DNA of 64,000 bases from Candidatus Giovannonibacteria bacterium RIFOXYD1_FULL_48_21 (GTDB lineage: Bacteria; Patescibacteriota; Minisyncoccia; JACPKW01; UBA11713), in assembly GCA_001778985.1 (NCBI GenBank), contig MFIU01000001.1, positions 50,111 through 114,110 of the forward strand, read 5' to 3'. Positions 1-64,000 of the stretch are shown here, piece by piece (positions within the stretch are counted from its first letter, which is position 1; the number at the start of each line of letters is the position of its first letter). The notes under the pieces were generated by a model. That model did no database searches and was not told the origin of the DNA. It saw only the letters and a program-made list of their open reading frames with translations. The position numbers and the translations under genes are program-made.

Positions 1-1881
<1,881 letters not shown>

Positions 1882-1914
1882 TATCTTAATTTTTAGTACA
1901 CAAAGGAGGGGATA

Positions 1915-2178
1915 ATGTTCACGCAAGCGAATGCGGCTGAAGTTTTGTTCGAGAGCGTAAAAAGCAAGGTTGAGAGAGTAAATATCACGAAGGTTAAACA
2001 GATATTCTGTCTTAAACACACAGACTACCGCATCGAGCTTGAAAGGTTGGGGAACGAACTCAGAATAGGGAACGTGGACTGGCAGTTTTGGTCCAGGCGC
2101 TTGACTACTCTGATGCAAACCCTAGGATGCGACGAATGCATCTACTTTCTAGCTCAAAAGTTCAAAGGGACGGGATAG
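1915..2178 (+). CDS. Hypothetical small protein
   Basis: 87-aa ORF with a strong Shine-Dalgarno sequence (aaaggagggg) 5 nt upstream of the ATG. No recognisable family. Confidence 0.4.
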   Translation: MFTQANAAEVLFESVKSKVERVNITKVKQIFCLKHTDYRIELERLGNELRIGNVDWQFWSRRLTTLMQTLGCDECIYFLAQKFKGTG

Positions 2179-2202
2179 ACGTCCCTTTGCTATAATTAAA
2201 CT

Positions 2203-2904
2203 ATGATTTACCCCTACACCGCGACACTGCATGGGGTGATGGCAATCTTGTGTCTAGCGAGTCTCACCCACCTTTTCCGCCGCAAAAAATATGCTGCAAG
2301 CGAAACCGTCCGCGCCTGGTTTAACTGGTTTTTATTATTTTTTCTCTACAACCTAATCCTAGCGGTGCCGCTTGTAATTTTAGAGAAATTGGATCTTCGG
2401 AGCGGAATTTTTTATAACGTCGCCCTCGCCTTTCTAGCGCTCGCCGTCTGGCAGGCCTTTAATATCGCCATACAGATAGGAATCACGGACGAGAAGAGGA
2501 GGAAGGCGTTTTCGTTTCTTTTCATTGCCGGCGCCTCTCTGGCAGTACTTCTGCATTTTGCTTTCCCTGAAATTCCTACAGGCACGCCGAACGGAAAATG
2601 GGTACTTTGGTACTCTAGCCAGCCGATTTCGCTTTCGTATACCTTCTTTATGTTCGTGGCCGGGTGGACTTTTGCCTGGGTTCATTTCAAAGGAATGACC
2701 TATCTTTCCTCTCCGCTTCTGCGCTTGCGGTCTCTTGCCTTCGCGCTCGGAGCATTCGTCCTGCCTTTTTCGGCCTTCTATTACTTCGGTGCCCAGAAAC
2801 TCCAGCATATTTACCTGGGCTTCTCATTCTCTATAATTGGGCTTATCTTCTTTGCGTTGGGAAATATGACCATAGGAGTCGTAAAGACGGGGCGGGAATC
2901 TTGA
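2203..2904 (+). CDS. Hypothetical polytopic membrane protein
   Basis: 233-aa ORF with several hydrophobic helices. A tataat-like -10 sits just upstream. Confidence 0.5.
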
Positions 2905-2956
2905 CTGCGAAAAGTTTCGGGATTATACTTACGGCATATTCATGGAGGAAGAATCT

Positions 2957-3601
2957 ATGACTTATCTGATTCCGACCGTAATTGAAAAATCCCAATTCGG
3001 GGAGCGGGCCTACGATATTTATTCGAGGCTTTTGAAAGAACGGATAATTTTCTTGGGCGGGCCCATCGTGGATCCGGTGGCCAACACCGTAATCGCCCAG
3101 CTTTTGTTTCTGGAACACGAGGACCCTAAAAAAGACATTCATTTTTATATAAATTCTCCGGGCGGCTCGGTTTCGGCGGCTTTGGCCGTCTATGATGCCA
3201 TGCAGTACGTCAAGCCGGACGTTTCCACAATCTGCGTGGGGTTCGCGGCCTCTGCCGCGGCTATTTTGCTGGCCGCTGGCGAGAAAGGAAAGCGCTACGC
3301 TCTGCCTAACTCCGAAGTGATGATTCATCAGGTCTTTGGACAGGCCGAAGGACAAGCCTCGGATGTAAAAATAACCGCGGACCACATTGTTCACATAAAA
3401 GATAAGATAAATAAAATCCTCGCTAAGCACACCGGACAGCCTCTCTCCAAAGTGGAGAGAGATGCCGACCGGGATTTTTACATGGATGCCATAGACGCCA
3501 AGGAATACGGAATCGTGGACCAAATAATCAAAGCCAAAAGCGGAGGGCTTCCGATTGATAAAAGAGAAAATAAAGAAAGAGAAAAAGTTGCGGCGAAGTA
3601 G
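2957..3601 (+). CDS. clpP: ATP-dependent Clp protease proteolytic subunit
   Basis: Strong ClpP similarity ([21 protein letters not shown]...[46 protein letters not shown]). Start placed at the second ATG (2957), which has GGAGG 7 nt upstream; the ORF track starts at 2942. Lys-rich C-terminal tail. Confidence 0.9.
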
Positions 3602-3706
3602 AAAGCCGTAAGTAGGAGAGGTCTCCCCAGTCCCTCCTTCTGGGGACCCCGCCTCTGGTGGGGATAACGGCCTTGTGCCTAAGACCCCTCTTACTTCCGG
3701 TTTTTT

Positions 3707-3772
3707 ACCCCGTTAGAAACGCCGAAGATATTTCGGCCAGGCGTCTATTCGGCGCCTGGTTTCTAACGGGGT
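3707..3772 (+). terminator. Structured element between the convergent clpP and gpmI genes. A 14-bp outer stem (ACCCCGTTAGAAAC / GTTTCTAACGGGGT) encloses two 6-bp hairpins and is followed by TTATTTT. It probably acts as a terminator. It belongs to the repeated clamp family described in the findings.
   Basis: Base pairing read directly: 3707-3720 pairs with 3759-3772. Inner hairpins are gccgaa/ttcggc and caggcg/cgcctg. T-rich 3' flank. Confidence 0.6.
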
Positions 3773-3780
3773 TTATTTTC

Positions 3781-5328
3781 CTAAAGTCTTTCAATTAAAC
3801 TCACGCCGTTCATCTCTGGCGGTTGAGTAAGGTTTAAGAGTTCGAGCACGGTCGGAGCCACGTCGCTTAAAACGCCCCCGACTTCCTCGTAGAGCTTATA
3901 AATTTCTTCCTGGCTTCGCGGTTTTTTCCTCTGAAATTTTTTCCCAATCAGAAAAAAAGGCACCGGATTCGCGGTATGCTTGGTGCTTTTTTCGCCGGTA
4001 AGGCGGTGTCGCTTCTCTTCGGCGTTGCCGTGATCCGCGGTGATAATCGCGACCCCGTCCGCCTCTAAAACTTTTTTAACTATTTTCCCGACCTCCGTAT
4101 CCAGAATTTCGAGCGCCTGGACCGTGGCGTCAAAATCGCCGGTATGGCCTACCAAGTCGGCGTTCGCGAAATTCACCAAAATAAAATCGTAGCGGGCCAG
4201 ATTGTCTATAACGCTCTGGGTAATCTGGGACGCGGACATGGCCGGGTTCTTCTCGTAGCGCGAGCCTGGCAAAGACGGCACCAAAATCCGCTCTTCGCCC
4301 GGATAAGGATTTTCTTTGCCGCCGTCAAAAAAATAGGTAACGTGGGCGTACTTGTCGGTCTCGGCGATATGAAGCTGTGAAAGTCCTTTCTCCGAAAGGA
4401 TTCTGGCCAAAGGCCAAGAAACGTCCATCGGCTCGAAGGCCGCCTCGACCGGAAGATTTTTCTGGTATTCGGTCATGGTCACGAAAACTAAATTTTCCAG
4501 CTTTTCTCTGGGAAATTTATCAAACCCGGTTTCGGCGAAGACTTGGGTGAGCTCGCGCGCCGAATCTTCCCTGAAATTGAAAAATATTACGGCGTCATTC
4601 TTCTTGATTCGTGACCCTGGATCTCCGTCCCAGGCTGGTTCAACAAATTCATCCGTAATTCCTTTCTCGTATTGGGATTCAAGATATTCAACCGGGGAGG
4701 CAAGCAAACTCCCCTCGCCCCTCGCAAGCAGAGCGTGGGTTTTCTCAATTTTCGCCCAATCGCCATCCCGGTCCATGGCGAAATCTCGCCCGATTATCGA
4801 AACGATTTTGGCGAAAGGATAAAGTTTGGACAAACGTTCCCTAAACTCCTTCAAAAAAGTTCCGGCCTCTTTGGGCGGCGCGTCCCGGCCGTCCGTGAAA
4901 AGATGCAGATAAACCCGGGGGAGATTTTCAAGTTTAGCGAATTCCAAAAGCGCGTAAAGATGGTCGGGATAGGCGTGGACCGAGCCGGAAGAGAAAAGAC
5001 CTATCAGATGCAGAGCTCCGGCGGTTTTTTTTACGTGTTCCGCGGCTTTTTTAAAAGCCTTATTTTCAAAAAAGGTTTTGTCCTGAATGGAAACCGAGAT
5101 TCTGGGAAGATGATGATAAAGGGTTTTCCCGGCGCCCAAGGTCAAATGCCCTACTTCGGAATTTCCCTCCTCACCCCAGGGAAGACCGACCGCGATGCCC
5201 GAGGCTTGCAAAGTGGTGAAAGGGAAAAATTTTTCGAGATACTCAAAATTATCTCTCTTTGCCTCCCAAAAAGTCGAGTCTTTCGAACTCGGCACCCCCA
5301 GCCCGTCCAGAATAATCAAAACCACCAT
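3781..5328 (-). CDS. gpmI: 2,3-bisphosphoglycerate-independent phosphoglycerate mutase
   Basis: 515 aa. N-terminal MVVLIILDGLG..., metal-binding ADHGN and other iPGM motifs. Confidence 0.9.
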   Translation of the reverse strand: MVVLIILDGLGVPSSKDSTFWEAKRDNFEYLEKFFPFTTLQASGIAVGLPWGEEGNSEVGHLTLGAGKTLYHHLPRISVSIQDKTFFENKAFKKAAEHVKKTAGALHLIGLFSSGSVHAYPDHLYALLEFAKLENLPRVYLHLFTDGRDAPPKEAGTFLKEFRERLSKLYPFAKIVSIIGRDFAMDRDGDWAKIEKTHALLARGEGSLLASPVEYLESQYEKGITDEFVEPAWDGDPGSRIKKNDAVIFFNFREDSARELTQVFAETGFDKFPREKLENLVFVTMTEYQKNLPVEAAFEPMDVSWPLARILSEKGLSQLHIAETDKYAHVTYFFDGGKENPYPGEERILVPSLPGSRYEKNPAMSASQITQSVIDNLARYDFILVNFANADLVGHTGDFDATVQALEILDTEVGKIVKKVLEADGVAIITADHGNAEEKRHRLTGEKSTKHTANPVPFFLIGKKFQRKKPRSQEEIYKLYEEVGGVLSDVAPTVLELLNLTQPPEMNGVSLIERL

Positions 5329-5407
5329 TTTACTATTTTACTCCCTCTTGCGCTCCTCTGAAACTTTTGCTAAAATCCAGGTATTACTATTTTGATTTTA
5401 ACTTATC

Positions 5408-6937
5408 ATGACTTTAACCTCGCCATTGTTGGTGGCGCTTCTTTCGGTTCTGGTGGGGACGGCGCTCGGCTATGTCCTCCGGCAGATAATCGCGCAGTAC
5501 CGCAAAAACTCGCTCGAACTTCAAGTAAAAAAAATACTGCTGGACGCTAAAGACCGAGCGGTCGAGGCCCTAGACGCAGCCAAAAAGAAAGCCGACGAAC
5601 TCCTGGACCAAGCCCGCCGGGAAACCAAAGAGCGCGAAAACCAACTTCGAAAATTAGAAGAAAAAGTCCTGGTCAAAGACGAAGCCCTGGAAAAACGCAG
5701 GCGGGATTTGGAATTGGAAGTCGAAAATCTTAAGAAAAAAGCGGAGGAGATAAAGAGAATCCGGGAGGAGGCGGAGAAAATCGAGGCCGAGAAGCGCGCC
5801 CAACTCCAGAAAATCGCCAACCTTTCGGAAGAGGAAGCGAAAAAAGAGCTGATAGAGTCGGTCGAGAAAAAACACGAGATTGATATTTTGGCCAGAATTC
5901 AGAAGCTGGAAATCTTCGGCCAGGACCGGCTCGAGCATAAAGCCCGGGACATCTTGGCGACCGTTATCCAGCGGCTCGCCTCTTCCACTGCTTCCGAAGT
6001 TACAACCGCCGCGGTCACGATTCCTTCTGACGACATCAAAGGCAAAATCATCGGCAAAGAAGGTCGGAACATCCGGGCTCTGGAACGCGCGGCCGGAGTG
6101 GAGATAATCGTGGACGACACTCCGGGTTCGGTCGTCATCTCCAGTTTTGACCCGGTCCGGAGGCAGGTCGCCAAAATCGCCCTGGAAAATCTGATTCTGG
6201 ATGGCCGCATTCAGCCGGCGCGAATAGAAGAGACAGTTGAAAAAGCCAAAAACGAGATAGAGAAAATGATTAAAGACGCCGGTGAGAAGGCCGCGTTTGA
6301 AGTTGGAATTTTCGATATTGACCCCCGGCTCCTGATGCTCTTGGGCCGCTTAAAATTCAGAACTTCCTACGGCCAGAATGTTTTGCAGCATTCAATTGAA
6401 ATGTCCCACGTCGCGGGCATGCTGGCTTCGGAACTCGGCGCAGATATCGCCATCGCGAAAAAAGGAGCGCTTCTTCACGATATCGGCAAAGCCGTGGACC
6501 ATGAAATTCAGGGAACGCACGTGGAGATAGGTCGGAGAATCCTGCAAAAATTCAATGTGGATTCGAAAGTGATTCAGGCCATGCAGTCCCACCACGAGGA
6601 ATATCCTTATGAAACCCTCGAGTCGATTATCGTTCAGATCGCGGACGCCATCTCCGCCTCTAGGCCGGGCGCCAGGCGCGATTCCGTGGAAAACTACTTA
6701 AAGCGGCTGGAAGATTTGGAGCGAATCGCCAACTCCTTCGGAGTCGTGGAGAAATCCTACGCGATTCAGGCCGGAAGGGAGATTCGCGTCTTCGTGACTC
6801 CGGAAAAAATTTCCGACCTGGAGATGAAAAATCTCGCGCGTGATATCGCGAACCAGATTGAGCAAGAACTCAAATACCCCGGCGAGATTAAAGTCCACGT
6901 AATCCGCGAAAATCGGGCTGTGGAATACGCCCGGTAG
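5408..6937 (+). CDS. rny: Ribonuclease Y
   Basis: N-terminal TM helix, a long coiled-coil, a KH domain (IIGKEGRNIRALERAAGVEIIVDD) and an HD domain (LLHDIGKAVDHE). Confidence 0.9.
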   Translation: MTLTSPLLVALLSVLVGTALGYVLRQIIAQYRKNSLELQVKKILLDAKDRAVEALDAAKKKADELLDQARRETKERENQLRKLEEKVLVKDEALEKRRRDLELEVENLKKKAEEIKRIREEAEKIEAEKRAQLQKIANLSEEEAKKELIESVEKKHEIDILARIQKLEIFGQDRLEHKARDILATVIQRLASSTASEVTTAAVTIPSDDIKGKIIGKEGRNIRALERAAGVEIIVDDTPGSVVISSFDPVRRQVAKIALENLILDGRIQPARIEETVEKAKNEIEKMIKDAGEKAAFEVGIFDIDPRLLMLLGRLKFRTSYGQNVLQHSIEMSHVAGMLASELGADIAIAKKGALLHDIGKAVDHEIQGTHVEIGRRILQKFNVDSKVIQAMQSHHEEYPYETLESIIVQIADAISASRPGARRDSVENYLKRLEDLERIANSFGVVEKSYAIQAGREIRVFVTPEKISDLEMKNLARDIANQIEQELKYPGEIKVHVIRENRAVEYAR

Positions 6938-6969
6938 CTCGCCCCGGAAGATATGCTATACTGGAGAAT

Positions 6970-7257
6970 ATGAACAAAGCAGACCTATCCCAAAAACTCT
7001 GGGAGCTTCATTCCAAAAAAGGAGTGGATGTTTCCAAAAAACACGCCGAAGAGGTCGTGGATTTTATCTTCGATACCATCGCCGACTGCCTGAAGCGGGG
7101 CGATGAAGTTTCGATCGCGGGTTTCGGCTCTTTTCTGGTAAAACAGCGAAAAGCCAGAACCGCCCGAAATCCAAAGACCGGCGCTTCGGTCCAGGTCCCG
7201 GCCATGAAAGTCCCCAAATTCCGCGCCGGCAAGGGATTGAAAGACGCCGTTAAGTAG
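6970..7257 (+). CDS. hup: DNA-binding protein HU
   Basis: 95 aa with HU/IHF signature (GFGSF...RKARTARNPKTGASVQVPA). An extended -10 (TGcTATACT) and a GGAG sit upstream. Confidence 0.9.
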   Translation: MNKADLSQKLWELHSKKGVDVSKKHAEEVVDFIFDTIADCLKRGDEVSIAGFGSFLVKQRKARTARNPKTGASVQVPAMKVPKFRAGKGLKDAVK

Positions 7258-7269
7258 GTAGACCTCAAA

Positions 7270-7289
7270 CCTGCCTGCCGGCAGGCAGG
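7270..7289 (+). repeat. Perfect 20-nt palindrome CCTGCCTGCCGGCAGGCAGG downstream of hup
   Basis: Self-complementary sequence read directly. No T-run immediately follows it. Confidence 0.6.
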
Positions 7290-7322
7290 GACGCGGTCAA
7301 GTAGACAATTTTAGGTAAGGGT

Positions 7323-7353
7323 AAAGGGCGTTCTTGAAAAGAGAACGCTCTTT
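7323..7353 (+). terminator. Rho-independent terminator candidate after hup
   Basis: Stem aaagggcgttct / agaacgctcttt with a tgaaaag loop, followed by TCTTTCTCGTT. Confidence 0.5.
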
Positions 7354-7403
7354 CTCGTTAGAGAAAAGTAAGGATTGAAAAATTCCGTGAGAGACAATAT
7401 TAT

Positions 7404-8810
7404 ATGTTTATGGTATTCAAAAAAATTATCCAAAAAATGCCGTTGTTTTTTCTGTTCTTGATCTTCGCGTTTTCGGTTTCTATCGCTAGGACGGCGGGGG
7501 CTCAACAAACCGCAGGAAGTATTGATATAGCGAGCGGGTCACAACAGCTTTCATCAATAATTATATCAGTAAAAACTGATAAGGCCGAGTATATTGACGG
7601 AGAAAAAATTTTGATTTTCGTAACTGCAGAGAATCAATCTTCTCAAACAGTCATACTTAATTTTAACTCTTCTTATCAAGCGAATTATGTTGTTGACAAA
7701 ACATATAGTTGGTCTAGTGATAAAGCGTTTACACAAGCACTGACTGAAGTAGTGTTGCCGTCATTCGGTACAAAAACCTGGGAATTTATTCATGATACAG
7801 CCGTCAACCCATTATCAGTAGGCACGCATAACATTCAGGGAGAAGTAGTGGGATACGGCAATTCAGAAACTACATTTTCCGTCGCGGCTCCGCCCAGAGA
7901 GTATTTCGAAAGCTTTGAAAATGATTTCGGGGGATGGGTATCCGATCACTTTATTGATTGCGAACACCTCCCGCCGCCCGTAGGGCCTTGTACATTTACA
8001 TGGGGTATTGAACGCTCCACAGCACAGGCACAATATGGTAGCTGGGCGCTTAAAAGCTTTCTTGATGGCAGAAACGACGATGGCACGATTTGGGTGGAAA
8101 AGTCATTTTTGGCGCCCCCAAATTCATCGGTAGTAGATGTAGCTCTTACCTTCTATTTATGGAGCGAAACAGTTTCTCCGGTGAACAATTGGCCCGTTCA
8201 CGCATTCATAGGGTTATTTAATCCGGAAACTGAATTGGATCTTCCTATTATTGGAACAACCGATCGAACAAAAGGATGGCAATCCTATACTTATAAAAAA
8301 ACAATACTAACCGGCGCTGACGGCATGTTTTGGGTTGCATTTGGTTTCGGAGCCGTCTGGGAAGTAGAAAGAACTTATTTCATGGATTCCGTATCAGTAC
8401 AGATAGGCCCCGTGTCGCCCGCTCCCGCGCCGCAAGTAACATTATCCTTCACAAGAAACCTGGCAGGGGGCATGAGTGGCGATGACGTAAAAGAATTACA
8501 GAAAATATTAGCGAGCGATCCGGTGATTTATCCCGAAGGCCTTGTTAGCGGCTATTTTGGGCCCCTTACTCAAAAAGCAGTTATCAGATTCCAAGAGAAA
8601 TACGCCGCCGACATCCTTCTGCCCATAGGAATTGCTCAAGGAACAGGGTTGGTAGGACCAATGACTGTGAAAAAATTGAACGCGATACGGGTCGGCGTGC
8701 CAACAACAACCAGCTTGATTCAATCTCTTCAACTCCAAATTCAAGAATTACAAAAACAGATTGAAGATCTGCAAAACAAAATAAAACAGCTCGGCGGCGA
8801 AAGTAATTAA
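7404..8810 (+). CDS. Secreted protein with a C-terminal peptidoglycan-binding-like domain and a coiled-coil tail
   Basis: N-terminal signal peptide (MFMVFKKIIQKMPLFFLFLIFAFSVSIARTAGA). C-terminal PG_binding_1-like segment (GMSGDDVKELQKILASD...YFGPLTQKAVIRFQEKY). Confidence 0.7.
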   Translation: MFMVFKKIIQKMPLFFLFLIFAFSVSIARTAGAQQTAGSIDIASGSQQLSSIIISVKTDKAEYIDGEKILIFVTAENQSSQTVILNFNSSYQANYVVDKTYSWSSDKAFTQALTEVVLPSFGTKTWEFIHDTAVNPLSVGTHNIQGEVVGYGNSETTFSVAAPPREYFESFENDFGGWVSDHFIDCEHLPPPVGPCTFTWGIERSTAQAQYGSWALKSFLDGRNDDGTIWVEKSFLAPPNSSVVDVALTFYLWSETVSPVNNWPVHAFIGLFNPETELDLPIIGTTDRTKGWQSYTYKKTILTGADGMFWVAFGFGAVWEVERTYFMDSVSVQIGPVSPAPAPQVTLSFTRNLAGGMSGDDVKELQKILASDPVIYPEGLVSGYFGPLTQKAVIRFQEKYAADILLPIGIAQGTGLVGPMTVKKLNAIRVGVPTTTSLIQSLQLQIQELQKQIEDLQNKIKQLGGESN

Positions 8811-8819
8811 TTTAAAACT

Positions 8820-9059
8820 TTAATCCATCAAGACGCTCAAATTATTTTTGTCGTCCATCTCCAGGAAACCGGAATTTATCTCAAGCTTTTTGCTCGCGCC
8901 GTTCTCGAGGCCGATTTTGGCTTCGCCTTTCTCAAGCAGGGTTACGAGCGGCCGATGGTGGTTTAAAATCGTTATCTCGCCGCTTCTGGTCTTAACGTTG
9001 AAAGATAAAATCTTTCCTTCAAATTCGATTCCTTTCAAAGAATAAACTAAAAGCTCCAT
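8820..9059 (-). CDS. atpC: F1 ATP synthase epsilon subunit, N-terminal beta-sandwich only; the C-terminal helical hairpin is absent
   Basis: 79 aa (MELLVYSLKGIEFEGKI...GFLEMDD). Sits immediately downstream of atpD in the operon. Confidence 0.8.
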   Translation of the reverse strand: MELLVYSLKGIEFEGKILSFNVKTRSGEITILNHHRPLVTLLEKGEAKIGLENGASKKLEINSGFLEMDDKNNLSVLMD

Positions 9060-9063
9060 GAAT

Positions 9064-11350
<2,287 letters not shown>

Positions 11351-11351
11351 A

Positions 11352-12884
11352 TCAATAGCTGGACTTCTTAAAATTCCCCAAGGCGGCCTTTAATTTTTCC
11401 TCAACCTCGGAAGACAAATCTCCGGTTTTGCGAATTTTTTCCAAAATATCCTCGCGATGCAGTTTTTCCAGCCAATCCCAAAATCCTTCCATGAAAATTT
11501 TTATTTTAGAAAGCTCGACCTCTTCAAGAAGCCCGGAGATGCCGGCATAGAGGGCGACAACCTCTTTTTCAAAAGGAACCGGCTCGCCGTCCGCTTGTTT
11601 CAAAATCTCCGTCAAAAGTTCTCCGCGATGTATTTTCTTTCTGGTATCCGCATCCAAATCCGAGCTGAATTGCACGAAAGCAGCGAGCTCTCTGAACTGC
11701 GCGAGTTCCAAACGAAGCTTGCCGGCCACTTTTTTCATCGCCTTGGTCTGCGCGGCCGAACCCACGCGCGACACTGAAAGCCCGACGTTAACCGCGGGCC
11801 GGACGCCTTGATGGAAGAGGCTGGATTCCAGATAAATCTGGCCATCGGTGATGGAAATGACATTGGTCGGAATATAAGCGGAAACGTCTCCCAATTTTGT
11901 CTCGATAATCGGGAGGGCCGTCAAAGAACCGCCGCCTCTTTTTTCGCTCAATTTCGCCGCGCGCTCCAGAAGTCTCGCGTGAAGATAGAAGATATCGCCG
12001 GGATAGGCCTCGCGGCCCGGGGGGCGCCGCAGAAGCAAAGAAAGTTCGCGGTAAGCGTCGGCGTGCTTGGAAAGGTCGTCGTAGACGACAAGCGCGTCCT
12101 CGCCCTGCTCCATGAAATATTCTCCGATGGCGGCACCGGCAAAAGGAGCCAAATACTGCAGGGAAGCGTTCGAGGAGGCAGGAGCCGAAACAACTATGGT
12201 ATTTTTCATGGCTCCTCCTTCCTCGAGTCTTCTTATGATTTTCGCGACTTTTGAATTTTTCTGCCCAATCGCCACATAAATAGATATAACTGGTTTCTGC
12301 GACTTATCCTGGCTTTGGTTTAAAATCGTATCGAGGGCGATCGCGGTCTTTCCGGTCTGCCGATCTCCTATAATAAGTTCTCTCTGCCCGCGGCCGATTG
12401 GAATCATGGCGTCAACGGCTTTCACTCCCGTGTGCAGCGGCGTGCCAACGCTTTTTCGTTCAATCACTGACGGCGCTCTTTTCTCTAAAAAACAATCCTG
12501 GGCTTTTTCAGGACTCTTGAAAATAACCCCTTTGCCGTCCAAGGGCTCGCCCAAAGGGCCGACCACGCGGCCCAAAAGCTCCGGCCCGGCTTTCAGCGAA
12601 AGGATTTTTCCTGTTTTTAAAACCCGGTCCCCGACCTTAATCCTCTCGCGCTCGCCTAAAATAACCGCTCCAATGAAATTTTCTTCAAGATTAAAAACAA
12701 GGGCGGGTATTTTTTTCTCGCCCGCCTGAATGTCCAGCAGCTCGTGAGAGAGCGCCTGGGAAAGCCCGGAAATTCTTAAAATCCCGTCTCCGGCCTCGCT
12801 CACAATCCCGACCTCGCGGACACTTTTATCCTCGCGAAAGCCCTGAATTTCTTTTTTAAGTTTTTCGACAATCTCGTAAGACAT
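11352..12884 (-). CDS. atpA: F1 ATP synthase alpha subunit
   Basis: [18 protein letters not shown] Walker A motif. 510 aa. Confidence 0.95.
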
Positions 12885-13261
12885 TATGAAAATAATTTAT
12901 TAAGTCTGCCCTGAAAAGAAAAATCAAGCTCCTTCTCGCCGTCAATCAATATCCTAACGCCCGCCAGAAGCTCCGGGCGTTCCCTAAATTCCACAAAGTC
13001 TTTTTTGGAAAATATACTGGAGAGTTTTTTAACCAAATTCTCGTCAACTGGGCGCGAAAACTCGAGCGTAACGAATTTCCCTCCGGATTTTTCGACAATT
13101 ATCTTTTCAAAAGCGCGCAAAATTTTCTCGAAATTATCCGCGTCGTTGTTTTTCTCCAGAAGGGCGGAAAACCTTTTCAGCGCTTTACTTTCTTCTTTTC
13201 CTCCGTCTTCTTCCAGGGCCTCAAAAAGAGCCTGGGCGTATATTTCTGCGGGATATTTCAT
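12884..13261 (-). CDS. atpH: ATP synthase delta (OSCP) subunit, short form
   Basis: 125-aa ORF in the conserved operon slot between atpF and atpA. Weak OSCP-like C-terminus. Start overlaps the atpA stop. Confidence 0.65.
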
Positions 13262-13764
13262 ATCTCATGCTTCTTAAGTTCTTCGACCGCTCCCCCAATC
13301 AAAGCTTCGTCTACCGCATTCGGGTTAAGCGAAACAGCTTTGGCCAACGCTTCTCTCACAATTCCTCTGGCCTCCGAGGCCAGGGAGGACAAAGCCTCAA
13401 TCCTCCTCTGCTCTTCTATCTCCCGCGCCTTTTTAAGCGCGTCTTCGGCCTTCTTCTCGGCGCTCTCCAAAATTTCCCCTTCTCTTAACCTCGCGTTCTC
13501 TTCGGCCTTTTTTATCATCTCGAAAGCCGTCCTCTCGCCTTCCCGCAGTTTCGCGTCTTTCACTGCCTCTATCTGGGCAAGCCTTCTTTCCGCCTCTTCG
13601 GCTCCTTTCAAGCCCATCTCAATTTTCTTTCTCCTTTCCCCTAAAAGCTTCAGGAGCGGCCGATAGATAAAAACGGTAAGAACAACCAAGACAATGAAAA
13701 AATTTACTCCTTGGCTCAAAAGGAGTTTGAAATTAATCCCGAGCTGAGAAAGAAGCTCCGACAT
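13258..13764 (-). CDS. atpF: Fo ATP synthase subunit b
   Basis: Single N-terminal TM helix followed by a long charged coiled-coil (E/R/K/A-rich). Confidence 0.8.
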   Translation of the reverse strand: MSELLSQLGINFKLLLSQGVNFFIVLVVLTVFIYRPLLKLLGERRKKIEMGLKGAEEAERRLAQIEAVKDAKLREGERTAFEMIKKAEENARLREGEILESAEKKAEDALKKAREIEEQRRIEALSSLASEARGIVREALAKAVSLNPNAVDEALIGGAVEELKKHEI

Positions 13765-13767
13765 TTT

Positions 13768-13998
13768 TTATTCAACGAATTTTAAGATAAGGGAAACCAC
13801 TAGCGCGTAGATGGCTATGGCTTCCGCAAAAGCAATCGCGAGAATCATCGCGGTTTGAATCTTCGGCGCGGCCTCCGGATTTCGACCGATGGAGTCCGCC
13901 CCTTTCGAGCCGATGAGTCCGATGGCAACGGCGGGAAAAATCGTGCCCAGGCCCATCACAATCGCGATTGCTAGAAATCTTGCTACTTCTGGTTCCAT
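13768..13998 (-). CDS. atpE: Fo ATP synthase subunit c
   Basis: 76-aa two-helix proteolipid with a conserved carboxylate (AFAEAIAIYALVVSLIL). Confidence 0.9.
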   Translation of the reverse strand: MEPEVARFLAIAIVMGLGTIFPAVAIGLIGSKGADSIGRNPEAAPKIQTAMILAIAFAEAIAIYALVVSLILKFVE

Positions 13999-14033
13999 AA
14001 AATTAAAATAAAAAAATAATAATGACCTTTAAT

Positions 14034-14762
14034 TTAATGCGCCTCCTCTCTAACCGCCATGGCGACGAAAACGAGCGTTAACATGGAGAAGATGAAGGCC
14101 TGGATGAACCCTACGAATATCTCCAGAAACAAAAAGGGCAGGGGGATAAAATAGGGCACCAGAAAACCGACAATTACCAATAATACTTCTCCCGCAAAGA
14201 CGTTTCCGAAAAGGCGGAAAGAGAATGAGATTATTTTAATAAATTCAGAGATAAATTCAAGGAGCCCGACAAAAGAAAAAATTGGGCTTCGAATTGTGAA
14301 GAATTTGGAAAGATGCTTTTTGGGACCCAGGGCAAGCGCTCCGAGGATATTGACTCCGAAGACCGAGATAATCGCGAGCGCTATGGTGAAGTTCAAATCG
14401 CTTGCCGGGGAGCGAAAAAGTGGCAGAAAGTGAGAATTTTCAAGGCCGATGGAGCCCACGCCCGGGAGCAAGCCAAACCAGTTTGAAAAAAGTATGAAAA
14501 TAAAAACCGTGGCGATCAGGGGGAGATATTTTTCAGAAAGAGCCCGCGCTCCCAAAACCGAGTCCATTAAATCTAAAAGCTTGTCGAGAGAAAACTCCAA
14601 AAAATTTTGAAAACCTCCCGGAACCATCGAAAACCTCTTCCGAAAATAAAAAGCAACGGAGATTAAAATCAGCGAAACCGCAACCGCGAGCAAAAGCGCG
14701 TTCGTCACCGGAACGCCCATAAAATAAAAAAGCCTTTCAGCCTGTATTGAGATTTCCGGCAT
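14034..14762 (-). CDS. atpB: Fo ATP synthase subunit a
   Basis: 242-aa polytopic membrane protein with the conserved Arg region (SFSFRLFGNVFAGEVLL). Confidence 0.85.
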   Translation of the reverse strand: MPEISIQAERLFYFMGVPVTNALLLAVAVSLILISVAFYFRKRFSMVPGGFQNFLEFSLDKLLDLMDSVLGARALSEKYLPLIATVFIFILFSNWFGLLPGVGSIGLENSHFLPLFRSPASDLNFTIALAIISVFGVNILGALALGPKKHLSKFFTIRSPIFSFVGLLEFISEFIKIISFSFRLFGNVFAGEVLLVIVGFLVPYFIPLPFLFLEIFVGFIQAFIFSMLTLVFVAMAVREEAH

Positions 14763-14810
14763 CGTGCCTATACTTTAGCAATTTCTAAAAATAAGGAAAG
14801 GGGTGGCAAG

Positions 14811-14882
14811 TGCGGGTGGGGGTAGTCGAAACCCCATCTCCACTTTGGAAGAGTGGCATAATAGCCGTTATACGACACCCGC
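14811..14882 (-). tRNA. tRNA-Gly (anticodon TCC)
   Basis: Manual fold on the minus strand: acceptor gcgggtg/cacccgc; anticodon stem ccact/agtgg with loop cttccaa; T-arm ggggt-ttcgact-acccc; discriminator A; no encoded CCA. The D-stem is weak. Confidence 0.75.
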
Positions 14883-14887
14883 GATTT

Positions 14888-15655
14888 TCAAGTTCTTATT
14901 TTATATCCCTTTTTGAATAAATTCCAGACCCAAAAGCCCAAAACTAAAATCAGCGTGGAAATCAAAAACGCCCCGACAAAGCGGTTTGATTCTGAAACTC
15001 CAATCATAGAATAGCGCAACCCGTCCACGAAATAGAAAAATGGGTTTAAACGCACGAAAAACTGGAATTTCTCCGGCAACATATGAATAGAATTGAAAAG
15101 CCCGCCCAGAAAAGTAAGCGGCATTATTATGTAGGTCGCGGGCAGGGCGAGTTTTTCAAAGTCGTCTGCCCAAATCCCAATCAAAAGCCCCGCGAGCGAG
15201 AAAACGGTCGAAACCGAGATGACATAGAAAATAAAAAGCCCCAGATGAGAAACAGTGGCCACGGTGAAAAGAAGCGCCAAAACGTAAACTCCGGCTCCCA
15301 CTATCACGCCGCGCAAAATTCCGGCCGCGAGATGCCCGATTATCATCTCCAGGTAAGAGAGGGGCGCGGTTAGAATTTCTTCAATGTGCCGCGCGAAGCG
15401 CTTGAAATAAAGCGAGGAGGAAGTCTGTCCGAAAGAGGATTGCATCACGTTCATCATCAAAAGCCCGGGAATCACGAAATCAATGTAAGAAACTCCGTCA
15501 ATATTCCCGATTCTCCGGCCCACGATTTCTCCAAAAATGAAAATATACAAAAGCGCCGTAACCCACGGCGTAAAAAGCGTCTGCTGTCCCACCCGCAAAA
15601 ACCTCTGTATCTCCTGCCGAATGAAAGTATAAAGTCCGATGGGATTAAACTTCAT
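14888..15655 (-). CDS. ABC-2 family transporter permease
   Basis: 255 aa with six predicted TM helices. Start overlaps the stop of the adjacent ATPase gene. Confidence 0.8.
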   Translation of the reverse strand: MKFNPIGLYTFIRQEIQRFLRVGQQTLFTPWVTALLYIFIFGEIVGRRIGNIDGVSYIDFVIPGLLMMNVMQSSFGQTSSSLYFKRFARHIEEILTAPLSYLEMIIGHLAAGILRGVIVGAGVYVLALLFTVATVSHLGLFIFYVISVSTVFSLAGLLIGIWADDFEKLALPATYIIMPLTFLGGLFNSIHMLPEKFQFFVRLNPFFYFVDGLRYSMIGVSESNRFVGAFLISTLILVLGFWVWNLFKKGYKIRT

Positions 15656-16395
15656 ACGTTTGCTCCGTTTCTTTCAAGTTCGGCGTAATGCAGATAATGG
15701 TCCTCGATGCGCTTGCCGTCTTTAATCAATTCCTCTTTGGACTCCAGCGCCACGATTTTGCCGTTGAAAATTATGCCGATGCGGCCGCACAATTTTTCAG
15801 CTTCCTCCAAATAGTGCGTGGTCAAGAAAATTGTTTTTCCTTGTTTATTCAATTCGTCCAAAATCAGCCACAAATCGCGCCGAAGCTCCACATCCGCGCC
15901 GGCCGTGGGCTCGTCCAGAATCAAAATTTCCGGGTCGTGCATCATGGCCCGCGCCAGCATCAATCTGCGCTTAAACCCTCCGGAAAGCGCGCGAAACTGC
16001 TTGTCGGCGTACGGGGCGAGGCCCAGCTTTTCAAATAGATACTCCATCCGCTCTTTACGCTCCGCTTTTCTCATGCCAAAGTAGCCGCCGTAAAAATCCA
16101 GAACGTTTCTGACCGTCCCGAAAAAATCCACGTTGAATTCTTGCGGCGAGAGTCCGATTTTCCTTCTGGCTTCACGATAATCTTTTACCACATCCAGACC
16201 AAAAACCTTAATCTCGCCGGAATCAAACTTTCCGATGCCGGTTATGGAATTTATGGTTGTGGTCTTCCCGGCGCCGTTCGGACCCAAAAACCCGAAAAAT
16301 TCGCCTTTTTTGACTTGAAGGGAAACTCCGTTGACCGCCATTTTTTCTCCGTACCTCTTGGTGAGATTTTTTATTTCAATTGCCGGGATATCCAT
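15652..16395 (-). CDS. ABC transporter ATP-binding protein
   Basis: Walker A GPNGAGKTT, signature LSGGFKRRL, Walker B ILILDEPT. Confidence 0.9.
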   Translation of the reverse strand: MDIPAIEIKNLTKRYGEKMAVNGVSLQVKKGEFFGFLGPNGAGKTTTINSITGIGKFDSGEIKVFGLDVVKDYREARRKIGLSPQEFNVDFFGTVRNVLDFYGGYFGMRKAERKERMEYLFEKLGLAPYADKQFRALSGGFKRRLMLARAMMHDPEILILDEPTAGADVELRRDLWLILDELNKQGKTIFLTTHYLEEAEKLCGRIGIIFNGKIVALESKEELIKDGKRIEDHYLHYAELERNGANV

Positions 16396-16419
16396 GTTTT
16401 AGCTTATTTTATCGAATTG

Positions 16420-16490
16420 TCGGAGCGCCGAGATTCGAACTCGGGCTGCATGCTCCCAAAGCATGCGTGCTACCACTACACCACGCTCCG
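16420..16490 (-). tRNA. tRNA-Pro (anticodon TGG)
   Basis: Manual fold: acceptor cggagcg/cgctccg; anticodon stem gcatg/catgc with loop tttggga (T33, G37); T-arm with ttcgaat; no encoded CCA. Confidence 0.8.
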
Positions 16491-16492
16491 TC

Positions 16493-16861
16493 CTACTCTA
16501 AAATTATATTCTTAGTCCAACGTATTTTAGCCTTTTTTGCCTCTAAATCAAGGAAAACCGCCATCATATCTATCTGCCATTCAGCTTCTTCATATTCAGG
16601 GTGTTCCAAAAGCCAGGTCTGGATAGCCCTCCAAAGCCGTCTTTGTTTCCAGCTGTGGATATTGTCTTCTGGATGAACTCTTAAATCAGACGCGCCCTTT
16701 ACTTCAATAAAATGCAAAATATTGCTATTTTTCGCGACAATGTCAAGTTCGCCCCATTTTTTCCGATAATTTCTATCTATAATATCGAAATTTCTACTTG
16801 TCAAGTGCTTTGCCGCTATTTTCTCGCATATATCACCAAATTTTCGCTTTTCTGAAGGCAT
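16493..16861 (-). CDS. yraN: YraN/UPF0102 family endonuclease-like protein
   Basis: 122 aa with UPF0102-like core (GELDIVAKNSNILHFIEVKG). Confidence 0.75.
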   Translation of the reverse strand: MPSEKRKFGDICEKIAAKHLTSRNFDIIDRNYRKKWGELDIVAKNSNILHFIEVKGASDLRVHPEDNIHSWKQRRLWRAIQTWLLEHPEYEEAEWQIDMMAVFLDLEAKKAKIRWTKNIILE

Positions 16862-16863
16862 AT

Positions 16864-16983
16864 ATGTTTCACGTGAAACATCACAATATGTTTCACAGAT
16901 GTTTCACAAGATATTTTTGTAAAAAATGAATAGATAAATGTTTCACAATGTTTCACAAAATTATCAATATGTTTCGCGTGAAA
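16864..16983. promoter_or_regulatory. Array of repeated (A)TGTTTCAC half-sites: six direct copies and two inverted arms, including the perfect 18-bp palindrome ATGTTTCACGTGAAACAT. It lies immediately upstream of the yraN start.
   Basis: Direct copies at 16864, 16888, 16899, 16938, 16948 and 16968 (the last is ATGTTTCGC). Inverted arms at 16873-16881 and 16977-16983. Spacings of 10, 11, 20, 24 and 39 bp. The region is AT-rich. Confidence 0.6.
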
Positions 16984-17515
16984 CTTTTTTATATATTTCA
17001 TAACACGCCATAGCATCTGCCAAGGCCGTATGGTGGTTTTCGAGCTTTATGCCTAATTTCTGACAGATTGCGCTAAGACCAGAATCATTCCAGTCATATC
17101 CCATTTTAGCTACAACATAGGAATGAACGTCCAAAGTCCGCCTGTGGAAATCCAGTGGAATACCTGTCTTTGTTACTGCCGCATCCAAAAAGGAGTAATC
17201 GGCAAATGGCACAAAACCAGCTAAAATTGTGCCCTTAGACTTTTCAGATAGAAGTTCCATCGCTTGCTTCAGACTAATTGCGCCCCCCCATGTTTCTTGT
17301 TTATAACCGCTTATTTTAAGGGATTCTGGGTCAGCTGTTTCGAGATGTTCTGGTATTATCTTGGCCTCCCATGTTTCTATTATTTCAAGCTCGGGCTGGG
17401 AAGCCTTAATCAGCCCAATCTCGATTATTTCGTGCTTGGCTGACTCAAGTCCGGTCATTTCCAAATCAATAAAGGAGATTGGGGCGTTTTTGGTATCAAA
17501 TTCTTTGCCTTTCAT
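16964..17515 (-). CDS. DEDD-family 3'-5' exonuclease (DnaQ/epsilon-like)
   Basis: Exo I motif FIDLEMTGL and a C-terminal HTALADAMACYEIY motif. Confidence 0.8.
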   Translation of the reverse strand: MKGKEFDTKNAPISFIDLEMTGLESAKHEIIEIGLIKASQPELEIIETWEAKIIPEHLETADPESLKISGYKQETWGGAISLKQAMELLSEKSKGTILAGFVPFADYSFLDAAVTKTGIPLDFHRRTLDVHSYVVAKMGYDWNDSGLSAICQKLGIKLENHHTALADAMACYEIYKKVSRETY

Positions 17516-17551
17516 AACCCCTCATTGTGCCATGAAAAGGAAGACATAAGC

Positions 17552-17590
17552 AAAATAAATGCGCCCCTGGACGAAAACCGCCCAGGGGCA
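17552..17590 (-). terminator. Rho-independent terminator candidate downstream of yfiH on the minus strand
   Basis: Stem gcccctgg/ccaggggc (17563-17570 / 17582-17589) with a U-rich tract on the minus-strand 3' side (atttattttg). Confidence 0.5.
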
Positions 17591-17608
17591 AAAGCGAAAT
17601 TTGGGGAA

Positions 17609-18316
17609 TCAACTCTCCTTGAAACCCGCCACCGCAAGGTTTCGAAAAGAATTGTTATGCTTGCGGAAAGAAAAATATCCTTTAGGTGAGCAATGAGTGC
17701 ACTCTTTGCAATCTAAAACATTGTGGATTCCAGCGCGATGAAGCTGTTCCGTGATGATTCCGGCCAAGTCCACGAAGTATCGCCTGTTCCTGACCGCGAT
17801 GAAAGAGGGCCAATGAACAAAATTACGGAGCCCGTTTTCATCGTTTCTTACCTCAAAACAGCACCCGCGTATTCCGGGTCCCACGAGCGCGTTGATTTGG
17901 TCGCGCTTCACGACGTATCTCCAGCTAAAAAAATCTACCGCTTTAGGACCAACATTCTTCAGCGTACCGCGCCAGCCGGAATGAATAAGCGAGACCGCCC
18001 ACTCGGAAGAATGTGCCCAGAGAAAAATCATTGGGCAGTCTGCCGCAGCCGCAACTAAAGGTTGGCCTACGCTGTTTGTAATAACGGCGTCCGCTTCTAT
18101 AATTTTTTCTGGATCGCTCACAAAAGCGACTTCATCGCCATGGACAAGTTTAGCCTGGCAAATTCTCCCGGCATCAAACCCAAGACTGGAAACGAATCCA
18201 TCGCGGTTCGCTAACTTTTTAGGACTAGTACCATTTGCCTTAGGCATAGGACCGTGTTCAATGCCAGAGAAAGCCAAAACCAATCCAGGAAAACCCGGAA
18301 TATCTTTTTCTATCAT
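17609..18316 (-). CDS. pgeF: YfiH/PgeF (DUF152) laccase-domain protein. This is the purine nucleoside phosphorylase / peptidoglycan editing factor family.
   Basis: Conserved Cys/His residues (AADCPMIF, HSGWRG, GCCFEV, CTHC). Confidence 0.85.
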   Translation of the reverse strand: MIEKDIPGFPGLVLAFSGIEHGPMPKANGTSPKKLANRDGFVSSLGFDAGRICQAKLVHGDEVAFVSDPEKIIEADAVITNSVGQPLVAAAADCPMIFLWAHSSEWAVSLIHSGWRGTLKNVGPKAVDFFSWRYVVKRDQINALVGPGIRGCCFEVRNDENGLRNFVHWPSFIAVRNRRYFVDLAGIITEQLHRAGIHNVLDCKECTHCSPKGYFSFRKHNNSFRNLAVAGFKES

Positions 18317-18512
18317 CTTTCCATCCCTCCTTGTTATGTTGTTTTTATTTCAGAACCACTTTCGTCTTGATTTAAGCAGAAATAGAAAAATTCCGCAAGA
18401 GGATTGAAATGTATAAAACCATCTTAGCAAGGTGAGAAGCCCTTACTAAAGAGGGGGAATCTGGTATTATTGATATATGCATGATGCCGTCAAAAACCTA
18501 GGTTTGCGGAAC

Positions 18513-18527
18513 GAGAGAGAGAGAGAG
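18513..18527 (+). repeat. (GA)7 dinucleotide microsatellite in the 5' region of the large surface-protein gene
   Basis: gagagagagagagag read directly. It lies between the upstream ATGs (18477/18481/18484) and the main ORF. Confidence 0.9.
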
Positions 18528-18583
18528 TAAAAGCCGCCCGCCTGTCGGCGAGGCAGGCCGCGCTGATATTCTGCGCCGGGGTT

Positions 18584-21500
18584 TTGCTTTTAGGATTGGC
18601 AGCAAAAGCTCAAGCCGCTACTTATTATGTAGATAACACTATCACCGATACGAATGTCGGAAGCGCCACTCCCGATTGCACAAATTACAATACAACCACC
18701 TATACTTGTAGCGGCGGCTCATTAAGCGCATACGCCACCATCGCTGACATCAATGCCTTCTCTACGCTTGCGGCAGGCGATTCAGTCCTTTTCCGCAAAG
18801 GCCAGACTTGGAGGGAACAACTAACTGTTCCGGCTTCTGGCACAAGTGGAAATGTGATTACTTTTGGAGCGTATGGGACGAGTGATATACCTATCATCAG
18901 CGGCGCTGACGTGCTGAGCAGTATGGTAACTTCTTCCGCCTACATTGGCGGATACGTTACGCTGGATGGTACCACGGCGAAATATCTCTCAACCCCGGCA
19001 ACGGCAGGGAATGTGCTCTCAGGTACAAGCTTCCGACTGGAGGTGGATGCAGCCCTTGACGACTACACCACGAGTAGCGAGCAGGATTTAATTTCGAAAG
19101 ATGTATGCTGTACTGACACGAACCGGCACTTCGATTTTATCCTTATCAGTAACAACTTTATAGTGTGGCTGTTTGACGGTGCAGGCGGCGCATGGATGTA
19201 TGCATCGGCTGACATCAGTTCTCTACTAACCGACGGCACCCGTTACAAACTTCGGGCGGATATCGTGCCCGACGACAGTTCCGGAGGCTCGTCGGTCACT
19301 TTCTACTATTCGACGGACGGAATCACATATACACAAATTGGTAGTCCGGCGACAGGAACGAACCATGCACTCAATGCCAACAACACAGACATAGTTACTG
19401 TTGGCCGCCGGGGGGATGCAGCAGGGGCGGCGGCGGGGAAGTTTTATCGGGCACGAGCTTGGAGCGATATTACAGGTACGATCCTTGTGTTGGACATGAA
19501 CGTGGATGATGACACGGCCGCGGCGACCTCTTGGACGTCTTCCACCACCGGAGAAACATGGACGGTATCAGGCAGTGCGGCAATAACTGGGCCAACCAAC
19601 ACGACACTTTACTACCAAGCCAAACCAACGCAACCCAATCAGGTCTTCCGTGATGGCGCAAGGATTACGCAAATCGGAGTTCAGGACCAACTGTCTACGG
19701 GATATTGGTGGTGGAATTCGGGCAACAGCCAAGTGTGGATCTACGACAATCCCAGCGAACACATCGTTGAGGCAAGCCAGCGCGACAATGCCATATATGG
19801 TTTCACCAAGTCATATGTGACCGTCCAGAATTTGCAGACAGAAAAGGCCAACAGCCACGGCGTATACTTCCATAACGGCGGTGTGGAGATGGTGATTGCA
19901 GATGTGACCACGGCATATAACTACCATTCGGGAGTACGCTTCAACGGCACTGCCTCTTCCAACCATACCATTTCAAATAGCAACGCCATCTACAACGGAT
20001 ATTCCGGCCTTGACGCTTACGCCACGGGTGGGTGGATGGTTGACAACAATACCGTCCACGACAACTGTCAATCGACAGTATTCAATTACTGTGCGGGAAT
20101 AAAAGTCGAACCTGGAACAGATACCGCCAATTGCACGGTCACCAATAACCTTGTCTACTCTAATGGCATTGGGAATACGGATTGGCGCGGCGCAGGAATC
20201 TGGCTCGATACGGCGGGAACGGGCTGCGTCATCAAGTACAATAAGGTCTATTCCAATAATCTCATGGGCATCTACCTAGATGCCAGCAATGGAGACGTTG
20301 TTGCGTACAATGTCATTTATAGCAACGGACAGACAGGGGCGATTGACGGAGGAGGGATAGCGGTCTACGGGGACTCGCGACCTACTGCCGACAACTTGGT
20401 TTACGGAAACACGGTCCGTGGCAATCGCGGGCACGGAATCATCGTACAAGGGTCAAACCTTCAAGATGGGTGCACCAGCAATATCGTTAAGAACAATATC
20501 TCAGTTGGCGTGGTTTCGGGCACCAACTTCACCGCTAGCGGCGGATGTGAGAATCCTGGCATCAATGGCTCGGGCAATATCTACACATATAACAACTTCG
20601 GCTCCGAGGTGGCCAACTTTATCGAGTGGGGAAGCGGAGTTTACAAATCCACCTACGCCGACTTTGATACCGCTTACGGGTCAGCAACTCATTCCATAAC
20701 AGGAGACCCCATATTTACTAACGCCGCGGGAAACGACTTCACCCTCCAATCCACCTCTCCCGCCATTAATGCCGGAACGAATCTTGGTTCGGATTATGAC
20801 GACGGGCTTTCTCCCGCGTCAACTTGGCCCTCTTCAGTCACAACCATAGACCAAGACCTTCGCGGTTCTGGCTGGGAAATCGGAGCGTATGTTTATCCGG
20901 TTCCCCAAGTCCCCACCATCGGCACTCCTCAAACTTTGTCCGCTTCATCAATCAGATGGAATTTCACCGACAATGCAGGTGATGAAACGGGATTTAGGTT
21001 ATATGGTGGCAGCGACATTTTATCAGCCACCCGCGATCTGTCTTATCTTGATGAAACATCTTTATCATGCAACACCAGCTATTCGGGCCGCTATGTGGAA
21101 GCCTACAACTCCTACGGCTACAGCACGGCTTCTGGCGTAGCTTCTTCCGTGTCCACTCTTTCCTGCCCCGGCGGCGGTGGGATAATGACTGGTCCGGGCG
21201 GGCTCAAAGCTCCGGAGATTCCCGTTCAAACAGCGCTTTCGGCTCCGACGCCCGCCGAAGGCGGGGTCGGAGTCCCGACACCGAAGGTCGTCGGGACCCC
21301 TTTCGTATTTACTTCCAACCTCAAACTCGGCATGAAAGGAAACGATGTCAAACAGCTCCAGATATTCCTGAATCAGCGCCTTGACGTCCCGCTTGCTAAA
21401 TCAGGAGCCGGCTCGCCGGGAAATGAAACGGACTTTTTCGGGCCTTTGACCAAAGCCGCGGTGATTAGATACCAAGAGCAACACGCCCAAGACATCTTGG

Positions 21501-21586
21501 CTCCTTGGAATTTAACCAAAGGAACGGGCTTTGTTGGAAGAACCACCAGAGCGAAGATTAACGAGATGATGGTGAACAAAAGATGA
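18584..21586 (+). CDS. Large secreted multidomain surface protein (1000 aa). It has a parallel beta-helix repeat region, a lectin/LamG-like region, an FN3-like segment and a C-terminal PG-binding-like domain.
   Basis: Beta-helix repeats (NNTVHDN..., TVTNNLVYSNG, VIKYNKVYSNN, VAYNVIYSNG, LVYGNTVRGN). C-terminal GMKGNDVKQLQIFLNQ...FFGPLTKAAVIRYQEQH. The annotated TTG start falls inside the hydrophobic stretch of a putative signal peptide, so the true start is probably upstream. Confidence 0.75.
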   Translation: MLLGLAAKAQAATYYVDNTITDTNVGSATPDCTNYNTTTYTCSGGSLSAYATIADINAFSTLAAGDSVLFRKGQTWREQLTVPASGTSGNVITFGAYGTSDIPIISGADVLSSMVTSSAYIGGYVTLDGTTAKYLSTPATAGNVLSGTSFRLEVDAALDDYTTSSEQDLISKDVCCTDTNRHFDFILISNNFIVWLFDGAGGAWMYASADISSLLTDGTRYKLRADIVPDDSSGGSSVTFYYSTDGITYTQIGSPATGTNHALNANNTDIVTVGRRGDAAGAAAGKFYRARAWSDITGTILVLDMNVDDDTAAATSWTSSTTGETWTVSGSAAITGPTNTTLYYQAKPTQPNQVFRDGARITQIGVQDQLSTGYWWWNSGNSQVWIYDNPSEHIVEASQRDNAIYGFTKSYVTVQNLQTEKANSHGVYFHNGGVEMVIADVTTAYNYHSGVRFNGTASSNHTISNSNAIYNGYSGLDAYATGGWMVDNNTVHDNCQSTVFNYCAGIKVEPGTDTANCTVTNNLVYSNGIGNTDWRGAGIWLDTAGTGCVIKYNKVYSNNLMGIYLDASNGDVVAYNVIYSNGQTGAIDGGGIAVYGDSRPTADNLVYGNTVRGNRGHGIIVQGSNLQDGCTSNIVKNNISVGVVSGTNFTASGGCENPGINGSGNIYTYNNFGSEVANFIEWGSGVYKSTYADFDTAYGSATHSITGDPIFTNAAGNDFTLQSTSPAINAGTNLGSDYDDGLSPASTWPSSVTTIDQDLRGSGWEIGAYVYPVPQVPTIGTPQTLSASSIRWNFTDNAGDETGFRLYGGSDILSATRDLSYLDETSLSCNTSYSGRYVEAYNSYGYSTASGVASSVSTLSCPGGGGIMTGPGGLKAPEIPVQTALSAPTPAEGGVGVPTPKVVGTPFVFTSNLKLGMKGNDVKQLQIFLNQRLDVPLAKSGAGSPGNETDFFGPLTKAAVIRYQEQHAQDILAPWNLTKGTGFVGRTTRAKINEMMVNKR

Positions 21587-21634
21587 ATTTGAGTTCTTGC
21601 CGCATTGGACAATTTCTCCAGTCTTGACACGAGG

Positions 21635-21705
21635 TGGACCTAGGCAGAATTGAACTGCCGTCTCCGCAATGCGAATGCGGCGTATTGCCACTATACTATA
21701 GGCCC
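21635..21705 (-). tRNA. tRNA-Ala (anticodon CGC)
   Basis: Manual fold: acceptor gggccta/taggtcc with the G3:U70 wobble; anticodon stem ccgca/tgcgg with loop ttcgcat; T-arm ggcag-ttcaatt-ctgcc; discriminator A followed by CC. Confidence 0.8.
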
Positions 21706-21980
21706 ATTGGCTTACCAAATTTTATCAGATTTTCCTTCTTTTCGCGGCGCCATCCTTTAATCTGTGTTTCGCGGCGCCTGGCTTCCAATAAAGCCTCAAA
21801 TCTCTCTACATAAACCAATTCTTCAGTTTTATTTCTTCTCGTAAACTCCGCGCCGTCGCCACTTTTATGTCTCTCTGTCCGCCTTTCAATATCGCCAGTA
21901 TATCCTACATAGAGATGGCCCTTTGCGCCGCGAAGTATATAAACAAAATACATAATGGACCGGAGAAAGGTCAAAGACAT
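21696..21980 (-). CDS. GIY-YIG nuclease domain protein
   Basis: FVYILRGAKGHLYVGYTGDIERRTERH: GIY...YIG with a catalytic Arg. Its last 10 nt overlap the 5' end of tRNA-Ala. Confidence 0.75.
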   Translation of the reverse strand: MSLTFLRSIMYFVYILRGAKGHLYVGYTGDIERRTERHKSGDGAEFTRRNKTEELVYVERFEALLEARRRETQIKGWRREKKENLIKFGKPMGL

Positions 21981-22040
21981 TGAGCGAGCGGAGCTTCGAC
22001 AAGCTCAGCTCATTTCTCCTCGCTCCGCGAGTCGAAATGT

Positions 22041-22085
22041 CGGGGTGCGGAGAATTGAACTCCGTCTTCGCGCACCTTCACCCCG
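22041..22085 (-). other. Degenerate tRNA-like minihelix (pseudo-tRNA fragment). It has an acceptor stem plus a T-arm, and lacks D and anticodon arms.
   Basis: Minus-sense reading: cggggtg + aaggtgcgcgaaga + cggag-ttcaatt-ctccg + caccccg + A. The T-loop is identical to that of tRNA-Ala. Confidence 0.35.
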
Positions 22086-22099
22086 TTAGATATTTCAGG

Positions 22100-22171
22100 T
22101 CGGGCCGGAGGGAGTCGAACCCTCTATCTCACGGACCCGAACCGTGCATGTTGCCGATACACTACGGCCCG
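22100..22171 (-). tRNA. tRNA-Pro (anticodon CGG)
   Basis: Manual fold: acceptor cgggccg/cggcccg; D-arm gtgt...acat; anticodon stem cacgg/ccgtg with loop ttcgggt; T-arm gaggg-ttcgact-ccctc; discriminator A. Confidence 0.8.
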
Positions 22172-22181
22172 ATATATCTAA

Positions 22182-22220
22182 CGGGGCGCGGCGCGCGTAC
22201 TGCCGGTATACTACACCCCG
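22182..22220 (-). other. Degenerate tRNA-like fragment: an acceptor 5' strand and a D-arm-like hairpin joined directly to an acceptor 3' strand
   Basis: Minus-sense reading: cggggtg-ta-gtataccggcagtac-gcgcgccg-cgccccg. Resembles the 5' part of the neighbouring tRNA-Pro. Confidence 0.3.
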
Positions 22221-22256
22221 CCTTCGCCAAGGCTTCGGCGGGCAAGCCCGCTAAAC

Positions 22257-23735
22257 CTACGCCACCCAGAATTTTTCTTTTAATTCTCGGTCGCGGCTGG
22301 CTTCGACTTCTTCCTTTTTCTCTTTGCCGGATTCGGCCAATTTTTTAAGTTCTGCTTCCGAAAGCTCTCCCAGCTCTTTAATTCTACCAATTAAATATTC
22401 TTTAGTATTTTTTTTCGGCTCTTGTAAAACCTCTTCCAAAAGGGCGGAGAGAGCCATGCCGACTTTCGGCCCCGGTCGAATCCTCAAAATTTTCATCACG
22501 TCATCGCCTTTGACCTTAAGCATACCGACCGAAATTGGGTCTTTCTGCACCTTCTCCACCATAAACTTGAAGTGGCGGAGTTTGTAGGGGACTGCCTTGG
22601 GCACGCCGGAGCCGATGCGGTCGGCCTCACGCACCCGAATTAAATCCTCAATCAAATCCGGCCCGACGTTTCTTAAAACTCTTCGGACAGAAGACTCGGT
22701 CACTTCGCCCACATTGTAGTAAAAAAGATGCCAGCGAACGAGGCGGATGACTTTTTCTGAAAAATCTTTGGGAAAGCGCAACCGCTCCAAAATTTTAGCG
22801 GACATCTTGGCGCCCAAAACGTCGTGGCCGTAGAAAGTGGAAAATTTGCCTTCGCCGCGCTTGGCGCGAGGTTTGGCGATATCGTGCAAAAGCGAGGCCA
22901 ATTTAACCTCAAAAGAATAGCCTTTTTTTACCGTATATTCCAGGGCTTTCAAATTATGCTCCCAGACCGTGAAAACATGGTGGAGGTTTTGCCCCACGCC
23001 GACCCCCTCCAAAAGTTCCGGCAAAAATTCTTTAAGAAGACCGGATTCCCGGAGGAATTCAATTCCTTCCGCCGCCCCTTCAGACATAATCAATTTCACA
23101 AACTCATCCCTGATTCTTTCTTTTGAAATAAATTTTAAAAGTCCGGCGTTTTTCTTAACCGCTTCGCGGGTGCGCTCTTCGATGGTAAAATCCAGTTCGG
23201 CGGAAAACCTGACGGCGCGCAGAAGCCGCAGGGCGTCTTCCTGAAAACGTTCGGCTGGCTCGCCGACCGCGCGAATGATTTTGTTTTTCAAATCCTCTTT
23301 GCCGCCAACGAGGTCGATGATTTGGAAGTCCGACTTCCTAGGGAAGTCGGACTTCCCTAGGGCCATCGCCAGAGCATTTATGGTAAAATCCCTGCGGCCG
23401 ATGTCGTCCGCGAGGCTTTGCGCAAACTCAATTTTATCCGGATGGCGCTTGTCTGAATATTTGGCTTCGAGGCGAAAGGGAGTAACTTCAACCACTTTCA
23501 AAGTTTCATCGTCCGAGCCGGTTTTAACGCCCACGGTTCCAAAATCATTTTCATAAAAACTATCTGGAAAAATTTTCTGGATTTCTTCGGGCTTTGCGTT
23601 CGTCGTTATATCCCAATCCTTCGGCTTTTCTCCGCGCAAAAAATCCCGCACGCATCCGCCCACGAGAAAGGCCTCAAAATTATTTTCCCGAAGTTTTTTT
23701 ATAACTTCAACGATTTCTTTTGGAATTTTTGTCAT
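22257..23735 (-). CDS. cca: CCA-adding enzyme / poly(A) polymerase family with a C-terminal HD domain
   Basis: GGCVRDFLRG..DWDITT nucleotidyltransferase head; HD motif in LLHDIAKP. Start moved to MTKIPKEI (23735) because the ORF-track start (23777) runs into tRNA-Arg. Confidence 0.85.
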   Translation of the reverse strand: MTKIPKEIVEVIKKLRENNFEAFLVGGCVRDFLRGEKPKDWDITTNAKPEEIQKIFPDSFYENDFGTVGVKTGSDDETLKVVEVTPFRLEAKYSDKRHPDKIEFAQSLADDIGRRDFTINALAMALGKSDFPRKSDFQIIDLVGGKEDLKNKIIRAVGEPAERFQEDALRLLRAVRFSAELDFTIEERTREAVKKNAGLLKFISKERIRDEFVKLIMSEGAAEGIEFLRESGLLKEFLPELLEGVGVGQNLHHVFTVWEHNLKALEYTVKKGYSFEVKLASLLHDIAKPRAKRGEGKFSTFYGHDVLGAKMSAKILERLRFPKDFSEKVIRLVRWHLFYYNVGEVTESSVRRVLRNVGPDLIEDLIRVREADRIGSGVPKAVPYKLRHFKFMVEKVQKDPISVGMLKVKGDDVMKILRIRPGPKVGMALSALLEEVLQEPKKNTKEYLIGRIKELGELSEAELKKLAESGKEKKEEVEASRDRELKEKFWVA

Positions 23736-23745
23736 ATCAAAGGTG

Positions 23746-23819
23746 CGCCCTCGCCCCGATTCGAACGGGGAATACATGGTCCGAAGCCATGCGTGATATC
23801 CGTTTCACCACGAGGGCAA
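23746..23819 (-). tRNA. tRNA-Arg (anticodon TCG)
   Basis: Manual fold: acceptor gccctcg/cgagggc; anticodon stem catgg/ccatg with loop cttcgga; T-arm ccccg-ttcgaat-cgggg; discriminator G. Confidence 0.8.
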
Positions 23820-23829
23820 CGAGGGAATT

Positions 23830-24186
23830 TTATAATTGGCTTGCGAAATTTTCAATGGCGAGCGAAATAGCATTGGCTCCCACCACCAGCAAGGCTCCAA
23901 TCACCGCCCAGAAAAAAGTGGTTTTGGCTTTTTTTAACTGCTCCTCGTCGCCCCGGGCCGAGACGAATAAAAATCCGGCGTAAATCATAAATACCACCAC
24001 TAGGGGCAATCCAATCTTAGCCGCAATATCAGCAATCTTTGCCATCAGGTCAGCGAAGGTAGAAGACTGAATTGGGTTACAAATTTCTACCGCCGGATTA
24101 CAGCCGATAATCGCAAGTGTAAAAACAGGAAGGAGGAAAATCAAAGAGGGGGTTAGAAACCGCAACAAATGAAAAATTGATTTCAT
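23830..24186 (-). CDS. Small secreted two-TM protein, possibly a TrbC/VirB2-like pilin
   Basis: 118 aa: signal peptide, then two hydrophobic helices separated by a short charged loop (SARGDEEQLKKAKT). Topology only; no sequence signature. Confidence 0.45.
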   Translation of the reverse strand: MKSIFHLLRFLTPSLIFLLPVFTLAIIGCNPAVEICNPIQSSTFADLMAKIADIAAKIGLPLVVVFMIYAGFLFVSARGDEEQLKKAKTTFFWAVIGALLVVGANAISLAIENFASQL

Positions 24187-24285
24187 GAGCTTGCTTAAAT
24201 TTTATCATTTTTCCGGAAACATAAAAGGGGCAGATGCGTTAAGCAGCCGCCCCTCCGTTGCAAAATCCAAGGTGCAAATAAGGTA

Positions 24286-25200
24286 CTACAGGGCTTCGAA
24301 AATGAACACTCCCTCCGCCTTAATCTTAATCTTGAAGATACTTGGGTGATAAACGGAGGGACGAGTGCCATGCTGACGATAATACCCCTCAACATCTACT
24401 AATTCGATGTTGGATTTCCCCCACCTTCTCTCTCTTTCGAGATAAAAGCTCGGAAAATCACAGGCCAGGCACTCCACCCGAGCCCTACCTTCCAGCAGCC
24501 TGATACCTATTGGCTGTAGAAGATATTCTTTTTCTTCCCCCGGGCTCATGAACACTATTACTCCTCGGGGAAGAGTAGGAAGGACGAGTTCACCACTCGG
24601 TGCCCCTGGTCCAGGTTTTCCGCTGCCATCACCCCACGCCTTAGCCAGTTCATCCTTGAGCTTTCTCTGGGCATAAGCGTCGGCTATCCAATCCCCATCT
24701 TCTACAAAACGGGTAACGGCTCGGGGAACGGCAGGAAACAAAGAGCTAAGTAGGGCATAAATGAATGTTGCGACAAAAAGTCTAATCACCCATTTTTTGC
24801 CGGTCTCGCCCTTTGTCCAGCCAGCTTGCCAGGTGAAGAAAAGAGCCGCGATGGAAAGATATAACAAGAACGCAATCTGGTCGCTGCCCTTTATAGCAAG
24901 TCCGGGATAGCGCCCGCTCAAAATTCCCAAGAACTCTATCAAGACAAGGCTAGCCAAGACCCCAAAAATGAGAGTCTTAACCGCCCTGTAAAGCTTCACA
25001 CCCCTGCCGCCCAGCTTTCTGAAGAACCCCTCGGCCTGCTCCTGGTTCAATAGATAGAAAAGGCCGAAGAAAAGCAGAAAAAACCAAATACTCGTTGAGC
25101 CGCCGAGGAAGAAGATCGCGATAAAGGTTAGAACTACGGACATCGTGAAGAGCCAGAAAATATCAGAAAACTCTAACACAAGTTCTTTTTTCTCGTTCAT
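24286..25200 (-). CDS. Hypothetical membrane protein (304 aa) with a C-terminal soluble domain
   Basis: About four N-terminal TM helices. Part of a three-gene operon with overlapping stops and starts (24286-26663). Confidence 0.6.
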   Translation of the reverse strand: MNEKKELVLEFSDIFWLFTMSVVLTFIAIFFLGGSTSIWFFLLFFGLFYLLNQEQAEGFFRKLGGRGVKLYRAVKTLIFGVLASLVLIEFLGILSGRYPGLAIKGSDQIAFLLYLSIAALFFTWQAGWTKGETGKKWVIRLFVATFIYALLSSLFPAVPRAVTRFVEDGDWIADAYAQRKLKDELAKAWGDGSGKPGPGAPSGELVLPTLPRGVIVFMSPGEEKEYLLQPIGIRLLEGRARVECLACDFPSFYLERERRWGKSNIELVDVEGYYRQHGTRPSVYHPSIFKIKIKAEGVFIFEAL

Positions 25201-25958
25201 CTTGGACCTCCTTTTCCTAAGTGGGTACCGATGCCGGTTACAAGATCAATGAAGTCGACAAAGGTATCCAGAATCTGAACCCAGTTCCTTCTCGCGCCTG
25301 TTGGAACCGCTACTGGCGTGGCTTGCCGCCGTTCATCCCTCTCTCTCCGTTTTTGCTCAATCCACTCGCCGAATTCCTCTCTTCTGGCCGCCACTCCATA
25401 GAACAAGAGGGTCGGCAAGTAGAGTAAAACAAGAATAAACCAATGACTCCAGGAACGTAGCCCATAGAAGTTGCGTCTTTTTTCCGCCCTTTCCAGAGCT
25501 TCCTTCCTGACAGGTTTATTCCACCCGATAACGTTTCCTGCGCCGTCAAGCTGCCAATGTTTCAACAGCTTATCAGAAAATGTCGCAAGAACATTCTGAG
25601 AGCGCAGGGTTATCTCAGATGATTGAAGAGGTCGGACTTTATTGATAAATCCTTCCTCAACGCCGCGGACCAGGGGTTGCCCCCAGCCTACAAAGAGACA
25701 AAAGACAAAGAATGTGAAGGTGAGACCGGCCAGCCAGCACCAGCGCCTTTCGTTGGTTTCAAAGAAGCGCCGGTAGTCCGGATGGGCTGATATAGTCCGA
25801 GAAAAGGAGATAAGAACGGTTGAAAGCCACGCGAGATACGCGATGATCATCAACCAGGCAAGATTCTCTCCAGCTGGGTTTTTGGAAAACCACCAGAAGA
25901 GAATTAACACCGCCGCCACCGCCAGTAAAACGCTACAAACAAACATTCGTCTCGACAT
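25197..25958 (-). CDS. Hypothetical membrane protein (253 aa)
   Basis: Four predicted TM helices and a basic, charged C-terminus. Start/stop overlap with neighbouring genes. Confidence 0.6.
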   Translation of the reverse strand: MSRRMFVCSVLLAVAAVLILFWWFSKNPAGENLAWLMIIAYLAWLSTVLISFSRTISAHPDYRRFFETNERRWCWLAGLTFTFFVFCLFVGWGQPLVRGVEEGFINKVRPLQSSEITLRSQNVLATFSDKLLKHWQLDGAGNVIGWNKPVRKEALERAEKRRNFYGLRSWSHWFILVLLYLPTLLFYGVAARREEFGEWIEQKRRERDERRQATPVAVPTGARRNWVQILDTFVDFIDLVTGIGTHLGKGGPR

Positions 25959-25967
25959 AATGCCTCC

Positions 25968-26663
25968 TTACTGTCCGAAATAGATAGCACCTATGATAAG
26001 AAGCAGAAATATCAAAGCTCCAGATAACCAGAGCAATTTCTGCTCCAACGACATCGCGGGTATGGGCGTCAGGGGTTCTTTGATAACAAGCTCCTGCTCG
26101 CAATCGAGTTTCTCGAGCTTCACTTTCACTTTCGCCCGCCGAAAACCTTTCGGTAAACAGACCTCAAAGACATCCCTTCCTGATATATCCGCTCTCCGGG
26201 GGGATTCCCTGAAATCTCCATCCCATACAGCGGTATAAACATAATCCGCCTCAACACCGCACCCTTTCTCGTCCCGCACCTCTACCCCAACTAAAACCTC
26301 CCATTCCCAGCTACTTTTTTCGCTTATCGCATCTCGACGGAGCTCCATCTTTGGTTTTGGATAAGGCAAGCTTACCTCCAAAATATGGTTCCGGATCGGA
26401 GTGCCGTCCACATCCACTGAGATAATCGGCGGCGGGACAAGCGACACATCCTCAAGAATGGTAGAGACGCTACCATTTCCCAGAACTTCGGCGGTTTTGG
26501 AGAGATTCTTGTTTATAAAGAACCTAACCGCCCGTCCCGGACGCGCGAGTCGCGAACCGAAATAAGGAATAAGAATAAGACCGAGATTGGCAGTGGTCAA
26601 AGTCACGGGACTTACTTTTTGGTCCTTCAAAACTATCCTGAACCCACTTTCGTTGTCTGCCAT
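25968..26663 (-). CDS. Hypothetical tail-anchored protein (231 aa): soluble N-terminal domain with a single C-terminal TM helix
   Basis: C-terminal LLWLSGALIFLLLIIGAIYFGQ. First gene of the minus-strand operon. Confidence 0.6.
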   Translation of the reverse strand: MADNESGFRIVLKDQKVSPVTLTTANLGLILIPYFGSRLARPGRAVRFFINKNLSKTAEVLGNGSVSTILEDVSLVPPPIISVDVDGTPIRNHILEVSLPYPKPKMELRRDAISEKSSWEWEVLVGVEVRDEKGCGVEADYVYTAVWDGDFRESPRRADISGRDVFEVCLPKGFRRAKVKVKLEKLDCEQELVIKEPLTPIPAMSLEQKLLWLSGALIFLLLIIGAIYFGQ

Positions 26664-26749
26664 AAACTCACCTTCCTTTCTTTCTGGTTTGTTTTGTGCC
26701 TTTATTTAGCCTTTAAATTGTCAATGATTTGTTCAAAATTATAGCTGAT

Positions 26750-26778
26750 TTGACATAAAAAGTCAAGGATGATATATT
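26750..26778 (+). promoter_or_regulatory. Sigma70-like promoter TTGACA-N17-TATATT driving the 26785 gene, nearly leaderless, with an overlapping inverted repeat TTGAC-N7-GTCAA
   Basis: -35 at 26750-26755 and -10 at 26773-26778 read directly. ATG at 26785. Palindrome ttgacataaaaagtcaa. Confidence 0.5.
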
Positions 26779-26784
26779 TATAGA

Positions 26785-27054
26785 ATGTTGCCCGCATCTT
26801 TAAGGCCTCTTTTTTGGTCTTACGAGTTTGAAAAGCTTAACTTGGAAAAGGATGGACCTCTTATTATCCGACAAGTCATAAATTACGGGAGGTGGGAAGA
26901 TTGGAAGTGGCTTTTAAAAAATTACGGCAGGGGAAAAGTCAAAAAAACCATTCAAGCCACGCCGGCTTCCGGTTTCCGGCCCCAAGCCCTGAAACTCATT
27001 ACCCTTCTCCTAGGAGCGGCGGAACCAAAATATGCATCCAGAAGCACTCGCTGA
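26785..27054 (+). CDS. Small protein encoded upstream of, and overlapping, the nucleotidyltransferase gene. Candidate antitoxin-like partner.
   Basis: 89 aa. 23-nt overlap with the downstream gene. No recognised fold. Confidence 0.45.
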   Translation: MLPASLRPLFWSYEFEKLNLEKDGPLIIRQVINYGRWEDWKWLLKNYGRGKVKKTIQATPASGFRPQALKLITLLLGAAEPKYASRSTR

Positions 27055-27649
27055 AAGCGCGCGAATTCTCCTGCCTCGCCTGGGCGGAATAGATAATTTT
27101 TACCTGGCTGGAGGGAGTGCGTTAGCGCTTCAAATCGGGCACCGCCTTTCAGAGGATTTAGATTTTTTTTCTGACAGCAAAATTAAAAAAACCCTGCTCC
27201 CGAAAATTGAGAAAATTCTTGAAGGAGGGACGGCGAGAACGGGGGTGAACAACTCCGGGGAACTTACTTTGGTGTCAGGTTCAATAAAAATTACGTTTCT
27301 CCATTATCCTTTCCCCCTTCTTTTCCCATTACTAAATTACAAAGGAATCCGTTTGGCAAACATCAGAGAAATTGCCTGCATGAAGGCCTACACGATTGGA
27401 AGGCGCGGGAGCTTCAAGGACTACGTGGACATTTATTTCGTACTCAAAGAAGGGCTTGAAAAGATTGAGAACATCATTGCCGATGCCCGGAGAAAATATA
27501 CCGAAGCGTTTGACGCCAGGCTTTTTTTGGAACAACTTCTTTATCTCGAAGATATCCAGGATATGGAAATAAAGTTTCTAAAAAGCCGCATTGGGAGAGA
27601 AGAGATAAAAAATTTTTTCCAGAAAAAGATTAAAGCGATAAAGCTCTAG
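27032..27649 (+). CDS. Possible nucleotidyltransferase of the AbiEii/DUF1814-like toxin family
   Basis: Glycine-rich NTase-like head LAGGSALALQIGHRLSEDLDFF. 205 aa. Paired with an overlapping small upstream ORF. Confidence 0.55.
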   Translation: MHPEALAESARILLPRLGGIDNFYLAGGSALALQIGHRLSEDLDFFSDSKIKKTLLPKIEKILEGGTARTGVNNSGELTLVSGSIKITFLHYPFPLLFPLLNYKGIRLANIREIACMKAYTIGRRGSFKDYVDIYFVLKEGLEKIENIIADARRKYTEAFDARLFLEQLLYLEDIQDMEIKFLKSRIGREEIKNFFQKKIKAIKL

Positions 27650-27651
27650 AG

Positions 27652-28524
27652 TCAACCCTTCCGTCTTCTCGCATGAAACGCTCTATGGACCTCGCGCAAG
27701 GAGCGGTCAGTTACATGCGTATAAATCTGGGTGGTGGTGATGCTGGAATGCCCCAAAAGCGCCTGCACCGAACGCAAATCCGCTCCGTTTATAAGTAAAT
27801 CGGTCGCGAACATGTGGCGCAGGACATGCGGTGTCACTTTTTTCGAAATCCCGGCCTTGGCCGCGTAATATTTAAGGAGCCGCTCCACGGAACGGGGAGT
27901 GATGGGAAAAAGTTTTTCGGAAATATCCTCGCGTTTCTCCAAATATTCCTTGAGCGCTTTTTTGGCTCGGGACGACAAGAAAACCACCCTCACTTTCTCG
28001 CCCTTGCCCCTGACGGAAAATTCTTCTTTGTTCAAATCTACCGAATCTCTATCCAGTCCCGCGAGTTCCGAAACCCGGAGCCCGGTCGAAAATAAAAGCT
28101 CCACAATCGCGCGGTCCCGTAAAATTTTCAAATCGCCTCCCTCCGGAGCTTTCAGCAATCTTTCCAGCTCCTCGACTGAAATCAAATCCAAATCGCGCTC
28201 CGGCGCTTTGGCGAGTAAAATTCTCTCGGCCGACATACTCTCGACTCCGCGCCAAGCCAAGTACTTCAAAAAATTTCGAAGCGCGATTAAATGGTAGTTC
28301 TGGGTTCGCTTCTTAAAATTCTCGCGGTTCAAAAAAAGGCGAAAGCGCCTGACCAGCTCGTCGTTAATCGCGGCCGGCGAGGAAATGTTGGCAAAGCCGA
28401 AGAATTTTTTAAGGTAGCGGTCGTAATTTTCCACGGTTTTGAGCGAACGCCCCCGTTCGATTTCAAGGTATTCCAAAAATTGCCGGTGAAGCTCCTTTAA
28501 CTGCATAATTATATTTTGCGACAT
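27652..28524 (-). CDS. xerC: Tyrosine site-specific recombinase, XerC/XerD family
   Basis: C-terminal catalytic region HVLRHMFATDLLINGADLRSVQALLGHSSITTTQIYTHV, with R..HxxR..Y. Confidence 0.85.
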   Translation of the reverse strand: MSQNIIMQLKELHRQFLEYLEIERGRSLKTVENYDRYLKKFFGFANISSPAAINDELVRRFRLFLNRENFKKRTQNYHLIALRNFLKYLAWRGVESMSAERILLAKAPERDLDLISVEELERLLKAPEGGDLKILRDRAIVELLFSTGLRVSELAGLDRDSVDLNKEEFSVRGKGEKVRVVFLSSRAKKALKEYLEKREDISEKLFPITPRSVERLLKYYAAKAGISKKVTPHVLRHMFATDLLINGADLRSVQALLGHSSITTTQIYTHVTDRSLREVHRAFHARRRKG

Positions 28525-28568
28525 TGCCTAGAGTTGTCAAAGTCTAAAAATTATGCTATTCTTAAAAC

Positions 28569-28844
28569 ATGCTTAAAACCAAAGAAAAGCAGAAAGTTAT
28601 AGAGAAATTTAAAATCCACGAAAAAGACACCGGCTCCTCCCAGGTGCAGGCGGCGCTTTTGAGTGAAGAAATCAAACGTCTGACCGAGCATCTAAAAACC
28701 CACCGCAAGGACAAACATTCCCGCCGGGGCCTTTTGCAGATGGTTTCAAAAAGAAAAACTCTTCTGGATTATCTTTCGCGCCAAGACCCCAAGGCTTACG
28801 TCGAGGTGGCCAAGAAAGTCGGGCTTAAGGCCAAGGCATTATAA
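28569..28844 (+). CDS. rpsO: 30S ribosomal protein S15
   Basis: 91 aa (GSSQVQAALLSEEIKRLTEHLKTHRKDKHSRRGLLQMVSKR). TTGTCA-N17-TATTCT upstream. Confidence 0.95.
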   Translation: MLKTKEKQKVIEKFKIHEKDTGSSQVQAALLSEEIKRLTEHLKTHRKDKHSRRGLLQMVSKRKTLLDYLSRQDPKAYVEVAKKVGLKAKAL

Positions 28845-29350
28845 TGAACATCATCAAACATAAAAATCAGCGGGTCGCGGTTTTCATTGACGCCCAGAAT
28901 ATGTATCACTCGGCTAAAAGCCTTTTTCAGGGCCGGGTGAATTTCAAGGAGCTTTTGAAAACCGCCGTAGCCGGGCGGCAGCTTATTCGGGCCTTCGGAT
29001 ACGTTATCCGCACCAAAACCGGAGAGGAAAAGCCGTTTATTGACGCGCTTTTGAATCTAGGCATCGAGAGCCGGGAGAAAGATTTGCAGGAATTTTTCGG
29101 CGGAGCCAAAAAAGCTGACTGGGACGTCGGGATTGCGGTAGACGCGATCAGAACAGCCGAGATCGTGGACGCAATCGTCATCGCTTCGGGAGACGGCGAT
29201 TTCATTCCGCTCGTGGAATATTTAAAAAACCAGGGGAGGAGGGTGGAGGTGATGGCGTTCGGCCCTTCGGCTTCGGGCAAGCTCCGGGAAATTACGGACG
29301 AGTTCATTGACCTTGCCGAAGACCCCGGCAGGTATATACTAAAAAGGTAG
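28844..29350 (+). CDS. NYN/LabA-like (DUF88) domain protein
   Basis: VAVFIDAQNM, DVGIAVDAI and ASGDGDFIPLV: the acidic residues of a PIN-like NYN nuclease fold. Confidence 0.75.
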   Translation: MNIIKHKNQRVAVFIDAQNMYHSAKSLFQGRVNFKELLKTAVAGRQLIRAFGYVIRTKTGEEKPFIDALLNLGIESREKDLQEFFGGAKKADWDVGIAVDAIRTAEIVDAIVIASGDGDFIPLVEYLKNQGRRVEVMAFGPSASGKLREITDEFIDLAEDPGRYILKR

Positions 29351-29369
29351 CTATTATAAATTTTAAGGG

Positions 29370-29427
29370 GTGGTCTTTGGATAGGTAGTCCCTGAGCTTG
29401 TCGAAGGGCCTAAAATCTGGAGATCAC
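29370..29427 (+). promoter_or_regulatory. Structured leader element upstream of pnp. A 7-bp closing stem (GTGGTCT/AGATCAC) encloses about 45 nt that include the 15-mer CTGAGCTTGTCGAAG.
   Basis: Pairing read directly (29370-29376 with 29421-29427). The 15-mer is at 29392-29406. Confidence 0.4.
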
Positions 29428-29444
29428 CATCAAGATATAAAAAA

Positions 29445-31607
29445 ATGGTGACAAAAAAATATACGACTGATTTCGGCGGGAAGACTCTTTCCGTCGAATT
29501 TCCGGACCTCGCCGAGCAGGCCCACGGCTCGGCTTTGGTTCGCCTGGGCGACACCGTGATTCTCGCGACCGCGGTTATGTCTCAAAATATCCGCGAGGGA
29601 ATTGATTATTTTCCTTTGACGGTGGATTACGAAGAGCGTTTTTACGCCGCCGGGAGAATTTTGGGCTCGCGCTTTATCAGGCGCGAGGGACGCCCGTCCG
29701 AAGAGGCGATTTTAATTTCGCGCCTGATTGACCGCGGGCTAAGGCCTCTTTTCAACCACAAAATCAGAAACGAGGTTCAGGTGGTGGCTCTGGCTCTTTC
29801 TTTTGACGGCGAAAACGAGCCGGATATTCCGGCCATTCTCGCGGCCTCACTGGCCTTGGGAACTTCTTCCGTCCCTTGGTCAGGCCCGATCGGCGCTTTA
29901 AGAATAGGAAGAGTCAACGGCGAATTCGTTTTGAATCCGCTCCGCTCGGAGCTTGAAAAATCAGATTTGGACCTGGTCCTCTGCGGCAAGGATGGAAAAA
30001 TAAATATGGCGGAGGCCGGCGCCAAAGAAGTTCCGGAAGAAGAAATACTGAAAGCTCTCGAGTTTAGCCAGAAAAAACTTGAGAAAATCGAAATCTTCCA
30101 AAAAGAAGTTATCCGCGAGCTCGGCCAAGAGAAAGTGATGCCGCCCTTGAAAGAGGAGCCGGAAAAACTCGCTGAAATTTTTGAGAAAAATTTCCGTTCG
30201 CGCCTGGAGGAAACTTTGTATCTCAAGGAAAAGAAAGTCCGAAATCAAACTCTGTTCAAGCTAAAAGAAGAGTGGGACGAGAAAGTTACAAAAGAAGTCG
30301 GAGAAGAATTCAAAGAAGTTCTAAATAGATTTTGGGAAGAAAAAATCGATGAAATCGTCCACAAAAATATTTTGGAGAAAGAACTGCGTCCGGACGGCCG
30401 GGGACTTAAAGAACTCCGTCCGCTCTGGGCCGGAGTAGGAATTTTGCCCAGAATCCACGGCTCCGGACTTTTCTACCGCGGGGAAACTCACGTGCTCTCG
30501 CTCGCGACCTTGGGCGGCCCGGGCGACACCCAGCTCGTGGAAGGGATGAGCATTCGCGCCAAAAAACGCTTCATGCACCACTATAATTTTCCGCCTTTCG
30601 CTCCGGGTGAAACCGGGCGCATGGGAAATCCCGGGCGGCGCGAGATCGGGCACGGGGCGCTCGCGGAACGCTCGCTTTTGCCGATACTGCCGGGGATTTC
30701 CGAATTCCCTTATACGATTCGGGTGGTTTCTGAAGTTCTTTCCTCGAACGGCTCCACTTCCATGGCTTCAGCCTGCGCTTCGACTTTAGCGCTGATGGAT
30801 GCCGGCGTTCCGATAAAACGGCCGGTGGCCGGAATCGCCATGGGACTGGTCATGGAAAATCCGAAATCCGAAATCCGAAATCCGAAATTTAAAGTGCTGA
30901 CCGATATCCAAGGTCCGGAGGACCATTACGGCGATATGGACTTTAAATCCGCCGGAACCTCCCAGGGCGTTAGCGCGATTCAGATGGACGTAAAAGTTTT
31001 GGGAGTAACGCTTGAAATTTTGCGCCAAACTCTCGCCGACGCCAAAGCCGCCCGCGAGAAAATCTTGGCCGTTATGCTCTCGGCCCTACCCGCGCCTCGC
31101 GCCGAGCTCTCCCAATACGCTCCGCGAATCTTGACGCTTAAAATAAATCCGGAGAAAATCCGCGAGCTCATCGGCCCGGGCGGAAAAATGATTAACGCCA
31201 TCATCGCCGAGACCGGGGCCACGATAGACGTGGAACAGGACGGCACCGTCTTCGTCACCGGTTCCAAGGAAGCTTCGGAAAAAGCTTTGGAAAAAATAAA
31301 AGAAGTCACGCACGAATACCAAGTGGGGGAGACTTTCGAAGGTACTATTTCCAGAATTTTTGATTTCGGAGCCATGGTGGAATTCGCGCCCAAGCAGGAA
31401 GGCTTGGTGCATATCTCCGAGCTTGCGCCCTGGCACGTGAAAAACGTTACGGACGTGGTGGATATAGGCGACCGGGTTAAAGTCAAGATAAAAAGCATCG
31501 ACGAGCTGGGGCGCATCAATCTTTCCATCAAAGAGGTGGCAAGTCTTGAACCTAAAAAGCAGGCGGCAAAACCGGCAACATGGAGCCCCAAGCATCAGAG
31601 CCGCTGA
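29445..31607 (+). CDS. pnp: Polyribonucleotide nucleotidyltransferase (PNPase)
   Basis: Two RNase PH domains, a KH domain (IRELIGPGGKMINAII) and a C-terminal S1 domain. Contains an in-frame (AAATCCG)x4 tandem repeat at 30857-30888. Confidence 0.95.
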   Translation: MVTKKYTTDFGGKTLSVEFPDLAEQAHGSALVRLGDTVILATAVMSQNIREGIDYFPLTVDYEERFYAAGRILGSRFIRREGRPSEEAILISRLIDRGLRPLFNHKIRNEVQVVALALSFDGENEPDIPAILAASLALGTSSVPWSGPIGALRIGRVNGEFVLNPLRSELEKSDLDLVLCGKDGKINMAEAGAKEVPEEEILKALEFSQKKLEKIEIFQKEVIRELGQEKVMPPLKEEPEKLAEIFEKNFRSRLEETLYLKEKKVRNQTLFKLKEEWDEKVTKEVGEEFKEVLNRFWEEKIDEIVHKNILEKELRPDGRGLKELRPLWAGVGILPRIHGSGLFYRGETHVLSLATLGGPGDTQLVEGMSIRAKKRFMHHYNFPPFAPGETGRMGNPGRREIGHGALAERSLLPILPGISEFPYTIRVVSEVLSSNGSTSMASACASTLALMDAGVPIKRPVAGIAMGLVMENPKSEIRNPKFKVLTDIQGPEDHYGDMDFKSAGTSQGVSAIQMDVKVLGVTLEILRQTLADAKAAREKILAVMLSALPAPRAELSQYAPRILTLKINPEKIRELIGPGGKMINAIIAETGATIDVEQDGTVFVTGSKEASEKALEKIKEVTHEYQVGETFEGTISRIFDFGAMVEFAPKQEGLVHISELAPWHVKNVTDVVDIGDRVKVKIKSIDELGRINLSIKEVASLEPKKQAAKPATWSPKHQSR

Positions 31608-32383
31608 AAGAAAAACTGCCGCCCATCCGGACGATGCGGTCGGATGCCGCGGCCGCGTCTCAAAAGCCCGGGACCTCGGCCATCTCTCTTCTGGCCCGCC
31701 GCCTGAAACAAAAACGAGACGAAACCCCCCAAAAACCTTCTTCGCCAAAACGAACGTGGCTCATCGCGGGGATTTTGATTTTTTTCCTCCTCGCCGCTCT
31801 GGCCGGCGCTTGGATTTATTTCAAATATTTAAAACTAGAGCCGCCGCCAGCGCCCGTCGAAGAGCGGCCGGAGAAATTGATTGCGGCCGAAGAAGAAATC
31901 TTGGACATTAAAGAGTTGGAAAATATTCTTTCACACGGGCCTGAAGTTGAAAAATTTAAAGTTATTTTTTTCAACTTAAGCCCGGGAGAATTTCTGGCGC
32001 GGACGGGTTTAAAGCCGCCCGCCAGATTAAAATCCCAAATCCAAGTTTACAATCTGGGGCTGTTTAACGACGCGGGCCTGATTCACCCGTTTTTGATATT
32101 CAAAGTGGCCTCATTTGAGGAAGCGTTCGCCGGAACGCTTTTGTGGGAAAAAAATATGCCCAAGGAATTTCAAATATTTTTTCCTCGTCTTCGCGAGGTA
32201 AGTGAGCTGGAAATATCTTTTCAGGACCAAGTCATTAAAAACCAAGACGCCCGGGTGCTGGTCCGAGACGGCGCGGCCGAATTCCTCTACACTTTTTTCA
32301 ATAAAAATCTTTTGATAGTAACCGATTCCCAAAAAACGCTCGAGGCCATAATTTCTCGCTATACCATATTTAGACCGAATTAA
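31580..32383 (+). CDS. Hypothetical membrane-anchored protein
   Basis: 267 aa with one TM helix (WLIAGILIFFLLAALAGAWIYF). Overlaps the pnp 3' end by 28 nt, so the start is uncertain; an alternative ATG is at 31634. Confidence 0.5.
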   Translation: MEPQASEPLKEKLPPIRTMRSDAAAASQKPGTSAISLLARRLKQKRDETPQKPSSPKRTWLIAGILIFFLLAALAGAWIYFKYLKLEPPPAPVEERPEKLIAAEEEILDIKELENILSHGPEVEKFKVIFFNLSPGEFLARTGLKPPARLKSQIQVYNLGLFNDAGLIHPFLIFKVASFEEAFAGTLLWEKNMPKEFQIFFPRLREVSELEISFQDQVIKNQDARVLVRDGAAEFLYTFFNKNLLIVTDSQKTLEAIISRYTIFRPN

Positions 32384-32423
32384 AAAGGTTGCGCCTCCAA
32401 AAAATCTAGTCTAATCTGGGCTA

Positions 32424-32780
32424 ATGGCTTGGGAAAGATTCAAAAAACTTTTGGAAGAAGAGAAAGTTAGGCTCGAGAAAGAACTCTCCCAGATTGCGAG
32501 GAAAAACCCGGAAAACCCGGAGGATTGGGAAGTGAAGGCGCCGGAGATGAATCCGATGGTTTCTGACCAGTCGGAGCTCGCGGATATGTTTGAAGAATTG
32601 GAAACCCAGGCCGGCTTGGAATACCAGCTAGAAGAGAGATTGAAAAAAGTGAACGCGGCTTTGAAAAGAATCGAGGATGGAAGCTACGGCGTCTGCTCGG
32701 TCTGTAGCGAGAAAATCGACGAGAAGCGTCTCGAGGCAAATCCTTTGGCAAAAAACTGCATCGAGCACACCGAGCAATAG
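32424..32780 (+). CDS. DksA/TraR-family C4-type zinc-finger protein
   Basis: C-terminal CSVCSEKIDEKRLEANPLAKNCIEHT. Confidence 0.7.
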   Translation: MAWERFKKLLEEEKVRLEKELSQIARKNPENPEDWEVKAPEMNPMVSDQSELADMFEELETQAGLEYQLEERLKKVNAALKRIEDGSYGVCSVCSEKIDEKRLEANPLAKNCIEHTEQ

Positions 32781-32782
32781 AT

Positions 32783-34312
32783 ATGACCGCGGTCAAAACT
32801 CACTCTGCGGAAATTGTGGGCCTGGCGGGAGAGATAATCGACGTGGAGGTGGACCTCTCCCCGGGCCTTTTTCATTTTTCCATCGTGGGCCTCGCGGACA
32901 AGGCCGTGGAAGAATCAAAAGAACGGGTCTCCTCGGCCATTAAAAATTCCGGCCTCCGGCACCCCCAGAAAAAAAACCAGCGGGTCGTGGTTTCTCTCGC
33001 TCCGGCCGACCTCAAAAAAGAAGGACCTTTGTTTGACCTGGCGATTGCCTTAGGCTATCTTCTGGCTTCGAATCAGATTGAATTCGAGCCAAAAGGAAAA
33101 ATTTTTCTGGGAGAGCTTGCTCTCGACGGCGGCTTAAGAAAAATAAAAGGCGCGCTAGCGCTGGCGCTCGCGGCCAAAGACCAAGGCTTTCAGGAAATAA
33201 TTCTCCCGGAAGAAAATGCGGCGGAGGCCAGCTTGGTAGAAGGAATAAAAATATTTGGAGTTAAAAGCTTGGGTGAGGTGCTGAAACATCTTATCGGCGA
33301 GAAGACACTTTTACCCCAGCCGCGGCTTAAAATTGAAAATAAAACTTTTTATCCGTTTGATTTCGGGGAGATTAAAGGACAGGAGCTCTCAAAGAGAGGG
33401 CTCACCCTGGCCGCGGCCGGAGGACATCATGTTTTGATGGTGGGCCCTCCCGGAACCGGTAAAACCATGTTAGCCCGGGCCCTGCCTTCAATTCTTCCGG
33501 AGATGAACTTTGATGAAATGCTGGAGGTAACCCGGATTCACTCTGTTTCGGGAAATTTAAAAAAGGCTTACCTTTCGGAGCGTCCGTTTCGAAATCCGCA
33601 CCACACCGCCTCCTACGTGGCGCTGGTTGGCGGCGGCCAGAGTCCGCATCCGGGAGAGATTACTTTGGCGCACCGCGGGGTTTTGTTTCTGGATGAATTT
33701 CCGGAATTCGAACGAAGAGTTCTCGAAGCGCTCCGCCAGCCTCTGGAAGACGGCGAGATTACGGTTTCCCGCGCCAAAGGAACTATCACTTTTCCGGCGA
33801 GAAGCCTTTTGGTTTTTGCCATGAACCCCTGCCCTTGCGGGAATTTCGGCTCGGAGAAAAAACCCTGCCTCTGCTCCACGCAGACCTTGTATCGCTACCA
33901 AAGAAAGGTTTCAGGACCAATCGCGGACCGGATTGATATTTGGCTTGAGGTGCCGCACTTTGAACACGAGAAAATGAGTCAGAAATCCAAACCAGAAAGT
34001 GAAGCAATTCGACAAAGAGTGAAGAGGGCTCGGGAAATTCAGGGAGAGCGCTTTCACGGCAAAGACATCGCTCTGAACGCCGAGATGCGGCCGAAAGAGC
34101 TGGAGGAGCTTACCCCGCTCTCTGGAGAAAACCAGGAACTTCTGCACACGGCCGCTAAAAAATTAGACCTCTCGGCCCGGGCCTATCACCGCGTGATTAA
34201 ACTTTCGCGCACCATCGCGGACCTCGAAGAATCTAAAAACATAAAACAAGAGCATCTTTTGGAAGCGCTCCAATACCGCCCCCGAAAAAACTTTTTCGTG
34301 TATGAAACTTGA
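32783..34312 (+). CDS. comM: ComM/YifB Mg-chelatase-like AAA+ ATPase
   Basis: N-terminal Lon-like domain (VSLAPADLKKEGPLFDLAIALGYL); Walker A GPPGTGKTM; ChlI-type C-terminus. Confidence 0.9.
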   Translation: MTAVKTHSAEIVGLAGEIIDVEVDLSPGLFHFSIVGLADKAVEESKERVSSAIKNSGLRHPQKKNQRVVVSLAPADLKKEGPLFDLAIALGYLLASNQIEFEPKGKIFLGELALDGGLRKIKGALALALAAKDQGFQEIILPEENAAEASLVEGIKIFGVKSLGEVLKHLIGEKTLLPQPRLKIENKTFYPFDFGEIKGQELSKRGLTLAAAGGHHVLMVGPPGTGKTMLARALPSILPEMNFDEMLEVTRIHSVSGNLKKAYLSERPFRNPHHTASYVALVGGGQSPHPGEITLAHRGVLFLDEFPEFERRVLEALRQPLEDGEITVSRAKGTITFPARSLLVFAMNPCPCGNFGSEKKPCLCSTQTLYRYQRKVSGPIADRIDIWLEVPHFEHEKMSQKSKPESEAIRQRVKRAREIQGERFHGKDIALNAEMRPKELEELTPLSGENQELLHTAAKKLDLSARAYHRVIKLSRTIADLEESKNIKQEHLLEALQYRPRKNFFVYET

Positions 34313-34346
34313 CCGAGAGTTAAGAATCTACTAAAATTAGTTCATC

Positions 34347-34532
34347 ATGACTCTGAACACCGAGATAAAAATTAAGAAAATGGAACGGGAGATAAAAGAA
34401 CTCTGGCAAATAGTCGGGGATGAGATATTTTGGCATCCCTCGGTTATCGATGAAATAAAAAAACGCTCGCGCCAAAGCCATTTGAATTTGAAGAAACTCA
34501 AGACCGCCAAAGAGCTTTTCGCATCCATTTAG
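34347..34532 (+). CDS. Small putative antitoxin-like protein
   Basis: 61 aa, charged and helical. Its stop directly abuts the ATG of the truncated RelE/ParE-like ORF. Confidence 0.35.
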   Translation: MTLNTEIKIKKMEREIKELWQIVGDEIFWHPSVIDEIKKRSRQSHLNLKKLKTAKELFASI

Positions 34533-34664
34533 ATGGCTAAGGTCTTATTTTCACCTGCGGCGGAGAAAGACGTAAAACATCTCGAGGCAGGCGTCCAAAC
34601 TGAATTAAAAGATAAACACATTCGCGATAATTTCTATAAAAAGTTTTCTCGACGAATTCGCTAG
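34533..34664 (+). pseudogene. Truncated RelE/ParE-like toxin remnant (43 codons)
   Basis: MAKVLFSPAAEKDVKHLEAGVQTELKDKHI resembles the N-terminus of RelE/ParE toxins, but the ORF stops after 43 aa with no continuation in the other frames. Confidence 0.35.
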
Positions 34665-34699
34665 CAACGAAAAAGCGCGTAAGGCCTTATTTTTCGAGG

Positions 34700-35719
34700 C
34701 TAAAACGGGTTCCTCGCCCCGCGGACCTCAAAATGCACATGGCAGCCGGTGGATTGGCCGGTGCGGCCGACATAGCCCAAAACCTGGCCCTGAACCACAT
34801 GCCAGCCAGGAGACGCAATGATTCCGTTTAAGTGAGCGTAAAGAGTCTGGGTACCGTTGGAATGGGAGAGGACGGCATACTGGCCGTAGCCGCCGTTCCA
34901 GCCGGTCGGCCGCGAAATCAAAACCTCTCCCGAAGCCGAGGCCAAAATCGGCGAGCCGCAATAAGTCGCGAGGTCAACTCCGTTATAGCCGTGAAGCCCT
35001 TGTGACTTCCGGCCGCCATTTATCGGTCTAATATAGTACCCGGAGTAACTCGGGCCGCCGGTTCCGCGGACGTTAGACGACGAATAGCTGACAAGCGGTT
35101 CTGCTTCACCGTTGGGAATGATGAGGGCCATCCCTTCCTCTAAAACGTCTTCCGAACCAAGCCCGTTGAAGCTTAAAATCTCTTCAGCATCCCCGCCGAA
35201 TTTTTTGGCAATGAACTTAAGCGTATCGCCTTTTTTAACCGTGTACTGCACTCCGGAGACCGGCAGAATCACCAGCACTTCGCCGGGGCTTATCAGGGTG
35301 GAGCGCGTAAGGTTGTTAGCCCAGCGGATGGTGTTGACTGAAACCCCGAAAATTCTGGCGATGGAAGAAAGAGTATCTCCCTGCCGCACCGCGTAAAGCG
35401 AGATTGAATCCGGCCGTTGCTCCACCACGTCCGCGATGGAGCCCAACGGCCCGGTTACGGGCAAGAGGGCGGAATTTTGCACGATATTAACCTCACCGCC
35501 GCCCACGCCCGCCAAAAGATTGGCGTTAAACGGCGCCGAAAGCAGGGGCAGGGTTTGAGAATTCCCCGAGATCGTGCTGGCCTCATTGGTCCAGCCGAGA
35601 ATCTTCTCAAAAATATTGAAAAATTTAGCCTCTGCTCGGGAAAGGCCTAAAAGAAAAGAAAAAAACAAAGAAATAATCAAAAAGCCGAGAAGAAAAAGCG
35701 CGTTTGAATTGGAGTACAA
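34700..35719 (-). CDS. M23-family metallopeptidase with two LysM domains
   Basis: LysM repeats (YAVRQGDTLSSIARIFGVSVNTI and YTVKKGDTLKFIAKKFG). M23 catalytic motifs (HGYNGVDL, HVHFEV). Confidence 0.85.
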   Translation of the reverse strand: MYSNSNALFLLGFLIISLFFSFLLGLSRAEAKFFNIFEKILGWTNEASTISGNSQTLPLLSAPFNANLLAGVGGGEVNIVQNSALLPVTGPLGSIADVVEQRPDSISLYAVRQGDTLSSIARIFGVSVNTIRWANNLTRSTLISPGEVLVILPVSGVQYTVKKGDTLKFIAKKFGGDAEEILSFNGLGSEDVLEEGMALIIPNGEAEPLVSYSSSNVRGTGGPSYSGYYIRPINGGRKSQGLHGYNGVDLATYCGSPILASASGEVLISRPTGWNGGYGQYAVLSHSNGTQTLYAHLNGIIASPGWHVVQGQVLGYVGRTGQSTGCHVHFEVRGARNPF

Positions 35720-35833
35720 TGGTTTATGGTCTAATGAATTAAAAGATAGCTATACGCTATCTCAATTTCATACTTTACCATTTTTTAGGCTCTTTCTTAT
35801 CCCCACGGAAAATAAAGATATACTTTTAATAAT

Positions 35834-37711
35834 ATGTCAATGGAATTTAGCTTAAATCAGGCTCAAGAAAGGGCTGTATTGACAGCGGACGGCCCAGTAT
35901 TGATAGTAGCAGGGGCTGGTTCAGGCAAAACCATGGTCTTGGCGCACCGCATAGCGCATCTGATTGAAAAAGGCGTCAAGGCAGACCAGATTTTGGCCAT
36001 CACTTTCACCAATAAGGCGGCTGAAGAGATGCGGAATCGCATAAACTCCTTAATTCCCAATTCCCAATTCCCAATTCCCAAACCCTGGGTGGGCACCTTT
36101 CACTCTTTTTCGGCCTTTGTCCTGCGCCAATCAGGCCGGGCCATTGGCGTTGGCAAAACTTTCTCGATTGTGGACGAAGAAGACAGCTTGGCCCTGGTCA
36201 AAGAAGCGCTCGCGGATTTAGAATTGGACCCTAAAAAATTTGAACCAAGAAAACTTCGCGCCCTAATCTCTCGAAAGAAAAACGAAATGGAAGGCCGGGA
36301 AAATTTTAATCAAAGTTATTTTGAAAAAATTCTCGTCCGGGTCTGGGAAAAATATGAAGAGAAGTTGGAAAAAGCCAAAGCGCTCGACTTTGACGACCTG
36401 CTTTTGAAAACCGTGGAACTTTTCTCTAAACACCCCGGGATTTTGGAAGAATGGCAGGAACGCTTCCGCTATCTCCACGTGGACGAATACCAGGACACCA
36501 ATTTGGTGCAGTACCATCTGGCGAAACTTCTCGCCCAAAAATACAGAAATATCTGCGTGGTGGGCGATATTGACCAGGCGATTTACTCCTGGCGCGGCGC
36601 AGACTTCAGAAACATCCTTCATTTCGAACGGGACTGGCCGGAGGCGAAAATAATCACCCTGGAGGAAAATTACCGCTCCACCCAATTGATTCTCGACGCC
36701 GCGAACGCCGTGATTGTCAAAAACAAATCACGCGTTCCTAAAAATCTTTTCTCACAGAAAAAATCCGGCCCCAAGATTACTCTTTTTGAATCCGTAAGCG
36801 AAGAAGAAGAGGCCAGCTTCATCGCGGCGCTTTCCAAAACCCTGGTTCGGGACGGCAAAATCCCGCCGCGGGAGATCGCGGTTCTGTACCGCACCAATTT
36901 CCAGTCGCGGATTCTGGAAGAAAAAATGTTAGAGGAGAATATTCCATACCAAGTGGTGGGCGTTAAATTTTACGAACGAAAAGAAATCAAAGACACGCTC
37001 GCCTACCTCAAGGCCTCGTTAAATAGCGAAGATTTGCTTTCAGTAAAAAGAATAATAAATTTTCCGCCGCGCGGAATCGGGAAAGCGCTTTTGACGAAGT
37101 TTTTGGCTGGAGAAAAATTGCGACAGGCAGAAGAGTTCATAAAAATAACCTCGGAAATTAAAGATGCAATCGAAACAAAAAACGCGAGTGAGGCTGTAAA
37201 AAGCGTCATCCAAAAATCCGGCCTCGAGGACTATCTTCAAGACGGAACAGAGGAAAGCGAGATGAGGCTTTCAAATATAAAAGAACTCGTGACCCTTGCC
37301 AGGCGCTATGACGAAGCTAAACCGCCGGAAGGGATTTTAAAACTTTTGGAGGACGCGGCGTTGATGTCTGAACAGGATACCATGAAAAAGGAAGAGAACT
37401 CCGTGAAACTTATGACCGTGCACGCGGCCAAAGGCCTGGAATTTAAAATGGTTTTTATCGCGGGCCTCGAAGAAGGATTATTTCCGCACCGCGCCATCTC
37501 CAGAGAAGACGAAGAACTGCGCCAGGAAGAAGAAAGACGGCTTTTTTACGTGGCCTTAACCCGCGCCAAGGAGAAAATCTATCTCTCCTACGCCGTTTTT
37601 CGGACTATTTTCGGAGAGCGAAGAATCAATCTTCCGTCGAGTTTTCTCTTGGATATCCCGGAGGAGTTTTTAGAGCGCGCCCCGGATAAAATAATCACTT
37701 TGGAATCATGA
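35834..37711 (+). CDS. pcrA: ATP-dependent DNA helicase PcrA/UvrD, short form
   Basis: GAGSGKT Walker A, DEYQDTN motif II, TVHAAKGLEF motif. Contains an in-frame (AATTCCC)x4 repeat at 36052-36079. Confidence 0.9.
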   Translation: MSMEFSLNQAQERAVLTADGPVLIVAGAGSGKTMVLAHRIAHLIEKGVKADQILAITFTNKAAEEMRNRINSLIPNSQFPIPKPWVGTFHSFSAFVLRQSGRAIGVGKTFSIVDEEDSLALVKEALADLELDPKKFEPRKLRALISRKKNEMEGRENFNQSYFEKILVRVWEKYEEKLEKAKALDFDDLLLKTVELFSKHPGILEEWQERFRYLHVDEYQDTNLVQYHLAKLLAQKYRNICVVGDIDQAIYSWRGADFRNILHFERDWPEAKIITLEENYRSTQLILDAANAVIVKNKSRVPKNLFSQKKSGPKITLFESVSEEEEASFIAALSKTLVRDGKIPPREIAVLYRTNFQSRILEEKMLEENIPYQVVGVKFYERKEIKDTLAYLKASLNSEDLLSVKRIINFPPRGIGKALLTKFLAGEKLRQAEEFIKITSEIKDAIETKNASEAVKSVIQKSGLEDYLQDGTEESEMRLSNIKELVTLARRYDEAKPPEGILKLLEDAALMSEQDTMKKEENSVKLMTVHAAKGLEFKMVFIAGLEEGLFPHRAISREDEELRQEEERRLFYVALTRAKEKIYLSYAVFRTIFGERRINLPSSFLLDIPEEFLERAPDKIITLES

Positions 37712-37781
37712 ACCCCGTTAGAAATAAATCGCCCAAGGCGATTGCCGACATGCCTTTGGCAAGTCGGATTTCTAACGGGGT
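37712..37781 (+). other. Second copy of the clamp-type structured element. A 14-bp outer stem (ACCCCGTTAGAAAT / ATTTCTAACGGGGT) encloses two hairpins, between the pcrA stop and the ksgA start.
   Basis: 37712-37725 pairs with 37768-37781. Inner hairpins are aatcgcc/ggcgatt and ccgac..tgcc-ttt-ggca..gtcgg. The probable ksgA ATG (37750) lies inside the second hairpin. Confidence 0.55.
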
Positions 37782-38520
37782 GAAGCCAAAAAAGCGGCTG
37801 GGACAGCATTTTTTAAGGAATAAAAAAATTCTGGAAGAAATTGCTCGGGCGGCCGAGCTTTCGAAGCGAGATATAGTTCTAGAAGTTGGCCCGGGACACG
37901 GAGAACTTACGGAATTTTTGGCCGCATCCGCTGGAAAAGTTATCGCCGTGGAAAAAGACCATGAACTTACTCTATTTCTTAAAGAAAAATTCAAAAATTA
38001 CAAAAATGTCGAAATCGTTGAAGGAGATATTTTGAAAATTGGAAAATTGAAAATTGAAAATTATAAAGTGGCGGCAAATCTTCCATACTACATTACTTCG
38101 CGTTTTTTGCGGGCTTTTCTGGAGGCAAAAAATAAGCCAAAGCTCATGGTCTTAATGGTACAATACGAGGTCGCAAAACGAATTTGCGCGAAGCCGCCCG
38201 GAATGAATTTGCTGGCGCTCTCGGTTCAGGCTTACGCCCGACCGAAGTTTATCAGAAAAGTTTCAAAAAAATATTTCTTCCCTCCGCCCAAAGTTGACTC
38301 TGCTATTATCAAATTGTTGAACATTGAATGTTCAACATGTTCGACATTGCCGCCAAAGTTTTGGAAGGTAGTGCGCTTGGCCTTCCAGCAGAAACGAAAA
38401 ATGCTCCGGCATTTATCCGTGCCGAAAAAATATGAAACCAAGCGCCCCCAGGAACTTTCGCTGGAAGATTGGCTAAAAATCATCCGCAGCCGCAAATATT
38501 TAACATGCCATCCCAAATAA
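37750..38520 (+). CDS. rsmA: 16S rRNA (adenine1518/1519-N6)-dimethyltransferase
   Basis: RLGQHFL, SAM-binding VLEVGPGHGELT, NLPYYIT. Start chosen at MPLASRISN; the ORF track starts at 37708. Contains an in-frame (GAAAATT)x4 repeat at 38034-38062. Confidence 0.85.
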   Translation: MPLASRISNGVKPKKRLGQHFLRNKKILEEIARAAELSKRDIVLEVGPGHGELTEFLAASAGKVIAVEKDHELTLFLKEKFKNYKNVEIVEGDILKIGKLKIENYKVAANLPYYITSRFLRAFLEAKNKPKLMVLMVQYEVAKRICAKPPGMNLLALSVQAYARPKFIRKVSKKYFFPPPKVDSAIIKLLNIECSTCSTLPPKFWKVVRLAFQQKRKMLRHLSVPKKYETKRPQELSLEDWLKIIRSRKYLTCHPK

Positions 38521-39607
38521 ACGGCTTGCCGCGTCCGCCGCAAAGATTCCAGCATCCTAAATAACCGCAACACGGGCTTGCGATGCAACAAGGAACTCCA
38601 TAAAGGTTACCCCCGGTAAGACTTGGCACACCCTCTTGGAAGCAAAACAGGGGCGTTGAACAATGACACTTGCATTTTGCTTCAACAATATTGATAGGCA
38701 GCGCGGTAAGAAGTAAATTCATAAGCCCGGTGAGATATTTCGAGAGCACTCGCCTGCCGCTTCCGGAATCTGGCGCTTGGGAAGTAGGACCCTCGCCGGA
38801 TGATCTCAATATCTCATTGAATTCGTCGCCGTAACCTTGGCTTTCCATAAGCTCCCTAAACTCTTTTTCCGCCTCTTCCGGCGAAGCCCATGTCCCAGTC
38901 ACGGGTATTCTGCCTTCTCTAATAGCTTTGAGGGATATCGCCTCCTTTAATTTGAAGTTGTCCGAAGCGCCGAAAACAAGTTTAGCGCCTTCCAAATACG
39001 CCTCATAGCCCGTCTGATCAATAATGCCGCTGCTTAAAAGATACCCAAAGAGACGGTCATTAAAATTCTTCACTTCTTCTTCGTTTCTGAAAGCAACCTT
39101 TTCACTGGAACGCAATGCGCCTTCTTCTATTAAAAACGCCTGCGCCTGGTTCAGCGCTTCAATGTAAAAATCCGGATAAAGCAGGTCAAAAATTTCCTCT
39201 TTGGTAAGCGAGCTGGACGAGGCCGCGTTGGCAGGCGAAGCCGGCAATGGAGGCAAGCCCGGAAACAGCGGGGAAGCGGGCGGAAACGGCGAGAAAATTT
39301 TTCCGAATGTTTCCAAAAACGGCCCAAGGGCCTCGGAAGAGGGTTCTAAAATCGCCTCCGCAGAGGGGGCATTGAATATTGAAAAATTTCCGCTGGCAGG
39401 ATTTTCGTTAAAAACTCCGCCTTGAATAGGTACAAAAGCGCGACCAGCGGTTCCAGAATCAGGAAATAGCCGTAAATCCGGACTTCTGGCCGAAGGAGAG
39501 CTCGTGGAAACATTAAAAGCCGAGTACCAAACGTAAATAAGAAGGCTAAAAATAGCCAAAATTGCCGCCGCAATCAAAAAAAGGAAATTATACCTGCTTT
39601 TCAACAT
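38480..39607 (-). CDS. Hypothetical secreted protein with an N-terminal anchor, a Pro/Ala/Ser-rich linker and a Cys-rich C-terminus
   Basis: 375 aa. C-terminal ...CKCHCSTPLFC...CCIASPCCGYLGCWNLCGG...ICGCG. Its 3' end overlaps the ksgA 3' end; the genes are convergent. Confidence 0.55.
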   Translation of the reverse strand: MLKSRYNFLFLIAAAILAIFSLLIYVWYSAFNVSTSSPSARSPDLRLFPDSGTAGRAFVPIQGGVFNENPASGNFSIFNAPSAEAILEPSSEALGPFLETFGKIFSPFPPASPLFPGLPPLPASPANAASSSSLTKEEIFDLLYPDFYIEALNQAQAFLIEEGALRSSEKVAFRNEEEVKNFNDRLFGYLLSSGIIDQTGYEAYLEGAKLVFGASDNFKLKEAISLKAIREGRIPVTGTWASPEEAEKEFRELMESQGYGDEFNEILRSSGEGPTSQAPDSGSGRRVLSKYLTGLMNLLLTALPINIVEAKCKCHCSTPLFCFQEGVPSLTGGNLYGVPCCIASPCCGYLGCWNLCGGRGKPFIWDGMLNICGCG

Positions 39608-39695
39608 CCTAATTCAATTATCGCCCACCAAATCCACAATTTCTAGAAAGTTTATGCACAAAATGAACCCAGAAAACCCCCTATAATAAAGTAGG

Positions 39696-40634
39696 GTGAA
39701 GTATTTACCGAGCCCAAGAATTTTAGGCTTTTTTGTCATAATTTCAGCCCTCGCCGGGGTGGGGTGGTTTTGGTATTTTTCTCCTTCTTCGAACAAAAGC
39801 GAGGTCTATGAAAACGGCGCCTTGACAGCCGGGTCCGTAAATAAAATCACGGCAGACGCTGACGGCGACGGGCTGCAAGACTGGGAAGAGGTTTTATGGA
39901 AAACCGACCCCAAAAACCCGGATTCTGACGGAGACGGCATATTTGATGGCGACGAAACAAGGCCAGCAAACAATCTAAAAGCCGCCATTTCAGAAAAACT
40001 TCCCGAAGAGCCGAACCTGACCGAAGCCTTCTCTGGAGCTTTCGCGCGCTCAATCGGCCCGAGAATTCTGGAAGAAGGCGGGCTGTCCGGCATATCCGCC
40101 GCCGATCTGCAGGGGATCGCAGGCTATCTCCCGAGTTCGGATTCGCTGCTGCCTGAACCTGAAAAAATAACGAGCGACGACATAATTATCTCTGAGAAAA
40201 ATGACAATACTGCGGTTAAAAAATATTTTTCGGATCTCTTTTCCGTCTACGAAAAAACTTTCTACACGCTCACAGAAGACGATTTCTCTATACTGGAGCG
40301 CGCCTTTCGGGAAGAAAATTTCAGCGAACTCGCCAAGATTGACGAAATCATAAATGTTTTTGAAAAAAGTTTTCAGGGAGTGAAAAAACTTCCCGTGCCC
40401 GGGGGTTGGGAAAATTTCACGATAAAAGAACTTGGCTATATTCTGCGCACCAAACAGATTTTGGAAAAAATCAGGGGCGCGGGCCAAGATCCTCTCTCCG
40501 CGCTGATTTTGCTTCCGAAGCGAGTAGAACTTATGAACGAGGTTAATAAATTTCACAAAGAAACCGGAGAACTTCTTAAAGATAAGGGAATAACTTTCAG
40601 CGAGAGCGAAGGGGCTTATAAAATTTTCCATTAA
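39696..40634 (+). CDS. Membrane-anchored secreted protein with Ca-binding-like Asp-rich repeats. First gene of the T4SS-like cluster.
   Basis: N-terminal TM helix, then DADGDGLQDWEE...DPKNPDSDGDGIFDGDE (thrombospondin-type-3-like DxDxDG). TATAAT at 39683 and GGGTGA upstream. Confidence 0.55.
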   Translation: MKYLPSPRILGFFVIISALAGVGWFWYFSPSSNKSEVYENGALTAGSVNKITADADGDGLQDWEEVLWKTDPKNPDSDGDGIFDGDETRPANNLKAAISEKLPEEPNLTEAFSGAFARSIGPRILEEGGLSGISAADLQGIAGYLPSSDSLLPEPEKITSDDIIISEKNDNTAVKKYFSDLFSVYEKTFYTLTEDDFSILERAFREENFSELAKIDEIINVFEKSFQGVKKLPVPGGWENFTIKELGYILRTKQILEKIRGAGQDPLSALILLPKRVELMNEVNKFHKETGELLKDKGITFSESEGAYKIFH

Positions 40635-40636
40635 GC

Positions 40637-41914
40637 ATGGGCGGTTTTTCAGAAAAATACAAAAAATTTTTATCGATCTCTGCCATAGTTTTGATTTTAT
40701 CATCCGCCTTCTTTCCGTTTTCCAAGGCGCAGGCCATCGTTCCTGTTTTTGACGCTCCGGCAAATGTACTTCTAGGAACTATAAGCGGCTTTACGGGTTC
40801 GACGGCCGGTTTCACGGGAAGCTTAGTAGCCAAAGAATTCGGCTTCGATTCAATTGCTTGGCTCGTGGGAAAAGCTTTACTCCGAACCATCACCACGCAA
40901 ATTGTCAACTGGATTAAAACCGGTGACACCAGGGGGCCTTTGTTCGTGGAAAATTTTCTGGAGCATTTCTCGCGCGAAATGGACAACGCCGTGGGACTTT
41001 TCTTGGAGCAATATTTCGGCAGGAACTCCCAGCTTTTGGGGCTTTTATGCAGTCCGTTTCGCCTGACCCTGCCGCAACTTCTGGGCGTGCACCGCAGGTC
41101 CCAAGACTTCACCCAGCAGGCGCGCTGTAAGCTCTCGGACATCGTCAGAAACGTCGAGAATTTTAACGTTAACTTGTATTTCAACGACTTTTCGCACGGC
41201 GGCTGGGACGCCTGGTTCGCGATGCTGGAGCCGGAACACAATATGTTCGGGCAATATCTGACGGGCGTTTCTCGGCTTGAACGAGAGCGCGCCAGCGCAT
41301 TTTTCGCAGGCCAAACCGAAGCTCAGACTACCGGCGGCGGGCTTTTGTCCTGGCAGGAATGCGAAACCATCGCGATTCCGAGCCCAGACGGCATTGTCGC
41401 GGACGAAAGATTAAGACAAAACTGCAAAATTATGACGCCCGGCAAACTGGTTGAAGATTCTCTGGCGAACGCTTTTGGCTCGGGCATTAAACAATTGGAG
41501 CTTGCAGACGAGCTGAACGAAATCCTGGTCGCCTTCTTCCAGCTCTTGATAGACCAAATTCTTTCGCAAGGATTTTCAAGAACAAACCCAGGCACCATTA
41601 CTCCGCCTCCGGCGCCTCTTTTTGACTATTATCTTTTGACAAACGGGAGTATCAACGTAACTCGCGGAGCTTCGGGTTCTAATACGATTACCCGCGTGCT
41701 TATTTCCGGCACGCCGGCCGTCGTAAGTGTCGCGGCCTCGGGGCTTCCGGCTGGGACTACGGCCTCTTTCACCAACAACCCCTGCACAGTGCCCTGCGCC
41801 AGCGCCCTTACCATCAGCACGGCGTCAAGCACGCCTGACGGAAGTTTTTCTATTACAGTCACTGGCTCTCCCTTAAATAGGACCGCCACTTTCAGTCTAA
41901 TTGTTTCGCCATGA
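40637..41914 (+). CDS. Hypothetical secreted protein (425 aa)
   Basis: Signal peptide, with a C-terminal Ig-like Thr/Ser-rich region. Confidence 0.55.
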   Translation: MGGFSEKYKKFLSISAIVLILSSAFFPFSKAQAIVPVFDAPANVLLGTISGFTGSTAGFTGSLVAKEFGFDSIAWLVGKALLRTITTQIVNWIKTGDTRGPLFVENFLEHFSREMDNAVGLFLEQYFGRNSQLLGLLCSPFRLTLPQLLGVHRRSQDFTQQARCKLSDIVRNVENFNVNLYFNDFSHGGWDAWFAMLEPEHNMFGQYLTGVSRLERERASAFFAGQTEAQTTGGGLLSWQECETIAIPSPDGIVADERLRQNCKIMTPGKLVEDSLANAFGSGIKQLELADELNEILVAFFQLLIDQILSQGFSRTNPGTITPPPAPLFDYYLLTNGSINVTRGASGSNTITRVLISGTPAVVSVAASGLPAGTTASFTNNPCTVPCASALTISTASSTPDGSFSITVTGSPLNRTATFSLIVSP

Positions 41915-43875
41915 GAAACGTCTTTTTCCGAAAATTTATAGTAGCGCTTCTCATCCTGGGATTTTTTGTTATGTTTTTCGCGCCGCGCGCGAGTTTCGCG
42001 CAACCAAGCATAACATCAAACCTTTCTGGGTGTTCTTGGGGGGTTTTTTCTGTGCTTAATGACATAAACTGCCTCGCCTTTCCGGTAGCATATATACTCG
42101 ATTTTGTATTCACTTTTGTCGGTTGGTTTTTTGTGGGCATTTTAGGAAATATTTTTAGCTACACTTTAGGTTTGACGATTAACAACGGGTTATATCAAAA
42201 CATTGAACCGATAGCGACCGGCTGGGCTTTCACGCGCGATGTTGTAAACATATTTTTCATATTCGCGCTTCTTTTCATAGCCATCGCGACCATTCTTGGA
42301 ATCGAATCTTACGGAGTCAAAGCTTTACTGCCGCGGCTCATAATAATCGCCTTACTGGTAAACTTTAGTCTATTGGCGACTCAAGCAATCATTTTTGTTA
42401 CCAACGCCCTAGCATACGAACTTTACAGCGTTGTTACGGTAACGGGCGTCTCCTCCAAAATTCTTTCAAACTACGCTCAGCCTGGATTCAATCGTGATAT
42501 CGCGGGAGCTATCATGCAGGGCATCGGGCAACAGAGATTATTTAACGTCAATCCCTCGGGGCTTCAGCCGGGCTCTAGCGCTCCCCCAACCAGCGCCGCC
42601 CAGGTTAATATTGCCGTGATTGTGACCCTTGGGGCCTCTATATTCATAATGGCATTTGCCGGCTTTATATTTTTGGCGGGGTCATTTTTCTTCATTGTCC
42701 GAATGGCAACTTTATGGCTCTTGATGGTGCTCGCTCCTTTTGGCTTTGTCTTCTTAATTCTTCCCGCAACCAAAGGTTATGCCCAGAAGTGGTGGACCAC
42801 GCTTCAATCCCAAGCTTTATTCGCGCCCGCCTTCATGTTCTTTATAATAATTACCGTAAAAATGTCCAACGCGGATCTATTCGGAATAGTAAGAAGAATA
42901 AATAGTAATCCCAACATGGGCGCGACCGATCTCATTTTTCTTTTGATTATTCAAAGCACTGTTATTTTTCTTCTGCTGGGCGGCTCACTTATCATCGCCA
43001 AAACTCTCGGCATCTATGGCGCCGGAGCGGCGATAGGCATGGCCGCCGGCGCCGGCAAGGCGTTCAGGGGGTATGTGGGGAAGGGGGCGCTTAGGATGGG
43101 AGCGCTACCTGCCCGCGGACTAAACAAATTAGCTACGGCACCCGGAAGAATTCCATATGCCGGCCCCGTTTTCCGTGCATTACTTAAACCGCTAACTGCC
43201 GCTACGGGCGCGGCCGTAAGAGTAACGGATAAAGAAAAAACCGAACGCCAAGAAAGCTGGAAAAAACTTTCTCCTATTGCGCTTGCCGAAACATATCGTG
43301 GCGCAGTAAATCCGTTAACGCGAAAGGAAATACTGAAAGCTGCGGGAGAGTCTGGAAAATTAGATAAATTTAGTGAGGGTGAACTGCAAACAGCTTACAG
43401 TCAATTTAAAGATAAGCCGGCGGATGCAAGGGCCTACAATAATGTCGTAAAAGCAAGGCCGGACTTAATCGAAAAAGATAGTTCTCTTTCGCCCGCCGAT
43501 AAACGAACACGAATGACCGACGCATTGAGCAGGATGTCAGAAAAAGATATCGAAGAAAAACTGGATAAGAAAACTTTTGATCCAGCCAATGCCTTGACAC
43601 AAGAGTTGATGGTACTGACGTGGGGAGAAAGAGAAATGACCGCAGCCATCAGAAAACACGGAGAAGCAGCCAGAAATGCTGTAAACCAATCACTCGCTAC
43701 AATGGGGCCACCAGATGTTCAGTTCCGCAACTTATACGACAACAATAAAAGTTTCATCAAAGGTCTTTTCAGAAATCCAGCCCTTGCGCTTCAATTCGGC
43801 GTACTTAGAACTAACATGGAGAGAGCGGCAGCGCGGGCATATCCTGATTGGGAACATAGATTAGGAATTACATAA
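41911..43875 (+). CDS. Polytopic membrane protein, candidate VirB6/TrbL-like channel component
   Basis: 654 aa. Signal peptide, then at least six TM helices, then a hydrophilic C-terminal extension. Architecture only. Confidence 0.5.
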   Translation: MRNVFFRKFIVALLILGFFVMFFAPRASFAQPSITSNLSGCSWGVFSVLNDINCLAFPVAYILDFVFTFVGWFFVGILGNIFSYTLGLTINNGLYQNIEPIATGWAFTRDVVNIFFIFALLFIAIATILGIESYGVKALLPRLIIIALLVNFSLLATQAIIFVTNALAYELYSVVTVTGVSSKILSNYAQPGFNRDIAGAIMQGIGQQRLFNVNPSGLQPGSSAPPTSAAQVNIAVIVTLGASIFIMAFAGFIFLAGSFFFIVRMATLWLLMVLAPFGFVFLILPATKGYAQKWWTTLQSQALFAPAFMFFIIITVKMSNADLFGIVRRINSNPNMGATDLIFLLIIQSTVIFLLLGGSLIIAKTLGIYGAGAAIGMAAGAGKAFRGYVGKGALRMGALPARGLNKLATAPGRIPYAGPVFRALLKPLTAATGAAVRVTDKEKTERQESWKKLSPIALAETYRGAVNPLTRKEILKAAGESGKLDKFSEGELQTAYSQFKDKPADARAYNNVVKARPDLIEKDSSLSPADKRTRMTDALSRMSEKDIEEKLDKKTFDPANALTQELMVLTWGEREMTAAIRKHGEAARNAVNQSLATMGPPDVQFRNLYDNNKSFIKGLFRNPALALQFGVLRTNMERAAARAYPDWEHRLGIT

Positions 43876-43879
43876 AGAA

Positions 43880-44548
43880 ATGATGACGGATGTAGAAAAA
43901 AATTTTTACCAACTCCTAGAAAAACTTCCGAAGGATTTGCAAAATGCTATCTCGGGCGTGGATACTGCTGACGCTATCGAAAGCATCGCGAAGAAATACT
44001 CTCTACTTATCGACAAAATGGGTATTTTGGCCGAGGAGACTGGCTTAGTGATGCTGGGCATTACCCATCCAAAAGATTTTATCTCAAATCTTTCGCAGAA
44101 GCTCGGCGTGGACCGCGAAACCGCGAGAAAAATCGCCGAAGATATAAATCAGCAGATTTTTCAGAAAGTGAGAGAAAGTTTGCGGAAAATACACGGAATC
44201 AAAGAAGAAGCTCCGAGCATTTCGTCTGTTTCTCCTGTTTCGCCGGTATCCAAACCTCCTCCTCCCTTGCCCGCCGAAGCCTTGGCGAAGGCGGGGCCGT
44301 CAGTTTCCCAACCGCCAAAAAAGGAAATTCCCAAAGAAGAAATACGTCCACTGGAAATCCGCCCGATGAAAAGTTTCGCCGAAGAAACTAAAAAAGAAAT
44401 CAAACTTGCCGAGCCCGTGAAACCGGTGCCGCAGCTTGAAAAAATAAAAGTTATGCCTGTAGAAAAGGCGGCGCCGCCTCCAAATCTGCCGATTGCCGAC
44501 GAAAAAATAAAGAAAAAGTTCGACCCGTATAGAGAACCAATGAAGTAA
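43880..44548 (+). CDS. Hypothetical protein with a Pro-rich C-terminal half
   Basis: 222 aa (SPVSPVSKPPPPLPAEALAKAGPSVSQPPKKE). Confidence 0.5.
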   Translation: MMTDVEKNFYQLLEKLPKDLQNAISGVDTADAIESIAKKYSLLIDKMGILAEETGLVMLGITHPKDFISNLSQKLGVDRETARKIAEDINQQIFQKVRESLRKIHGIKEEAPSISSVSPVSPVSKPPPPLPAEALAKAGPSVSQPPKKEIPKEEIRPLEIRPMKSFAEETKKEIKLAEPVKPVPQLEKIKVMPVEKAAPPPNLPIADEKIKKKFDPYREPMK

Positions 44549-44550
44549 CC

Positions 44551-44970
44551 ATGTACCAATTTCAAGTGCCGCAATTCATAGAAGTGGAGGATAAAATTTT
44601 CGGGCCACTGACCCTGAAGCAGTTTTTGTACGTTTTGGGCGGCGGTTCCATAATTTTCCTCCTCTACGTCTTCTTGCCGTTTTTTCTGATGGTGCTTTTT
44701 GCCGCGCCAGTGGCGGTTCTCTTTGGAGCCCTCGCTTTCTACAAAATAAACGGCCAGCCTCTTGTAAAAATTTTGGAAGGGGCGCTTGAACACTATACCC
44801 GCTCGAGGCTTTTCATTTGGAAAAAGGTGGAACGTCCTAGAAAAACATCGGATGTTTCTCATTCAACATCCGATGTTGGAAAGACCGGCCTCTTTCTCCC
44901 CAAACTTACCGAGTCGAAATTAAAAGAATTAGCCTGGTCGCTGGATATCCAACATGGCAAACGCAGTTAG
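44551..44970 (+). CDS. PrgI/VirB3-like small membrane protein
   Basis: N-terminal EVEDKIFGPLTLKQFLYVLGG followed by two TM helices. Sits directly upstream of the VirB4-like genes. Confidence 0.55.
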   Translation: MYQFQVPQFIEVEDKIFGPLTLKQFLYVLGGGSIIFLLYVFLPFFLMVLFAAPVAVLFGALAFYKINGQPLVKILEGALEHYTRSRLFIWKKVERPRKTSDVSHSTSDVGKTGLFLPKLTESKLKELAWSLDIQHGKRS

Positions 44971-45610
44971 CGCCAAGAGCGCGCAAGAGTTTGTCCCGAT
45001 TCAGGAGATTCGGGAAGGGGTGGCGATTTTAAAAGACGGGGCTTTGCGAATGATTCTGATGGCCTCCTCGCTTAACTTCGCGCTCAAATCCGCGGACGAG
45101 CAGGAGGCGATTATTCTGCAGTACCAAAATTTTCTGAACTCGCTCGATTTCACGGTTCAGTTTTTCATCCAGTCCAGAAAGCTCAACATCAATCCCTATC
45201 TGGACACGCTCCGGGAAGCCGAGAAAAATCAGGTAAACGAGCTTCTTAAAATTCAGACTCGGGAATATATCGAGTTCATAAAGAATTTCGTGGAAGCTTC
45301 AAACATCGTTACCAAAGCTTTCTACGCCGTGGTGCCTTACCAGCCGCCGGTTTTCACCTCGGCCAAAGAAGCGGCCGGAACGATTATGGGAATTTTCAAG
45401 AAGAAAGACGAATCTCCGGTCGGGCTCTCGGACGAAAAATTTGAAGAATACAAAACCCAGCTTTTCCAAAGAGTAGATACGGTCGCGCAGGGCTTGACGC
45501 GTTCCGGAGTCAGGGTCGCGCCCTTGAACACCGAGGAGCTGATTGAGCTTTATTACTCGCTCTTTAATCCCGGGGAGCTTGAAAAAGGCAAAGCCCCGGA
45601 AGTGGGATAA
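44954..45610 (+). CDS. VirB4/TraC-family protein, N-terminal domain only, encoded as a separate ORF
   Basis: FVPIQEIREGVAILKDGALRMILMASSLNFALKSADEQEAIILQYQNFLNSL matches the N-terminal region of Gram-positive-type VirB4 (PrgJ/TcpF-like). Ends with TAA 5 nt before the next ATG. Confidence 0.6.
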   Translation: MANAVSAKSAQEFVPIQEIREGVAILKDGALRMILMASSLNFALKSADEQEAIILQYQNFLNSLDFTVQFFIQSRKLNINPYLDTLREAEKNQVNELLKIQTREYIEFIKNFVEASNIVTKAFYAVVPYQPPVFTSAKEAAGTIMGIFKKKDESPVGLSDEKFEEYKTQLFQRVDTVAQGLTRSGVRVAPLNTEELIELYYSLFNPGELEKGKAPEVG

Positions 45611-45615
45611 AAAAG

Positions 45616-47427
45616 ATGGCGTTCTTCAGAAAAAAACAACCAGAAAAAGAGCCGGAAATTTTATCGGTTTTCCCGCAGGACATTTACGAGGCCGGAGTTT
45701 TGGAGCTTCAGGATGTCATCGCGCCCGCGGCCCTTGAGATAAATTCCAACTTCATAAAGCTCGGAGAAAAAGTGGCGCGCACTCTTTTCATCTTCGCCTA
45801 TCCCAGATACCTCGCGGTCAACTGGTTTTCGCCCATTATCAATCTGGATAAAGTTTTCGACGTTTCTATTTTTATCCATCCCTTGGATACCGGCGCCGCG
45901 CTCCGCCAGCTTCAGAAAAAAGTGGCCGAGGTGCAATCCCAGATTCATCTGCGGGAGGAGAAGGGGCTCGTGCGCGACCCGATGCTCGATACGGCGCACC
46001 AGGACCTGGAAGCGCTTCGGGACAAACTCCAGCAGGCTCAAGAAAAACTTTTCTCATTCGGGCTTTATCTAACGATTTACGCCGACAGCCCGGAAGAACT
46101 GAATAAAACCGAAACAGAAATCCGCTCCATTCTGGAATCCAAGCTGGTCTACGCCAAACCGGCTCTGTTCCAGCAGGCTCCAGGGCTCGAGAGCGTCTTG
46201 CCGCTCGGCACGGACAAGCTCGAAGTCAACACCAAGCTTAATTCCTCTCCCATCTCCTCGCTTTTTCCCTTTATCTCTTTTGACCTGACTTCCAATAAGG
46301 GCATTCTCTACGGAATCAACCGCCACAATTCTTCTTTGGTTCTTTTTGACCGCTTTTCGCTCGAGAATTACAACTCCGTGGTCTTCGGCAAGGCCGGCGG
46401 CGGCAAAAGTTACGCCGTGAAATTGGAAATTCTCCGCTCGCTGATGCTGGACACCGATGTCATTGTGATTGACCCGGAGCGGGAGTATGAATATCTGGCC
46501 GAAACCGTGGACGGCAGATATTTCAATATCTCCCTCACCTCTCACCACCATATAAATCCTTTTGACCTGCCGCCGCCCCGCGAAGACGAATCTCCAGCCG
46601 ACGTTTTGCGCTCGAACATCATAAACCTGGTGGGGCTTTTGAGAATCATGTTCGGGGGCCTCACTCCGGAAGAAGACGCGATTTTGGACCGGGCCATCAC
46701 TGAAACCTATGCCTCGAGGGATATCACGCCGGAATCTGATTTTTCAAAAATAAATCCGCCGATTCTCTCGGATTTAGAGCTGGTCTTGGCAAATATGGAA
46801 GGCGGCGAATCTTTGGCCCAGCGCTTGAGAAAATACACTCAAGGAACTTGGGCCGGGTTCATCAACCAGCCCACGAACGTGGATATAAATAAGAAGCTCG
46901 TAGTCTTCTCGGTGAGAGATATGGAAGACGAACTTCGTCCCATCGCGATTTATCTGATTATCCACCATGTCTGGAACACGGTCCGAGCTTCTCTGAAAAA
47001 ACGGCTCCTGATAGTGGACGAGGCCTGGTGGCTCATGAAAACCGAGGACGGCGCTTCCTTTCTCTTCGGCATCGCCAAGCGCGCGAGAAAATACTACCTG
47101 GCCCTCTCCACCATCACCCAGGACGTGGGCGATTTTCTGAACTCGCCCTACGGAAAATCAATCATCACCAACTCCTCCTTACAGCTTTTGTTAAAACAGG
47201 CTCCGGCCACGATTGACTTGGTTAAAGAAACTTTCAATCTTACGGATGAAGAAAAGTTTTTGCTCCTGGAATCGGACGTGGGCGAAGGAATCTTTTTCGC
47301 GGGATTGAAGCATATCGCGATTAAAATTTTGGCTTCCTACACCGAGGACCAGATAATAACCTCCGACCCTTCCCAGCTTTTGGCGATTAAAAAGGCGAAA
47401 GAAGAGTATCAAAAAGCTAATTTGTAA
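45616..47427 (+). CDS. VirB4/TraC/CagE-family conjugation/secretion ATPase, C-terminal ATPase part
   Basis: Walker A GKAGGGKSY and Walker B LLIVDEAWW. 603 aa. Confidence 0.75.
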   Translation: MAFFRKKQPEKEPEILSVFPQDIYEAGVLELQDVIAPAALEINSNFIKLGEKVARTLFIFAYPRYLAVNWFSPIINLDKVFDVSIFIHPLDTGAALRQLQKKVAEVQSQIHLREEKGLVRDPMLDTAHQDLEALRDKLQQAQEKLFSFGLYLTIYADSPEELNKTETEIRSILESKLVYAKPALFQQAPGLESVLPLGTDKLEVNTKLNSSPISSLFPFISFDLTSNKGILYGINRHNSSLVLFDRFSLENYNSVVFGKAGGGKSYAVKLEILRSLMLDTDVIVIDPEREYEYLAETVDGRYFNISLTSHHHINPFDLPPPREDESPADVLRSNIINLVGLLRIMFGGLTPEEDAILDRAITETYASRDITPESDFSKINPPILSDLELVLANMEGGESLAQRLRKYTQGTWAGFINQPTNVDINKKLVVFSVRDMEDELRPIAIYLIIHHVWNTVRASLKKRLLIVDEAWWLMKTEDGASFLFGIAKRARKYYLALSTITQDVGDFLNSPYGKSIITNSSLQLLLKQAPATIDLVKETFNLTDEEKFLLLESDVGEGIFFAGLKHIAIKILASYTEDQIITSDPSQLLAIKKAKEEYQKANL

Positions 47428-47429
47428 AT

Positions 47430-47879
47430 ATGGCTGAAGCAGCTGCAATTGAGAATGCAGAACAAATGGAAGCGGAGCGAAGTATGAAGCTCCAGGAATC
47501 GCGCCTGAGAGCAAGGATTTCCAGAAGCGCCAAGGCTCAAGTGGCGGCCGGAGTCAAAATAGGTTTAGCGGCGGCATTTTTGATGCTTGGTTTTGCTGGT
47601 ATGCTGGATTTAGTAGACTGGCTCGGGGTAGGGTCGATTCCTCTGATCGGAGATATTCTGGACATATTTGGCGGCTTGGTCATTTACTTCTGGGTAAAAA
47701 TTAAGGGTCTTGATCAGAAAAAACCCTGGTACATTTCATGGCTAGCCGGCGGAGGAACGTTAGTGGAACTGATACCGGGCGGAGATATTCTTCCTTCATA
47801 TATTTTGACGGTCCTAGTAATCATAATCGTCAATACCTCGTGGGGTCAAAGATGGGCAAAGTTTCTCTCGCCAATATGA
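47430..47879 (+). CDS. Hypothetical membrane protein (149 aa)
   Basis: Charged N-terminus followed by three hydrophobic helices. Confidence 0.5.
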   Translation: MAEAAAIENAEQMEAERSMKLQESRLRARISRSAKAQVAAGVKIGLAAAFLMLGFAGMLDLVDWLGVGSIPLIGDILDIFGGLVIYFWVKIKGLDQKKPWYISWLAGGGTLVELIPGGDILPSYILTVLVIIIVNTSWGQRWAKFLSPI

Positions 47880-48874
47880 AATTTTGGATTTTAAATATAA
47901 TTTATATAATATTAGGAATATTGCTACTGCCAGCTCTTTCCGCCCAGGCCCAGCTTAGACTTCCGGGAGGGGCAAGCCTTTCCATAAAAATTTCTCCGGA
48001 ATTTCCGGATCCCGGAGCAGAAGTAAGGGCGGAGCTTCTCTCTTATAGTCTTGACGTGAACCGGGCCAGTATCACCTGGGCGCTCGACGGAAAAGCGCTG
48101 GCAAGCGGCGTTGGGGTTAAAGAAGTTTCGTTCAAAGCGGCCGCTCATGGTGCAAAAAATACTTTAAGCGCGAGTGCGACGAGCCCGGGCGGCGAAAGAT
48201 TCGAAACTTCGGTCGTTATCCGGCCTCAATCTGTGGACCTGATTCTTGACGCGAAAAGCCGCGTACCTCACTGGTACCGGGGCGCCGCGCTTCCCATTTC
48301 AAGAACCAGGGTGGTGGTGAGCGCGATTCCTAATTTCATCTCCAGCGGCGCCAGAATCAATCCTTCTTCCCTGCAATATGAATGGAGGGTTGACCGCCGA
48401 TTGATATCGGACTTTTCAGGGCGCGGCAAAGACAGCATTTCGGTTTTGACTCCGGGTCTAGGTGAAGTCGCCAAAGAAGTCATGGTCAAAGTAAGTTCGT
48501 CTGACGCTAGCTTGGTCAAAGAGGCGCGCGCGATGGTTCAGGCTTTTTCTCCAGAGATTCTTTTTTATGAGCGGCTGCCCCTCGAAGGAATTAAAACCTC
48601 TTTGGCCTTAAGGACTAAAAATCTTTTCGCCGGAGGCGAGTTCGAAGTCCAAGCCGTGCCTTTTTCCATGAATTACTCCTCTCTCTCTGACCTAAGTTTC
48701 TCCTGGAGCTTTGACGGCAACGCTACCGACCCCCTCTCTGGAGAGCCGGACACGCTCCTCGTAAAAACCGGTGGCGGCTCCGAGGGCCAATCGGGTTTGA
48801 TAGGAATCTTGGTATCAAATCTTAAAACTTTATTCGAATCGGTAAACGCGTCTTTCGATGTCAATATCCAGTAA
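47876..48874 (+). CDS. Hypothetical secreted protein
   Basis: Start set at MKFWILNIIYIILGILLLPALSAQA (a signal peptide). The ORF track's 47738 start overlaps the previous gene. Confidence 0.5.
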   Translation: MKFWILNIIYIILGILLLPALSAQAQLRLPGGASLSIKISPEFPDPGAEVRAELLSYSLDVNRASITWALDGKALASGVGVKEVSFKAAAHGAKNTLSASATSPGGERFETSVVIRPQSVDLILDAKSRVPHWYRGAALPISRTRVVVSAIPNFISSGARINPSSLQYEWRVDRRLISDFSGRGKDSISVLTPGLGEVAKEVMVKVSSSDASLVKEARAMVQAFSPEILFYERLPLEGIKTSLALRTKNLFAGGEFEVQAVPFSMNYSSLSDLSFSWSFDGNATDPLSGEPDTLLVKTGGGSEGQSGLIGILVSNLKTLFESVNASFDVNIQ

Positions 48875-49436
48875 AAAAATAATTTTATTTGCGGCCCTGC
48901 TTCTGATTTTGGGAGCGTCAAACGTTCAGGCGCTTGAAATCACGGCTGGAGCTTCAGCGCAGCCTCCTAATGATTTTCTAAGCTACGCAAAATTTCTCTA
49001 TCCGTTCGCGCTTTCCGTGGCCGCGGTCTTGGCGGTAATCATGATAATAATCGCCGGGCTTGAAATGATGACCGCTTCCGAGGGCCTTCGCGAAGACGCC
49101 AAGAAAAAAATCTGGGGCGCGGTTCTGGGGCTTTTGCTTGCAGTCGGCTCCTTTCTGATTTTACGCACTATAAATCCGCAGCTGATAAATTTAAATATAG
49201 ACACGAGCAGATTAGAAGTCATCACCCCAATCACCCCAGGTCCTGGACCGGGGCCAGGCGGTGTAGCTGACTGTATCGTAGATGGAAGGACATTTGAACT
49301 GACTAGAGCGCAATGCGCTTCTCACGGTGGCTGTTTTAAGAGTGGACGTATATTTGAGCTAACTAAAGCACAATGTGATTCTCACCAAGGTTGTTTTATC
49401 GGAACAGTCGGGAGTATAGGCGACTGCCACATATAA
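48858..49436 (+). CDS. Pilin-like protein (TrbC/VirB2-like topology) with a Cys-rich duplicated C-terminal motif
   Basis: Signal peptide, then two TM helices separated by TASEGLREDAKKK, then two copies of (T/I)FELT(R/K)AQC(A/D)SH(G/Q)GCF. Confidence 0.5.
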   Translation: MSISSKKIILFAALLLILGASNVQALEITAGASAQPPNDFLSYAKFLYPFALSVAAVLAVIMIIIAGLEMMTASEGLREDAKKKIWGAVLGLLLAVGSFLILRTINPQLINLNIDTSRLEVITPITPGPGPGPGGVADCIVDGRTFELTRAQCASHGGCFKSGRIFELTKAQCDSHQGCFIGTVGSIGDCHI

Positions 49437-49448
49437 GCAATTAAAACT

Positions 49449-50600
49449 ATGCCAAACTTTTTCACAACCAGAAATCTGATAATCGCGGTGGCGGCGCTTT
49501 TGATTGTTGGCGGCGGACTCGTCTGGTATTTGACTTTGCCCAAGGGCGCTGACGAAGAAAGAAAAAGTGCGGCAGAATTTTTCTATGGGCTTTTTCCGGG
49601 AGGAGGCGAGAGAGAACTGACCGAAGCCCCGACGCCTGAAGGGGTCGGGGTCCCGACTCCCGACGCTCTGGGTCGGGACGTCGGGAGAGAAAGTTTTCAG
49701 ATGGTTCAAGAATCTGTTTCCGGCGCAATCGTGGTCAAGGATAAAGTCCGCTACATTGAAAAATCATCCGGGCACGTTTTTGAGATGGGTCTCGACGGCG
49801 GAAATAAACAAAGAATTTCCAACACCACCATTCCCGGAATTTTTGAGGTCATCTGGTCGGGGACCGGTAGCCGCGCGATTTTAAAATATCTTTCCGGAGA
49901 AAAACTGAACATTCTTTCCGCCAATTTTACGGGCTCTTCCACCCAAGGCACGTTTCTCTCGCCGGATATCAAAGACGCGCTTTTTTCTCTAAAAGGAGAC
50001 CGCATCGCTTATGTCATAGAAGCTCCAGACGAAACTCTGGTGATAACCGCGACCCCGGACAATAAAAACCAAACCGTCAGGCTCAGAAGCCCTTATTCTT
50101 CCTGGAAAATTTTATGGCCCGAAGACAATAACATCTACTTATTAACTTCGCCTTCGGCCTATCTGGACGGCTTTCTTTATAGAATAAATTTGGCTTCGGG
50201 CAGCTTTACAAAAATTCTGGGGCCAAAACCCGGACTTTTGGCTTCGTCAAATGGCACTGCCTGGTTTACTTCAGAAGCTGACCTAGACAATAAAACCGTT
50301 ATAAACTCTCTCGCCATTAAAACCTTTCCGGAAAAATGCGTCTGGTCTAAAAAATCTAAAGATATTATATTCTGCGGCGTCCCCTTGTCGTTTCCGGCCG
50401 GAATTTATCCCGACGACTGGTATAAAGGCAAAGTTTCTTTTGATGACGCGATTTTAAAAATTAATTTGAGCGGCTCGGCAAGCTCGGTTTTCACTCCGGA
50501 AAACGCTGAGGTAATCAATCCGGTTTTATCAGAAGACGAAACCCTCCTCTTTTTCATAAATAAGAAAGACGGAACTTTATGGCGCGTCAAGCTGGAATAA
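49449..50600 (+). CDS. Hypothetical membrane-anchored extracellular protein (383 aa)
   Basis: N-terminal TM anchor. Beta-rich repeats suggest a propeller-like fold. Confidence 0.5.
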   Translation: MPNFFTTRNLIIAVAALLIVGGGLVWYLTLPKGADEERKSAAEFFYGLFPGGGERELTEAPTPEGVGVPTPDALGRDVGRESFQMVQESVSGAIVVKDKVRYIEKSSGHVFEMGLDGGNKQRISNTTIPGIFEVIWSGTGSRAILKYLSGEKLNILSANFTGSSTQGTFLSPDIKDALFSLKGDRIAYVIEAPDETLVITATPDNKNQTVRLRSPYSSWKILWPEDNNIYLLTSPSAYLDGFLYRINLASGSFTKILGPKPGLLASSNGTAWFTSEADLDNKTVINSLAIKTFPEKCVWSKKSKDIIFCGVPLSFPAGIYPDDWYKGKVSFDDAILKINLSGSASSVFTPENAEVINPVLSEDETLLFFINKKDGTLWRVKLE

Positions 50601-51096
50601 AGGGTTTTATCACCACCCGGCGGTTCGGCGCCTCGCCGACGGATTGGGTAATGATGTCGGGGTATTCGGTGAGGACGGCGTGCACGATTCGGCGCTCGTA
50701 AGAGCTCATAGGCCTTAACTCGATTTCTTTTTTAAAATATCTCACCCGCTGGGCCGAGAGCCGGGCCAAATCTTTGAGCTCCTCGGCTTTCTGTTTTTGG
50801 TAATCATTTACGTCAATGGAAAAGGGCAGTCTGGTTTTGCCGATTTTAGTCTCCGCCATTCTTCTCAAAATATAATTCAGGGCGATAAGATTTTCTCCTC
50901 TCTCGCCGATTAACAGCCGGGCCTCCGGCGTCCGGATGGAGAATTGAATATTTTCCGTCGTTTCCAAAACGCTAACCTCGCCCCGCACGCCCATTTTTTC
51001 CAAGAGGGCTTCAGTCAATTCTTTTATCTTTTGTTCCTCCGGTTCCATAGCGAAGCCGGGCTCTCTGCCGCACCACGGCTTCATGTAAAGTAGCAA
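50587..51096 (-). CDS. jag: Jag/SpoIIIJ-associated protein (KH and R3H domains)
   Basis: R3H motif (YERRIVHAVLTEYPDIITQSVGEAPNRRVVIKP). Downstream of yidC. The true start may be the internal Met at 51048, which would reduce the overlap with yidC. Confidence 0.8.
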   Translation of the reverse strand: MLLYMKPWCGREPGFAMEPEEQKIKELTEALLEKMGVRGEVSVLETTENIQFSIRTPEARLLIGERGENLIALNYILRRMAETKIGKTRLPFSIDVNDYQKQKAEELKDLARLSAQRVRYFKKEIELRPMSSYERRIVHAVLTEYPDIITQSVGEAPNRRVVIKPFIPA

Positions 51097-51751
51097 AAAC
51101 GTTGGAAGCTGTCCAATAAAGAGGGAGGGCCGCCGGGAAACGAAACGAGATGAAAAAAATCAAAATTGGAAAAATGTAGAGCGATTGAATCGAGATGGCC
51201 CTAGAGAGCTCCTCCTTAAAATTCGCGCTGGTTTTGGGAATGAGGGGATTGGAAAGTTTTATCTGCAGAAATTGAGAAAGACCGGCGAGCGCGGCCAAAA
51301 TCCAGCTCTTGGAACTTAACTCGATTAACCCCAGAAATTTAGTCTGCAGCGCTTCTGGAGCCTGGATAAAGCTATAAAGCGGCACGGAATTTTCAAAAAT
51401 TCCGTGCCAGAAAACTTGGTAGAGCGCGATTAGAATCGGCAATTGAATAATCAGAAGGAAACAGCCGGAAAGGGGGTTGACGCCGTGGGCTTGGTACAGT
51501 TCCATCATTTTTCGTCCTTGCTCTTCGGTACTGGGATGTTGGGCCTTAATTTTGCTTATCTCGGGCTCGAGCTCCTTAAGTTTGAGCTGGGTCACGAGCG
51601 AGCGATGGGTCAGTGGGAAAATAATTATTCGCACCAAAAGCGTCAGCAAAATTATAGCCAAGCCGACATCGTGCCCCGGCACGAGCGCGGTAAGAAATAC
51701 TAAGGCGTTCGCCAGCGGGCGGTAAAGGATTTCGTTATACAACTGGATCAT
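51011..51751 (-). CDS. yidC: Membrane protein insertase YidC/Oxa1, short form
   Basis: 246 aa with five TM helices and a conserved core. Confidence 0.85.
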   Translation of the reverse strand: MIQLYNEILYRPLANALVFLTALVPGHDVGLAIILLTLLVRIIIFPLTHRSLVTQLKLKELEPEISKIKAQHPSTEEQGRKMMELYQAHGVNPLSGCFLLIIQLPILIALYQVFWHGIFENSVPLYSFIQAPEALQTKFLGLIELSSKSWILAALAGLSQFLQIKLSNPLIPKTSANFKEELSRAISIQSLYIFPILIFFISFRFPAALPLYWTASNVFATLHEAVVRQRARLRYGTGGTKDKRID

Positions 51752-51962
51752 AAAATTTCTTTTGGAAGGGGTGGCATCTCAAAATCCTGAAAAATCCGCG
51801 CTTCAGCCCGTAAAAAACTCCGTGGCGTAAAATTGCCTGGCGGGTATACTCGGAGCAGGTTGGTTCTAAAACGCAAAATTTTCTTCCGGAAGAAAAAATC
51901 CCTTGGTCCGGAGACAGAATGATTTGATAAATTCTGATGAGTTTAGAAAAAAATAATTTCAT
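51735..51962 (-). CDS. yidD: Membrane protein insertion efficiency factor YidD
   Basis: FCVLEPTCSEYTRQAILRHGVFYG, the hemolytic-domain signature. Confidence 0.8.
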   Translation of the reverse strand: MKLFFSKLIRIYQIILSPDQGIFSSGRKFCVLEPTCSEYTRQAILRHGVFYGLKRGFFRILRCHPFQKKFYDPVV

Positions 51963-52234
51963 TTTAATAACTTAAACCGGGACAACTCTCCCAAAATTTC
52001 TTTTTCCAACTCTTGAAAAGAAAGAGCGGCCGCGGGTTTTGAGAAAATAAAAAAAAGATCATACCCTGCTTTGATTTTATCAAGGTTTTTGCGGAAAATC
52101 TCTCGCGCCCGGCGCTTCAAGAGATTTCTCACGGTCGCTTTTTTACTCACCCGTCTGGATACAGTCAAGCCCGCCGTCATTTTTTCCGATTTATTCTTTT
52201 GGAACTTTAAATTAAAGTAGGAGTTCGGAAGCAT
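51959..52234 (-). CDS. rnpA: RNase P protein component
   Basis: Basic 91-aa protein (VRNLLKRRAREIFRKN). Located between rpmH and yidD. Confidence 0.8.
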   Translation of the reverse strand: MLPNSYFNLKFQKNKSEKMTAGLTVSRRVSKKATVRNLLKRRAREIFRKNLDKIKAGYDLFFIFSKPAAALSFQELEKEILGELSRFKLLK

Positions 52235-52368
52235 TATACCGTCAGCCGTTTCCGTTTCTTGCGCCGCCGCCGCACCAACACATTTCTTCCTCCGGGGGTT
52301 CGGCCTCTCTTCAAAAACCCGTGGCTTCTTTTTCTTTTTTTCTTTTTGGGTTGATAGGTAAAAGACAT
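52234..52368 (-). CDS. rpmH: 50S ribosomal protein L34. Not in the ORF track because it is under 60 aa.
   Basis: Minus-strand translation [44 protein letters not shown]. Its stop overlaps the rnpA start (TAATG). Confidence 0.85.
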
Positions 52369-52480
52369 TATCATTCAGTATCCGTCAATATTAACAAAAA
52401 ATCAAGAGTTTATTAACATTCTAATAACGTTGGGAGAAGATAGTAAATTTCTTCCATGAGTATAAGATACTCTTATCACC

Positions 52481-53848
52481 ATGACTAACGAGGAATTGTG
52501 GCAAGCCGCCCTGAATGAGCTGGAACTAGCCGTTTCCAAAGCCAACTTCATAACCTGGTTCCAGAATACTTCAATCGCGGCGCACCAGGACGGAGTGGTG
52601 GTTTTAAACGTACCAAACGCTTTCGCCAAAGAATGGCTGGAATATAAATACCATAAATTTATCGTAAAGGCGCTAAGAGGACTTTCGCCGGAGATTAGAA
52701 ATATTGAATACGTGATTTCTTCGGAACTGGCGCCGCTTTTGCAAAAACGCCGCCGCGAGAAGGGGATCGCGCCGCAAGAAGAGCAATTGGAATTTAAAGA
52801 ATTAATGGTGGACCGGGAAACTAATCTAAACCCCCGCTACACCTTTGATTCTTTTGTGGTGGGGCCTTTTAACGAACTCGCGCACGCGGCCGCGGCGGCG
52901 GTGAGCAAAAATTTAGGGCGGGCGTATAATCCTTTATTCGTATACGGCGGGGTTGGTCTGGGAAAAACCCATCTCTTGCAGGCCGTGGGCAACGCCGTCA
53001 AAAAAAATTCTCCGCGCCTGAAATTAATCTACACCACCTCGGAACGCTTCACCACCGAATTGGTGAATTTTATCCAAAACAATGAAACGCATATTTTTAA
53101 AGACAAATACCGCTCTTATGATTTACTGATAATTGACGACATCCAATTTATTTCCGGGAAGGTAAAGACCCAGGAAGAACTTTTTCATATCTTTAACTTG
53201 TTATACGAAACCGGAAAACAAATTATATTTTCTTCAGACAAGCCTCCGCACGCGATTCATGATTTGGAAGAGAGATTGAAAAGCAGATTTGAGGGAGGAA
53301 TGGTGGCGGATATCGGTCAGCCGGAGTATGAATCGAGGTTGGCAATTTTAAAATCAAAGTCTTTTGGAAAAGAAAATTATTTAAACCCAGAAGTCTTGGG
53401 TTTTATCGCTGCCAATGTCCAAAAAAATATAAGGGAGCTGGAGGGGGCGCTAAATTCAGTGGTCGCGAAATCCAAACTTTCCGGGAGAATTTTAAATATA
53501 CCGGAAGTTAAGGAAATTATAGATAAAAACACGCAACCAAAAAGAATCGTAACCGCAAACCAGATAATAAAATGCGTGGCTGAATTTTATGACATAAATG
53601 AGAAGATATTATTCGAAAAAACCAGGAAAAAAGAGGTGGTTAAGCCAAGACAGATAGCCATGTATTTATTAAGGGAGGATTTCAGCGGCTCTTATCCTTT
53701 TATTGGACAGCGTTTTGGGGGAAGAGACCACACCACCGCCATCCATTCCTATGAAAAGATTTTCAATGAGTTGAAAAAGAATGCACAACTTATTGAAGAA
53801 GTGAAGAGAATCCGTGAATTATATGATTACAATTATTTAAATAAATAA
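52481..53848 (+). CDS. dnaA: Chromosomal replication initiator DnaA
   Basis: AAA+ motifs GGVGLGKTHLLQA and LLIIDDIQF. C-terminal DNA-binding domain. Confidence 0.95.
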   Translation: MTNEELWQAALNELELAVSKANFITWFQNTSIAAHQDGVVVLNVPNAFAKEWLEYKYHKFIVKALRGLSPEIRNIEYVISSELAPLLQKRRREKGIAPQEEQLEFKELMVDRETNLNPRYTFDSFVVGPFNELAHAAAAAVSKNLGRAYNPLFVYGGVGLGKTHLLQAVGNAVKKNSPRLKLIYTTSERFTTELVNFIQNNETHIFKDKYRSYDLLIIDDIQFISGKVKTQEELFHIFNLLYETGKQIIFSSDKPPHAIHDLEERLKSRFEGGMVADIGQPEYESRLAILKSKSFGKENYLNPEVLGFIAANVQKNIRELEGALNSVVAKSKLSGRILNIPEVKEIIDKNTQPKRIVTANQIIKCVAEFYDINEKILFEKTRKKEVVKPRQIAMYLLREDFSGSYPFIGQRFGGRDHTTAIHSYEKIFNELKKNAQLIEEVKRIRELYDYNYLNK

Positions 53849-53981
53849 AATTAATAAAATTTCATCACGACCTTTCTTCAGTTTTTCAACAGGTAGTTCT
53901 ATATTAATAAATTGAAAAATAAATAAATTTAAACAATAAAATAATCTTTCCACATTATAAACAGATCTAAATAATATTAAT

Positions 53982-55079
53982 ATGAAATTAATATGTGATA
54001 AGAATGAATTTTATAAATTATTAACACTGGCGGAAAGAAATACCAGTAAAAATCCAACCCTCCCCGCACTTTCCGCCGTCTTACTTAAAACTTCTAAAAA
54101 TAGACTTATTATTATTAGTACAAATTTAGAAGTAGGTTTTGAGGGCACCATACCTTCCAAAATAGAAGAGGAGGGCGAGGTGACCCCGCCTATTAAAACC
54201 TTAATTTCCGTCATATTTTCGATTCCCGAGGGGGAAATAGCCCTGGAAAGCAAAAATCAAAACCTGAAAATAATCTCTAAAACCTCCACCACAAATTTAA
54301 AATGTTTTTCCACAGAAGATTTTCCCCTACTGCCAAAAATAAAAAAAGAAAATTATTTAAATATTCCCCAAGAAACCCTCACCCACGCGCTTAGAAATAC
54401 TCTCCCCGCCAGCGCCGCCACCTACACCAAGCCGGAATTAGCCAGTATTTATATTTTTTCCCAAAATAAAATTCCCCTGACTTTCGTGGCCACTGATTCT
54501 TTTCGTCTCGCGGAACAAAAAACTCAAATTACTTCTCCGGCCCTTTCCCTGCTTTTACCTCAAAAAAGCGGCCAGGAGGTAGTTAGGATTTTTGAAGAAA
54601 CCCAAGGCGACATTGAAATTATTTTCAATAAAAACCAAATTGTTTTTCAAAATAAAAACCTGTCCTTTATCTCGCGCCTGACAGAGGGTAAATTTCCCGA
54701 ATATCAAAATATCATTCCCCAGTCATTTTTAACCCAAGTAGTTGCCGATAAAAATAATCTTATAAATTCCATCCGCGCCGCCGGCATTTTTTCGAGCCGC
54801 CTCTCAGAGGTTTTAATTTCCGTAAATTCAACAGAGGGAATTTTAGAAGTAAAATCTTCCAATAGTGATACCGGGGAATATCTCTCCTCCACGCCCGCCA
54901 AAATCTCCGGTCAGAGCTTAGAGATTAACTTCAACTATCACTATTTTCTGGAAGCCCTGCAAGCCATCTCCAATCAGAAAGTTTTTCTGGGTTTTAACGG
55001 CCCCCAGAAAGCGGTTTTAGTCAGGGGGTTTGAGGAGAGCTCCTATTTGCATCTAGTCATGCCCCTGAAGGGAGTTTAG
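53982..55079 (+). CDS. dnaN: DNA polymerase III beta sliding clamp
   Basis: 365-aa three-domain clamp in the canonical position after dnaA. Confidence 0.9.
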   Translation: MKLICDKNEFYKLLTLAERNTSKNPTLPALSAVLLKTSKNRLIIISTNLEVGFEGTIPSKIEEEGEVTPPIKTLISVIFSIPEGEIALESKNQNLKIISKTSTTNLKCFSTEDFPLLPKIKKENYLNIPQETLTHALRNTLPASAATYTKPELASIYIFSQNKIPLTFVATDSFRLAEQKTQITSPALSLLLPQKSGQEVVRIFEETQGDIEIIFNKNQIVFQNKNLSFISRLTEGKFPEYQNIIPQSFLTQVVADKNNLINSIRAAGIFSSRLSEVLISVNSTEGILEVKSSNSDTGEYLSSTPAKISGQSLEINFNYHYFLEALQAISNQKVFLGFNGPQKAVLVRGFEESSYLHLVMPLKGV

Positions 55080-55194
55080 ATGGCTTTTCAAAAAATAAGT
55101 AAATTTTTAAAACCCTTAAGCTCTCAAAGAAAGATTTCCAGAGTGATTCCGGACTCGGTTTTGAGAAGCGAACTTTTCATTAAAAAAAGAAGTC

Positions 55195-57690
55195 CTAAAA
55201 ATCTTCAGAAGAAAGGGTAATTATTTTTTCCACGGCGGTTTTATTTCTGACTCTATCATAGACGTTAGCTACAAAATTAATTTCTTCGCCCGGGAGACCC
55301 TCTATGGTTGTCGAAAATTCATAAGGAGGAAATTTAGCCGAACCTAAAAATTCCGGACCGGCAAACAAATCCACCTGTTCGATGCCGAATTTACCTTCGG
55401 CCGCTACGGAAATTTTTATTTTTTTTCCGGGAACGGCCCTTTCCGGAGTTAATATTATCTCGGCGCGGGGAAGATACTCCGGAAGATGGAGGTCGTCTTT
55501 TTCTTTAGGAATGACGCCTTCGTCTTCCTCCCGAATGCCCTGTGACATAACCCAGGCGCGAATCTGGTTCTCCCAATTTTTAAACTGAGGGTCGTCTTTT
55601 CTATCCAGCCAATATAAAATCGAGTGTATTTCTTTTATAACTTTTTCTTCAATTAGTTCCTCGGGAGTAAAATCCGTGGCTAATTTTTTTGAGATTTTGT
55701 CGATTTGGTAGACCCGGCCGCCCCGCCACTCGCCCTCCAACACCGGTTTCGAAACCTCGGGAATTTTTGGGGGCTGAAACTCTTCTCGGGGCAGTTCTTT
55801 GAAAATTTCGGCGAGGGCCGCGTTCCAAAGGGGCGCGGCGATAAAACCAGCAACTTTTTTCTCCATCGCGGTATTGTCGCTGTTTCCCGCCCAGACACCC
55901 AGGGCGATATTCGGCGTATAGCCCACCACCCACGCGTCGCGGTAATCGTTGGTGGTTCCTGTTTTCACGGCCACGGGCCGCTCAGGAAAATAAAGAAAAG
56001 AGCTTTCGCCAAAGGCCGGAGCGCGAGCCTTGTTGTCCGAGAGAACATCTGAAATCATTAACGCGATATTAGGCTCGAGCACCTCGGTCTTTTTTTCTTG
56101 AAACTCTTCCAAAATTCTTCCTTGACCGTCCTCCACCTTAAGAATCGGAGTGGCCGGGGCAAATTTGCCTTCGTTAGCGAAAACACCGTAGGCATTAACC
56201 ATCTCCAGAAGTTTGACCTCGCCGCCTCCCAGAACCAAGGATAGGCCGTAGCGCGCCGGGTCGGTCAGGGTGGTTATTCCCATTTCTCTTGCGAGTTTTA
56301 AAGAATCCGCTAGCCCGGCTAAGTAGAGGACTTTTACCGAAGGAACGTTTATAGATTGGGCCAAGGCCTCCCGCAGAGTAACGGGGCCTCTGAATTTCTC
56401 ATCGTAATTCTGGGGGTGATAACATTTTTCCTGATCAAAATCAGTCGGCGCGCTCCCGTCCGGATGGCAGAGAGGATTAAATTCCGTGGGCAGGTCGAAG
56501 AGCGCTGTTTCTGGAATGTAGCCCTTTTGGAAAGCCGTGGCGTAGACAAAGGGCTTAAAGGCGGAACCGGGCTGGCGGGCGCGAATGGGGATATTGACCT
56601 GCGGGTCGAATTGGCAATTCACTCCAGGAGCGCAGCCTTCCGGCCGCGGCTCCGCAAGATAATCGCGAGAACCCACCAAGACTAAAATTTCGCCACTTTC
56701 GGGGTCGAGCGCCACCAACCCGGCATTAAAAGCGTTGAATTTTTTCTCATTATCGGCCGCGAAGTTTCGAACCAGCTCCTCGATTTTCTCCTGCCAAGCC
56801 CAATTCAGCGTGGTGGTAACTTTTAGGCCGCCTCTTTCCACCACGTCCTCTCCGTATTTTTCAACCAAATACTCCTTAACGTAGAGGGAGAAATGCGGAG
56901 CTTTGATGCTGCCGACCCCGCGGCCCAAAAATTGCACTTTCTCTTCCAGGGCCGCGTCGTGCTCGGCTGGGGTGATGAACTCGGCCCCAAGCAGCCGGTC
57001 CAGCACCAGGTTTTTTCTGGTTTCCAATTCTTCCCGTCTTGAACCGTAAGGAGAATAGCGGGTCGGCGCTTGAGGAAGGGAAGCGAGGTAGGCCGCCTCG
57101 GCCAGGGTTAATTCCTGGGCGTGTTTTCCGAAATAAGTTTGGCTCGCCGCTTCTACCCCGTAGGCGTTGGCGCCGTAAGGAATTTCGTTCAAGTAAAAAT
57201 TTAAAATTTCATCCTTTGAAAAATTCATCTCTACCTTGAGCGCCAAAACCCACTCTTTTATTTTTCTGGAAATTGTTTTTTCCGAAGTCAAAAAAGTATT
57301 TTTAACCAACTGCTGAGTGATTGTGCTCCCGCCCTGCCGAAATTCTCCGGAGAAAATATTCACCACCACGGCGCGAAGCATTCCCAATGGGCTGATTCCA
57401 AAATGTCGGTAGAAGCCCTGGTCCTCCATCACCACCGTGGCGTTTTTCATATGGCGAGGTATTTTATCAAAAGAAATAACTGTCCGCTTTACCTCGCCGT
57501 GAACATCGTAGAGAATCACTTCTCCGGTGCGGTCGTAAATCTTGGTGGATTGGATTATTTTTCGCTCTTCCAGAGAATCAAAATCAGGAACCGTGGTGGT
57601 GGCGAAAACCCAAACCCCGGACAAAAACAAAATAAGGGCCGCTCCCAGCCTCCAGAGATAAAATTTTTTACGCTTCAGAATTCCTCTCAT
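55195..57690 (-). CDS. Class A penicillin-binding protein (bifunctional glycosyltransferase/transpeptidase, PBP1A-like)
   Basis: GT51 motifs (EDQGFYRHFGISP, GGSTITQQLVKN). Transpeptidase SxxK. N-terminal TM anchor. Confidence 0.9.
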   Translation of the reverse strand: MRGILKRKKFYLWRLGAALILFLSGVWVFATTTVPDFDSLEERKIIQSTKIYDRTGEVILYDVHGEVKRTVISFDKIPRHMKNATVVMEDQGFYRHFGISPLGMLRAVVVNIFSGEFRQGGSTITQQLVKNTFLTSEKTISRKIKEWVLALKVEMNFSKDEILNFYLNEIPYGANAYGVEAASQTYFGKHAQELTLAEAAYLASLPQAPTRYSPYGSRREELETRKNLVLDRLLGAEFITPAEHDAALEEKVQFLGRGVGSIKAPHFSLYVKEYLVEKYGEDVVERGGLKVTTTLNWAWQEKIEELVRNFAADNEKKFNAFNAGLVALDPESGEILVLVGSRDYLAEPRPEGCAPGVNCQFDPQVNIPIRARQPGSAFKPFVYATAFQKGYIPETALFDLPTEFNPLCHPDGSAPTDFDQEKCYHPQNYDEKFRGPVTLREALAQSINVPSVKVLYLAGLADSLKLAREMGITTLTDPARYGLSLVLGGGEVKLLEMVNAYGVFANEGKFAPATPILKVEDGQGRILEEFQEKKTEVLEPNIALMISDVLSDNKARAPAFGESSFLYFPERPVAVKTGTTNDYRDAWVVGYTPNIALGVWAGNSDNTAMEKKVAGFIAAPLWNAALAEIFKELPREEFQPPKIPEVSKPVLEGEWRGGRVYQIDKISKKLATDFTPEELIEEKVIKEIHSILYWLDRKDDPQFKNWENQIRAWVMSQGIREEDEGVIPKEKDDLHLPEYLPRAEIILTPERAVPGKKIKISVAAEGKFGIEQVDLFAGPEFLGSAKFPPYEFSTTIEGLPGEEINFVANVYDRVRNKTAVEKIITLSSEDF

Positions 57691-57709
57691 TTGTTATAGT
57701 ATTATAGGC

Positions 57710-58882
57710 ATGGCGAAAGTTTTAAGCAAAGAAATTAAAGAGCTCTTGGAGCGAAATACGTCCACCATCATCAAGCGCGAAAGCTTGGAGAGAAAACTCC
57801 GTTCCGGGAAAAAACTTCGCGTGAAGTACGGAATTGACCCGACGGGCGAAAAAATTCATATTGGGCGCGCGGTCGTCTTGCGAAAGCTAAGGGCTTTTCA
57901 GGAGCTCGGGCACAAAGCAGTTCTGATTGTCGGCGACTTTACGGCCCAGATCGGCGACCCTTCGGACAAACTTGAAAAGCGGCCATTTTTAAGCGAGGCC
58001 CAGATAAAGAAAAATCTTAAAAATTATTTGCCGCAGATTGGAAAGATAATTGACCTAAAAAAGGCCGAACTCCATTACAACAGCCGCTGGCTTTCCAAAT
58101 TAAATTTCCGCGAAATCTCGAAGCTGGCGGAGCGTTTCACCATCCAGCAGATGCTCGGGCGCAGAAATTTCAAAGAGCGCTTTCAGAAACAGCAAGAGAT
58201 AAGCTTGAGGGAGATTTTATACCCCCTGATGCAGGGTTATGATTCCGTGGCTATTCGGGCCGAGGTGGAACTGGGCGGCACTGACCAGCTTTTCAATCTG
58301 CTGGCGGGCCGGACGATTCAGGAATTTTATAAACAAAAACCTCAAGATATTTTGGCCACCGAGATGCTGGAAGGAACGGACGGCAGAAAAATGTCGACTT
58401 CTTGGGGGAATGTCATTAATATTTCGGACGCGCCAAGCGATATGTTCGGGAAAGTGATGGCGCTGCGGGACGAACTTATCAAAAAATATTTTTTTCTGGC
58501 AACCGAACTTTCCGAAAAAGAAATCCTTCAGGTTCTAAAGTCACCGCCCCTCGAATCTAAGGAAGGGCTGACTTTTGAGCTTGTAAAGCTTTACCACGGC
58601 GAGAAAAAGGCGAAGGAAGCTAGGGAATTTTTCAACAAAACATTCCGCCAGAAAAAACTTCCCCAGAGAGTCCCAATCTATAAATTTTCGCCGGGGCTTA
58701 GCCTTAAGGCGGTTTTAAAAAATTCCGGCTTGGTTAGTTCGAATTCAGAGTTTCGCAGGCTTTTATACTCCGGCGCAATCGAAATTGACCAAAAAGTTGT
58801 TGACGACCCGAATTTTAAACCAGGCTCCGAGGTGGTCGTCCGGATTGGCAAGAAAAAGTTTCTGAAAATTTCTCCTAAATAA
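57710..58882 (+). CDS. tyrS: Tyrosyl-tRNA synthetase
   Basis: KIHIGRA (HIGH-like), KMSTS, and a C-terminal S4-like domain. Confidence 0.9.
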   Translation: MAKVLSKEIKELLERNTSTIIKRESLERKLRSGKKLRVKYGIDPTGEKIHIGRAVVLRKLRAFQELGHKAVLIVGDFTAQIGDPSDKLEKRPFLSEAQIKKNLKNYLPQIGKIIDLKKAELHYNSRWLSKLNFREISKLAERFTIQQMLGRRNFKERFQKQQEISLREILYPLMQGYDSVAIRAEVELGGTDQLFNLLAGRTIQEFYKQKPQDILATEMLEGTDGRKMSTSWGNVINISDAPSDMFGKVMALRDELIKKYFFLATELSEKEILQVLKSPPLESKEGLTFELVKLYHGEKKAKEAREFFNKTFRQKKLPQRVPIYKFSPGLSLKAVLKNSGLVSSNSEFRRLLYSGAIEIDQKVVDDPNFKPGSEVVVRIGKKKFLKISPK

Positions 58883-58884
58883 AA

Positions 58885-58916
58885 CCCCGCCCGGCAAAAG
58901 CCGGGCGGGGTTTTAT
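58885..58916. terminator. Bidirectional rho-independent terminator
   Basis: Stem ccccgcccggc / gccgggcgggg with an aaaa loop. TTTTATT on the plus side and A-rich on the other side. Confidence 0.8.
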
Positions 58917-59047
58917 TCTCCTTCTTCCTCTTCAGCCTCAATGTCTTCCAATGGTTCTTCCGGCAGTCCCTCCCCGGTATTCTTATCGTCGTCTCCATCC
59001 TCGTCATCGTAAGAATCATTGAAGACGTCAACGTTCTTCTTTTTCAT
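58913..59047 (-). CDS. Possible small acidic protein (44 aa), not in the ORF track
   Basis: Minus-strand ATG..TAA ORF reading MKKKNVDVFNDSYDDEDGDDDKNTGEGLPEEPLEDIEAEEEEGE. No family assigned. Confidence 0.3.
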   Translation of the reverse strand: MKKKNVDVFNDSYDDEDGDDDKNTGEGLPEEPLEDIEAEEEEGE

Positions 59048-59115
59048 GCGAAGTGGCTTATGAAATTTAGTCCGACCTTTTTAGTCTTTATAGTCTTCTT
59101 TGAAAATAACGGGTC

Positions 59116-59601
59116 TTAATTCTTTTGCAAAGTGCCGCTGTGGATAACGGCCGAACAGGCGATAGCCAAGGCGTCTGACTCGTCGTCTAAGATTTTTCCC
59201 GAAGGAAGTTCTATTATTTTTTCCAGCATTTTTAAAACCGCTTCTTTGTCGGCCCGGCCGTAGCCGGAGATCGTTTTTTTAACTTCAATCGGCGTGAATT
59301 CTTTGGTTTTAAGGCCGTATTTCCCCGCGAGAGCCAGCAGAATTCCCCTCACTTCGCCTATCACGAAAGCTGTTTTCGCGTTTTTCGCGAAAATTATTTT
59401 TTCTAAACATAAAATTTCCGGCCCTGCTTCCAGAATTTTACTTTCAACAAAACTTTGAATCTCGAAAAGTCTCGTTTCTTTTGGTTTTGTTTTTGAAGTT
59501 CTCTTGACCCCCGAGTCAATTCTTTTTATTTCTCCCGGCCGGCCCTCAATTACCGCCCACCCCAAGCGCTCAATACCAGGGTCAATGCCCAGTACTTTCA
59601 T
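59116..59601 (-). CDS. ruvC: Holliday junction resolvase RuvC
   Basis: MKVLGIDPGIERLGWAVIEG catalytic Asp. 161 aa. Confidence 0.9.
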   Translation of the reverse strand: MKVLGIDPGIERLGWAVIEGRPGEIKRIDSGVKRTSKTKPKETRLFEIQSFVESKILEAGPEILCLEKIIFAKNAKTAFVIGEVRGILLALAGKYGLKTKEFTPIEVKKTISGYGRADKEAVLKMLEKIIELPSGKILDDESDALAIACSAVIHSGTLQKN

Positions 59602-59784
59602 GTTTTAATTATAACAACTTTCTGGTTCAGCCCAATTTGTAATTTCCGAATCTGCACTTAATCAGCTATCGCCGGATAAGTGCAAGTTTGATTTTTAACA
59701 AATTTTAAGGCAATTTTTGGGGTGCTTACAGCTTGTGGTCTCGAGGACCTTTACTTGAGCACGATTTCGGTTATACTTAGATAA

Positions 59785-60036
59785 GTGCCGAAAATAACCT
59801 TCAGTGCGCACGCGCGCTATCAATTGAAGGAGCGTAATCTTTCGGAAAGAGAGGTAAAAAGAGCACTTAGAAATCCCGATAAAATTTATAAACAATCCGC
59901 GAATAGATTCCGCGCCATTAAAATGAGCAGGAAACAAGGCAAGGGTTATCTCGTAGTTGTCGTTTACGAAACAATAAATTCAACACAAGAAATAATAACG
60001 GTTTTCATAACTTCTAAAATTAAGAAATATTTATGA
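59785..60036 (+). CDS. DUF4258-family small protein, toxin-like; GTG start
   Basis: 83 aa beginning (GTG)PKITFSAHARYQLKERNLSEREV, ending ...VVVVYETINSTQEIITVF. ATGA overlap with the next ORF. Confidence 0.55.
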   Translation: MPKITFSAHARYQLKERNLSEREVKRALRNPDKIYKQSANRFRAIKMSRKQGKGYLVVVVYETINSTQEIITVFITSKIKKYL

Positions 60037-60275
60037 GGTTTCATTACGATAAAAAAATAGATGCGCTCTATATCCGCTTCAACGAGAAGCGTTATGCTGA
60101 AAGTGACGAGGTAAAAAAGGGGGTTATTTTTGATTACGACAAAGCAGGTAAAATCATCGGCATTGAGGTTCTGGACGCTTCCAAACGTTTTCCGCGAGAG
60201 TTCAGCTCTAAGTTTCAAAAGAAGAAGATTCCGGTCGCGCTGGATTTTGTTCAAGCCCCAGCCCCGGTGAGATAA
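60033..60275 (+). CDS. DUF2283-family small protein, the partner of DUF4258
   Basis: DALYIRFNEKRYAESDEVKKGVIFDYDKAGKIIGIEVLDASK. Confidence 0.55.
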   Translation: MRFHYDKKIDALYIRFNEKRYAESDEVKKGVIFDYDKAGKIIGIEVLDASKRFPREFSSKFQKKKIPVALDFVQAPAPVR

Positions 60276-60284
60276 TTTCTAAAT

Positions 60285-60836
60285 TTACGGCAATTGGGCG
60301 TTGGAATAGACCTCCTCCACGTCGTCCTGGTCGGAGAGGGTTTCCAGAAGAGCTTCAAATTTTTTCGCGTCCTCCGGAGAAAGAGCTTGCGGAAACTTGG
60401 CTTTAAATTCATTGCCGGATTTCTCGAAAGCCCACATTGCCGAACCCGCCACGCCTAGTTTGGCGTCATTTTGGGCGAGGATATGTTTTATTTCGTTGGT
60501 AGTGCGGTTGGGATTGTCTGTGACCGCGCTCACAATCAAGGCTGAACCGCCTGGCCCAAACACTTCATATAAAACTTCTTTCAGCTCGCCGGATTCTTTT
60601 TCGCCAGCCCGCCCAATCGCGCGCTCGATATTGTCCGAGGGCATATTGGCCGAACGCGCTTCTTCGATGGCCGCTGCGAGTTTGGGGTTGGTTTTCGGGT
60701 CCGCCCCTCCGCCAGCTGGCGGACCTTTTGCCGCCAGAGTTATGGTGCGCGATAGTTTCGAGAAAATTTTCCCCTTTTTGGCGTCCGAGGCCGCTTTTTT
60801 ATGCTTAATCTGCGCCCAGCGCGAATGCCCGCTCAT
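60285..60836 (-). CDS. yebC: YebC/PmpR-family transcriptional regulator (DUF28), short
   Basis: MSGHSRWAQIKHKKAASDAKKGKIFSKLSRTITLAAK...NMPSDNIERAI. Confidence 0.85.
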   Translation of the reverse strand: MSGHSRWAQIKHKKAASDAKKGKIFSKLSRTITLAAKGPPAGGGADPKTNPKLAAAIEEARSANMPSDNIERAIGRAGEKESGELKEVLYEVFGPGGSALIVSAVTDNPNRTTNEIKHILAQNDAKLGVAGSAMWAFEKSGNEFKAKFPQALSPEDAKKFEALLETLSDQDDVEEVYSNAQLP

Positions 60837-61324
60837 TTTTGATGCGTTTTAATATTTAATATCAAGTCTCGGGCGACATGGGGCCGGGGAACTTCTTTGA
60901 TGGAGAAGTTTATTTCGCCCGCGGTCTGAATGGTGATGTTGCCGTAATGAAACAGGGTGGCTACGAAATTCGGTATTTCAATCGTCACGTCCTGCACCCG
61001 CTCCAGACGAAATTCCGAAACCACGTGCTTAAAAAGCCCTTCCTGGTTTACGTTTAAAATCCGGCGGTCAGTTATCACCAGGGCGTCGAGGTAATAATCA
61101 ATCCAAAAAGCAAAAGCTAAGAGCAACGCGGCCAGATACCAGAGGCTGGAGATGAAGAAGAAGAGCGGCAAGACAAGACGGGCCGTCGCCAGCGCGGCCA
61201 CGAAAGGCAGGATAACCAGCGGCAGGAGCGCCAAAAATATAATAAAAATCATCTGCCCCAAAATTGAAATCCAATGGTGATGCAATATCATTAAAACTTT
61301 TTCTTCCGGCTCAAGATTGAGCAT
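60833..61324 (-). CDS. Membrane protein with a bacterial PH-like (bPH_2/DUF304, YdbT-like) domain
   Basis: Two N-terminal TM helices followed by ITDRRILNVNQEGLFKHVVSEFRLERVQDV. Confidence 0.6.
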   Translation of the reverse strand: MLNLEPEEKVLMILHHHWISILGQMIFIIFLALLPLVILPFVAALATARLVLPLFFFISSLWYLAALLLAFAFWIDYYLDALVITDRRILNVNQEGLFKHVVSEFRLERVQDVTIEIPNFVATLFHYGNITIQTAGEINFSIKEVPRPHVARDLILNIKTHQK

Positions 61325-61526
61325 AGTTTATGAGTTGGGCCCAATTGATTTGCCCGAAAAGCAATATTGCGAACACCCCGAGGATAAGAGCGGCTAGAAC
61401 AAAAAATCTGGTCACCCATTTGGCCGAGCGCGAGAAGGAGTAAGTATTTAAGTGCCAGATGACGGCGAGTGAAAAAATCGCGTAGAGCGAGAGAAATAAA
61501 GCTAGAAAAGCCCAGCCGAAAGTCAT
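61311..61526 (-). CDS. Small two-TM membrane protein (YdbS-like partner?)
   Basis: 71 aa, hydrophobic. Overlaps the downstream bPH_2 gene. Confidence 0.4.
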   Translation of the reverse strand: MTFGWAFLALFLSLYAIFSLAVIWHLNTYSFSRSAKWVTRFFVLAALILGVFAILLFGQINWAQLINYAQS

Positions 61527-62536
61527 GCGAGAAAAGAGCTTTCGGCCGGGCGGGGCCGGCCCAAATGTTCGTAGGCGCGCCGAGTGGCCACGCGGCCCCT
61601 GGGAGTACGTTCAATAAATCCGAGCTGCATTAAATACGGCTCATAAACCTCTTCAATGGTTTCTTTTTCTTCCGAGGTGGCCGCCGCCAAAGTGGAGAGT
61701 CCCACTGGCCCGCCGCCGAATTTGGAGATAATTGTTTCCAAAATCATCCGGTCCGTGTTCTCAAGGCCAGCCAAATCAATCTCCAGAAGCTCAAGCGCCC
61801 TCACCGCAAAATCTTTATTCAGCAGGGCGGCTTTTTCAACCTGGGCGAAATCCCGGGCGCGCTTCAAGAGACGGTTCGCCACCCGCGGCGTGAAGCGGGA
61901 GCGCTTGGCGATTTCCTCAATGGCCCCGTTGTCAATTTCGATTCCCAGGATTTTAGCGGAGCGCTCGATTATTTTTTTGATTTCCTCTTCGCTGTAAAAA
62001 TCCAGCCGGAAAGTTCCGCCGGAGAAGCGGGAGCGAAGAGGCGAAGATAAAAGCGCGATGCGGGTGGTGGCGGCGACGAGGGTGAAGGGAGGCAGGTCCA
62101 GCTGAATCGTTCGGGCCGAAGGCCCCTTGCCGATGACAATGTCCAGAGAGCGCGATTCCAAGGCCGGGTATAAAATTTCCTCAATCAGCTTATTCAAGCG
62201 GTGCGCCTCGTCGATGAAGAGAATGTCGCCGGCGGAAAGATTGGTGAGGATGGAGGCCAGGTCTCCGACTCTTTCGATGGCCGGGCCGGAAGTCACCTTC
62301 ATCTGAGTCCGAAGCTCCTTGGCGATCAGGTGAGCGAGCGTGGTTTTGCCCAAGCCGGCCGGACCATAGAAAAGCAAATGTTCAATCGGCTCGCCCCGCT
62401 CCTGGGCGGCTTGGATTAAGATTTTCAGGTTTTTCTTGACCGCTTCCTGGCCGATATACTCTGCCCAAACCTGGGGGCGGAGAGTCAGGTCTAGAGAGCG
62501 GTCCTCTGATTGGATTTTAGGGTCAGTTAGTACCAT
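61523..62536 (-). CDS. ruvB: Holliday junction branch-migration helicase RuvB
   Basis: Walker A GPAGLGKTTLA, Walker B ILFIDEAHRL, C-terminal winged helix. Confidence 0.95.
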   Translation of the reverse strand: MVLTDPKIQSEDRSLDLTLRPQVWAEYIGQEAVKKNLKILIQAAQERGEPIEHLLFYGPAGLGKTTLAHLIAKELRTQMKVTSGPAIERVGDLASILTNLSAGDILFIDEAHRLNKLIEEILYPALESRSLDIVIGKGPSARTIQLDLPPFTLVAATTRIALLSSPLRSRFSGGTFRLDFYSEEEIKKIIERSAKILGIEIDNGAIEEIAKRSRFTPRVANRLLKRARDFAQVEKAALLNKDFAVRALELLEIDLAGLENTDRMILETIISKFGGGPVGLSTLAAATSEEKETIEEVYEPYLMQLGFIERTPRGRVATRRAYEHLGRPRPAESSFLA

Positions 62537-62757
62537 CCCTTGACTTTTTATAAAATATCTGCTAAACTTTTACTCGAAATTGGGTTGATTTTTGGCACGT
62601 GGTCTCTAGGCATACAAGGGAGATATTGCCGAAGGATGGCCTGGTCTGAGCTTGTCGAAGACTGGAGCCTATCCTCGTTACTTCTCTCAACTCCCGCTAC
62701 CCATGGTAGGAGGTCTGTCTGGAGGCTACTTGCCAGAATTTTACCCGTCCCGGAGGA

Positions 62758-64000
62758 CTAGCTGCCCACCACCCTTTCAAGCTCTTTCCACGAGGTCATA
62801 CCCGAGAGCATTTTCAGAATACCATCTTGTTTCATAGTCAGCATCCCCTGCAAAATCGCGGCTTCGTGCAAAGCCACCTGGGAAGGTTCTTTTAGAATCA
62901 GCCGTTCTATTTTATCGTCTATCAAAAACGCCTCAAAAACCCCAACCCGGCCCTTAAAACCTGTCCCACCGCAGGCCTCGCAGCCCACCGCTTCGTAAAG
63001 AGTGATTTTCTTGAGGTCTGGTTTTGTTATTTTCTTTGGAAGGCGCGCCAATTCCTTTTCAATCCGCGCCCGCTCCTCGGCGCCGGCTTTTTTTGCCTTG
63101 GCGCAAGCTTTGCATAAGCGCCGCACCAGACGCTGGGCCATGGTGATATTTATCGCCGGCGCGATGATATTGGGCTTAACTCCCATGTCAATCAAGCGGG
63201 GTATGGTCCCGGCGGCGTCATTGGTGTGAAGCGTGGAGAAAACCAAATGCCCGGTGAGCGCGGCGTGGAGGGCGGTTTCCGCGGTTTCAAAATCCCGAAT
63301 CTCGCCCACCATGATTACGTCCGGGTCTTGCCGCAATATCGACTTTAGGCCGTTTGAAAAATCATAGCCCTTTTCCGAATCAACCTGGGTCTGCGTAACG
63401 CCGGAAATGTGATACTCAATCGGGTCTTCAATGGTGATTATTTCAATTCCCGGCTCGGATATTTTTTTTATGAAGGCATAAAGCGTGGTGGTCTTGCCCG
63501 AACCAGTCGGTCCTGTGGTTAAAATCATGCCGTTCGGTTTTAAGAGTTCCCGCTCCACGAGCTCCAGAAGGTAGGGATGTATTCCCAAATCATCGAGTTT
63601 CAAAGCGATGGTTTTAGGATGCAGTACCCGAAGCGAGACAGACTCGCCGTAGGGACCTGGCAGGGTGGAAGTCCGGACCTCGATGTCCGTCTCCTTTGTG
63701 CGAATCGTGAAGCGGCCGTCTTGGGCCTTGTCTTTGACGTTTAATTTAAGCTCCGAGAGCAATTTTATTCTGGAAAGCAAAAGCTGATATATTTTGGGGT
63801 TGAAAGCGGCGAGCTCCTGCAGGACCCCGTCGATTCTAAGCCTCAACTTCACTTTTGCTTCCCCCGGCTCCACGTGAACATCCGAAGCCTCGATAGAGAG
63901 AGCTCCGGCCAGAATAAGCTCCAAGATCTCTGAAATTTTTCGGGATTCCGTGAGGGTGCCGGCCTTTGACAAAAGAGTTCTTAAATTGTTGACGCTTTTT
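62758..64000 (-). CDS. pilB: Type II/IV secretion / type IV pilus assembly ATPase (GspE/PilB family). It is 5' partial: the reading frame is open to the window end.
   Basis: Walker A GPTGSGKTTTLYA and a C-terminal tetracysteine (CEACGGTGFKGRVGVFE). The frame remains open upstream of the ORF-track TTG start. Confidence 0.85.
   Translation of the reverse strand, partial: KSVNNLRTLLSKAGTLTESRKISEILELILAGALSIEASDVHVEPGEAKVKLRLRIDGVLQELAAFNPKIYQLLLSRIKLLSELKLNVKDKAQDGRFTIRTKETDIEVRTSTLPGPYGESVSLRVLHPKTIALKLDDLGIHPYLLELVERELLKPNGMILTTGPTGSGKTTTLYAFIKKISEPGIEIITIEDPIEYHISGVTQTQVDSEKGYDFSNGLKSILRQDPDVIMVGEIRDFETAETALHAALTGHLVFSTLHTNDAAGTIPRLIDMGVKPNIIAPAINITMAQRLVRRLCKACAKAKKAGAEERARIEKELARLPKKITKPDLKKITLYEAVGCEACGGTGFKGRVGVFEAFLIDDKIERLILKEPSQVALHEAAILQGMLTMKQDGILKMLSGMTSWKELERVVGS

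Follow-up and report, generated by a model that had tools for sequence, protein, structure and literature searches.

The region between tRNA-Arg(TCG) and a Xer-type recombinase gene holds three membrane-protein genes, here called D, C and B (the trio), and the new result concerns these: they appear to be carried as old, divergent alleles that are exchanged among strains by homologous recombination. The DNA comes from a Candidatus Giovannonibacteria organism (Paceibacteria, CPR), a tiny groundwater bacterium, and the 64-kb stretch analysed is referred to as the window. The region is probably ordinary chromosome made up of three layers (Table 1). The first comprises the core genes for Xer, tRNA-Arg(TCG) and the CCA-adding enzyme, whose neighbourhood is kept class-wide. 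The second would be a clade-restricted, swappable envelope locus of four genes, D, C and B with a VirB2-like pilin. The third is a strain-specific insertion that carries a DUF6922-AbiEii pair and separates the Xer stop codon from the trio promoter.

All features listed in the original prediction were found in place. The view that they form an accessory block held for the DUF6922-AbiEii pair only, which is absent from all trio-bearing relatives, and failed for the rest. [quoted passage not shown]

Table 1. Features of the region, in window coordinates
Feature	Coordinates	Strand	Remarks
CCA-adding enzyme gene	22257..23735	-	Core flank; PolyA_pol, PolyA_pol_RNAbd and HD domains
tRNA-Arg(TCG)	23745-23817 (ARAGORN); 23746-23817 (Rfam, 57.9 bits)	-	Core gene
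VirB2-like T4SS pilin, 118 aa	23830..24186	-	PF18895 T4SS_pilin, 38.1 bits (cut-off 26.6)
Extended -10-like element TGATAAAAT	24199..24207	-	Upstream of pilin start
Putative intrinsic terminator	24223..24256	-	GC-rich hairpin and T-run directly after gene B
Gene B, 304 aa	24286..25200	-	Five TM helices and a C-terminal domain of ~100 aa
Gene C, 253 aa	25197..25958	-	Four TM segments
Gene D, 231 aa	25968..26663	-	Beta-rich; single C-terminal TM helix
Trio promoter, TTGACT-N17-TATAAT	26738..26766	-	11/12 consensus matches
DUF6922/AbiEii promoter, TTGACA-N17-TATATT	26750..26778	+	11/12 consensus matches
Strain-specific insertion, 884 bp	26767..27650		Carries the DUF6922-AbiEii pair
DUF6922 protein, 89 aa	26785..27054	+	PF21956, 57.6 bits
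AbiEii/DUF1814-family nucleotidyltransferase, 205 aa	27032..27649	+	PF08843, 55.5 bits (cut-off 22.5)
Xer-type tyrosine recombinase	27652..28524	-	NF040815 XerA_Arch, 248 bits (cut-off 220); Phage_integrase and SAM-like domains

The membrane trio

The three proteins were as originally described: one tail-anchored (D), one with four TM segments (C) and one membrane protein with a soluble C-terminal domain (B). The D protein has no signal peptide, and its membrane-proximal part resembles an Ig/macroglobulin-like domain. The positional equivalent of D in L095 and L098 matches the MG4 domain (31.5 bits, cut-off 24.7) and the part that can be aligned with D is limited to the last ~100 residues and the TM helix (hhalign E=9e-4, probability 23%). 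In C, an alignment of six lineages revealed a variable loop of ~80 aa between TM3 and TM4, a conserved FYGLxSWSHW motif and a basic C-terminal tail. In the B protein, a conserved loop, AGWTxGxTGKKW, is followed by an amphipathic helix; beyond this come a linker and a C-terminal beta domain, both variable, the latter possibly cupin-like, the cupin matches being weak.

Searches of Pfam, NCBIfam, PADLOC and PHROGs returned no family match for D, C or B, in agreement with the earlier statement that no family could be assigned. Nor were a homologue of known function for the trio or a PDB relative for C found. The AF2 models of D (pLDDT 39.7) and B (53.1 overall, 60-80 in the C-domain) were unusable. 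Both families are small: B has 8 representatives among 1.84e9 proteins, and D only 5 clusters among 5.8e9 proteins, all at least 63% identical.

The genes are tightly packed, with one 4-nt overlap and one 9-nt gap. Overlapping stops and starts had been predicted throughout the trio. They were found for C/B (ATGA, with AGGAGG upstream) and not for D/C, where the Shine-Dalgarno sequence of C, GGAGG, abuts the D stop codon across the gap. Transcription of the trio probably starts from a near-consensus sigma-70 promoter, for which counterparts are conserved in L005, L091 and L095, and ends at a conserved hairpin terminator. A hairpin with a T-run was present 3' of B at the equivalent place in five lineages, its stem sequences differing; it was overlooked by a generic terminator scan on account of its 13-nt loop.

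L005, L091 and L095 all have the order Xer-D-C-B-pilin-tRNA-Arg-CCA, and the partial contigs L098 and L094 are consistent with it as far as they reach. Gene order across the trio and the PF18895 pilin is constant in at least five divergent lineages of Giovannonibacteria. The distribution of the locus is not patchy, all lineages of the subclade having it; the trio and this pilin were found in 0 of 80 other Paceibacteria loci.

Divergent alleles at the trio locus

The case for recombination comes mainly from one close genome pair, the window and its sister L091 (a single contig assembled from public reads), in which nucleotide identity was 90-95% in the flanks and 50-60% across 24.2-26.0 kb. The dS values for this pair were 0.28-0.43 in seven flanking genes, 0.70 for Xer, 0.73 for the CCA gene, 1.25 for D, 1.6 for the pilin and 2.2 for C, with B saturated. 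For D and C, dN/dS was about 0.19, which indicates purifying selection on these genes.

The relationships among alleles were discordant with those among genomes. The C-domain of B is 63% identical between the window and the distant L005, against 31% between the window and the sister L091. Similarly, identity in D is 74% between L005 and L091 and 65% between the window and L091. The alleles at the trio and pilin locus predate by far the genomes in which they occur, and are mosaic between lineages. The high dS of the trio, together with the discordance of alleles and genomes, points to old alleles swapped by homologous recombination. The locus would be kept as a set of divergent versions, the exchange proceeding through the flanking Xer and CCA genes. 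In this it behaves like a flexible genomic island of the replacement type; where such islands code for exposed structures, raised and mostly synonymous divergence has been described at their borders (PMC4033161).

Variation was concentrated in B, in its linker and C-domain (11-20% mean identity), and in the central part of the C loop (22%). The TM cores and the basic loops, for which a cytoplasmic position is predicted, were conserved at 55-71%.

The VirB2-like pilin and the T4SS

A pilin-like gene for a small secreted protein with two TM helices had been predicted next to the tRNA gene. The protein scores above the PF18895 cut-off and has a signal peptide, two cysteines in a Cys-x7-Cys arrangement, and two hydrophobic helices with a charged loop between them. 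Scores against TrbC and the NCBIfam Mbov_0395 pilin family were below their cut-offs. The mature pilin is highly conserved, without diversification (the protein is 81% identical over 99 aa in L005). TGnTAnAAT-like elements were seen at the equivalent place before the pilin gene in five lineages, and the sequence suggests that the pilin is a transcription unit of its own with its own promoter.

The T4SS cluster lies in the same window at about 39.7-50.6 kb, 15-25 kb away. It is of the monoderm type, with PrgI/VirB3, a TraC-like N-terminal part, VirB4 and a second pilin-like gene. In Patescibacteria, VirB2-like pilins and T4SS have been described near dnaA, and T4SS components are often dispersed, with pilins and virB4 lying apart in about 40% of assemblies (PMC12102498).

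Such dispersal fits an alternative that we consider unlikely, in which the trio serves the pilin and this T4SS as a dedicated accessory module. It might then provide a platform in the membrane on which pilin is inserted or extracted, or determine contact or adhesion by the secretion apparatus. The T4SS genes in the window and the position of the pilin, immediately downstream of B in every B-bearing lineage, would agree with this, as would a faint, sub-threshold match of B to a pLS20 conjugation membrane protein (E=0.012, 14.5 bits, cut-off 150). However, the conserved terminator and the separate promoter-like element stand between B and the pilin, and the trio matched no T4SS component of CONJScan, Pfam or NCBIfam above threshold and was missing from the 80 other Paceibacteria loci. 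Moreover, the trio and pilin co-occur at a single inherited chromosomal site, which does not count as independent evidence; they may be neighbours through inheritance and not through function.

The DUF6922-AbiEii insertion

The insertion is bracketed by TTGAC (minus strand) at 27655-27651, where it includes the TGA stop codon of Xer, and at 26766-26762, where it forms the -35 box of the trio promoter. The repeat is short (5 bp), and the junction is not diagnostic: it could be due to chance or microhomology. In L005, L091 and L095, the distance from the Xer stop codon to the trio promoter is 105-142 nt.

The candidate AbiEii-like nucleotidyltransferase was confirmed by HMM searches. The ORF covers positions 11-220 of the 238 in the PF08843 profile, exhibits the motifs GGSAL...EDLDF and KDYVD, and matched eight PADLOC AbiEii models (best E=5e-9). 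The predicted 23-nt overlap with the small ORF upstream, and the divergent, palindrome-bearing promoter, were also found. The -35 box of the latter lies inside the spacer of the trio promoter and the palindrome is TTGACATAAAAAGTCAA, such that the two promoters interlock; they may compete.

By family membership, the pair would be a toxin-antitoxin-like module, with the DUF1814 nucleotidyltransferase as the toxin and DUF6922 as a putative antitoxin-like partner. Characterised DUF1814 nucleotidyltransferases (MenT) block translation by extension of the tRNA 3' end. No mention of DUF6922 was found in the literature searched. The same pairing occurs in L029, at 29% and 41% identity. Only this pair varies in presence or absence between lineages.

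Possible role of the trio

Under the preferred reading of a swappable envelope locus, D, C and B would form an exposed complex in the cytoplasmic membrane. In a topology derived from hydropathy and positive-inside counts only, the variable parts, i.e. the C-terminal domain of B and the TM3-TM4 loop of C, are predicted to face outward. There, frequency-dependent selection could act on them, exerted by phage or by the host cell contacted by the episymbiont. The pilin next to the trio and the T4SS are possible partners of the complex, although the link to the pilin is weak, given the conservation of the mature pilin, its apparently separate transcription and the single site at which the two have been seen together. 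The N-domain of D does not fit a rule that what varies is exposed, as it is swapped wholesale between lineages yet its N-terminus is predicted to be inside.

A variable cytoplasmic domain on D would fit a sensor, and hence a quite improbable reading in which the trio provides membrane-embedded protection (anti-phage defence, or superinfection or entry exclusion) through arms-race alleles, forming a mini defence locus with the AbiEii insertion. Exclusion proteins of conjugative systems are comparable, being small, allele-specific membrane proteins, and the replacement of divergent alleles by recombination at a fixed hot spot is consistent with such a role, as is the AbiEii-family gene adjoining the locus in this strain. 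Against this, D, C and B matched nothing in PADLOC or PHROGs and contain no recognisable effector or enzymatic domain, and the locus is fixed across the subclade. The AbiEii pair is missing from all other trio carriers, and its adjacency to the trio is therefore incidental.

Decaying or barely constrained lineage-specific ORFs under relaxed selection are a very improbable explanation of the trio: its tiny distribution, lack of known domains and low amino-acid identity between close genomes would suit decay, but the dN/dS of D and C, the intact frames, the Shine-Dalgarno sequences, gene overlap, promoter and terminator conserved in five or six lineages and the strong conservation of the B and C motifs do not, and the raised dS is not explained by relaxed selection.

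The core flank

By its synteny and family score, the recombinase is the chromosomal Xer, as had been suspected in the original prediction (XerC/D). The gene adjoins rpsO-NYN-pnp in all 80 Paceibacteria species loci fetched, and the protein is 79-92% identical in relatives. The CCA gene is located 0.6-7 kb downstream of Xer in most of the 80 loci, and tRNA-Arg(TCG) adjoins the CCA gene in most of the first 30 inspected. With this conserved neighbour, and with no repeat of the tRNA of at least 12 nt elsewhere in the 64-kb window, tRNA-Arg was rejected as an attachment site; that its 3' end has no direct repeat had been stated correctly.

The proposal that the block from tRNA-Arg to the recombinase is a mobile element or defence island, inserted at the tRNA and mobilised by the recombinase with the trio and AbiEii as cargo, is already largely refuted and almost certainly wrong. 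The order of tRNA, unknown genes, AbiEii and tyrosine recombinase superficially resembles tRNA-targeting islands. The content of the interval from Xer to the CCA gene and tRNA-Arg also varies among Paceibacteria, and in L029 a DUF6922-AbiEii pair likewise lies <3.5 kb from Xer and tRNA-Arg. However, the recombinase is an orthologue of the syntenic Xer of 80 species and passes the XerA equivalog cut-off, no long repeats flank the block, and no relatives were found in viral contigs or plasmids. A check of GC and codon skew against the flanks, suggested in the original prediction, gave ordinary values (for GC, GC3 and codon usage, the deviation from the genes of the window was at most about 2 sd). 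The suggested presence/absence comparison also spoke against mobility, with Xer, trio, pilin and tRNA-Arg in constant order in the divergent relatives. Conserved synteny and a nucleotidyltransferase lacking AbiEii homology had both been named as evidence against a mobile block; the former was found, but the AbiEii homology is present.

The likely true start of Xer is the ATG at 28506 (MQLKEL...). For the CCA gene, the longest ORF extends as far as 23777, which would make it overlap with the tRNA; translation is likely to begin at the ATG at 23735, giving a product of 492 aa, the length also found in the public annotation.

Genes at the locus

The window derives from a Candidatus Giovannonibacteria genome (Paceibacteria, CPR), and contigs of up to 706 kb, recovered from many groundwater samples, carry the locus. 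The original prediction had read the block from tRNA-Arg to a tyrosine recombinase as a possible accessory island, and all the features that it listed exist at the locus (table below). The Rfam scan returned tRNAs only. Three minus-strand membrane protein genes, transcribed in the order D, C, B, are referred to here as the trio. Their stops and starts had been described as overlapping; this holds for C and B (ATGA), whereas D and C lie 9 nt apart, the ribosome-binding site of C abutting the D stop codon.

Features of the locus and of the origin-proximal gene cluster, with window coordinates
Feature	Position	Strand	Evidence or remark
tRNA-Arg(TCG)	23745-23817	-	core neighbour of CCA
Pilin-like gene, 118 aa	23830-24186	-	PF18895 T4SS_pilin above gathering score
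B, 304-aa membrane protein	24286-25200	-	family-less
C, membrane protein	25197-25958	-	family-less
D, membrane protein	25968-26663	-	family-less
Promoter TTGACA-N17-TATATT (DUF6922/AbiEii)	26750-26778	+	
DUF6922 gene, 89 aa	26785-27054	+	PF21956
AbiEii-family nucleotidyltransferase, 205 aa	27032-27649	+	PF08843 and PADLOC AbiEii
Xer-type recombinase	27652-28524	-	domain and equivalog matches
Large family-less ORFs in T4SS cluster	40637-41914, 41911-43875, 47738-48874	+	
PrgI/VirB3-like gene	44551-44970	+	
TraC-like N-terminal part	44954-45610	+	
VirB4-like ATPase	45616-47427	+	TraG P-loop E=7e-24
Second pilin-like gene	48858-49436	+	weak PF18895
yidC	51011-51751	-	
dnaA	52481-53848		
dnaN	53982-55079		

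The recombinase and tRNA-Arg are fixed chromosomal neighbours

With the recombinase (Xer) as an anchor, the best 80 relatives were retrieved from one-genome-per-species contigs of Paceibacteria. Xer was 79−92% identical in relatives of the window genome. The core genes rpsO-NYN-pnp divergently adjoined Xer in these 80 species loci, wherever the contig extended that far, as they do in the window. The gene for the CCA-adding enzyme (CCA) lay 0.6−7 kb downstream of Xer in most of the 80, and among the first 30 loci scanned for tRNAs, most had tRNA-Arg(TCG) adjoining CCA. Because of the synteny with rpsO-NYN-pnp across the 80 loci, the recombinase is assigned as the chromosomal Xer. The earlier suspicion that the enzyme is a chromosomal Xer was borne out by this synteny together with a XerA equivalog score. 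tRNA-Arg is a fixed neighbour of CCA and not an attachment site.

No match to tRNA-Arg of at least 12 nt was found on either strand anywhere in the 64 kb, in agreement with the reported absence of a direct repeat of the tRNA 3' end. Long direct or inverted repeats were likewise absent within 21.5−29.5 kb, and no repeats bounded the block. In GC and codon skew the trio is ordinary relative to its flanks: GC was 0.46−0.49 at the locus and 0.47−0.52 in the flanks, the GC3 of the trio fell within 0.3 sd of the window mean, and its codon-usage score was at most 1.8 sd away. A toxin-antitoxin-like gene pair (DUF6922-AbiEii), located between xer and the trio promoter, was slightly AT-richer (GC3 −1.2 sd). 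Plasmid scans (blastn, tblastn) and viral-contig scans with this pair, B and C returned no relatives. An integrated element reaching from the tRNA to the recombinase thus fails the integrase, att repeat, presence/absence and composition tests alike. Since Xer and tRNA-Arg/CCA are fixed neighbours in CPR genomes, a row of tRNA, unknown genes, Abi gene and tyrosine recombinase is insufficient to call an island there.

The trio is a stable occupant of a variable interval

Homologues of the trio were rare. Only two to five clusters per protein were returned by a word-indexed search of 5.8 billion proteins, with five 90%-identity clusters for D, and a metagenome scan with the D profile gave two short contigs only. 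An exhaustive profile search among 1.84 billion proteins yielded eight 50%-identity representatives of B, all of the same family, so there was no remote homologue from which to borrow a function. Against Pfam, NCBIfam, PADLOC and PHROGs, no match of D, C or B exceeded the threshold; sequence-profile searches of the PDB with the three families gave nothing significant, and Foldseek of B against the PDB gave no match below E=1e-3.

The order pnp-NYN-rpsO, Xer, D, C, B, pilin, tRNA-Arg, CCA was kept in every retrievable homologue contig, as far as each extends. These contigs were L005 (a distant lineage), L091 (a sister genome), L095−97, L098 and L094, the last two being partial, and the DUF6922-AbiEii pair was absent from all of them. 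Neither the trio nor this pilin was found by tblastn and profile search in 80 other Paceibacteria loci, where the interval between Xer and CCA held unrelated genes, e.g. for M14 peptidases, a peptidoglycan-binding protein or DoxX. This interval, next to a conserved core, is generally variable. Being kept in all carriers and missing from the 80 other loci, the trio and pilin are a clade-specific but vertically stable occupant of it, and the toxin-antitoxin-like pair is the only true insertion/deletion at the locus. The accessory-island reading therefore survives for that pair alone; the trio, pilin, tRNA-Arg and Xer are kept in order among relatives.

Across loci L011−L040, the Xer-CCA interval measured 0.6−7 kb, and small transmembrane proteins were also among its unrelated contents. 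CCA points toward Xer in most Paceibacteria loci, and the tRNA-Arg/CCA pair is inverted in the Giovannonibacteria subclade. Within CCA, two overlapping perfect 15-nt palindromes (GGAAGTCCGACTTCC, 3 nt, GGAAGTCGGACTTCC) at 23324−23356 encode the repeated peptide KSDFPRKSDF.

Probable replacement of trio alleles between closely related genomes

The closest comparison was of one genome pair, the window and L091, the latter a single contig assembled from a public read set. Amino-acid identity was highest in the core genes and lowest in B (table below).

Amino-acid identity between the products of the window and those of the sister genome L091
Protein	Identity
PNPase	94%
NYN	99%
S15	93%
Xer	90%
D	65%
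C	45%
B	39%
Pilin	76%
CCA enzyme	89%

In a sliding comparison, nucleotide identity was 90−95% over 28−36 kb, fell through the 3' part of xer to a floor of 50−60% between about 26.0 and 24.2 kb, and climbed back inside the pilin gene. The dS values followed the same course, with 0.28−0.43 in seven flanking genes, 0.70 and 0.73 in the border genes Xer and CCA, 1.25 in D, 2.2 in C, saturation in B and 1.6 in the pilin. As dS was high inside the trio while dN/dS was only about 0.19 for D and C, the trio genes are under purifying selection, with alleles far older than the genomic background.

The relationships among the alleles contradicted those among the genomes. For the C-terminal domain of B, the window was 63% identical to the distant L005 but 31% identical to its sister L091, and D was 74% identical between L005 and L091 but 65% between the window and L091. 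Between lineages, B was 34−45% and C 36−45% identical, against 71−99% for the flanks. D and its counterpart in L095 were 16−20% identical, the N-domain being replaced. In the first gene of L095 and L098, only the membrane-proximal Ig-like domain and the anchor were retained, and the N-terminal domain was different. The Ig-like domain matched MG4 (31.5 bits, cut-off 24.7), and its alignment to D by hhalign gave E=9e-4 with a probability of 23%.

Replacement-type flexible genomic islands typically carry genes for exposed structures and are swapped between genomes by homologous recombination (PMC4033161). By analogy, and on the basis of one close genome pair, the pattern at the trio fits such islands. 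Like those islands, the locus has a fixed chromosomal position in related genomes and a common architecture filled with highly divergent or non-homologous content; the bordering core genes, here Xer and CCA, show elevated divergence that is mostly synonymous, and the products are membrane or envelope proteins (PMC4033161). The differences are of size, content and host: known replacement-type islands span tens of kb and carry glycosyltransferase, O-antigen or S-layer genes, whereas the trio locus comprises three genes in about 2.4 kb and belongs to an ultra-small CPR episymbiont, with surface exposure of its products predicted. The trio is thus a probable new case, in a CPR bacterium, of the known replacement type of variable envelope locus, and an unusually small one.

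Two other sources of variation were considered. A dif site next to xer was not favoured as an explanation of the variable locus: the conserved motif found there shows no second arm and, relative to the variable region, is situated on the far side of xer. The trio as the target of a diversity-generating retroelement was likewise rejected: no reverse-transcriptase domain occurred among the genes of the region, no TR/VR pair was present and no repeat pair longer than 29 nt at 63−76% identity was found in 21.5−29.5 kb, and B was identical across the 23 contigs read, which came from many samples.

Similarity between the two genomes breaks again beyond CCA, where window positions ~21000−22300 and L091 positions 14480−15239 aligned at about 50% identity with many gaps. 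The window there carries tRNA-Pro, a GIY-YIG gene, tRNA-Ala and a gene for a 1000-aa beta-helix protein (18584−21586), and L091 carries a 238-aa gene. This region is a second variable spot.

Predicted architecture of the trio proteins

D is without a signal peptide and consists of a beta-rich body with one C-terminal transmembrane helix. C contains four transmembrane helices, with TM3 and TM4 separated by a loop of about 80 aa, and ends in a very basic tail. B has five transmembrane helices; C-terminal to these come an amphipathic helix and a beta domain of about 100 aa, joined by a Gly/Pro-rich linker. Based on the Lys+Arg counts of the loops, loops 2−3 and 4−5 of B would be inside and its C-domain outside; for C, loop 2−3 and the C-tail would be inside and the long loop outside. 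Conservation was highest in the B loop AGWTxGxTGKKW and the C motif FYGLxSWSHW, at 64% and 71% mean pairwise identity, and lowest in the linker and C-domain of B (11−20%) and the middle of the C loop (22%). AlphaFold2 with shallow alignments produced poor models, with a pLDDT of 53.1 for B and 39.7 for D, the latter unusable.

Our best estimate from these sequence features is a single membrane complex of D, C and B, in which the parts facing outward would be the selected, exchangeable surfaces. Contact with phage or host could be the pressure acting on them. One feature is a misfit with this exposed-surface model: the N-terminus of D is predicted to be inside, yet its N-domain is the most drastically replaced. 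The trio is a concrete candidate for a specificity or phage-evasion determinant, being compact, composed of membrane proteins only and located beside a conserved T4SS pilin, with alleles that would be swapped by recombination between otherwise nearly identical genomes. It would also be convenient for tracking strain-level diversity among groundwater Giovannonibacteria.

The DUF6922-AbiEii pair is inserted at the trio promoter

In the relatives, a consensus promoter (TTGACT/TTGACA-N17-TATAAT) and the D start lie within 105−142 nt of the Xer stop. In the window, 884 bp (26767−27650) containing AbiEii and DUF6922 in opposite orientation lie between two TTGAC pentamers, one of which (27655−27651) includes the Xer stop codon and the other (26766−26762) is the −35 box of the trio. 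The junction looks like a 5-bp duplication or microhomology, 5 bp being short for certainty. The promoter of the pair had been noted as palindrome-bearing, and the palindrome TTGACATAAAAAGTCAA was found to consist of two −35 boxes, that of the inserted pair lying within the spacer of the trio promoter. On this arrangement, the two interlocked promoters probably cannot be occupied simultaneously.

The small ORF seen to overlap the nucleotidyltransferase by 23 nt is indeed there, and encodes DUF6922. The candidate AbiEii-like assignment of the 205-aa protein was confirmed by PF08843 (E=1e-14, 55.5 bits, cut-off 22.5) and by eight PADLOC AbiEii models (best E=5e-9). The nucleotidyltransferase signature hG[GS]...D.D was present in the translation as LAGGSALALQIGHRLSEDLDFF, with KDYVDIYF further on. 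No AbiEi antitoxin (winged-helix, COG5340) was found upstream, and the DUF6922 partner gave no AbiEi match in Pfam, NCBIfam or PADLOC at E<=0.1. The same overlapping pair was identified in a distant Paceibacteria locus (L029), at 29% and 41% identity. DUF6922 was not mentioned in the literature searched.

Characterised AbiEii/MenT toxins add nucleotides to tRNA 3' ends and are restrained by diverse antitoxins (PMC7450476, PMC10435456, PMC11375011). By analogy, the 205-aa protein is expected to act in the same way. Like the type IV AbiE and MenAT systems, the pair has the PF08843/PADLOC AbiEii match with the GG[ST]..L...D.D signature kept, the toxin gene second of two, overlapping frames, and a promoter with an inverted repeat. 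Unlike those systems, its partner is neither an AbiEi/COG5340 winged-helix antitoxin nor a known MenA, and the putative toxin is short against the 238-position profile. The pair is therefore classed as a putative AbiEii-family toxin-antitoxin-like module and, because the canonical AbiEi partner is absent, is not filed as an AbiE system. With this pairing, DUF6922 becomes a candidate non-canonical antitoxin for the DUF1814 toxin family.

In L029 the pair (4020−5004) lies about 3 kb from Xer and about 1.1 kb from tRNA-Arg(TCG), and a second, partial AbiEii match occurs at 9136−9495. In locus L101 the DUF6922 gene seemed to be disrupted, but this was rejected as a gene-calling artefact, the DNA being identical.

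Xer type and a conserved motif upstream of xer

The recombinase matched PF00589 (141 bits) and the N-terminal SAM-like domain PF02899 (58.6 bits), and the catalytic residues R...K...HxxR...H...Y were visible in LRVSEL, GKGEKVR, HVLRH, LGHSS and IYTH. It scored 248.2 bits (cut-off 220) against NF040815 XerA_Arch, an archaeal XerA/integron-integrase-like equivalog, and about 245 bits against the models for XerC and XerD, which have cut-offs of 335 and 330. With the XerA cut-off passed and those of XerC and XerD well missed, the scores suggest that the Paceibacteria Xer is a single-recombinase system. The true start is likely the ATG at 28506 (MQLKEL) and not 28524.

Within 400 nt upstream of xer in loci L013−L095, a 14-nt motif, ATGTCGCACAATAT(T), was found in either orientation upstream of or at the annotated xer start in 46 of 83 Paceibacteria species. 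Exact copies of GTCGCACAA numbered 52 in the 1.26 Mb of retrieved loci, 48 of them at the xer-upstream position, and the window copy of the ATGTCGCACAATAT motif (28510−28523, minus strand) has two mismatches. It showed no conserved second arm. The motif could be an operator, an Xer half-site or a promoter-proximal element. The system resembles archaeal XerA, XerS/difSL and XerH/difH in having one tyrosine-recombinase Xer gene that passes the XerA cut-off and occupies a conserved position; it differs from them in that the upstream motif, lacking a second inverted arm, is not a demonstrable dif.

The pilin and the type IV secretion genes

The pilin scored 38.1 bits against PF18895 (cut-off 26.6) and 23.0 bits against TrbC, below the cut-off of 27.9. 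A signal peptide and two hydrophobic helices with a charged loop were read from its sequence. It follows B in every lineage. Directly 3' of B, a GC-rich hairpin and T-run were present in all five lineages, with differing stem sequences, and a TGnTAnAAT element was present 5' of the pilin in all five. These two features point to the pilin being a separate transcription unit, which it probably is.

A monoderm-type T4SS cluster was located at about 39.7−50.6 kb (39696−50600, plus strand), just upstream of yidC, dnaA and dnaN, and contains PrgI/VirB3, a split VirB4 and a second pilin-like gene. The VirB4-like gene and its partners are about 21 kb from the PF18895 pilin. The same arrangement near dnaA, with many VirB2-like pilins away from virB4, has been described in Paceibacteria (PMC12102498). 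As in the published Patescibacteria pilins, PF18895 exceeds its gathering score and the signal peptide, two helices and charged loop are present, in a genome with a monoderm-type T4SS near dnaA (PMC12102498). In contrast to the published pilin arrays, the window pilin is a single gene, ~21 kb from virB4, and its mature form is about 80% conserved between lineages, whereas pilins within the arrays average 25% identity (PMC12102498).

CPR/Patescibacteria are thought to live on host cells, a lifestyle for which few systems have been shown to be essential, T4SS and pilins being among them (PMC12102498). That the trio, the pilin and the T4SS are functionally linked is plausible, if rather unlikely, the one observation in its favour being adjacency at a single inherited site. 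It is conceivable, at low probability, that D-C-B are an undescribed three-component membrane machine of the Giovannonibacteria subclade which, with the pilin and the origin-proximal T4SS, would determine the specificity of episymbiont-host or cell-cell contact. The outward domains would then be exchangeable allelic cassettes, a ‘serotype’ locus of a CPR secretion/attachment apparatus.

The lowest GC of the window was at 53001−55000 (0.34 at 53−54 kb, 0.395 at 54−55 kb), with a GC skew of −0.235. The oriC region may lie here, in a stretch comprising the 3' end of dnaA, dnaN and the spacer between them. Near the origin region there is also a type IV pilus or competence system, as shown by a gene for a PilB/GspE-type ATPase at 62758−63972 on the minus strand (T2SSE E=1e-115).

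Follow-up and report, generated by a model that had tools for sequence, protein, structure and literature searches.

The eleven genes described here very probably encode a vertically inherited, chromosomal T4SS of Patescibacteria that derives from monoderm conjugation machinery (MPF-FATA), as evidenced through the identities of the motor and platform proteins, a pilin module, a conserved gene order adjacent to the replication origin, and the absence of relaxase and T4CP genes from the 64 kb. The window (the whole stretch of DNA that was analysed, 64,000 nt) comes from a metagenome-assembled Candidatus Giovannonibacteria (Paceibacteria) genome, and exact and near-exact copies were found in Candidatus Giovannonibacteria MAGs. 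This kind of system, typical of Patescibacteria, which are ultra-small and depend on a host, is already known, matching the Patescibacteria T4SS published in 2023–2025. An earlier reading of the window made from the sequence alone (the sequence-only reading) had described eleven co-directional, tightly packed genes, and this holds; O1–O11 fill positions 39696–50600, with adjacent genes separated by gaps of 2–12 nt or overlapping by 4–28 nt (Table 1).

Table 1. Genes of the cluster (O1–O11) and other window genes discussed. The start of O9 is taken from the public gene call; its longest ORF opens at 47738.
Feature	Position	Strand	Length	Predicted assignment
O1	39696-40634	+	312 aa	TSP3-type repeat protein
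O2	40637-41914	+	425 aa	Secreted protein, Ig-like C-terminus
O3	41911-43875	+	654 aa	VirB6-type channel subunit
O4	43880-44548	+	222 aa	Pro-rich soluble protein
O5	44551-44970	+	139 aa	PrgI/VirB3-type
O6	44954-45610	+	218 aa	TrsD-like
O7	45616-47427	+	603 aa	VirB4 ATPase
O8	47430-47879	+	149 aa	Small membrane protein
O9	47852-48874	+	340 aa	Ig-like repeat protein
O10	48858-49436	+	192 aa	VirB2-like pilin, extended
O11	49449-50600	+	383 aa	TolB-like beta-propeller
Second pilin	23830-24186	-	118 aa	VirB2-like pilin, short canonical form; unlinked to cluster
LysM-M23 peptidase	34700-35719			Family match; outside cluster
PilB/GspE-type ATPase	62758-63972	-		12 kb from cluster, beyond housekeeping genes

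The cluster is flanked by housekeeping genes at the replication origin, with uvrD-ksgA upstream and jag-yidC-yidD-rnpA-rpmH-dnaA-dnaN downstream, and the window gene calls together with 42 related loci place it at the chromosomal site near the origin that has been reported for Paceibacteria. A synteny comparison revealed that the order uvrD-ksgA-cluster-jag-yidC-dnaA-dnaN is kept in all 42 related Paceibacteria genomes with full flanks, and the cluster is therefore not a chance arrangement. Since the flanks are origin housekeeping genes, the prophage or conjugative element which that reading had considered does not apply. It is highly improbable that the cluster belongs to an integrated mobile element and serves its conjugation, with a relaxase and coupling protein encoded beyond the window. 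The VirB4, PrgI, TrsD and VirB6 proteins are homologous to Gram-positive plasmid and ICE conjugation genes, and O7 is publicly annotated as ‘conjugal transfer protein TraC’, but 42 genomes from many lineages of Paceibacteria have the cluster at the same fixed chromosomal place between ksgA and yidC-dnaA, base composition is uniform with no compositional island, and no integrase, relaxase or T4CP adjoins the cluster. Neither a relaxase nor a T4CP (VirD4/TcpA-type ATPase) was present among all ORFs of at least 300 aa annotated in the 64-kb window, in agreement with the earlier reading, and just 103 of 3,035 Patescibacteria genomes have a relaxase (PMC12102498).

O7 comprises the middle and C-terminal domains of a VirB4 ATPase, with the motifs GKAGGGKS (Walker A) and DEAW (Walker B), the Walker residues of which are invariant in homologues. 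It matches the NCBIfam CD1110 family (4.2e-111, 372.5 bits vs. a cutoff of 325, model positions 185–732), the solved VirB4 structure PDB 4ag5 (5.1e-39), and the Pfam families P-loop_TraG, AAA_10 and DUF87. Diderm models, on the other hand, scored well under their cutoffs (TraC-F, 180.7 bits vs. 567; VirB4_CagE, 116.8 vs. 643), and the best plasmid matches are from Bacillota and Actinobacteria; by these model scores and plasmid matches, this VirB4 appears to be nearer to monoderm than to diderm types. The gene immediately before it, O6, encodes a TrsD-like, detached N-terminal domain of VirB4, matching positions 2–120 of the NCBIfam CD1110 VirB4 model (E 1.4e-6) as well as the NCBIfam models Mbov_0397 VirB4 (1.1e-8) and TrsD/TraD (3.7e-5), all below cutoff. 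O6 also carries a precomputed Pfam TraC-like assignment (PF26593) and shares 33% identity (E 1.7e-30) with the gene just before VirB4 in a Pontibacillus plasmid. O6 and O7 cover successive parts of the CD1110 model. TrsD is the most frequent VirB4 companion in Patescibacteria. Adjoining these genes, O5 encodes a PrgI/VirB3-type TM-hairpin protein (Pfam PrgI PF12666, E 1.7e-12, 48.1 bits vs. a cutoff of 27), which would serve as the membrane anchor for VirB4.

The channel of the system may be provided by O3, a predicted extended VirB6-type polytopic subunit with a TM domain at residues ∼50–367 and a helical cytoplasmic C-terminal domain at 440–654. O3 itself is under Pfam thresholds, and the VirB6 call is based on Pfam matches of homologues and on predicted fold. 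O10 appears to combine a T4SS pilin of VirB2-like type, in which a signal peptide and two TM helices are accompanied by a TINP motif, with 75 further residues that form a Cys-rich extension at the C-terminus; this consists of a PGPGPGPG linker plus two copies of a Cys motif. Its matches to Pfam T4SS_pilin (E 1.9e-4) and NCBIfam Mbov_0395 pilin-like (2.3e-6) are below cutoff, and 31 of 33 O10 orthologues match T4SS_pilin (best E 9.2e-10). In alignment the C-terminal extension is hypervariable among orthologues, some of which carry peptidoglycan enzyme domains (YkuD, NlpC/P60, SLT). The second pilin matches T4SS_pilin above cutoff (E 1.6e-9, 38.1 bits vs. 26.6), TrbC/VirB2 at 9.7e-5 and the Mbov_0395 model at about 2e-6 (below cutoff), and over 43 residues shares 37% identity with the core of O10. 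VirB2-like pilin genes are the distinctive trait of the patescibacterial version of the T4SS.

Around these lie the remaining genes of the cluster. O1, with a single, N-terminal hydrophobic segment, is probably anchored at its N-terminus or secreted, and carries two TSP3-type DxDxDG repeats predicted to bind Ca, with a helical domain after them (Pfam TSP3_bac, E 1.6e-5, 25.1 bits vs. a cutoff of 25; also matching an NCBIfam CglD-like repeat region). O2 has a signal-like N-terminus and is likely secreted, with a conserved N-terminal domain of ∼300 aa and a C-terminal Ig-like domain; the window protein has no match in Pfam or NCBIfam, and its AF2 model is confident at residues 330–425 only, where a beta sandwich is predicted. 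The C-terminus is swapped among O2 orthologues, which have F5_F8_type_C (discoidin), Big_7 or Bact_surface_Ig-like domains. O9 is a likely N-terminally anchored extracellular protein of Ig-like repeats, its profile (42 orthologues) matching the Ig-domain protein Hoc (E 6.9e-5), with a weak BiPBP_C match, and O11 a likely N-terminally anchored extracellular TolB-like beta-propeller, its profile (45 orthologues) matching TolB structures (E 1.2e-6 to 5e-5), with a weak DUF5050 match. O4 is soluble, with no TM segment and 11.7% Pro; its helical N-terminal domain is joined by a Pro-rich linker to a C-terminal end that bears the conserved peptide DPYREP. D215, P216, Y217 and E219 are invariant or nearly so in its alignment, and of 36 orthologues, 26 carry the exact DPYR motif in their tail and most others DPY[KH]E; O4 has no PDB or Pfam match. 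O8, a small protein, would span the membrane about three times, judged from its hydrophobic segments, and has no Pfam or NCBIfam match.

Most of these assignments agree with the sequence-only reading, which had recognised the two secreted proteins (O1 and O2, one with DxDxDG repeats), the large polytopic VirB6/TrbL-like protein (O3), the Pro-rich protein (O4), the PrgI/VirB3-like two-TM protein (O5), the VirB4-family ATPase (O7), the pilin-like protein with the duplicated Cys motif (O10) and the second pilin. NCBIfam and Pfam searches recovered the VirB4 and PrgI/VirB3 families above cutoffs, and its description of a minimal, Gram-positive-like, T4SS-related system of uncertain function, with no VirB9/10/11 genes, is borne out by the CD1110-family VirB4, PrgI/VirB3 and VirB2-like pilins. 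Its mention of ‘further membrane and secreted proteins’, however, overlooked O6 as the TrsD-like protein, and the view that most components have no recognisable family was overstated, six of the eleven now being given a T4SS role or fold. The PilB/GspE ATPase was placed in the right family but is unrelated to the cluster, belonging instead to a type IV pilus system. The ‘competence-like’ alternative is without support; no PilB/ComGA-type ATPase, PilC platform or class III prepilin of a type IV pilus or competence pseudopilus was found among O1–O11.

Conservation varies across the cluster. Median identities in the related loci are 72.7% for VirB4, 56% for TrsD and 45.5% for PrgI, compared with 51.8% for DnaA and 40.7% for YidC, 38.6% for O10, and 25–30% for the surface proteins O1, O2, O9 and O11. 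VirB4 is therefore more conserved than DnaA in the same genomes, although picking the loci by similarity in VirB4 makes it look more conserved, relative to other genes, than it is. O5, O6, O9 and O11 were detected in 42 of 42 loci, O2 in 26 and O1, at the same position, in 19, whereas O8 is lineage-specific (1 of 42), and in many loci O9 begins directly after VirB4.

In the proposed mechanism, a VirB4 hexamer (O7) with TrsD (O6) would dock on PrgI/VirB3 (O5) and the VirB6 channel (O3) at the cytoplasmic membrane, and ATP hydrolysis would pull both VirB2-like pilins (O10 and the unlinked one) from the membrane to polymerise as a tube that crosses the cell wall. O1, O2, O9 and O11, which evolve fast, may act as a scaffold for this tube and attach to the host cell. 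The role of the machine would then be contact with a host bacterium and traffic of macromolecules across that contact, rather than plasmid conjugation. The same system is essential in Southlakia epibionticum (PMC10633639), and tubular structures and host RNA uptake have been reported for a cultivated relative (bioRxiv 10.64898/2026.06.21.733656). That VirB4 only assembles pilin filaments displaying variable adhesin domains, with no transport of substrate, is unlikely. Such a role would fit the hypervariable C-terminal domains of the pilin modules, the lectin-like and Ig-like domains in O2 orthologues, and VirB4 being the pilus-biogenesis ATPase in studied T4SSs (PMC12102498), but the same genomes have type IV pili for adhesion and motility (with a PilB-type ATPase in the window), the VirB6 channel subunit is conserved in its extended form, and a motor so strongly conserved points to more than adhesion.

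The direction of traffic is a matter of conjecture, and uptake of host material, e.g., nucleic acids, is tentatively preferred here over effector export. Helicobacter pylori ComB and archaeal Ced are, like this cluster, free of relaxases, and import nucleic acid by means of a VirB4-type ATPase that works with polytopic membrane proteins. They differ in that ComB has a diderm VirB2-4/6-10 set, and CedA/A1/A2 homologues were not detected in this cluster; the match of O7 to the CedB model is weak (E 2e-12, far under cutoff). Import by the patescibacterial system has been put forward as a hypothesis only (PMC11665869). It is possible, if somewhat less probable, that proteins injected or released by this T4SS damage the host bacterium or manipulate it, by analogy with pathogen T4SSs and the bacteria-killing T4SS of Xanthomonas. 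Export is the commonest T4SS function and has been speculated for Saccharibacteria (PMC11665869, PMC10633639); the peptidoglycan enzymes in O10 orthologues would suit it, as would the conserved extreme C-terminal peptide of O4, which, past a disordered linker, might act as a signal for secretion or docking. A coupling protein is, however, required by nearly every exporter of cytoplasmic substrates and is absent from cluster and window, and candidate effector genes were not identified.

Published Patescibacteria T4SS are reported with TrsD, PrgI, VirB6 and VirB2 pilins, without relaxase, near dnaA, dnaN, rnpA, ksgA and rpmH (PMC12102498), and as derived from monoderm conjugation machinery (Wang et al., 2023; Quinonero-Coronel et al., 2025). 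The present cluster resembles them (including S. epibionticum SEML1_0006-0019; Wang et al., 2023) in these components, in its chromosomal position near the same genes, and in having no relaxase or T4CP nearby. It differs in having, instead of a tandem pilin array, a single extended pilin within the cluster and a short one at a distance of 25 kb, and no peptidase or lysozyme straight after virB4. No VirB1-like cell-wall hydrolase was found within the cluster, although a LysM-M23 peptidase is encoded at 34700–35719 and O10 orthologues carry cell-wall enzyme domains, nor any family match to a VirB8-like (NTF2-fold) bitopic protein, the bitopic candidates O9 and O11 matching Ig-like and TolB-like folds; VirB8 is rarely detected in published Patescibacteria surveys too. 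What is added here is the constant presence of the O9 Ig-repeat protein and O11 TolB-like propeller in the Paceibacteria clusters, which a word search of the 2025 paper's main text did not find, together with the hypervariable pilin extension, with a cell-wall enzyme in some, and the higher conservation of VirB4 than DnaA.

Among MPF-FATA plasmids and ICEs (pGO1/pSK41, CTn2 CD1110, pCF10 prgH-prgI-prgJ), the order VirB3-like, TrsD, VirB4 mirrors trsC-trsD-trsE, O7 exceeds the CD1110 family cutoff, and outer-membrane core genes are likewise lacking. Unlike those systems, however, the cluster is chromosomally fixed rather than on a mobile element, has VirB2-like pilins, has no relaxase, T4CP, VirB8-like or VirB1 gene, and its VirB4 shares only 28–36% identity with plasmid VirB4s. 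The Pontibacillus sp. ALD_SL1 megaplasmid (NZ_CP062975.1, 351–361 kb) has two pilin-like proteins, a 779 aa VirB6-like protein, and PrgI-like, TrsD-like and short VirB4 proteins in the same order. That cluster differs in being plasmid-borne in a free-living species of Bacillota, in being followed by a 1,050 aa M23 peptidase, and in showing no homologues of O1, O2, O4, O9 or O11. The likeness to Mycoplasma ICEs consists only of below-cutoff NCBIfam matches, of O10 and the unlinked pilin to Mbov_0395 and of O6 and O7 to Mbov_0397.

The eleven co-directional genes O1-O11 fill their part of the window with gaps of 2-12 nt or overlaps of 4-28 nt between neighbors, as seen in an ORF listing of 38-52.5 kb, and match the published T4SS of Patescibacteria feature by feature, so that the system is of a known kind; what is added here is modest detail for its Paceibacteria version. 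In a survey of 3,035 Patescibacteria genomes, VirB4 formed a monophyletic clade nested in MPF-FATA, with TrsD as its commonest companion and with PrgI/VirB3, VirB6 and VirB2-like pilins also present; homologues of VirB8 and VirB1 were very few, relaxases occurred in only 103 of the genomes, and the T4SS of Paceibacteria and Microgenomatia lay near dnaA, dnaN, rnpA, ksgA, and rpmH (Quinonero-Coronel et al., 2025; PMC12102498). A 2025 review lists the Patescibacteria systems as a new T4SS type (PMC12857230). The component identities and the match to the published system bear out the sequence-only reading, which had proposed a minimal, Gram-positive-like T4SS-related system, and its description of the cluster was accurate. 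Scans of the cluster for consensus promoters and terminators were uninformative, the top promoter-like matches being on the wrong strand or intragenic and the terminator counts being close to the shuffle expectation.

On profile matches, O7 is VirB4, scoring 372.5 bits (cutoff 325) against the NCBIfam model "VirB4-like conjugal transfer ATPase, CD1110 family" over model positions 185-732. On the diderm models TraC-F and VirB4/CagE it stays far under the cutoffs. Its match to 4ag5, a solved structure of the VirB4 C-terminal domain, is at 5.1e-39, and its Walker A (G261, G263, K264, S265) and Walker B (D468, E469) residues show no variation among homologues. O6 is recognizable as the VirB4 N-terminal domain, detached, since it aligns to positions 2-120 of the CD1110 model, to the TrsD/TraD model and to the N-terminus of the VirB4 model from Mycoplasma ICEs, in each case under the threshold, and has a precomputed assignment to the Pfam TraC-like domain PF26593. 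VirB4 is therefore split here, as in TrsD/TrsE of pGO1, a feature that the sequence-only reading had overlooked. O5, a TM hairpin in the hydropathy scan, exceeds the Pfam cutoff for PrgI/VirB3. Without a Pfam match of its own, the polytopic O3 is best assigned as an extended VirB6 through its homologues, 19 of 60 of which match TrbL/VirB6 (PF04610) and others TrbL_3; residues 440-654 of O3 are predicted with very high confidence to form a helical cytoplasmic domain. In GCA_003510385.1, which is otherwise near-identical, VirB6 is called as two ORFs of 211 and 408 aa, as opposed to one of 654 aa, probably as a result of a frameshift or assembly error.

Features of the T4SS cluster and its surroundings, with assigned roles and conservation in the 42 fully flanked Paceibacteria loci (window coordinates unless another sequence is named)
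Feature	Assigned role	Coordinates	Strand	Loci (of 42)	Median identity (%)
Cluster O1-O11	T4SS	39696-50600	+		
O1		39696-40634	+	19	25.4
O2		40637-41914	+	26	27.3
O3	VirB6	41911-43875	+	41	28.5
O4		43880-44548	+	25	31.9
O4 tail, DPYREP		44522-44545			
O5	PrgI/VirB3	44551-44970	+	42	45.5
O6	TrsD-like	44954-45610	+	42	56
O7	VirB4	45616-47427	+	42	72.7
O8		47430-47879	+	1	28.1 (single locus)
O9 (start taken from public gene calls)		47852-48874	+	42	28.2
O10	VirB2-like pilin	48858-49436	+	34	38.6
O11		49449-50600	+	42	29.5
DnaA (comparison)				40	51.8
YidC (comparison)				40	40.7
Positional orthologue of O10		L031:12824-13771			
Positional orthologue of O10		L036:12899-13987			
Positional orthologue of O10		L056:12834-13931			
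Split VirB6 call, GCA_003510385.1		L001:6219-8260			
Pontibacillus cluster, NZ_CP062975.1 (L085)		351362-361354			
Unlinked pilin	VirB2-like pilin	23830-24186	-		
Region of tRNA-Arg and unlinked pilin		23745-28524			
Three membrane proteins		24286-26663			
AbiEii toxin gene		27032-27649			
XerC/D-like recombinase gene		27652-28524			
RNase Y		5408-6937			
NYN-domain nuclease		28844-29350			
PNPase		29445-31607			
DksA/TraR-type zinc-finger protein		32424-32780			
YifB/ComM		32783-34312			
LysM-LysM-M23 peptidase		34700-35719	-		
375 aa protein		38480-39607	-		
PilB/GspE-type ATPase		62758-63972	-		
Surface protein		7404-8810			
Surface protein		18584-21586			

The pilin module consists of O10 and an unlinked short gene elsewhere in the window, both with a signal peptide followed by two TM helices. 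O10 is identified as a VirB2-like pilin mainly through its family, given that its own match to Pfam T4SS_pilin (1.9e-4) is under the cutoff and that 31 of 33 positional orthologues match (best 9.2e-10); the unlinked gene exceeds the same cutoff. The VirB2-like core of the O10 orthologues closes on a conserved TINP motif, after which comes a hypervariable extension of 0-300 aa; in the window this is a PGPGPGPG linker and a duplicated Cys motif, and in three loci a peptidoglycan enzyme: YkuD (2.9e-14), NlpC/P60 (1.2e-10) or SLT_2 (6.7e-9). In solved VirB2/TraA pili the pilin C-terminus is exposed on the filament, and if the same holds here the extensions would put cargo domains on display. The VirB1 function, seemingly absent, might come from these pilin-hydrolase fusions. 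By eye, several further extensions resemble LAS/M15-type Zn peptidases. The unlinked pilin adjoins a tRNA-Arg and lies after three co-directional membrane proteins with no recognized family, with an AbiEii toxin gene and a XerC/D-like recombinase gene close by. A small island reaching from the tRNA-Arg to the recombinase and carrying this pilin is not supported, no att-like direct repeat having been found.

The cluster occupies a conserved, origin-proximal chromosomal site, flanked by uvrD/pcrA and ksgA upstream and by jag, yidC, yidD, rnpA, rpmH, dnaA, and dnaN downstream. Candidatus Giovannonibacteria MAGs, from the Rifle aquifer and other places (e.g., GCA_001778665.1), have contigs with exact copies of O7, and a scan with each species represented by one genome found 80 loci with VirB4 identities of 71-84%, spanning Giovannonibacteria, Niyogibacteria, Terrybacteria, Kaiserbacteria, Taylorbacteria, Zambryskibacteria, Nomurabacteria, Campbellbacteria, and other Paceibacteria. 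In the 42 fully flanked loci the order is uvrD-ksgA-[O1 O2 O3 O4 O5 O6 O7 O9 O10 O11]-jag-yidC-dnaA-dnaN. A prophage or ICE is countered by these housekeeping flanks, by the kept synteny and by the cluster's GC content of 0.46-0.50, which is the same as in the remainder of the window. All large ORFs of the 64-kb window were annotated, among them H+-PPase, ClpP, phosphoglycerate mutase, RNase Y, ATP synthase, CCA-adding enzyme, PNPase, YifB/ComM, a LysM-M23 peptidase, PBP1, TyrRS, RuvB, and a PilB/GspE-type ATPase, and none is a relaxase or coupling protein, in agreement with the sequence-only reading, which had seen neither; no conjugation-specific genes are present in the 64 kb. A competence apparatus is likewise disfavored, as the cluster contains no T4P or Com components.

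VirB4 exceeds DnaA, UvrD (49.6%), YidC, and DnaN (34.3%) in median identity across the same genomes (42 loci, L005-L084), a contrast that is somewhat inflated because the loci were chosen by VirB4 similarity. The cytoplasmic motor (VirB4-TrsD-PrgI) is the most constrained part, and the surface proteins and pilin extension are fast-evolving. A conserved motor set against a variable surface is what one would expect of a machine for host interaction.

One N-terminal hydrophobic segment is present in each of O1, O2, O9, and O11, and about three TM segments in the poorly conserved O8. O1 carries Ca-binding repeats of the TSP3 type. O2 has a conserved N-terminal domain of ~300 aa with no family detected, and a C-terminus that is Ig-like in the window and discoidin/F5_F8_type_C, Big or otherwise Ig-like in orthologues; its AF2 model (20 homologues, mean pLDDT 49.7) is confident only for the C-terminal Ig-like domain. 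O2 could conceivably be an analogue of VirB5. The O9 profile (42 orthologues) matches the Ig-domain protein Hoc at 6.9e-5, indicating Ig-like repeats rather than the NTF2 fold that would be looked for if O9 were the absent VirB8, and the O11 profile (45 orthologues) matches TolB beta-propellers at 1.2e-6. O4 is soluble, with a conserved helical N-terminal domain and then a disordered Pro-rich linker, after which most of 36 orthologues carry a DPY[RKH]EP-type peptide in the last ~10 residues (exact DPYR in 26), D215 and Y217 being invariant and P216 and E219 nearly so. This tail, DPYREP in the window, resembles a tethered signal for docking or secretion, for which no known counterpart was found. 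PDB profile searches with O2 and with O4 gave nothing significant.

The closest plasmid VirB4s share 28-36% identity with O7 and come from Bacillota and Actinobacteria. The best match lies on a megaplasmid of Pontibacillus that has been typed as non-mobilizable and whose cluster is the nearest relative found outside Patescibacteria and encodes, in the same order as the window, two pilin-like proteins, a VirB6-like protein of 779 aa, PrgI-like and TrsD-like proteins, a short VirB4 and an M23 peptidase of 1,050 aa. Both window pilins also weakly match the NCBIfam model "Mbov_0395 family pilin-like conjugal transfer protein" of Mycoplasma ICEs; among monoderms, virB4-adjacent pilin-like genes thus also occur outside Patescibacteria. 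Two more distant patescibacterial loci retain VirB6-X-PrgI-TrsD-VirB4, one with a seven-gene pilin array. No homologues of O2, O4, O9, and O11 were found in the Pontibacillus plasmid, and none were seen in the two distant loci, which stop at or just past virB4, short of where O9 and O11 would be.

Patescibacteria, which depend on host cells, account for a large part of bacterial diversity, and in the one species tested, Southlakia epibionticum, the T4SS, pilins included, is essential for epibiotic growth, again with no recognizable coupling protein or relaxase (Wang et al., 2023; PMC10633639). The role is "completely unknown" according to a 2024 perspective, which mentions effector delivery and nucleic-acid uptake (PMC11665869), and a 2026 preprint describes a cultivated relative that takes up host RNA and has tubular structures, which may be T4SS pili, and connects this feeding on RNA with PNPase and VirB4 (bioRxiv 10.64898/2026.06.21.733656). 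By analogy with studied T4SSs, VirB4 with TrsD would dock on VirB3 and VirB6 and power pilin extraction and polymerization, and the surface proteins would scaffold the structure across the wall and bind the host, with which it would mediate macromolecule traffic. Uptake is weakly favored over export, because no coupling protein accompanies the cluster and because ComB and Ced, the known relatives that move nucleic acid without T4CP or relaxase, are both importers. It seems rather unlikely, though conceivable, that an undescribed extracellular module of the Paceibacteria T4SS (the always-present O9 and O11, the secreted O2 with its exchangeable lectin or Ig domains, and pilins with exchangeable cargo, peptidoglycan hydrolases included, on an exposed C-terminus) forms a host-wall-penetrating feeding tube importing host RNA or other macromolecules, with O4 and its DPYREP tail as cytoplasmic adaptor. 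The window offers a clean, complete example of a Paceibacteria T4SS, in which O2, O4, O9, O11, and the pilin fusions are candidates for structural and genetic work.

Several other genes of the window deserve mention. Past uvrD and ksgA, at 4 kb upstream of the T4SS genes, is the LysM-LysM-M23 peptidase; the 2025 survey included such proteins when counting VirB1-like candidates that accompany virB4 in Paceibacteria (PMC12102498). Divergent from the cluster is an N-terminally anchored protein of 375 aa with a Pro/Ser-rich region and 12 cysteines in its final ~65 residues (KCKCHC...CGCG), which has no family match and a weak homologue only in the closest Giovannonibacteria locus. The PilB/GspE-type ORF (404 aa) aligns only to PilB model positions 177-562, so its N-terminal domain is absent or separately encoded past the window end. 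The RNA/DNA-handling genes in the 35 kb that precede the cluster, from RNase Y to YifB/ComM, are probably housekeeping. Two large putative surface proteins have peptidoglycan-binding domains, one with a BsuPI-like domain and the other a right-handed beta-helix protein of 1,000 aa, and may be further envelope or host-interaction factors.
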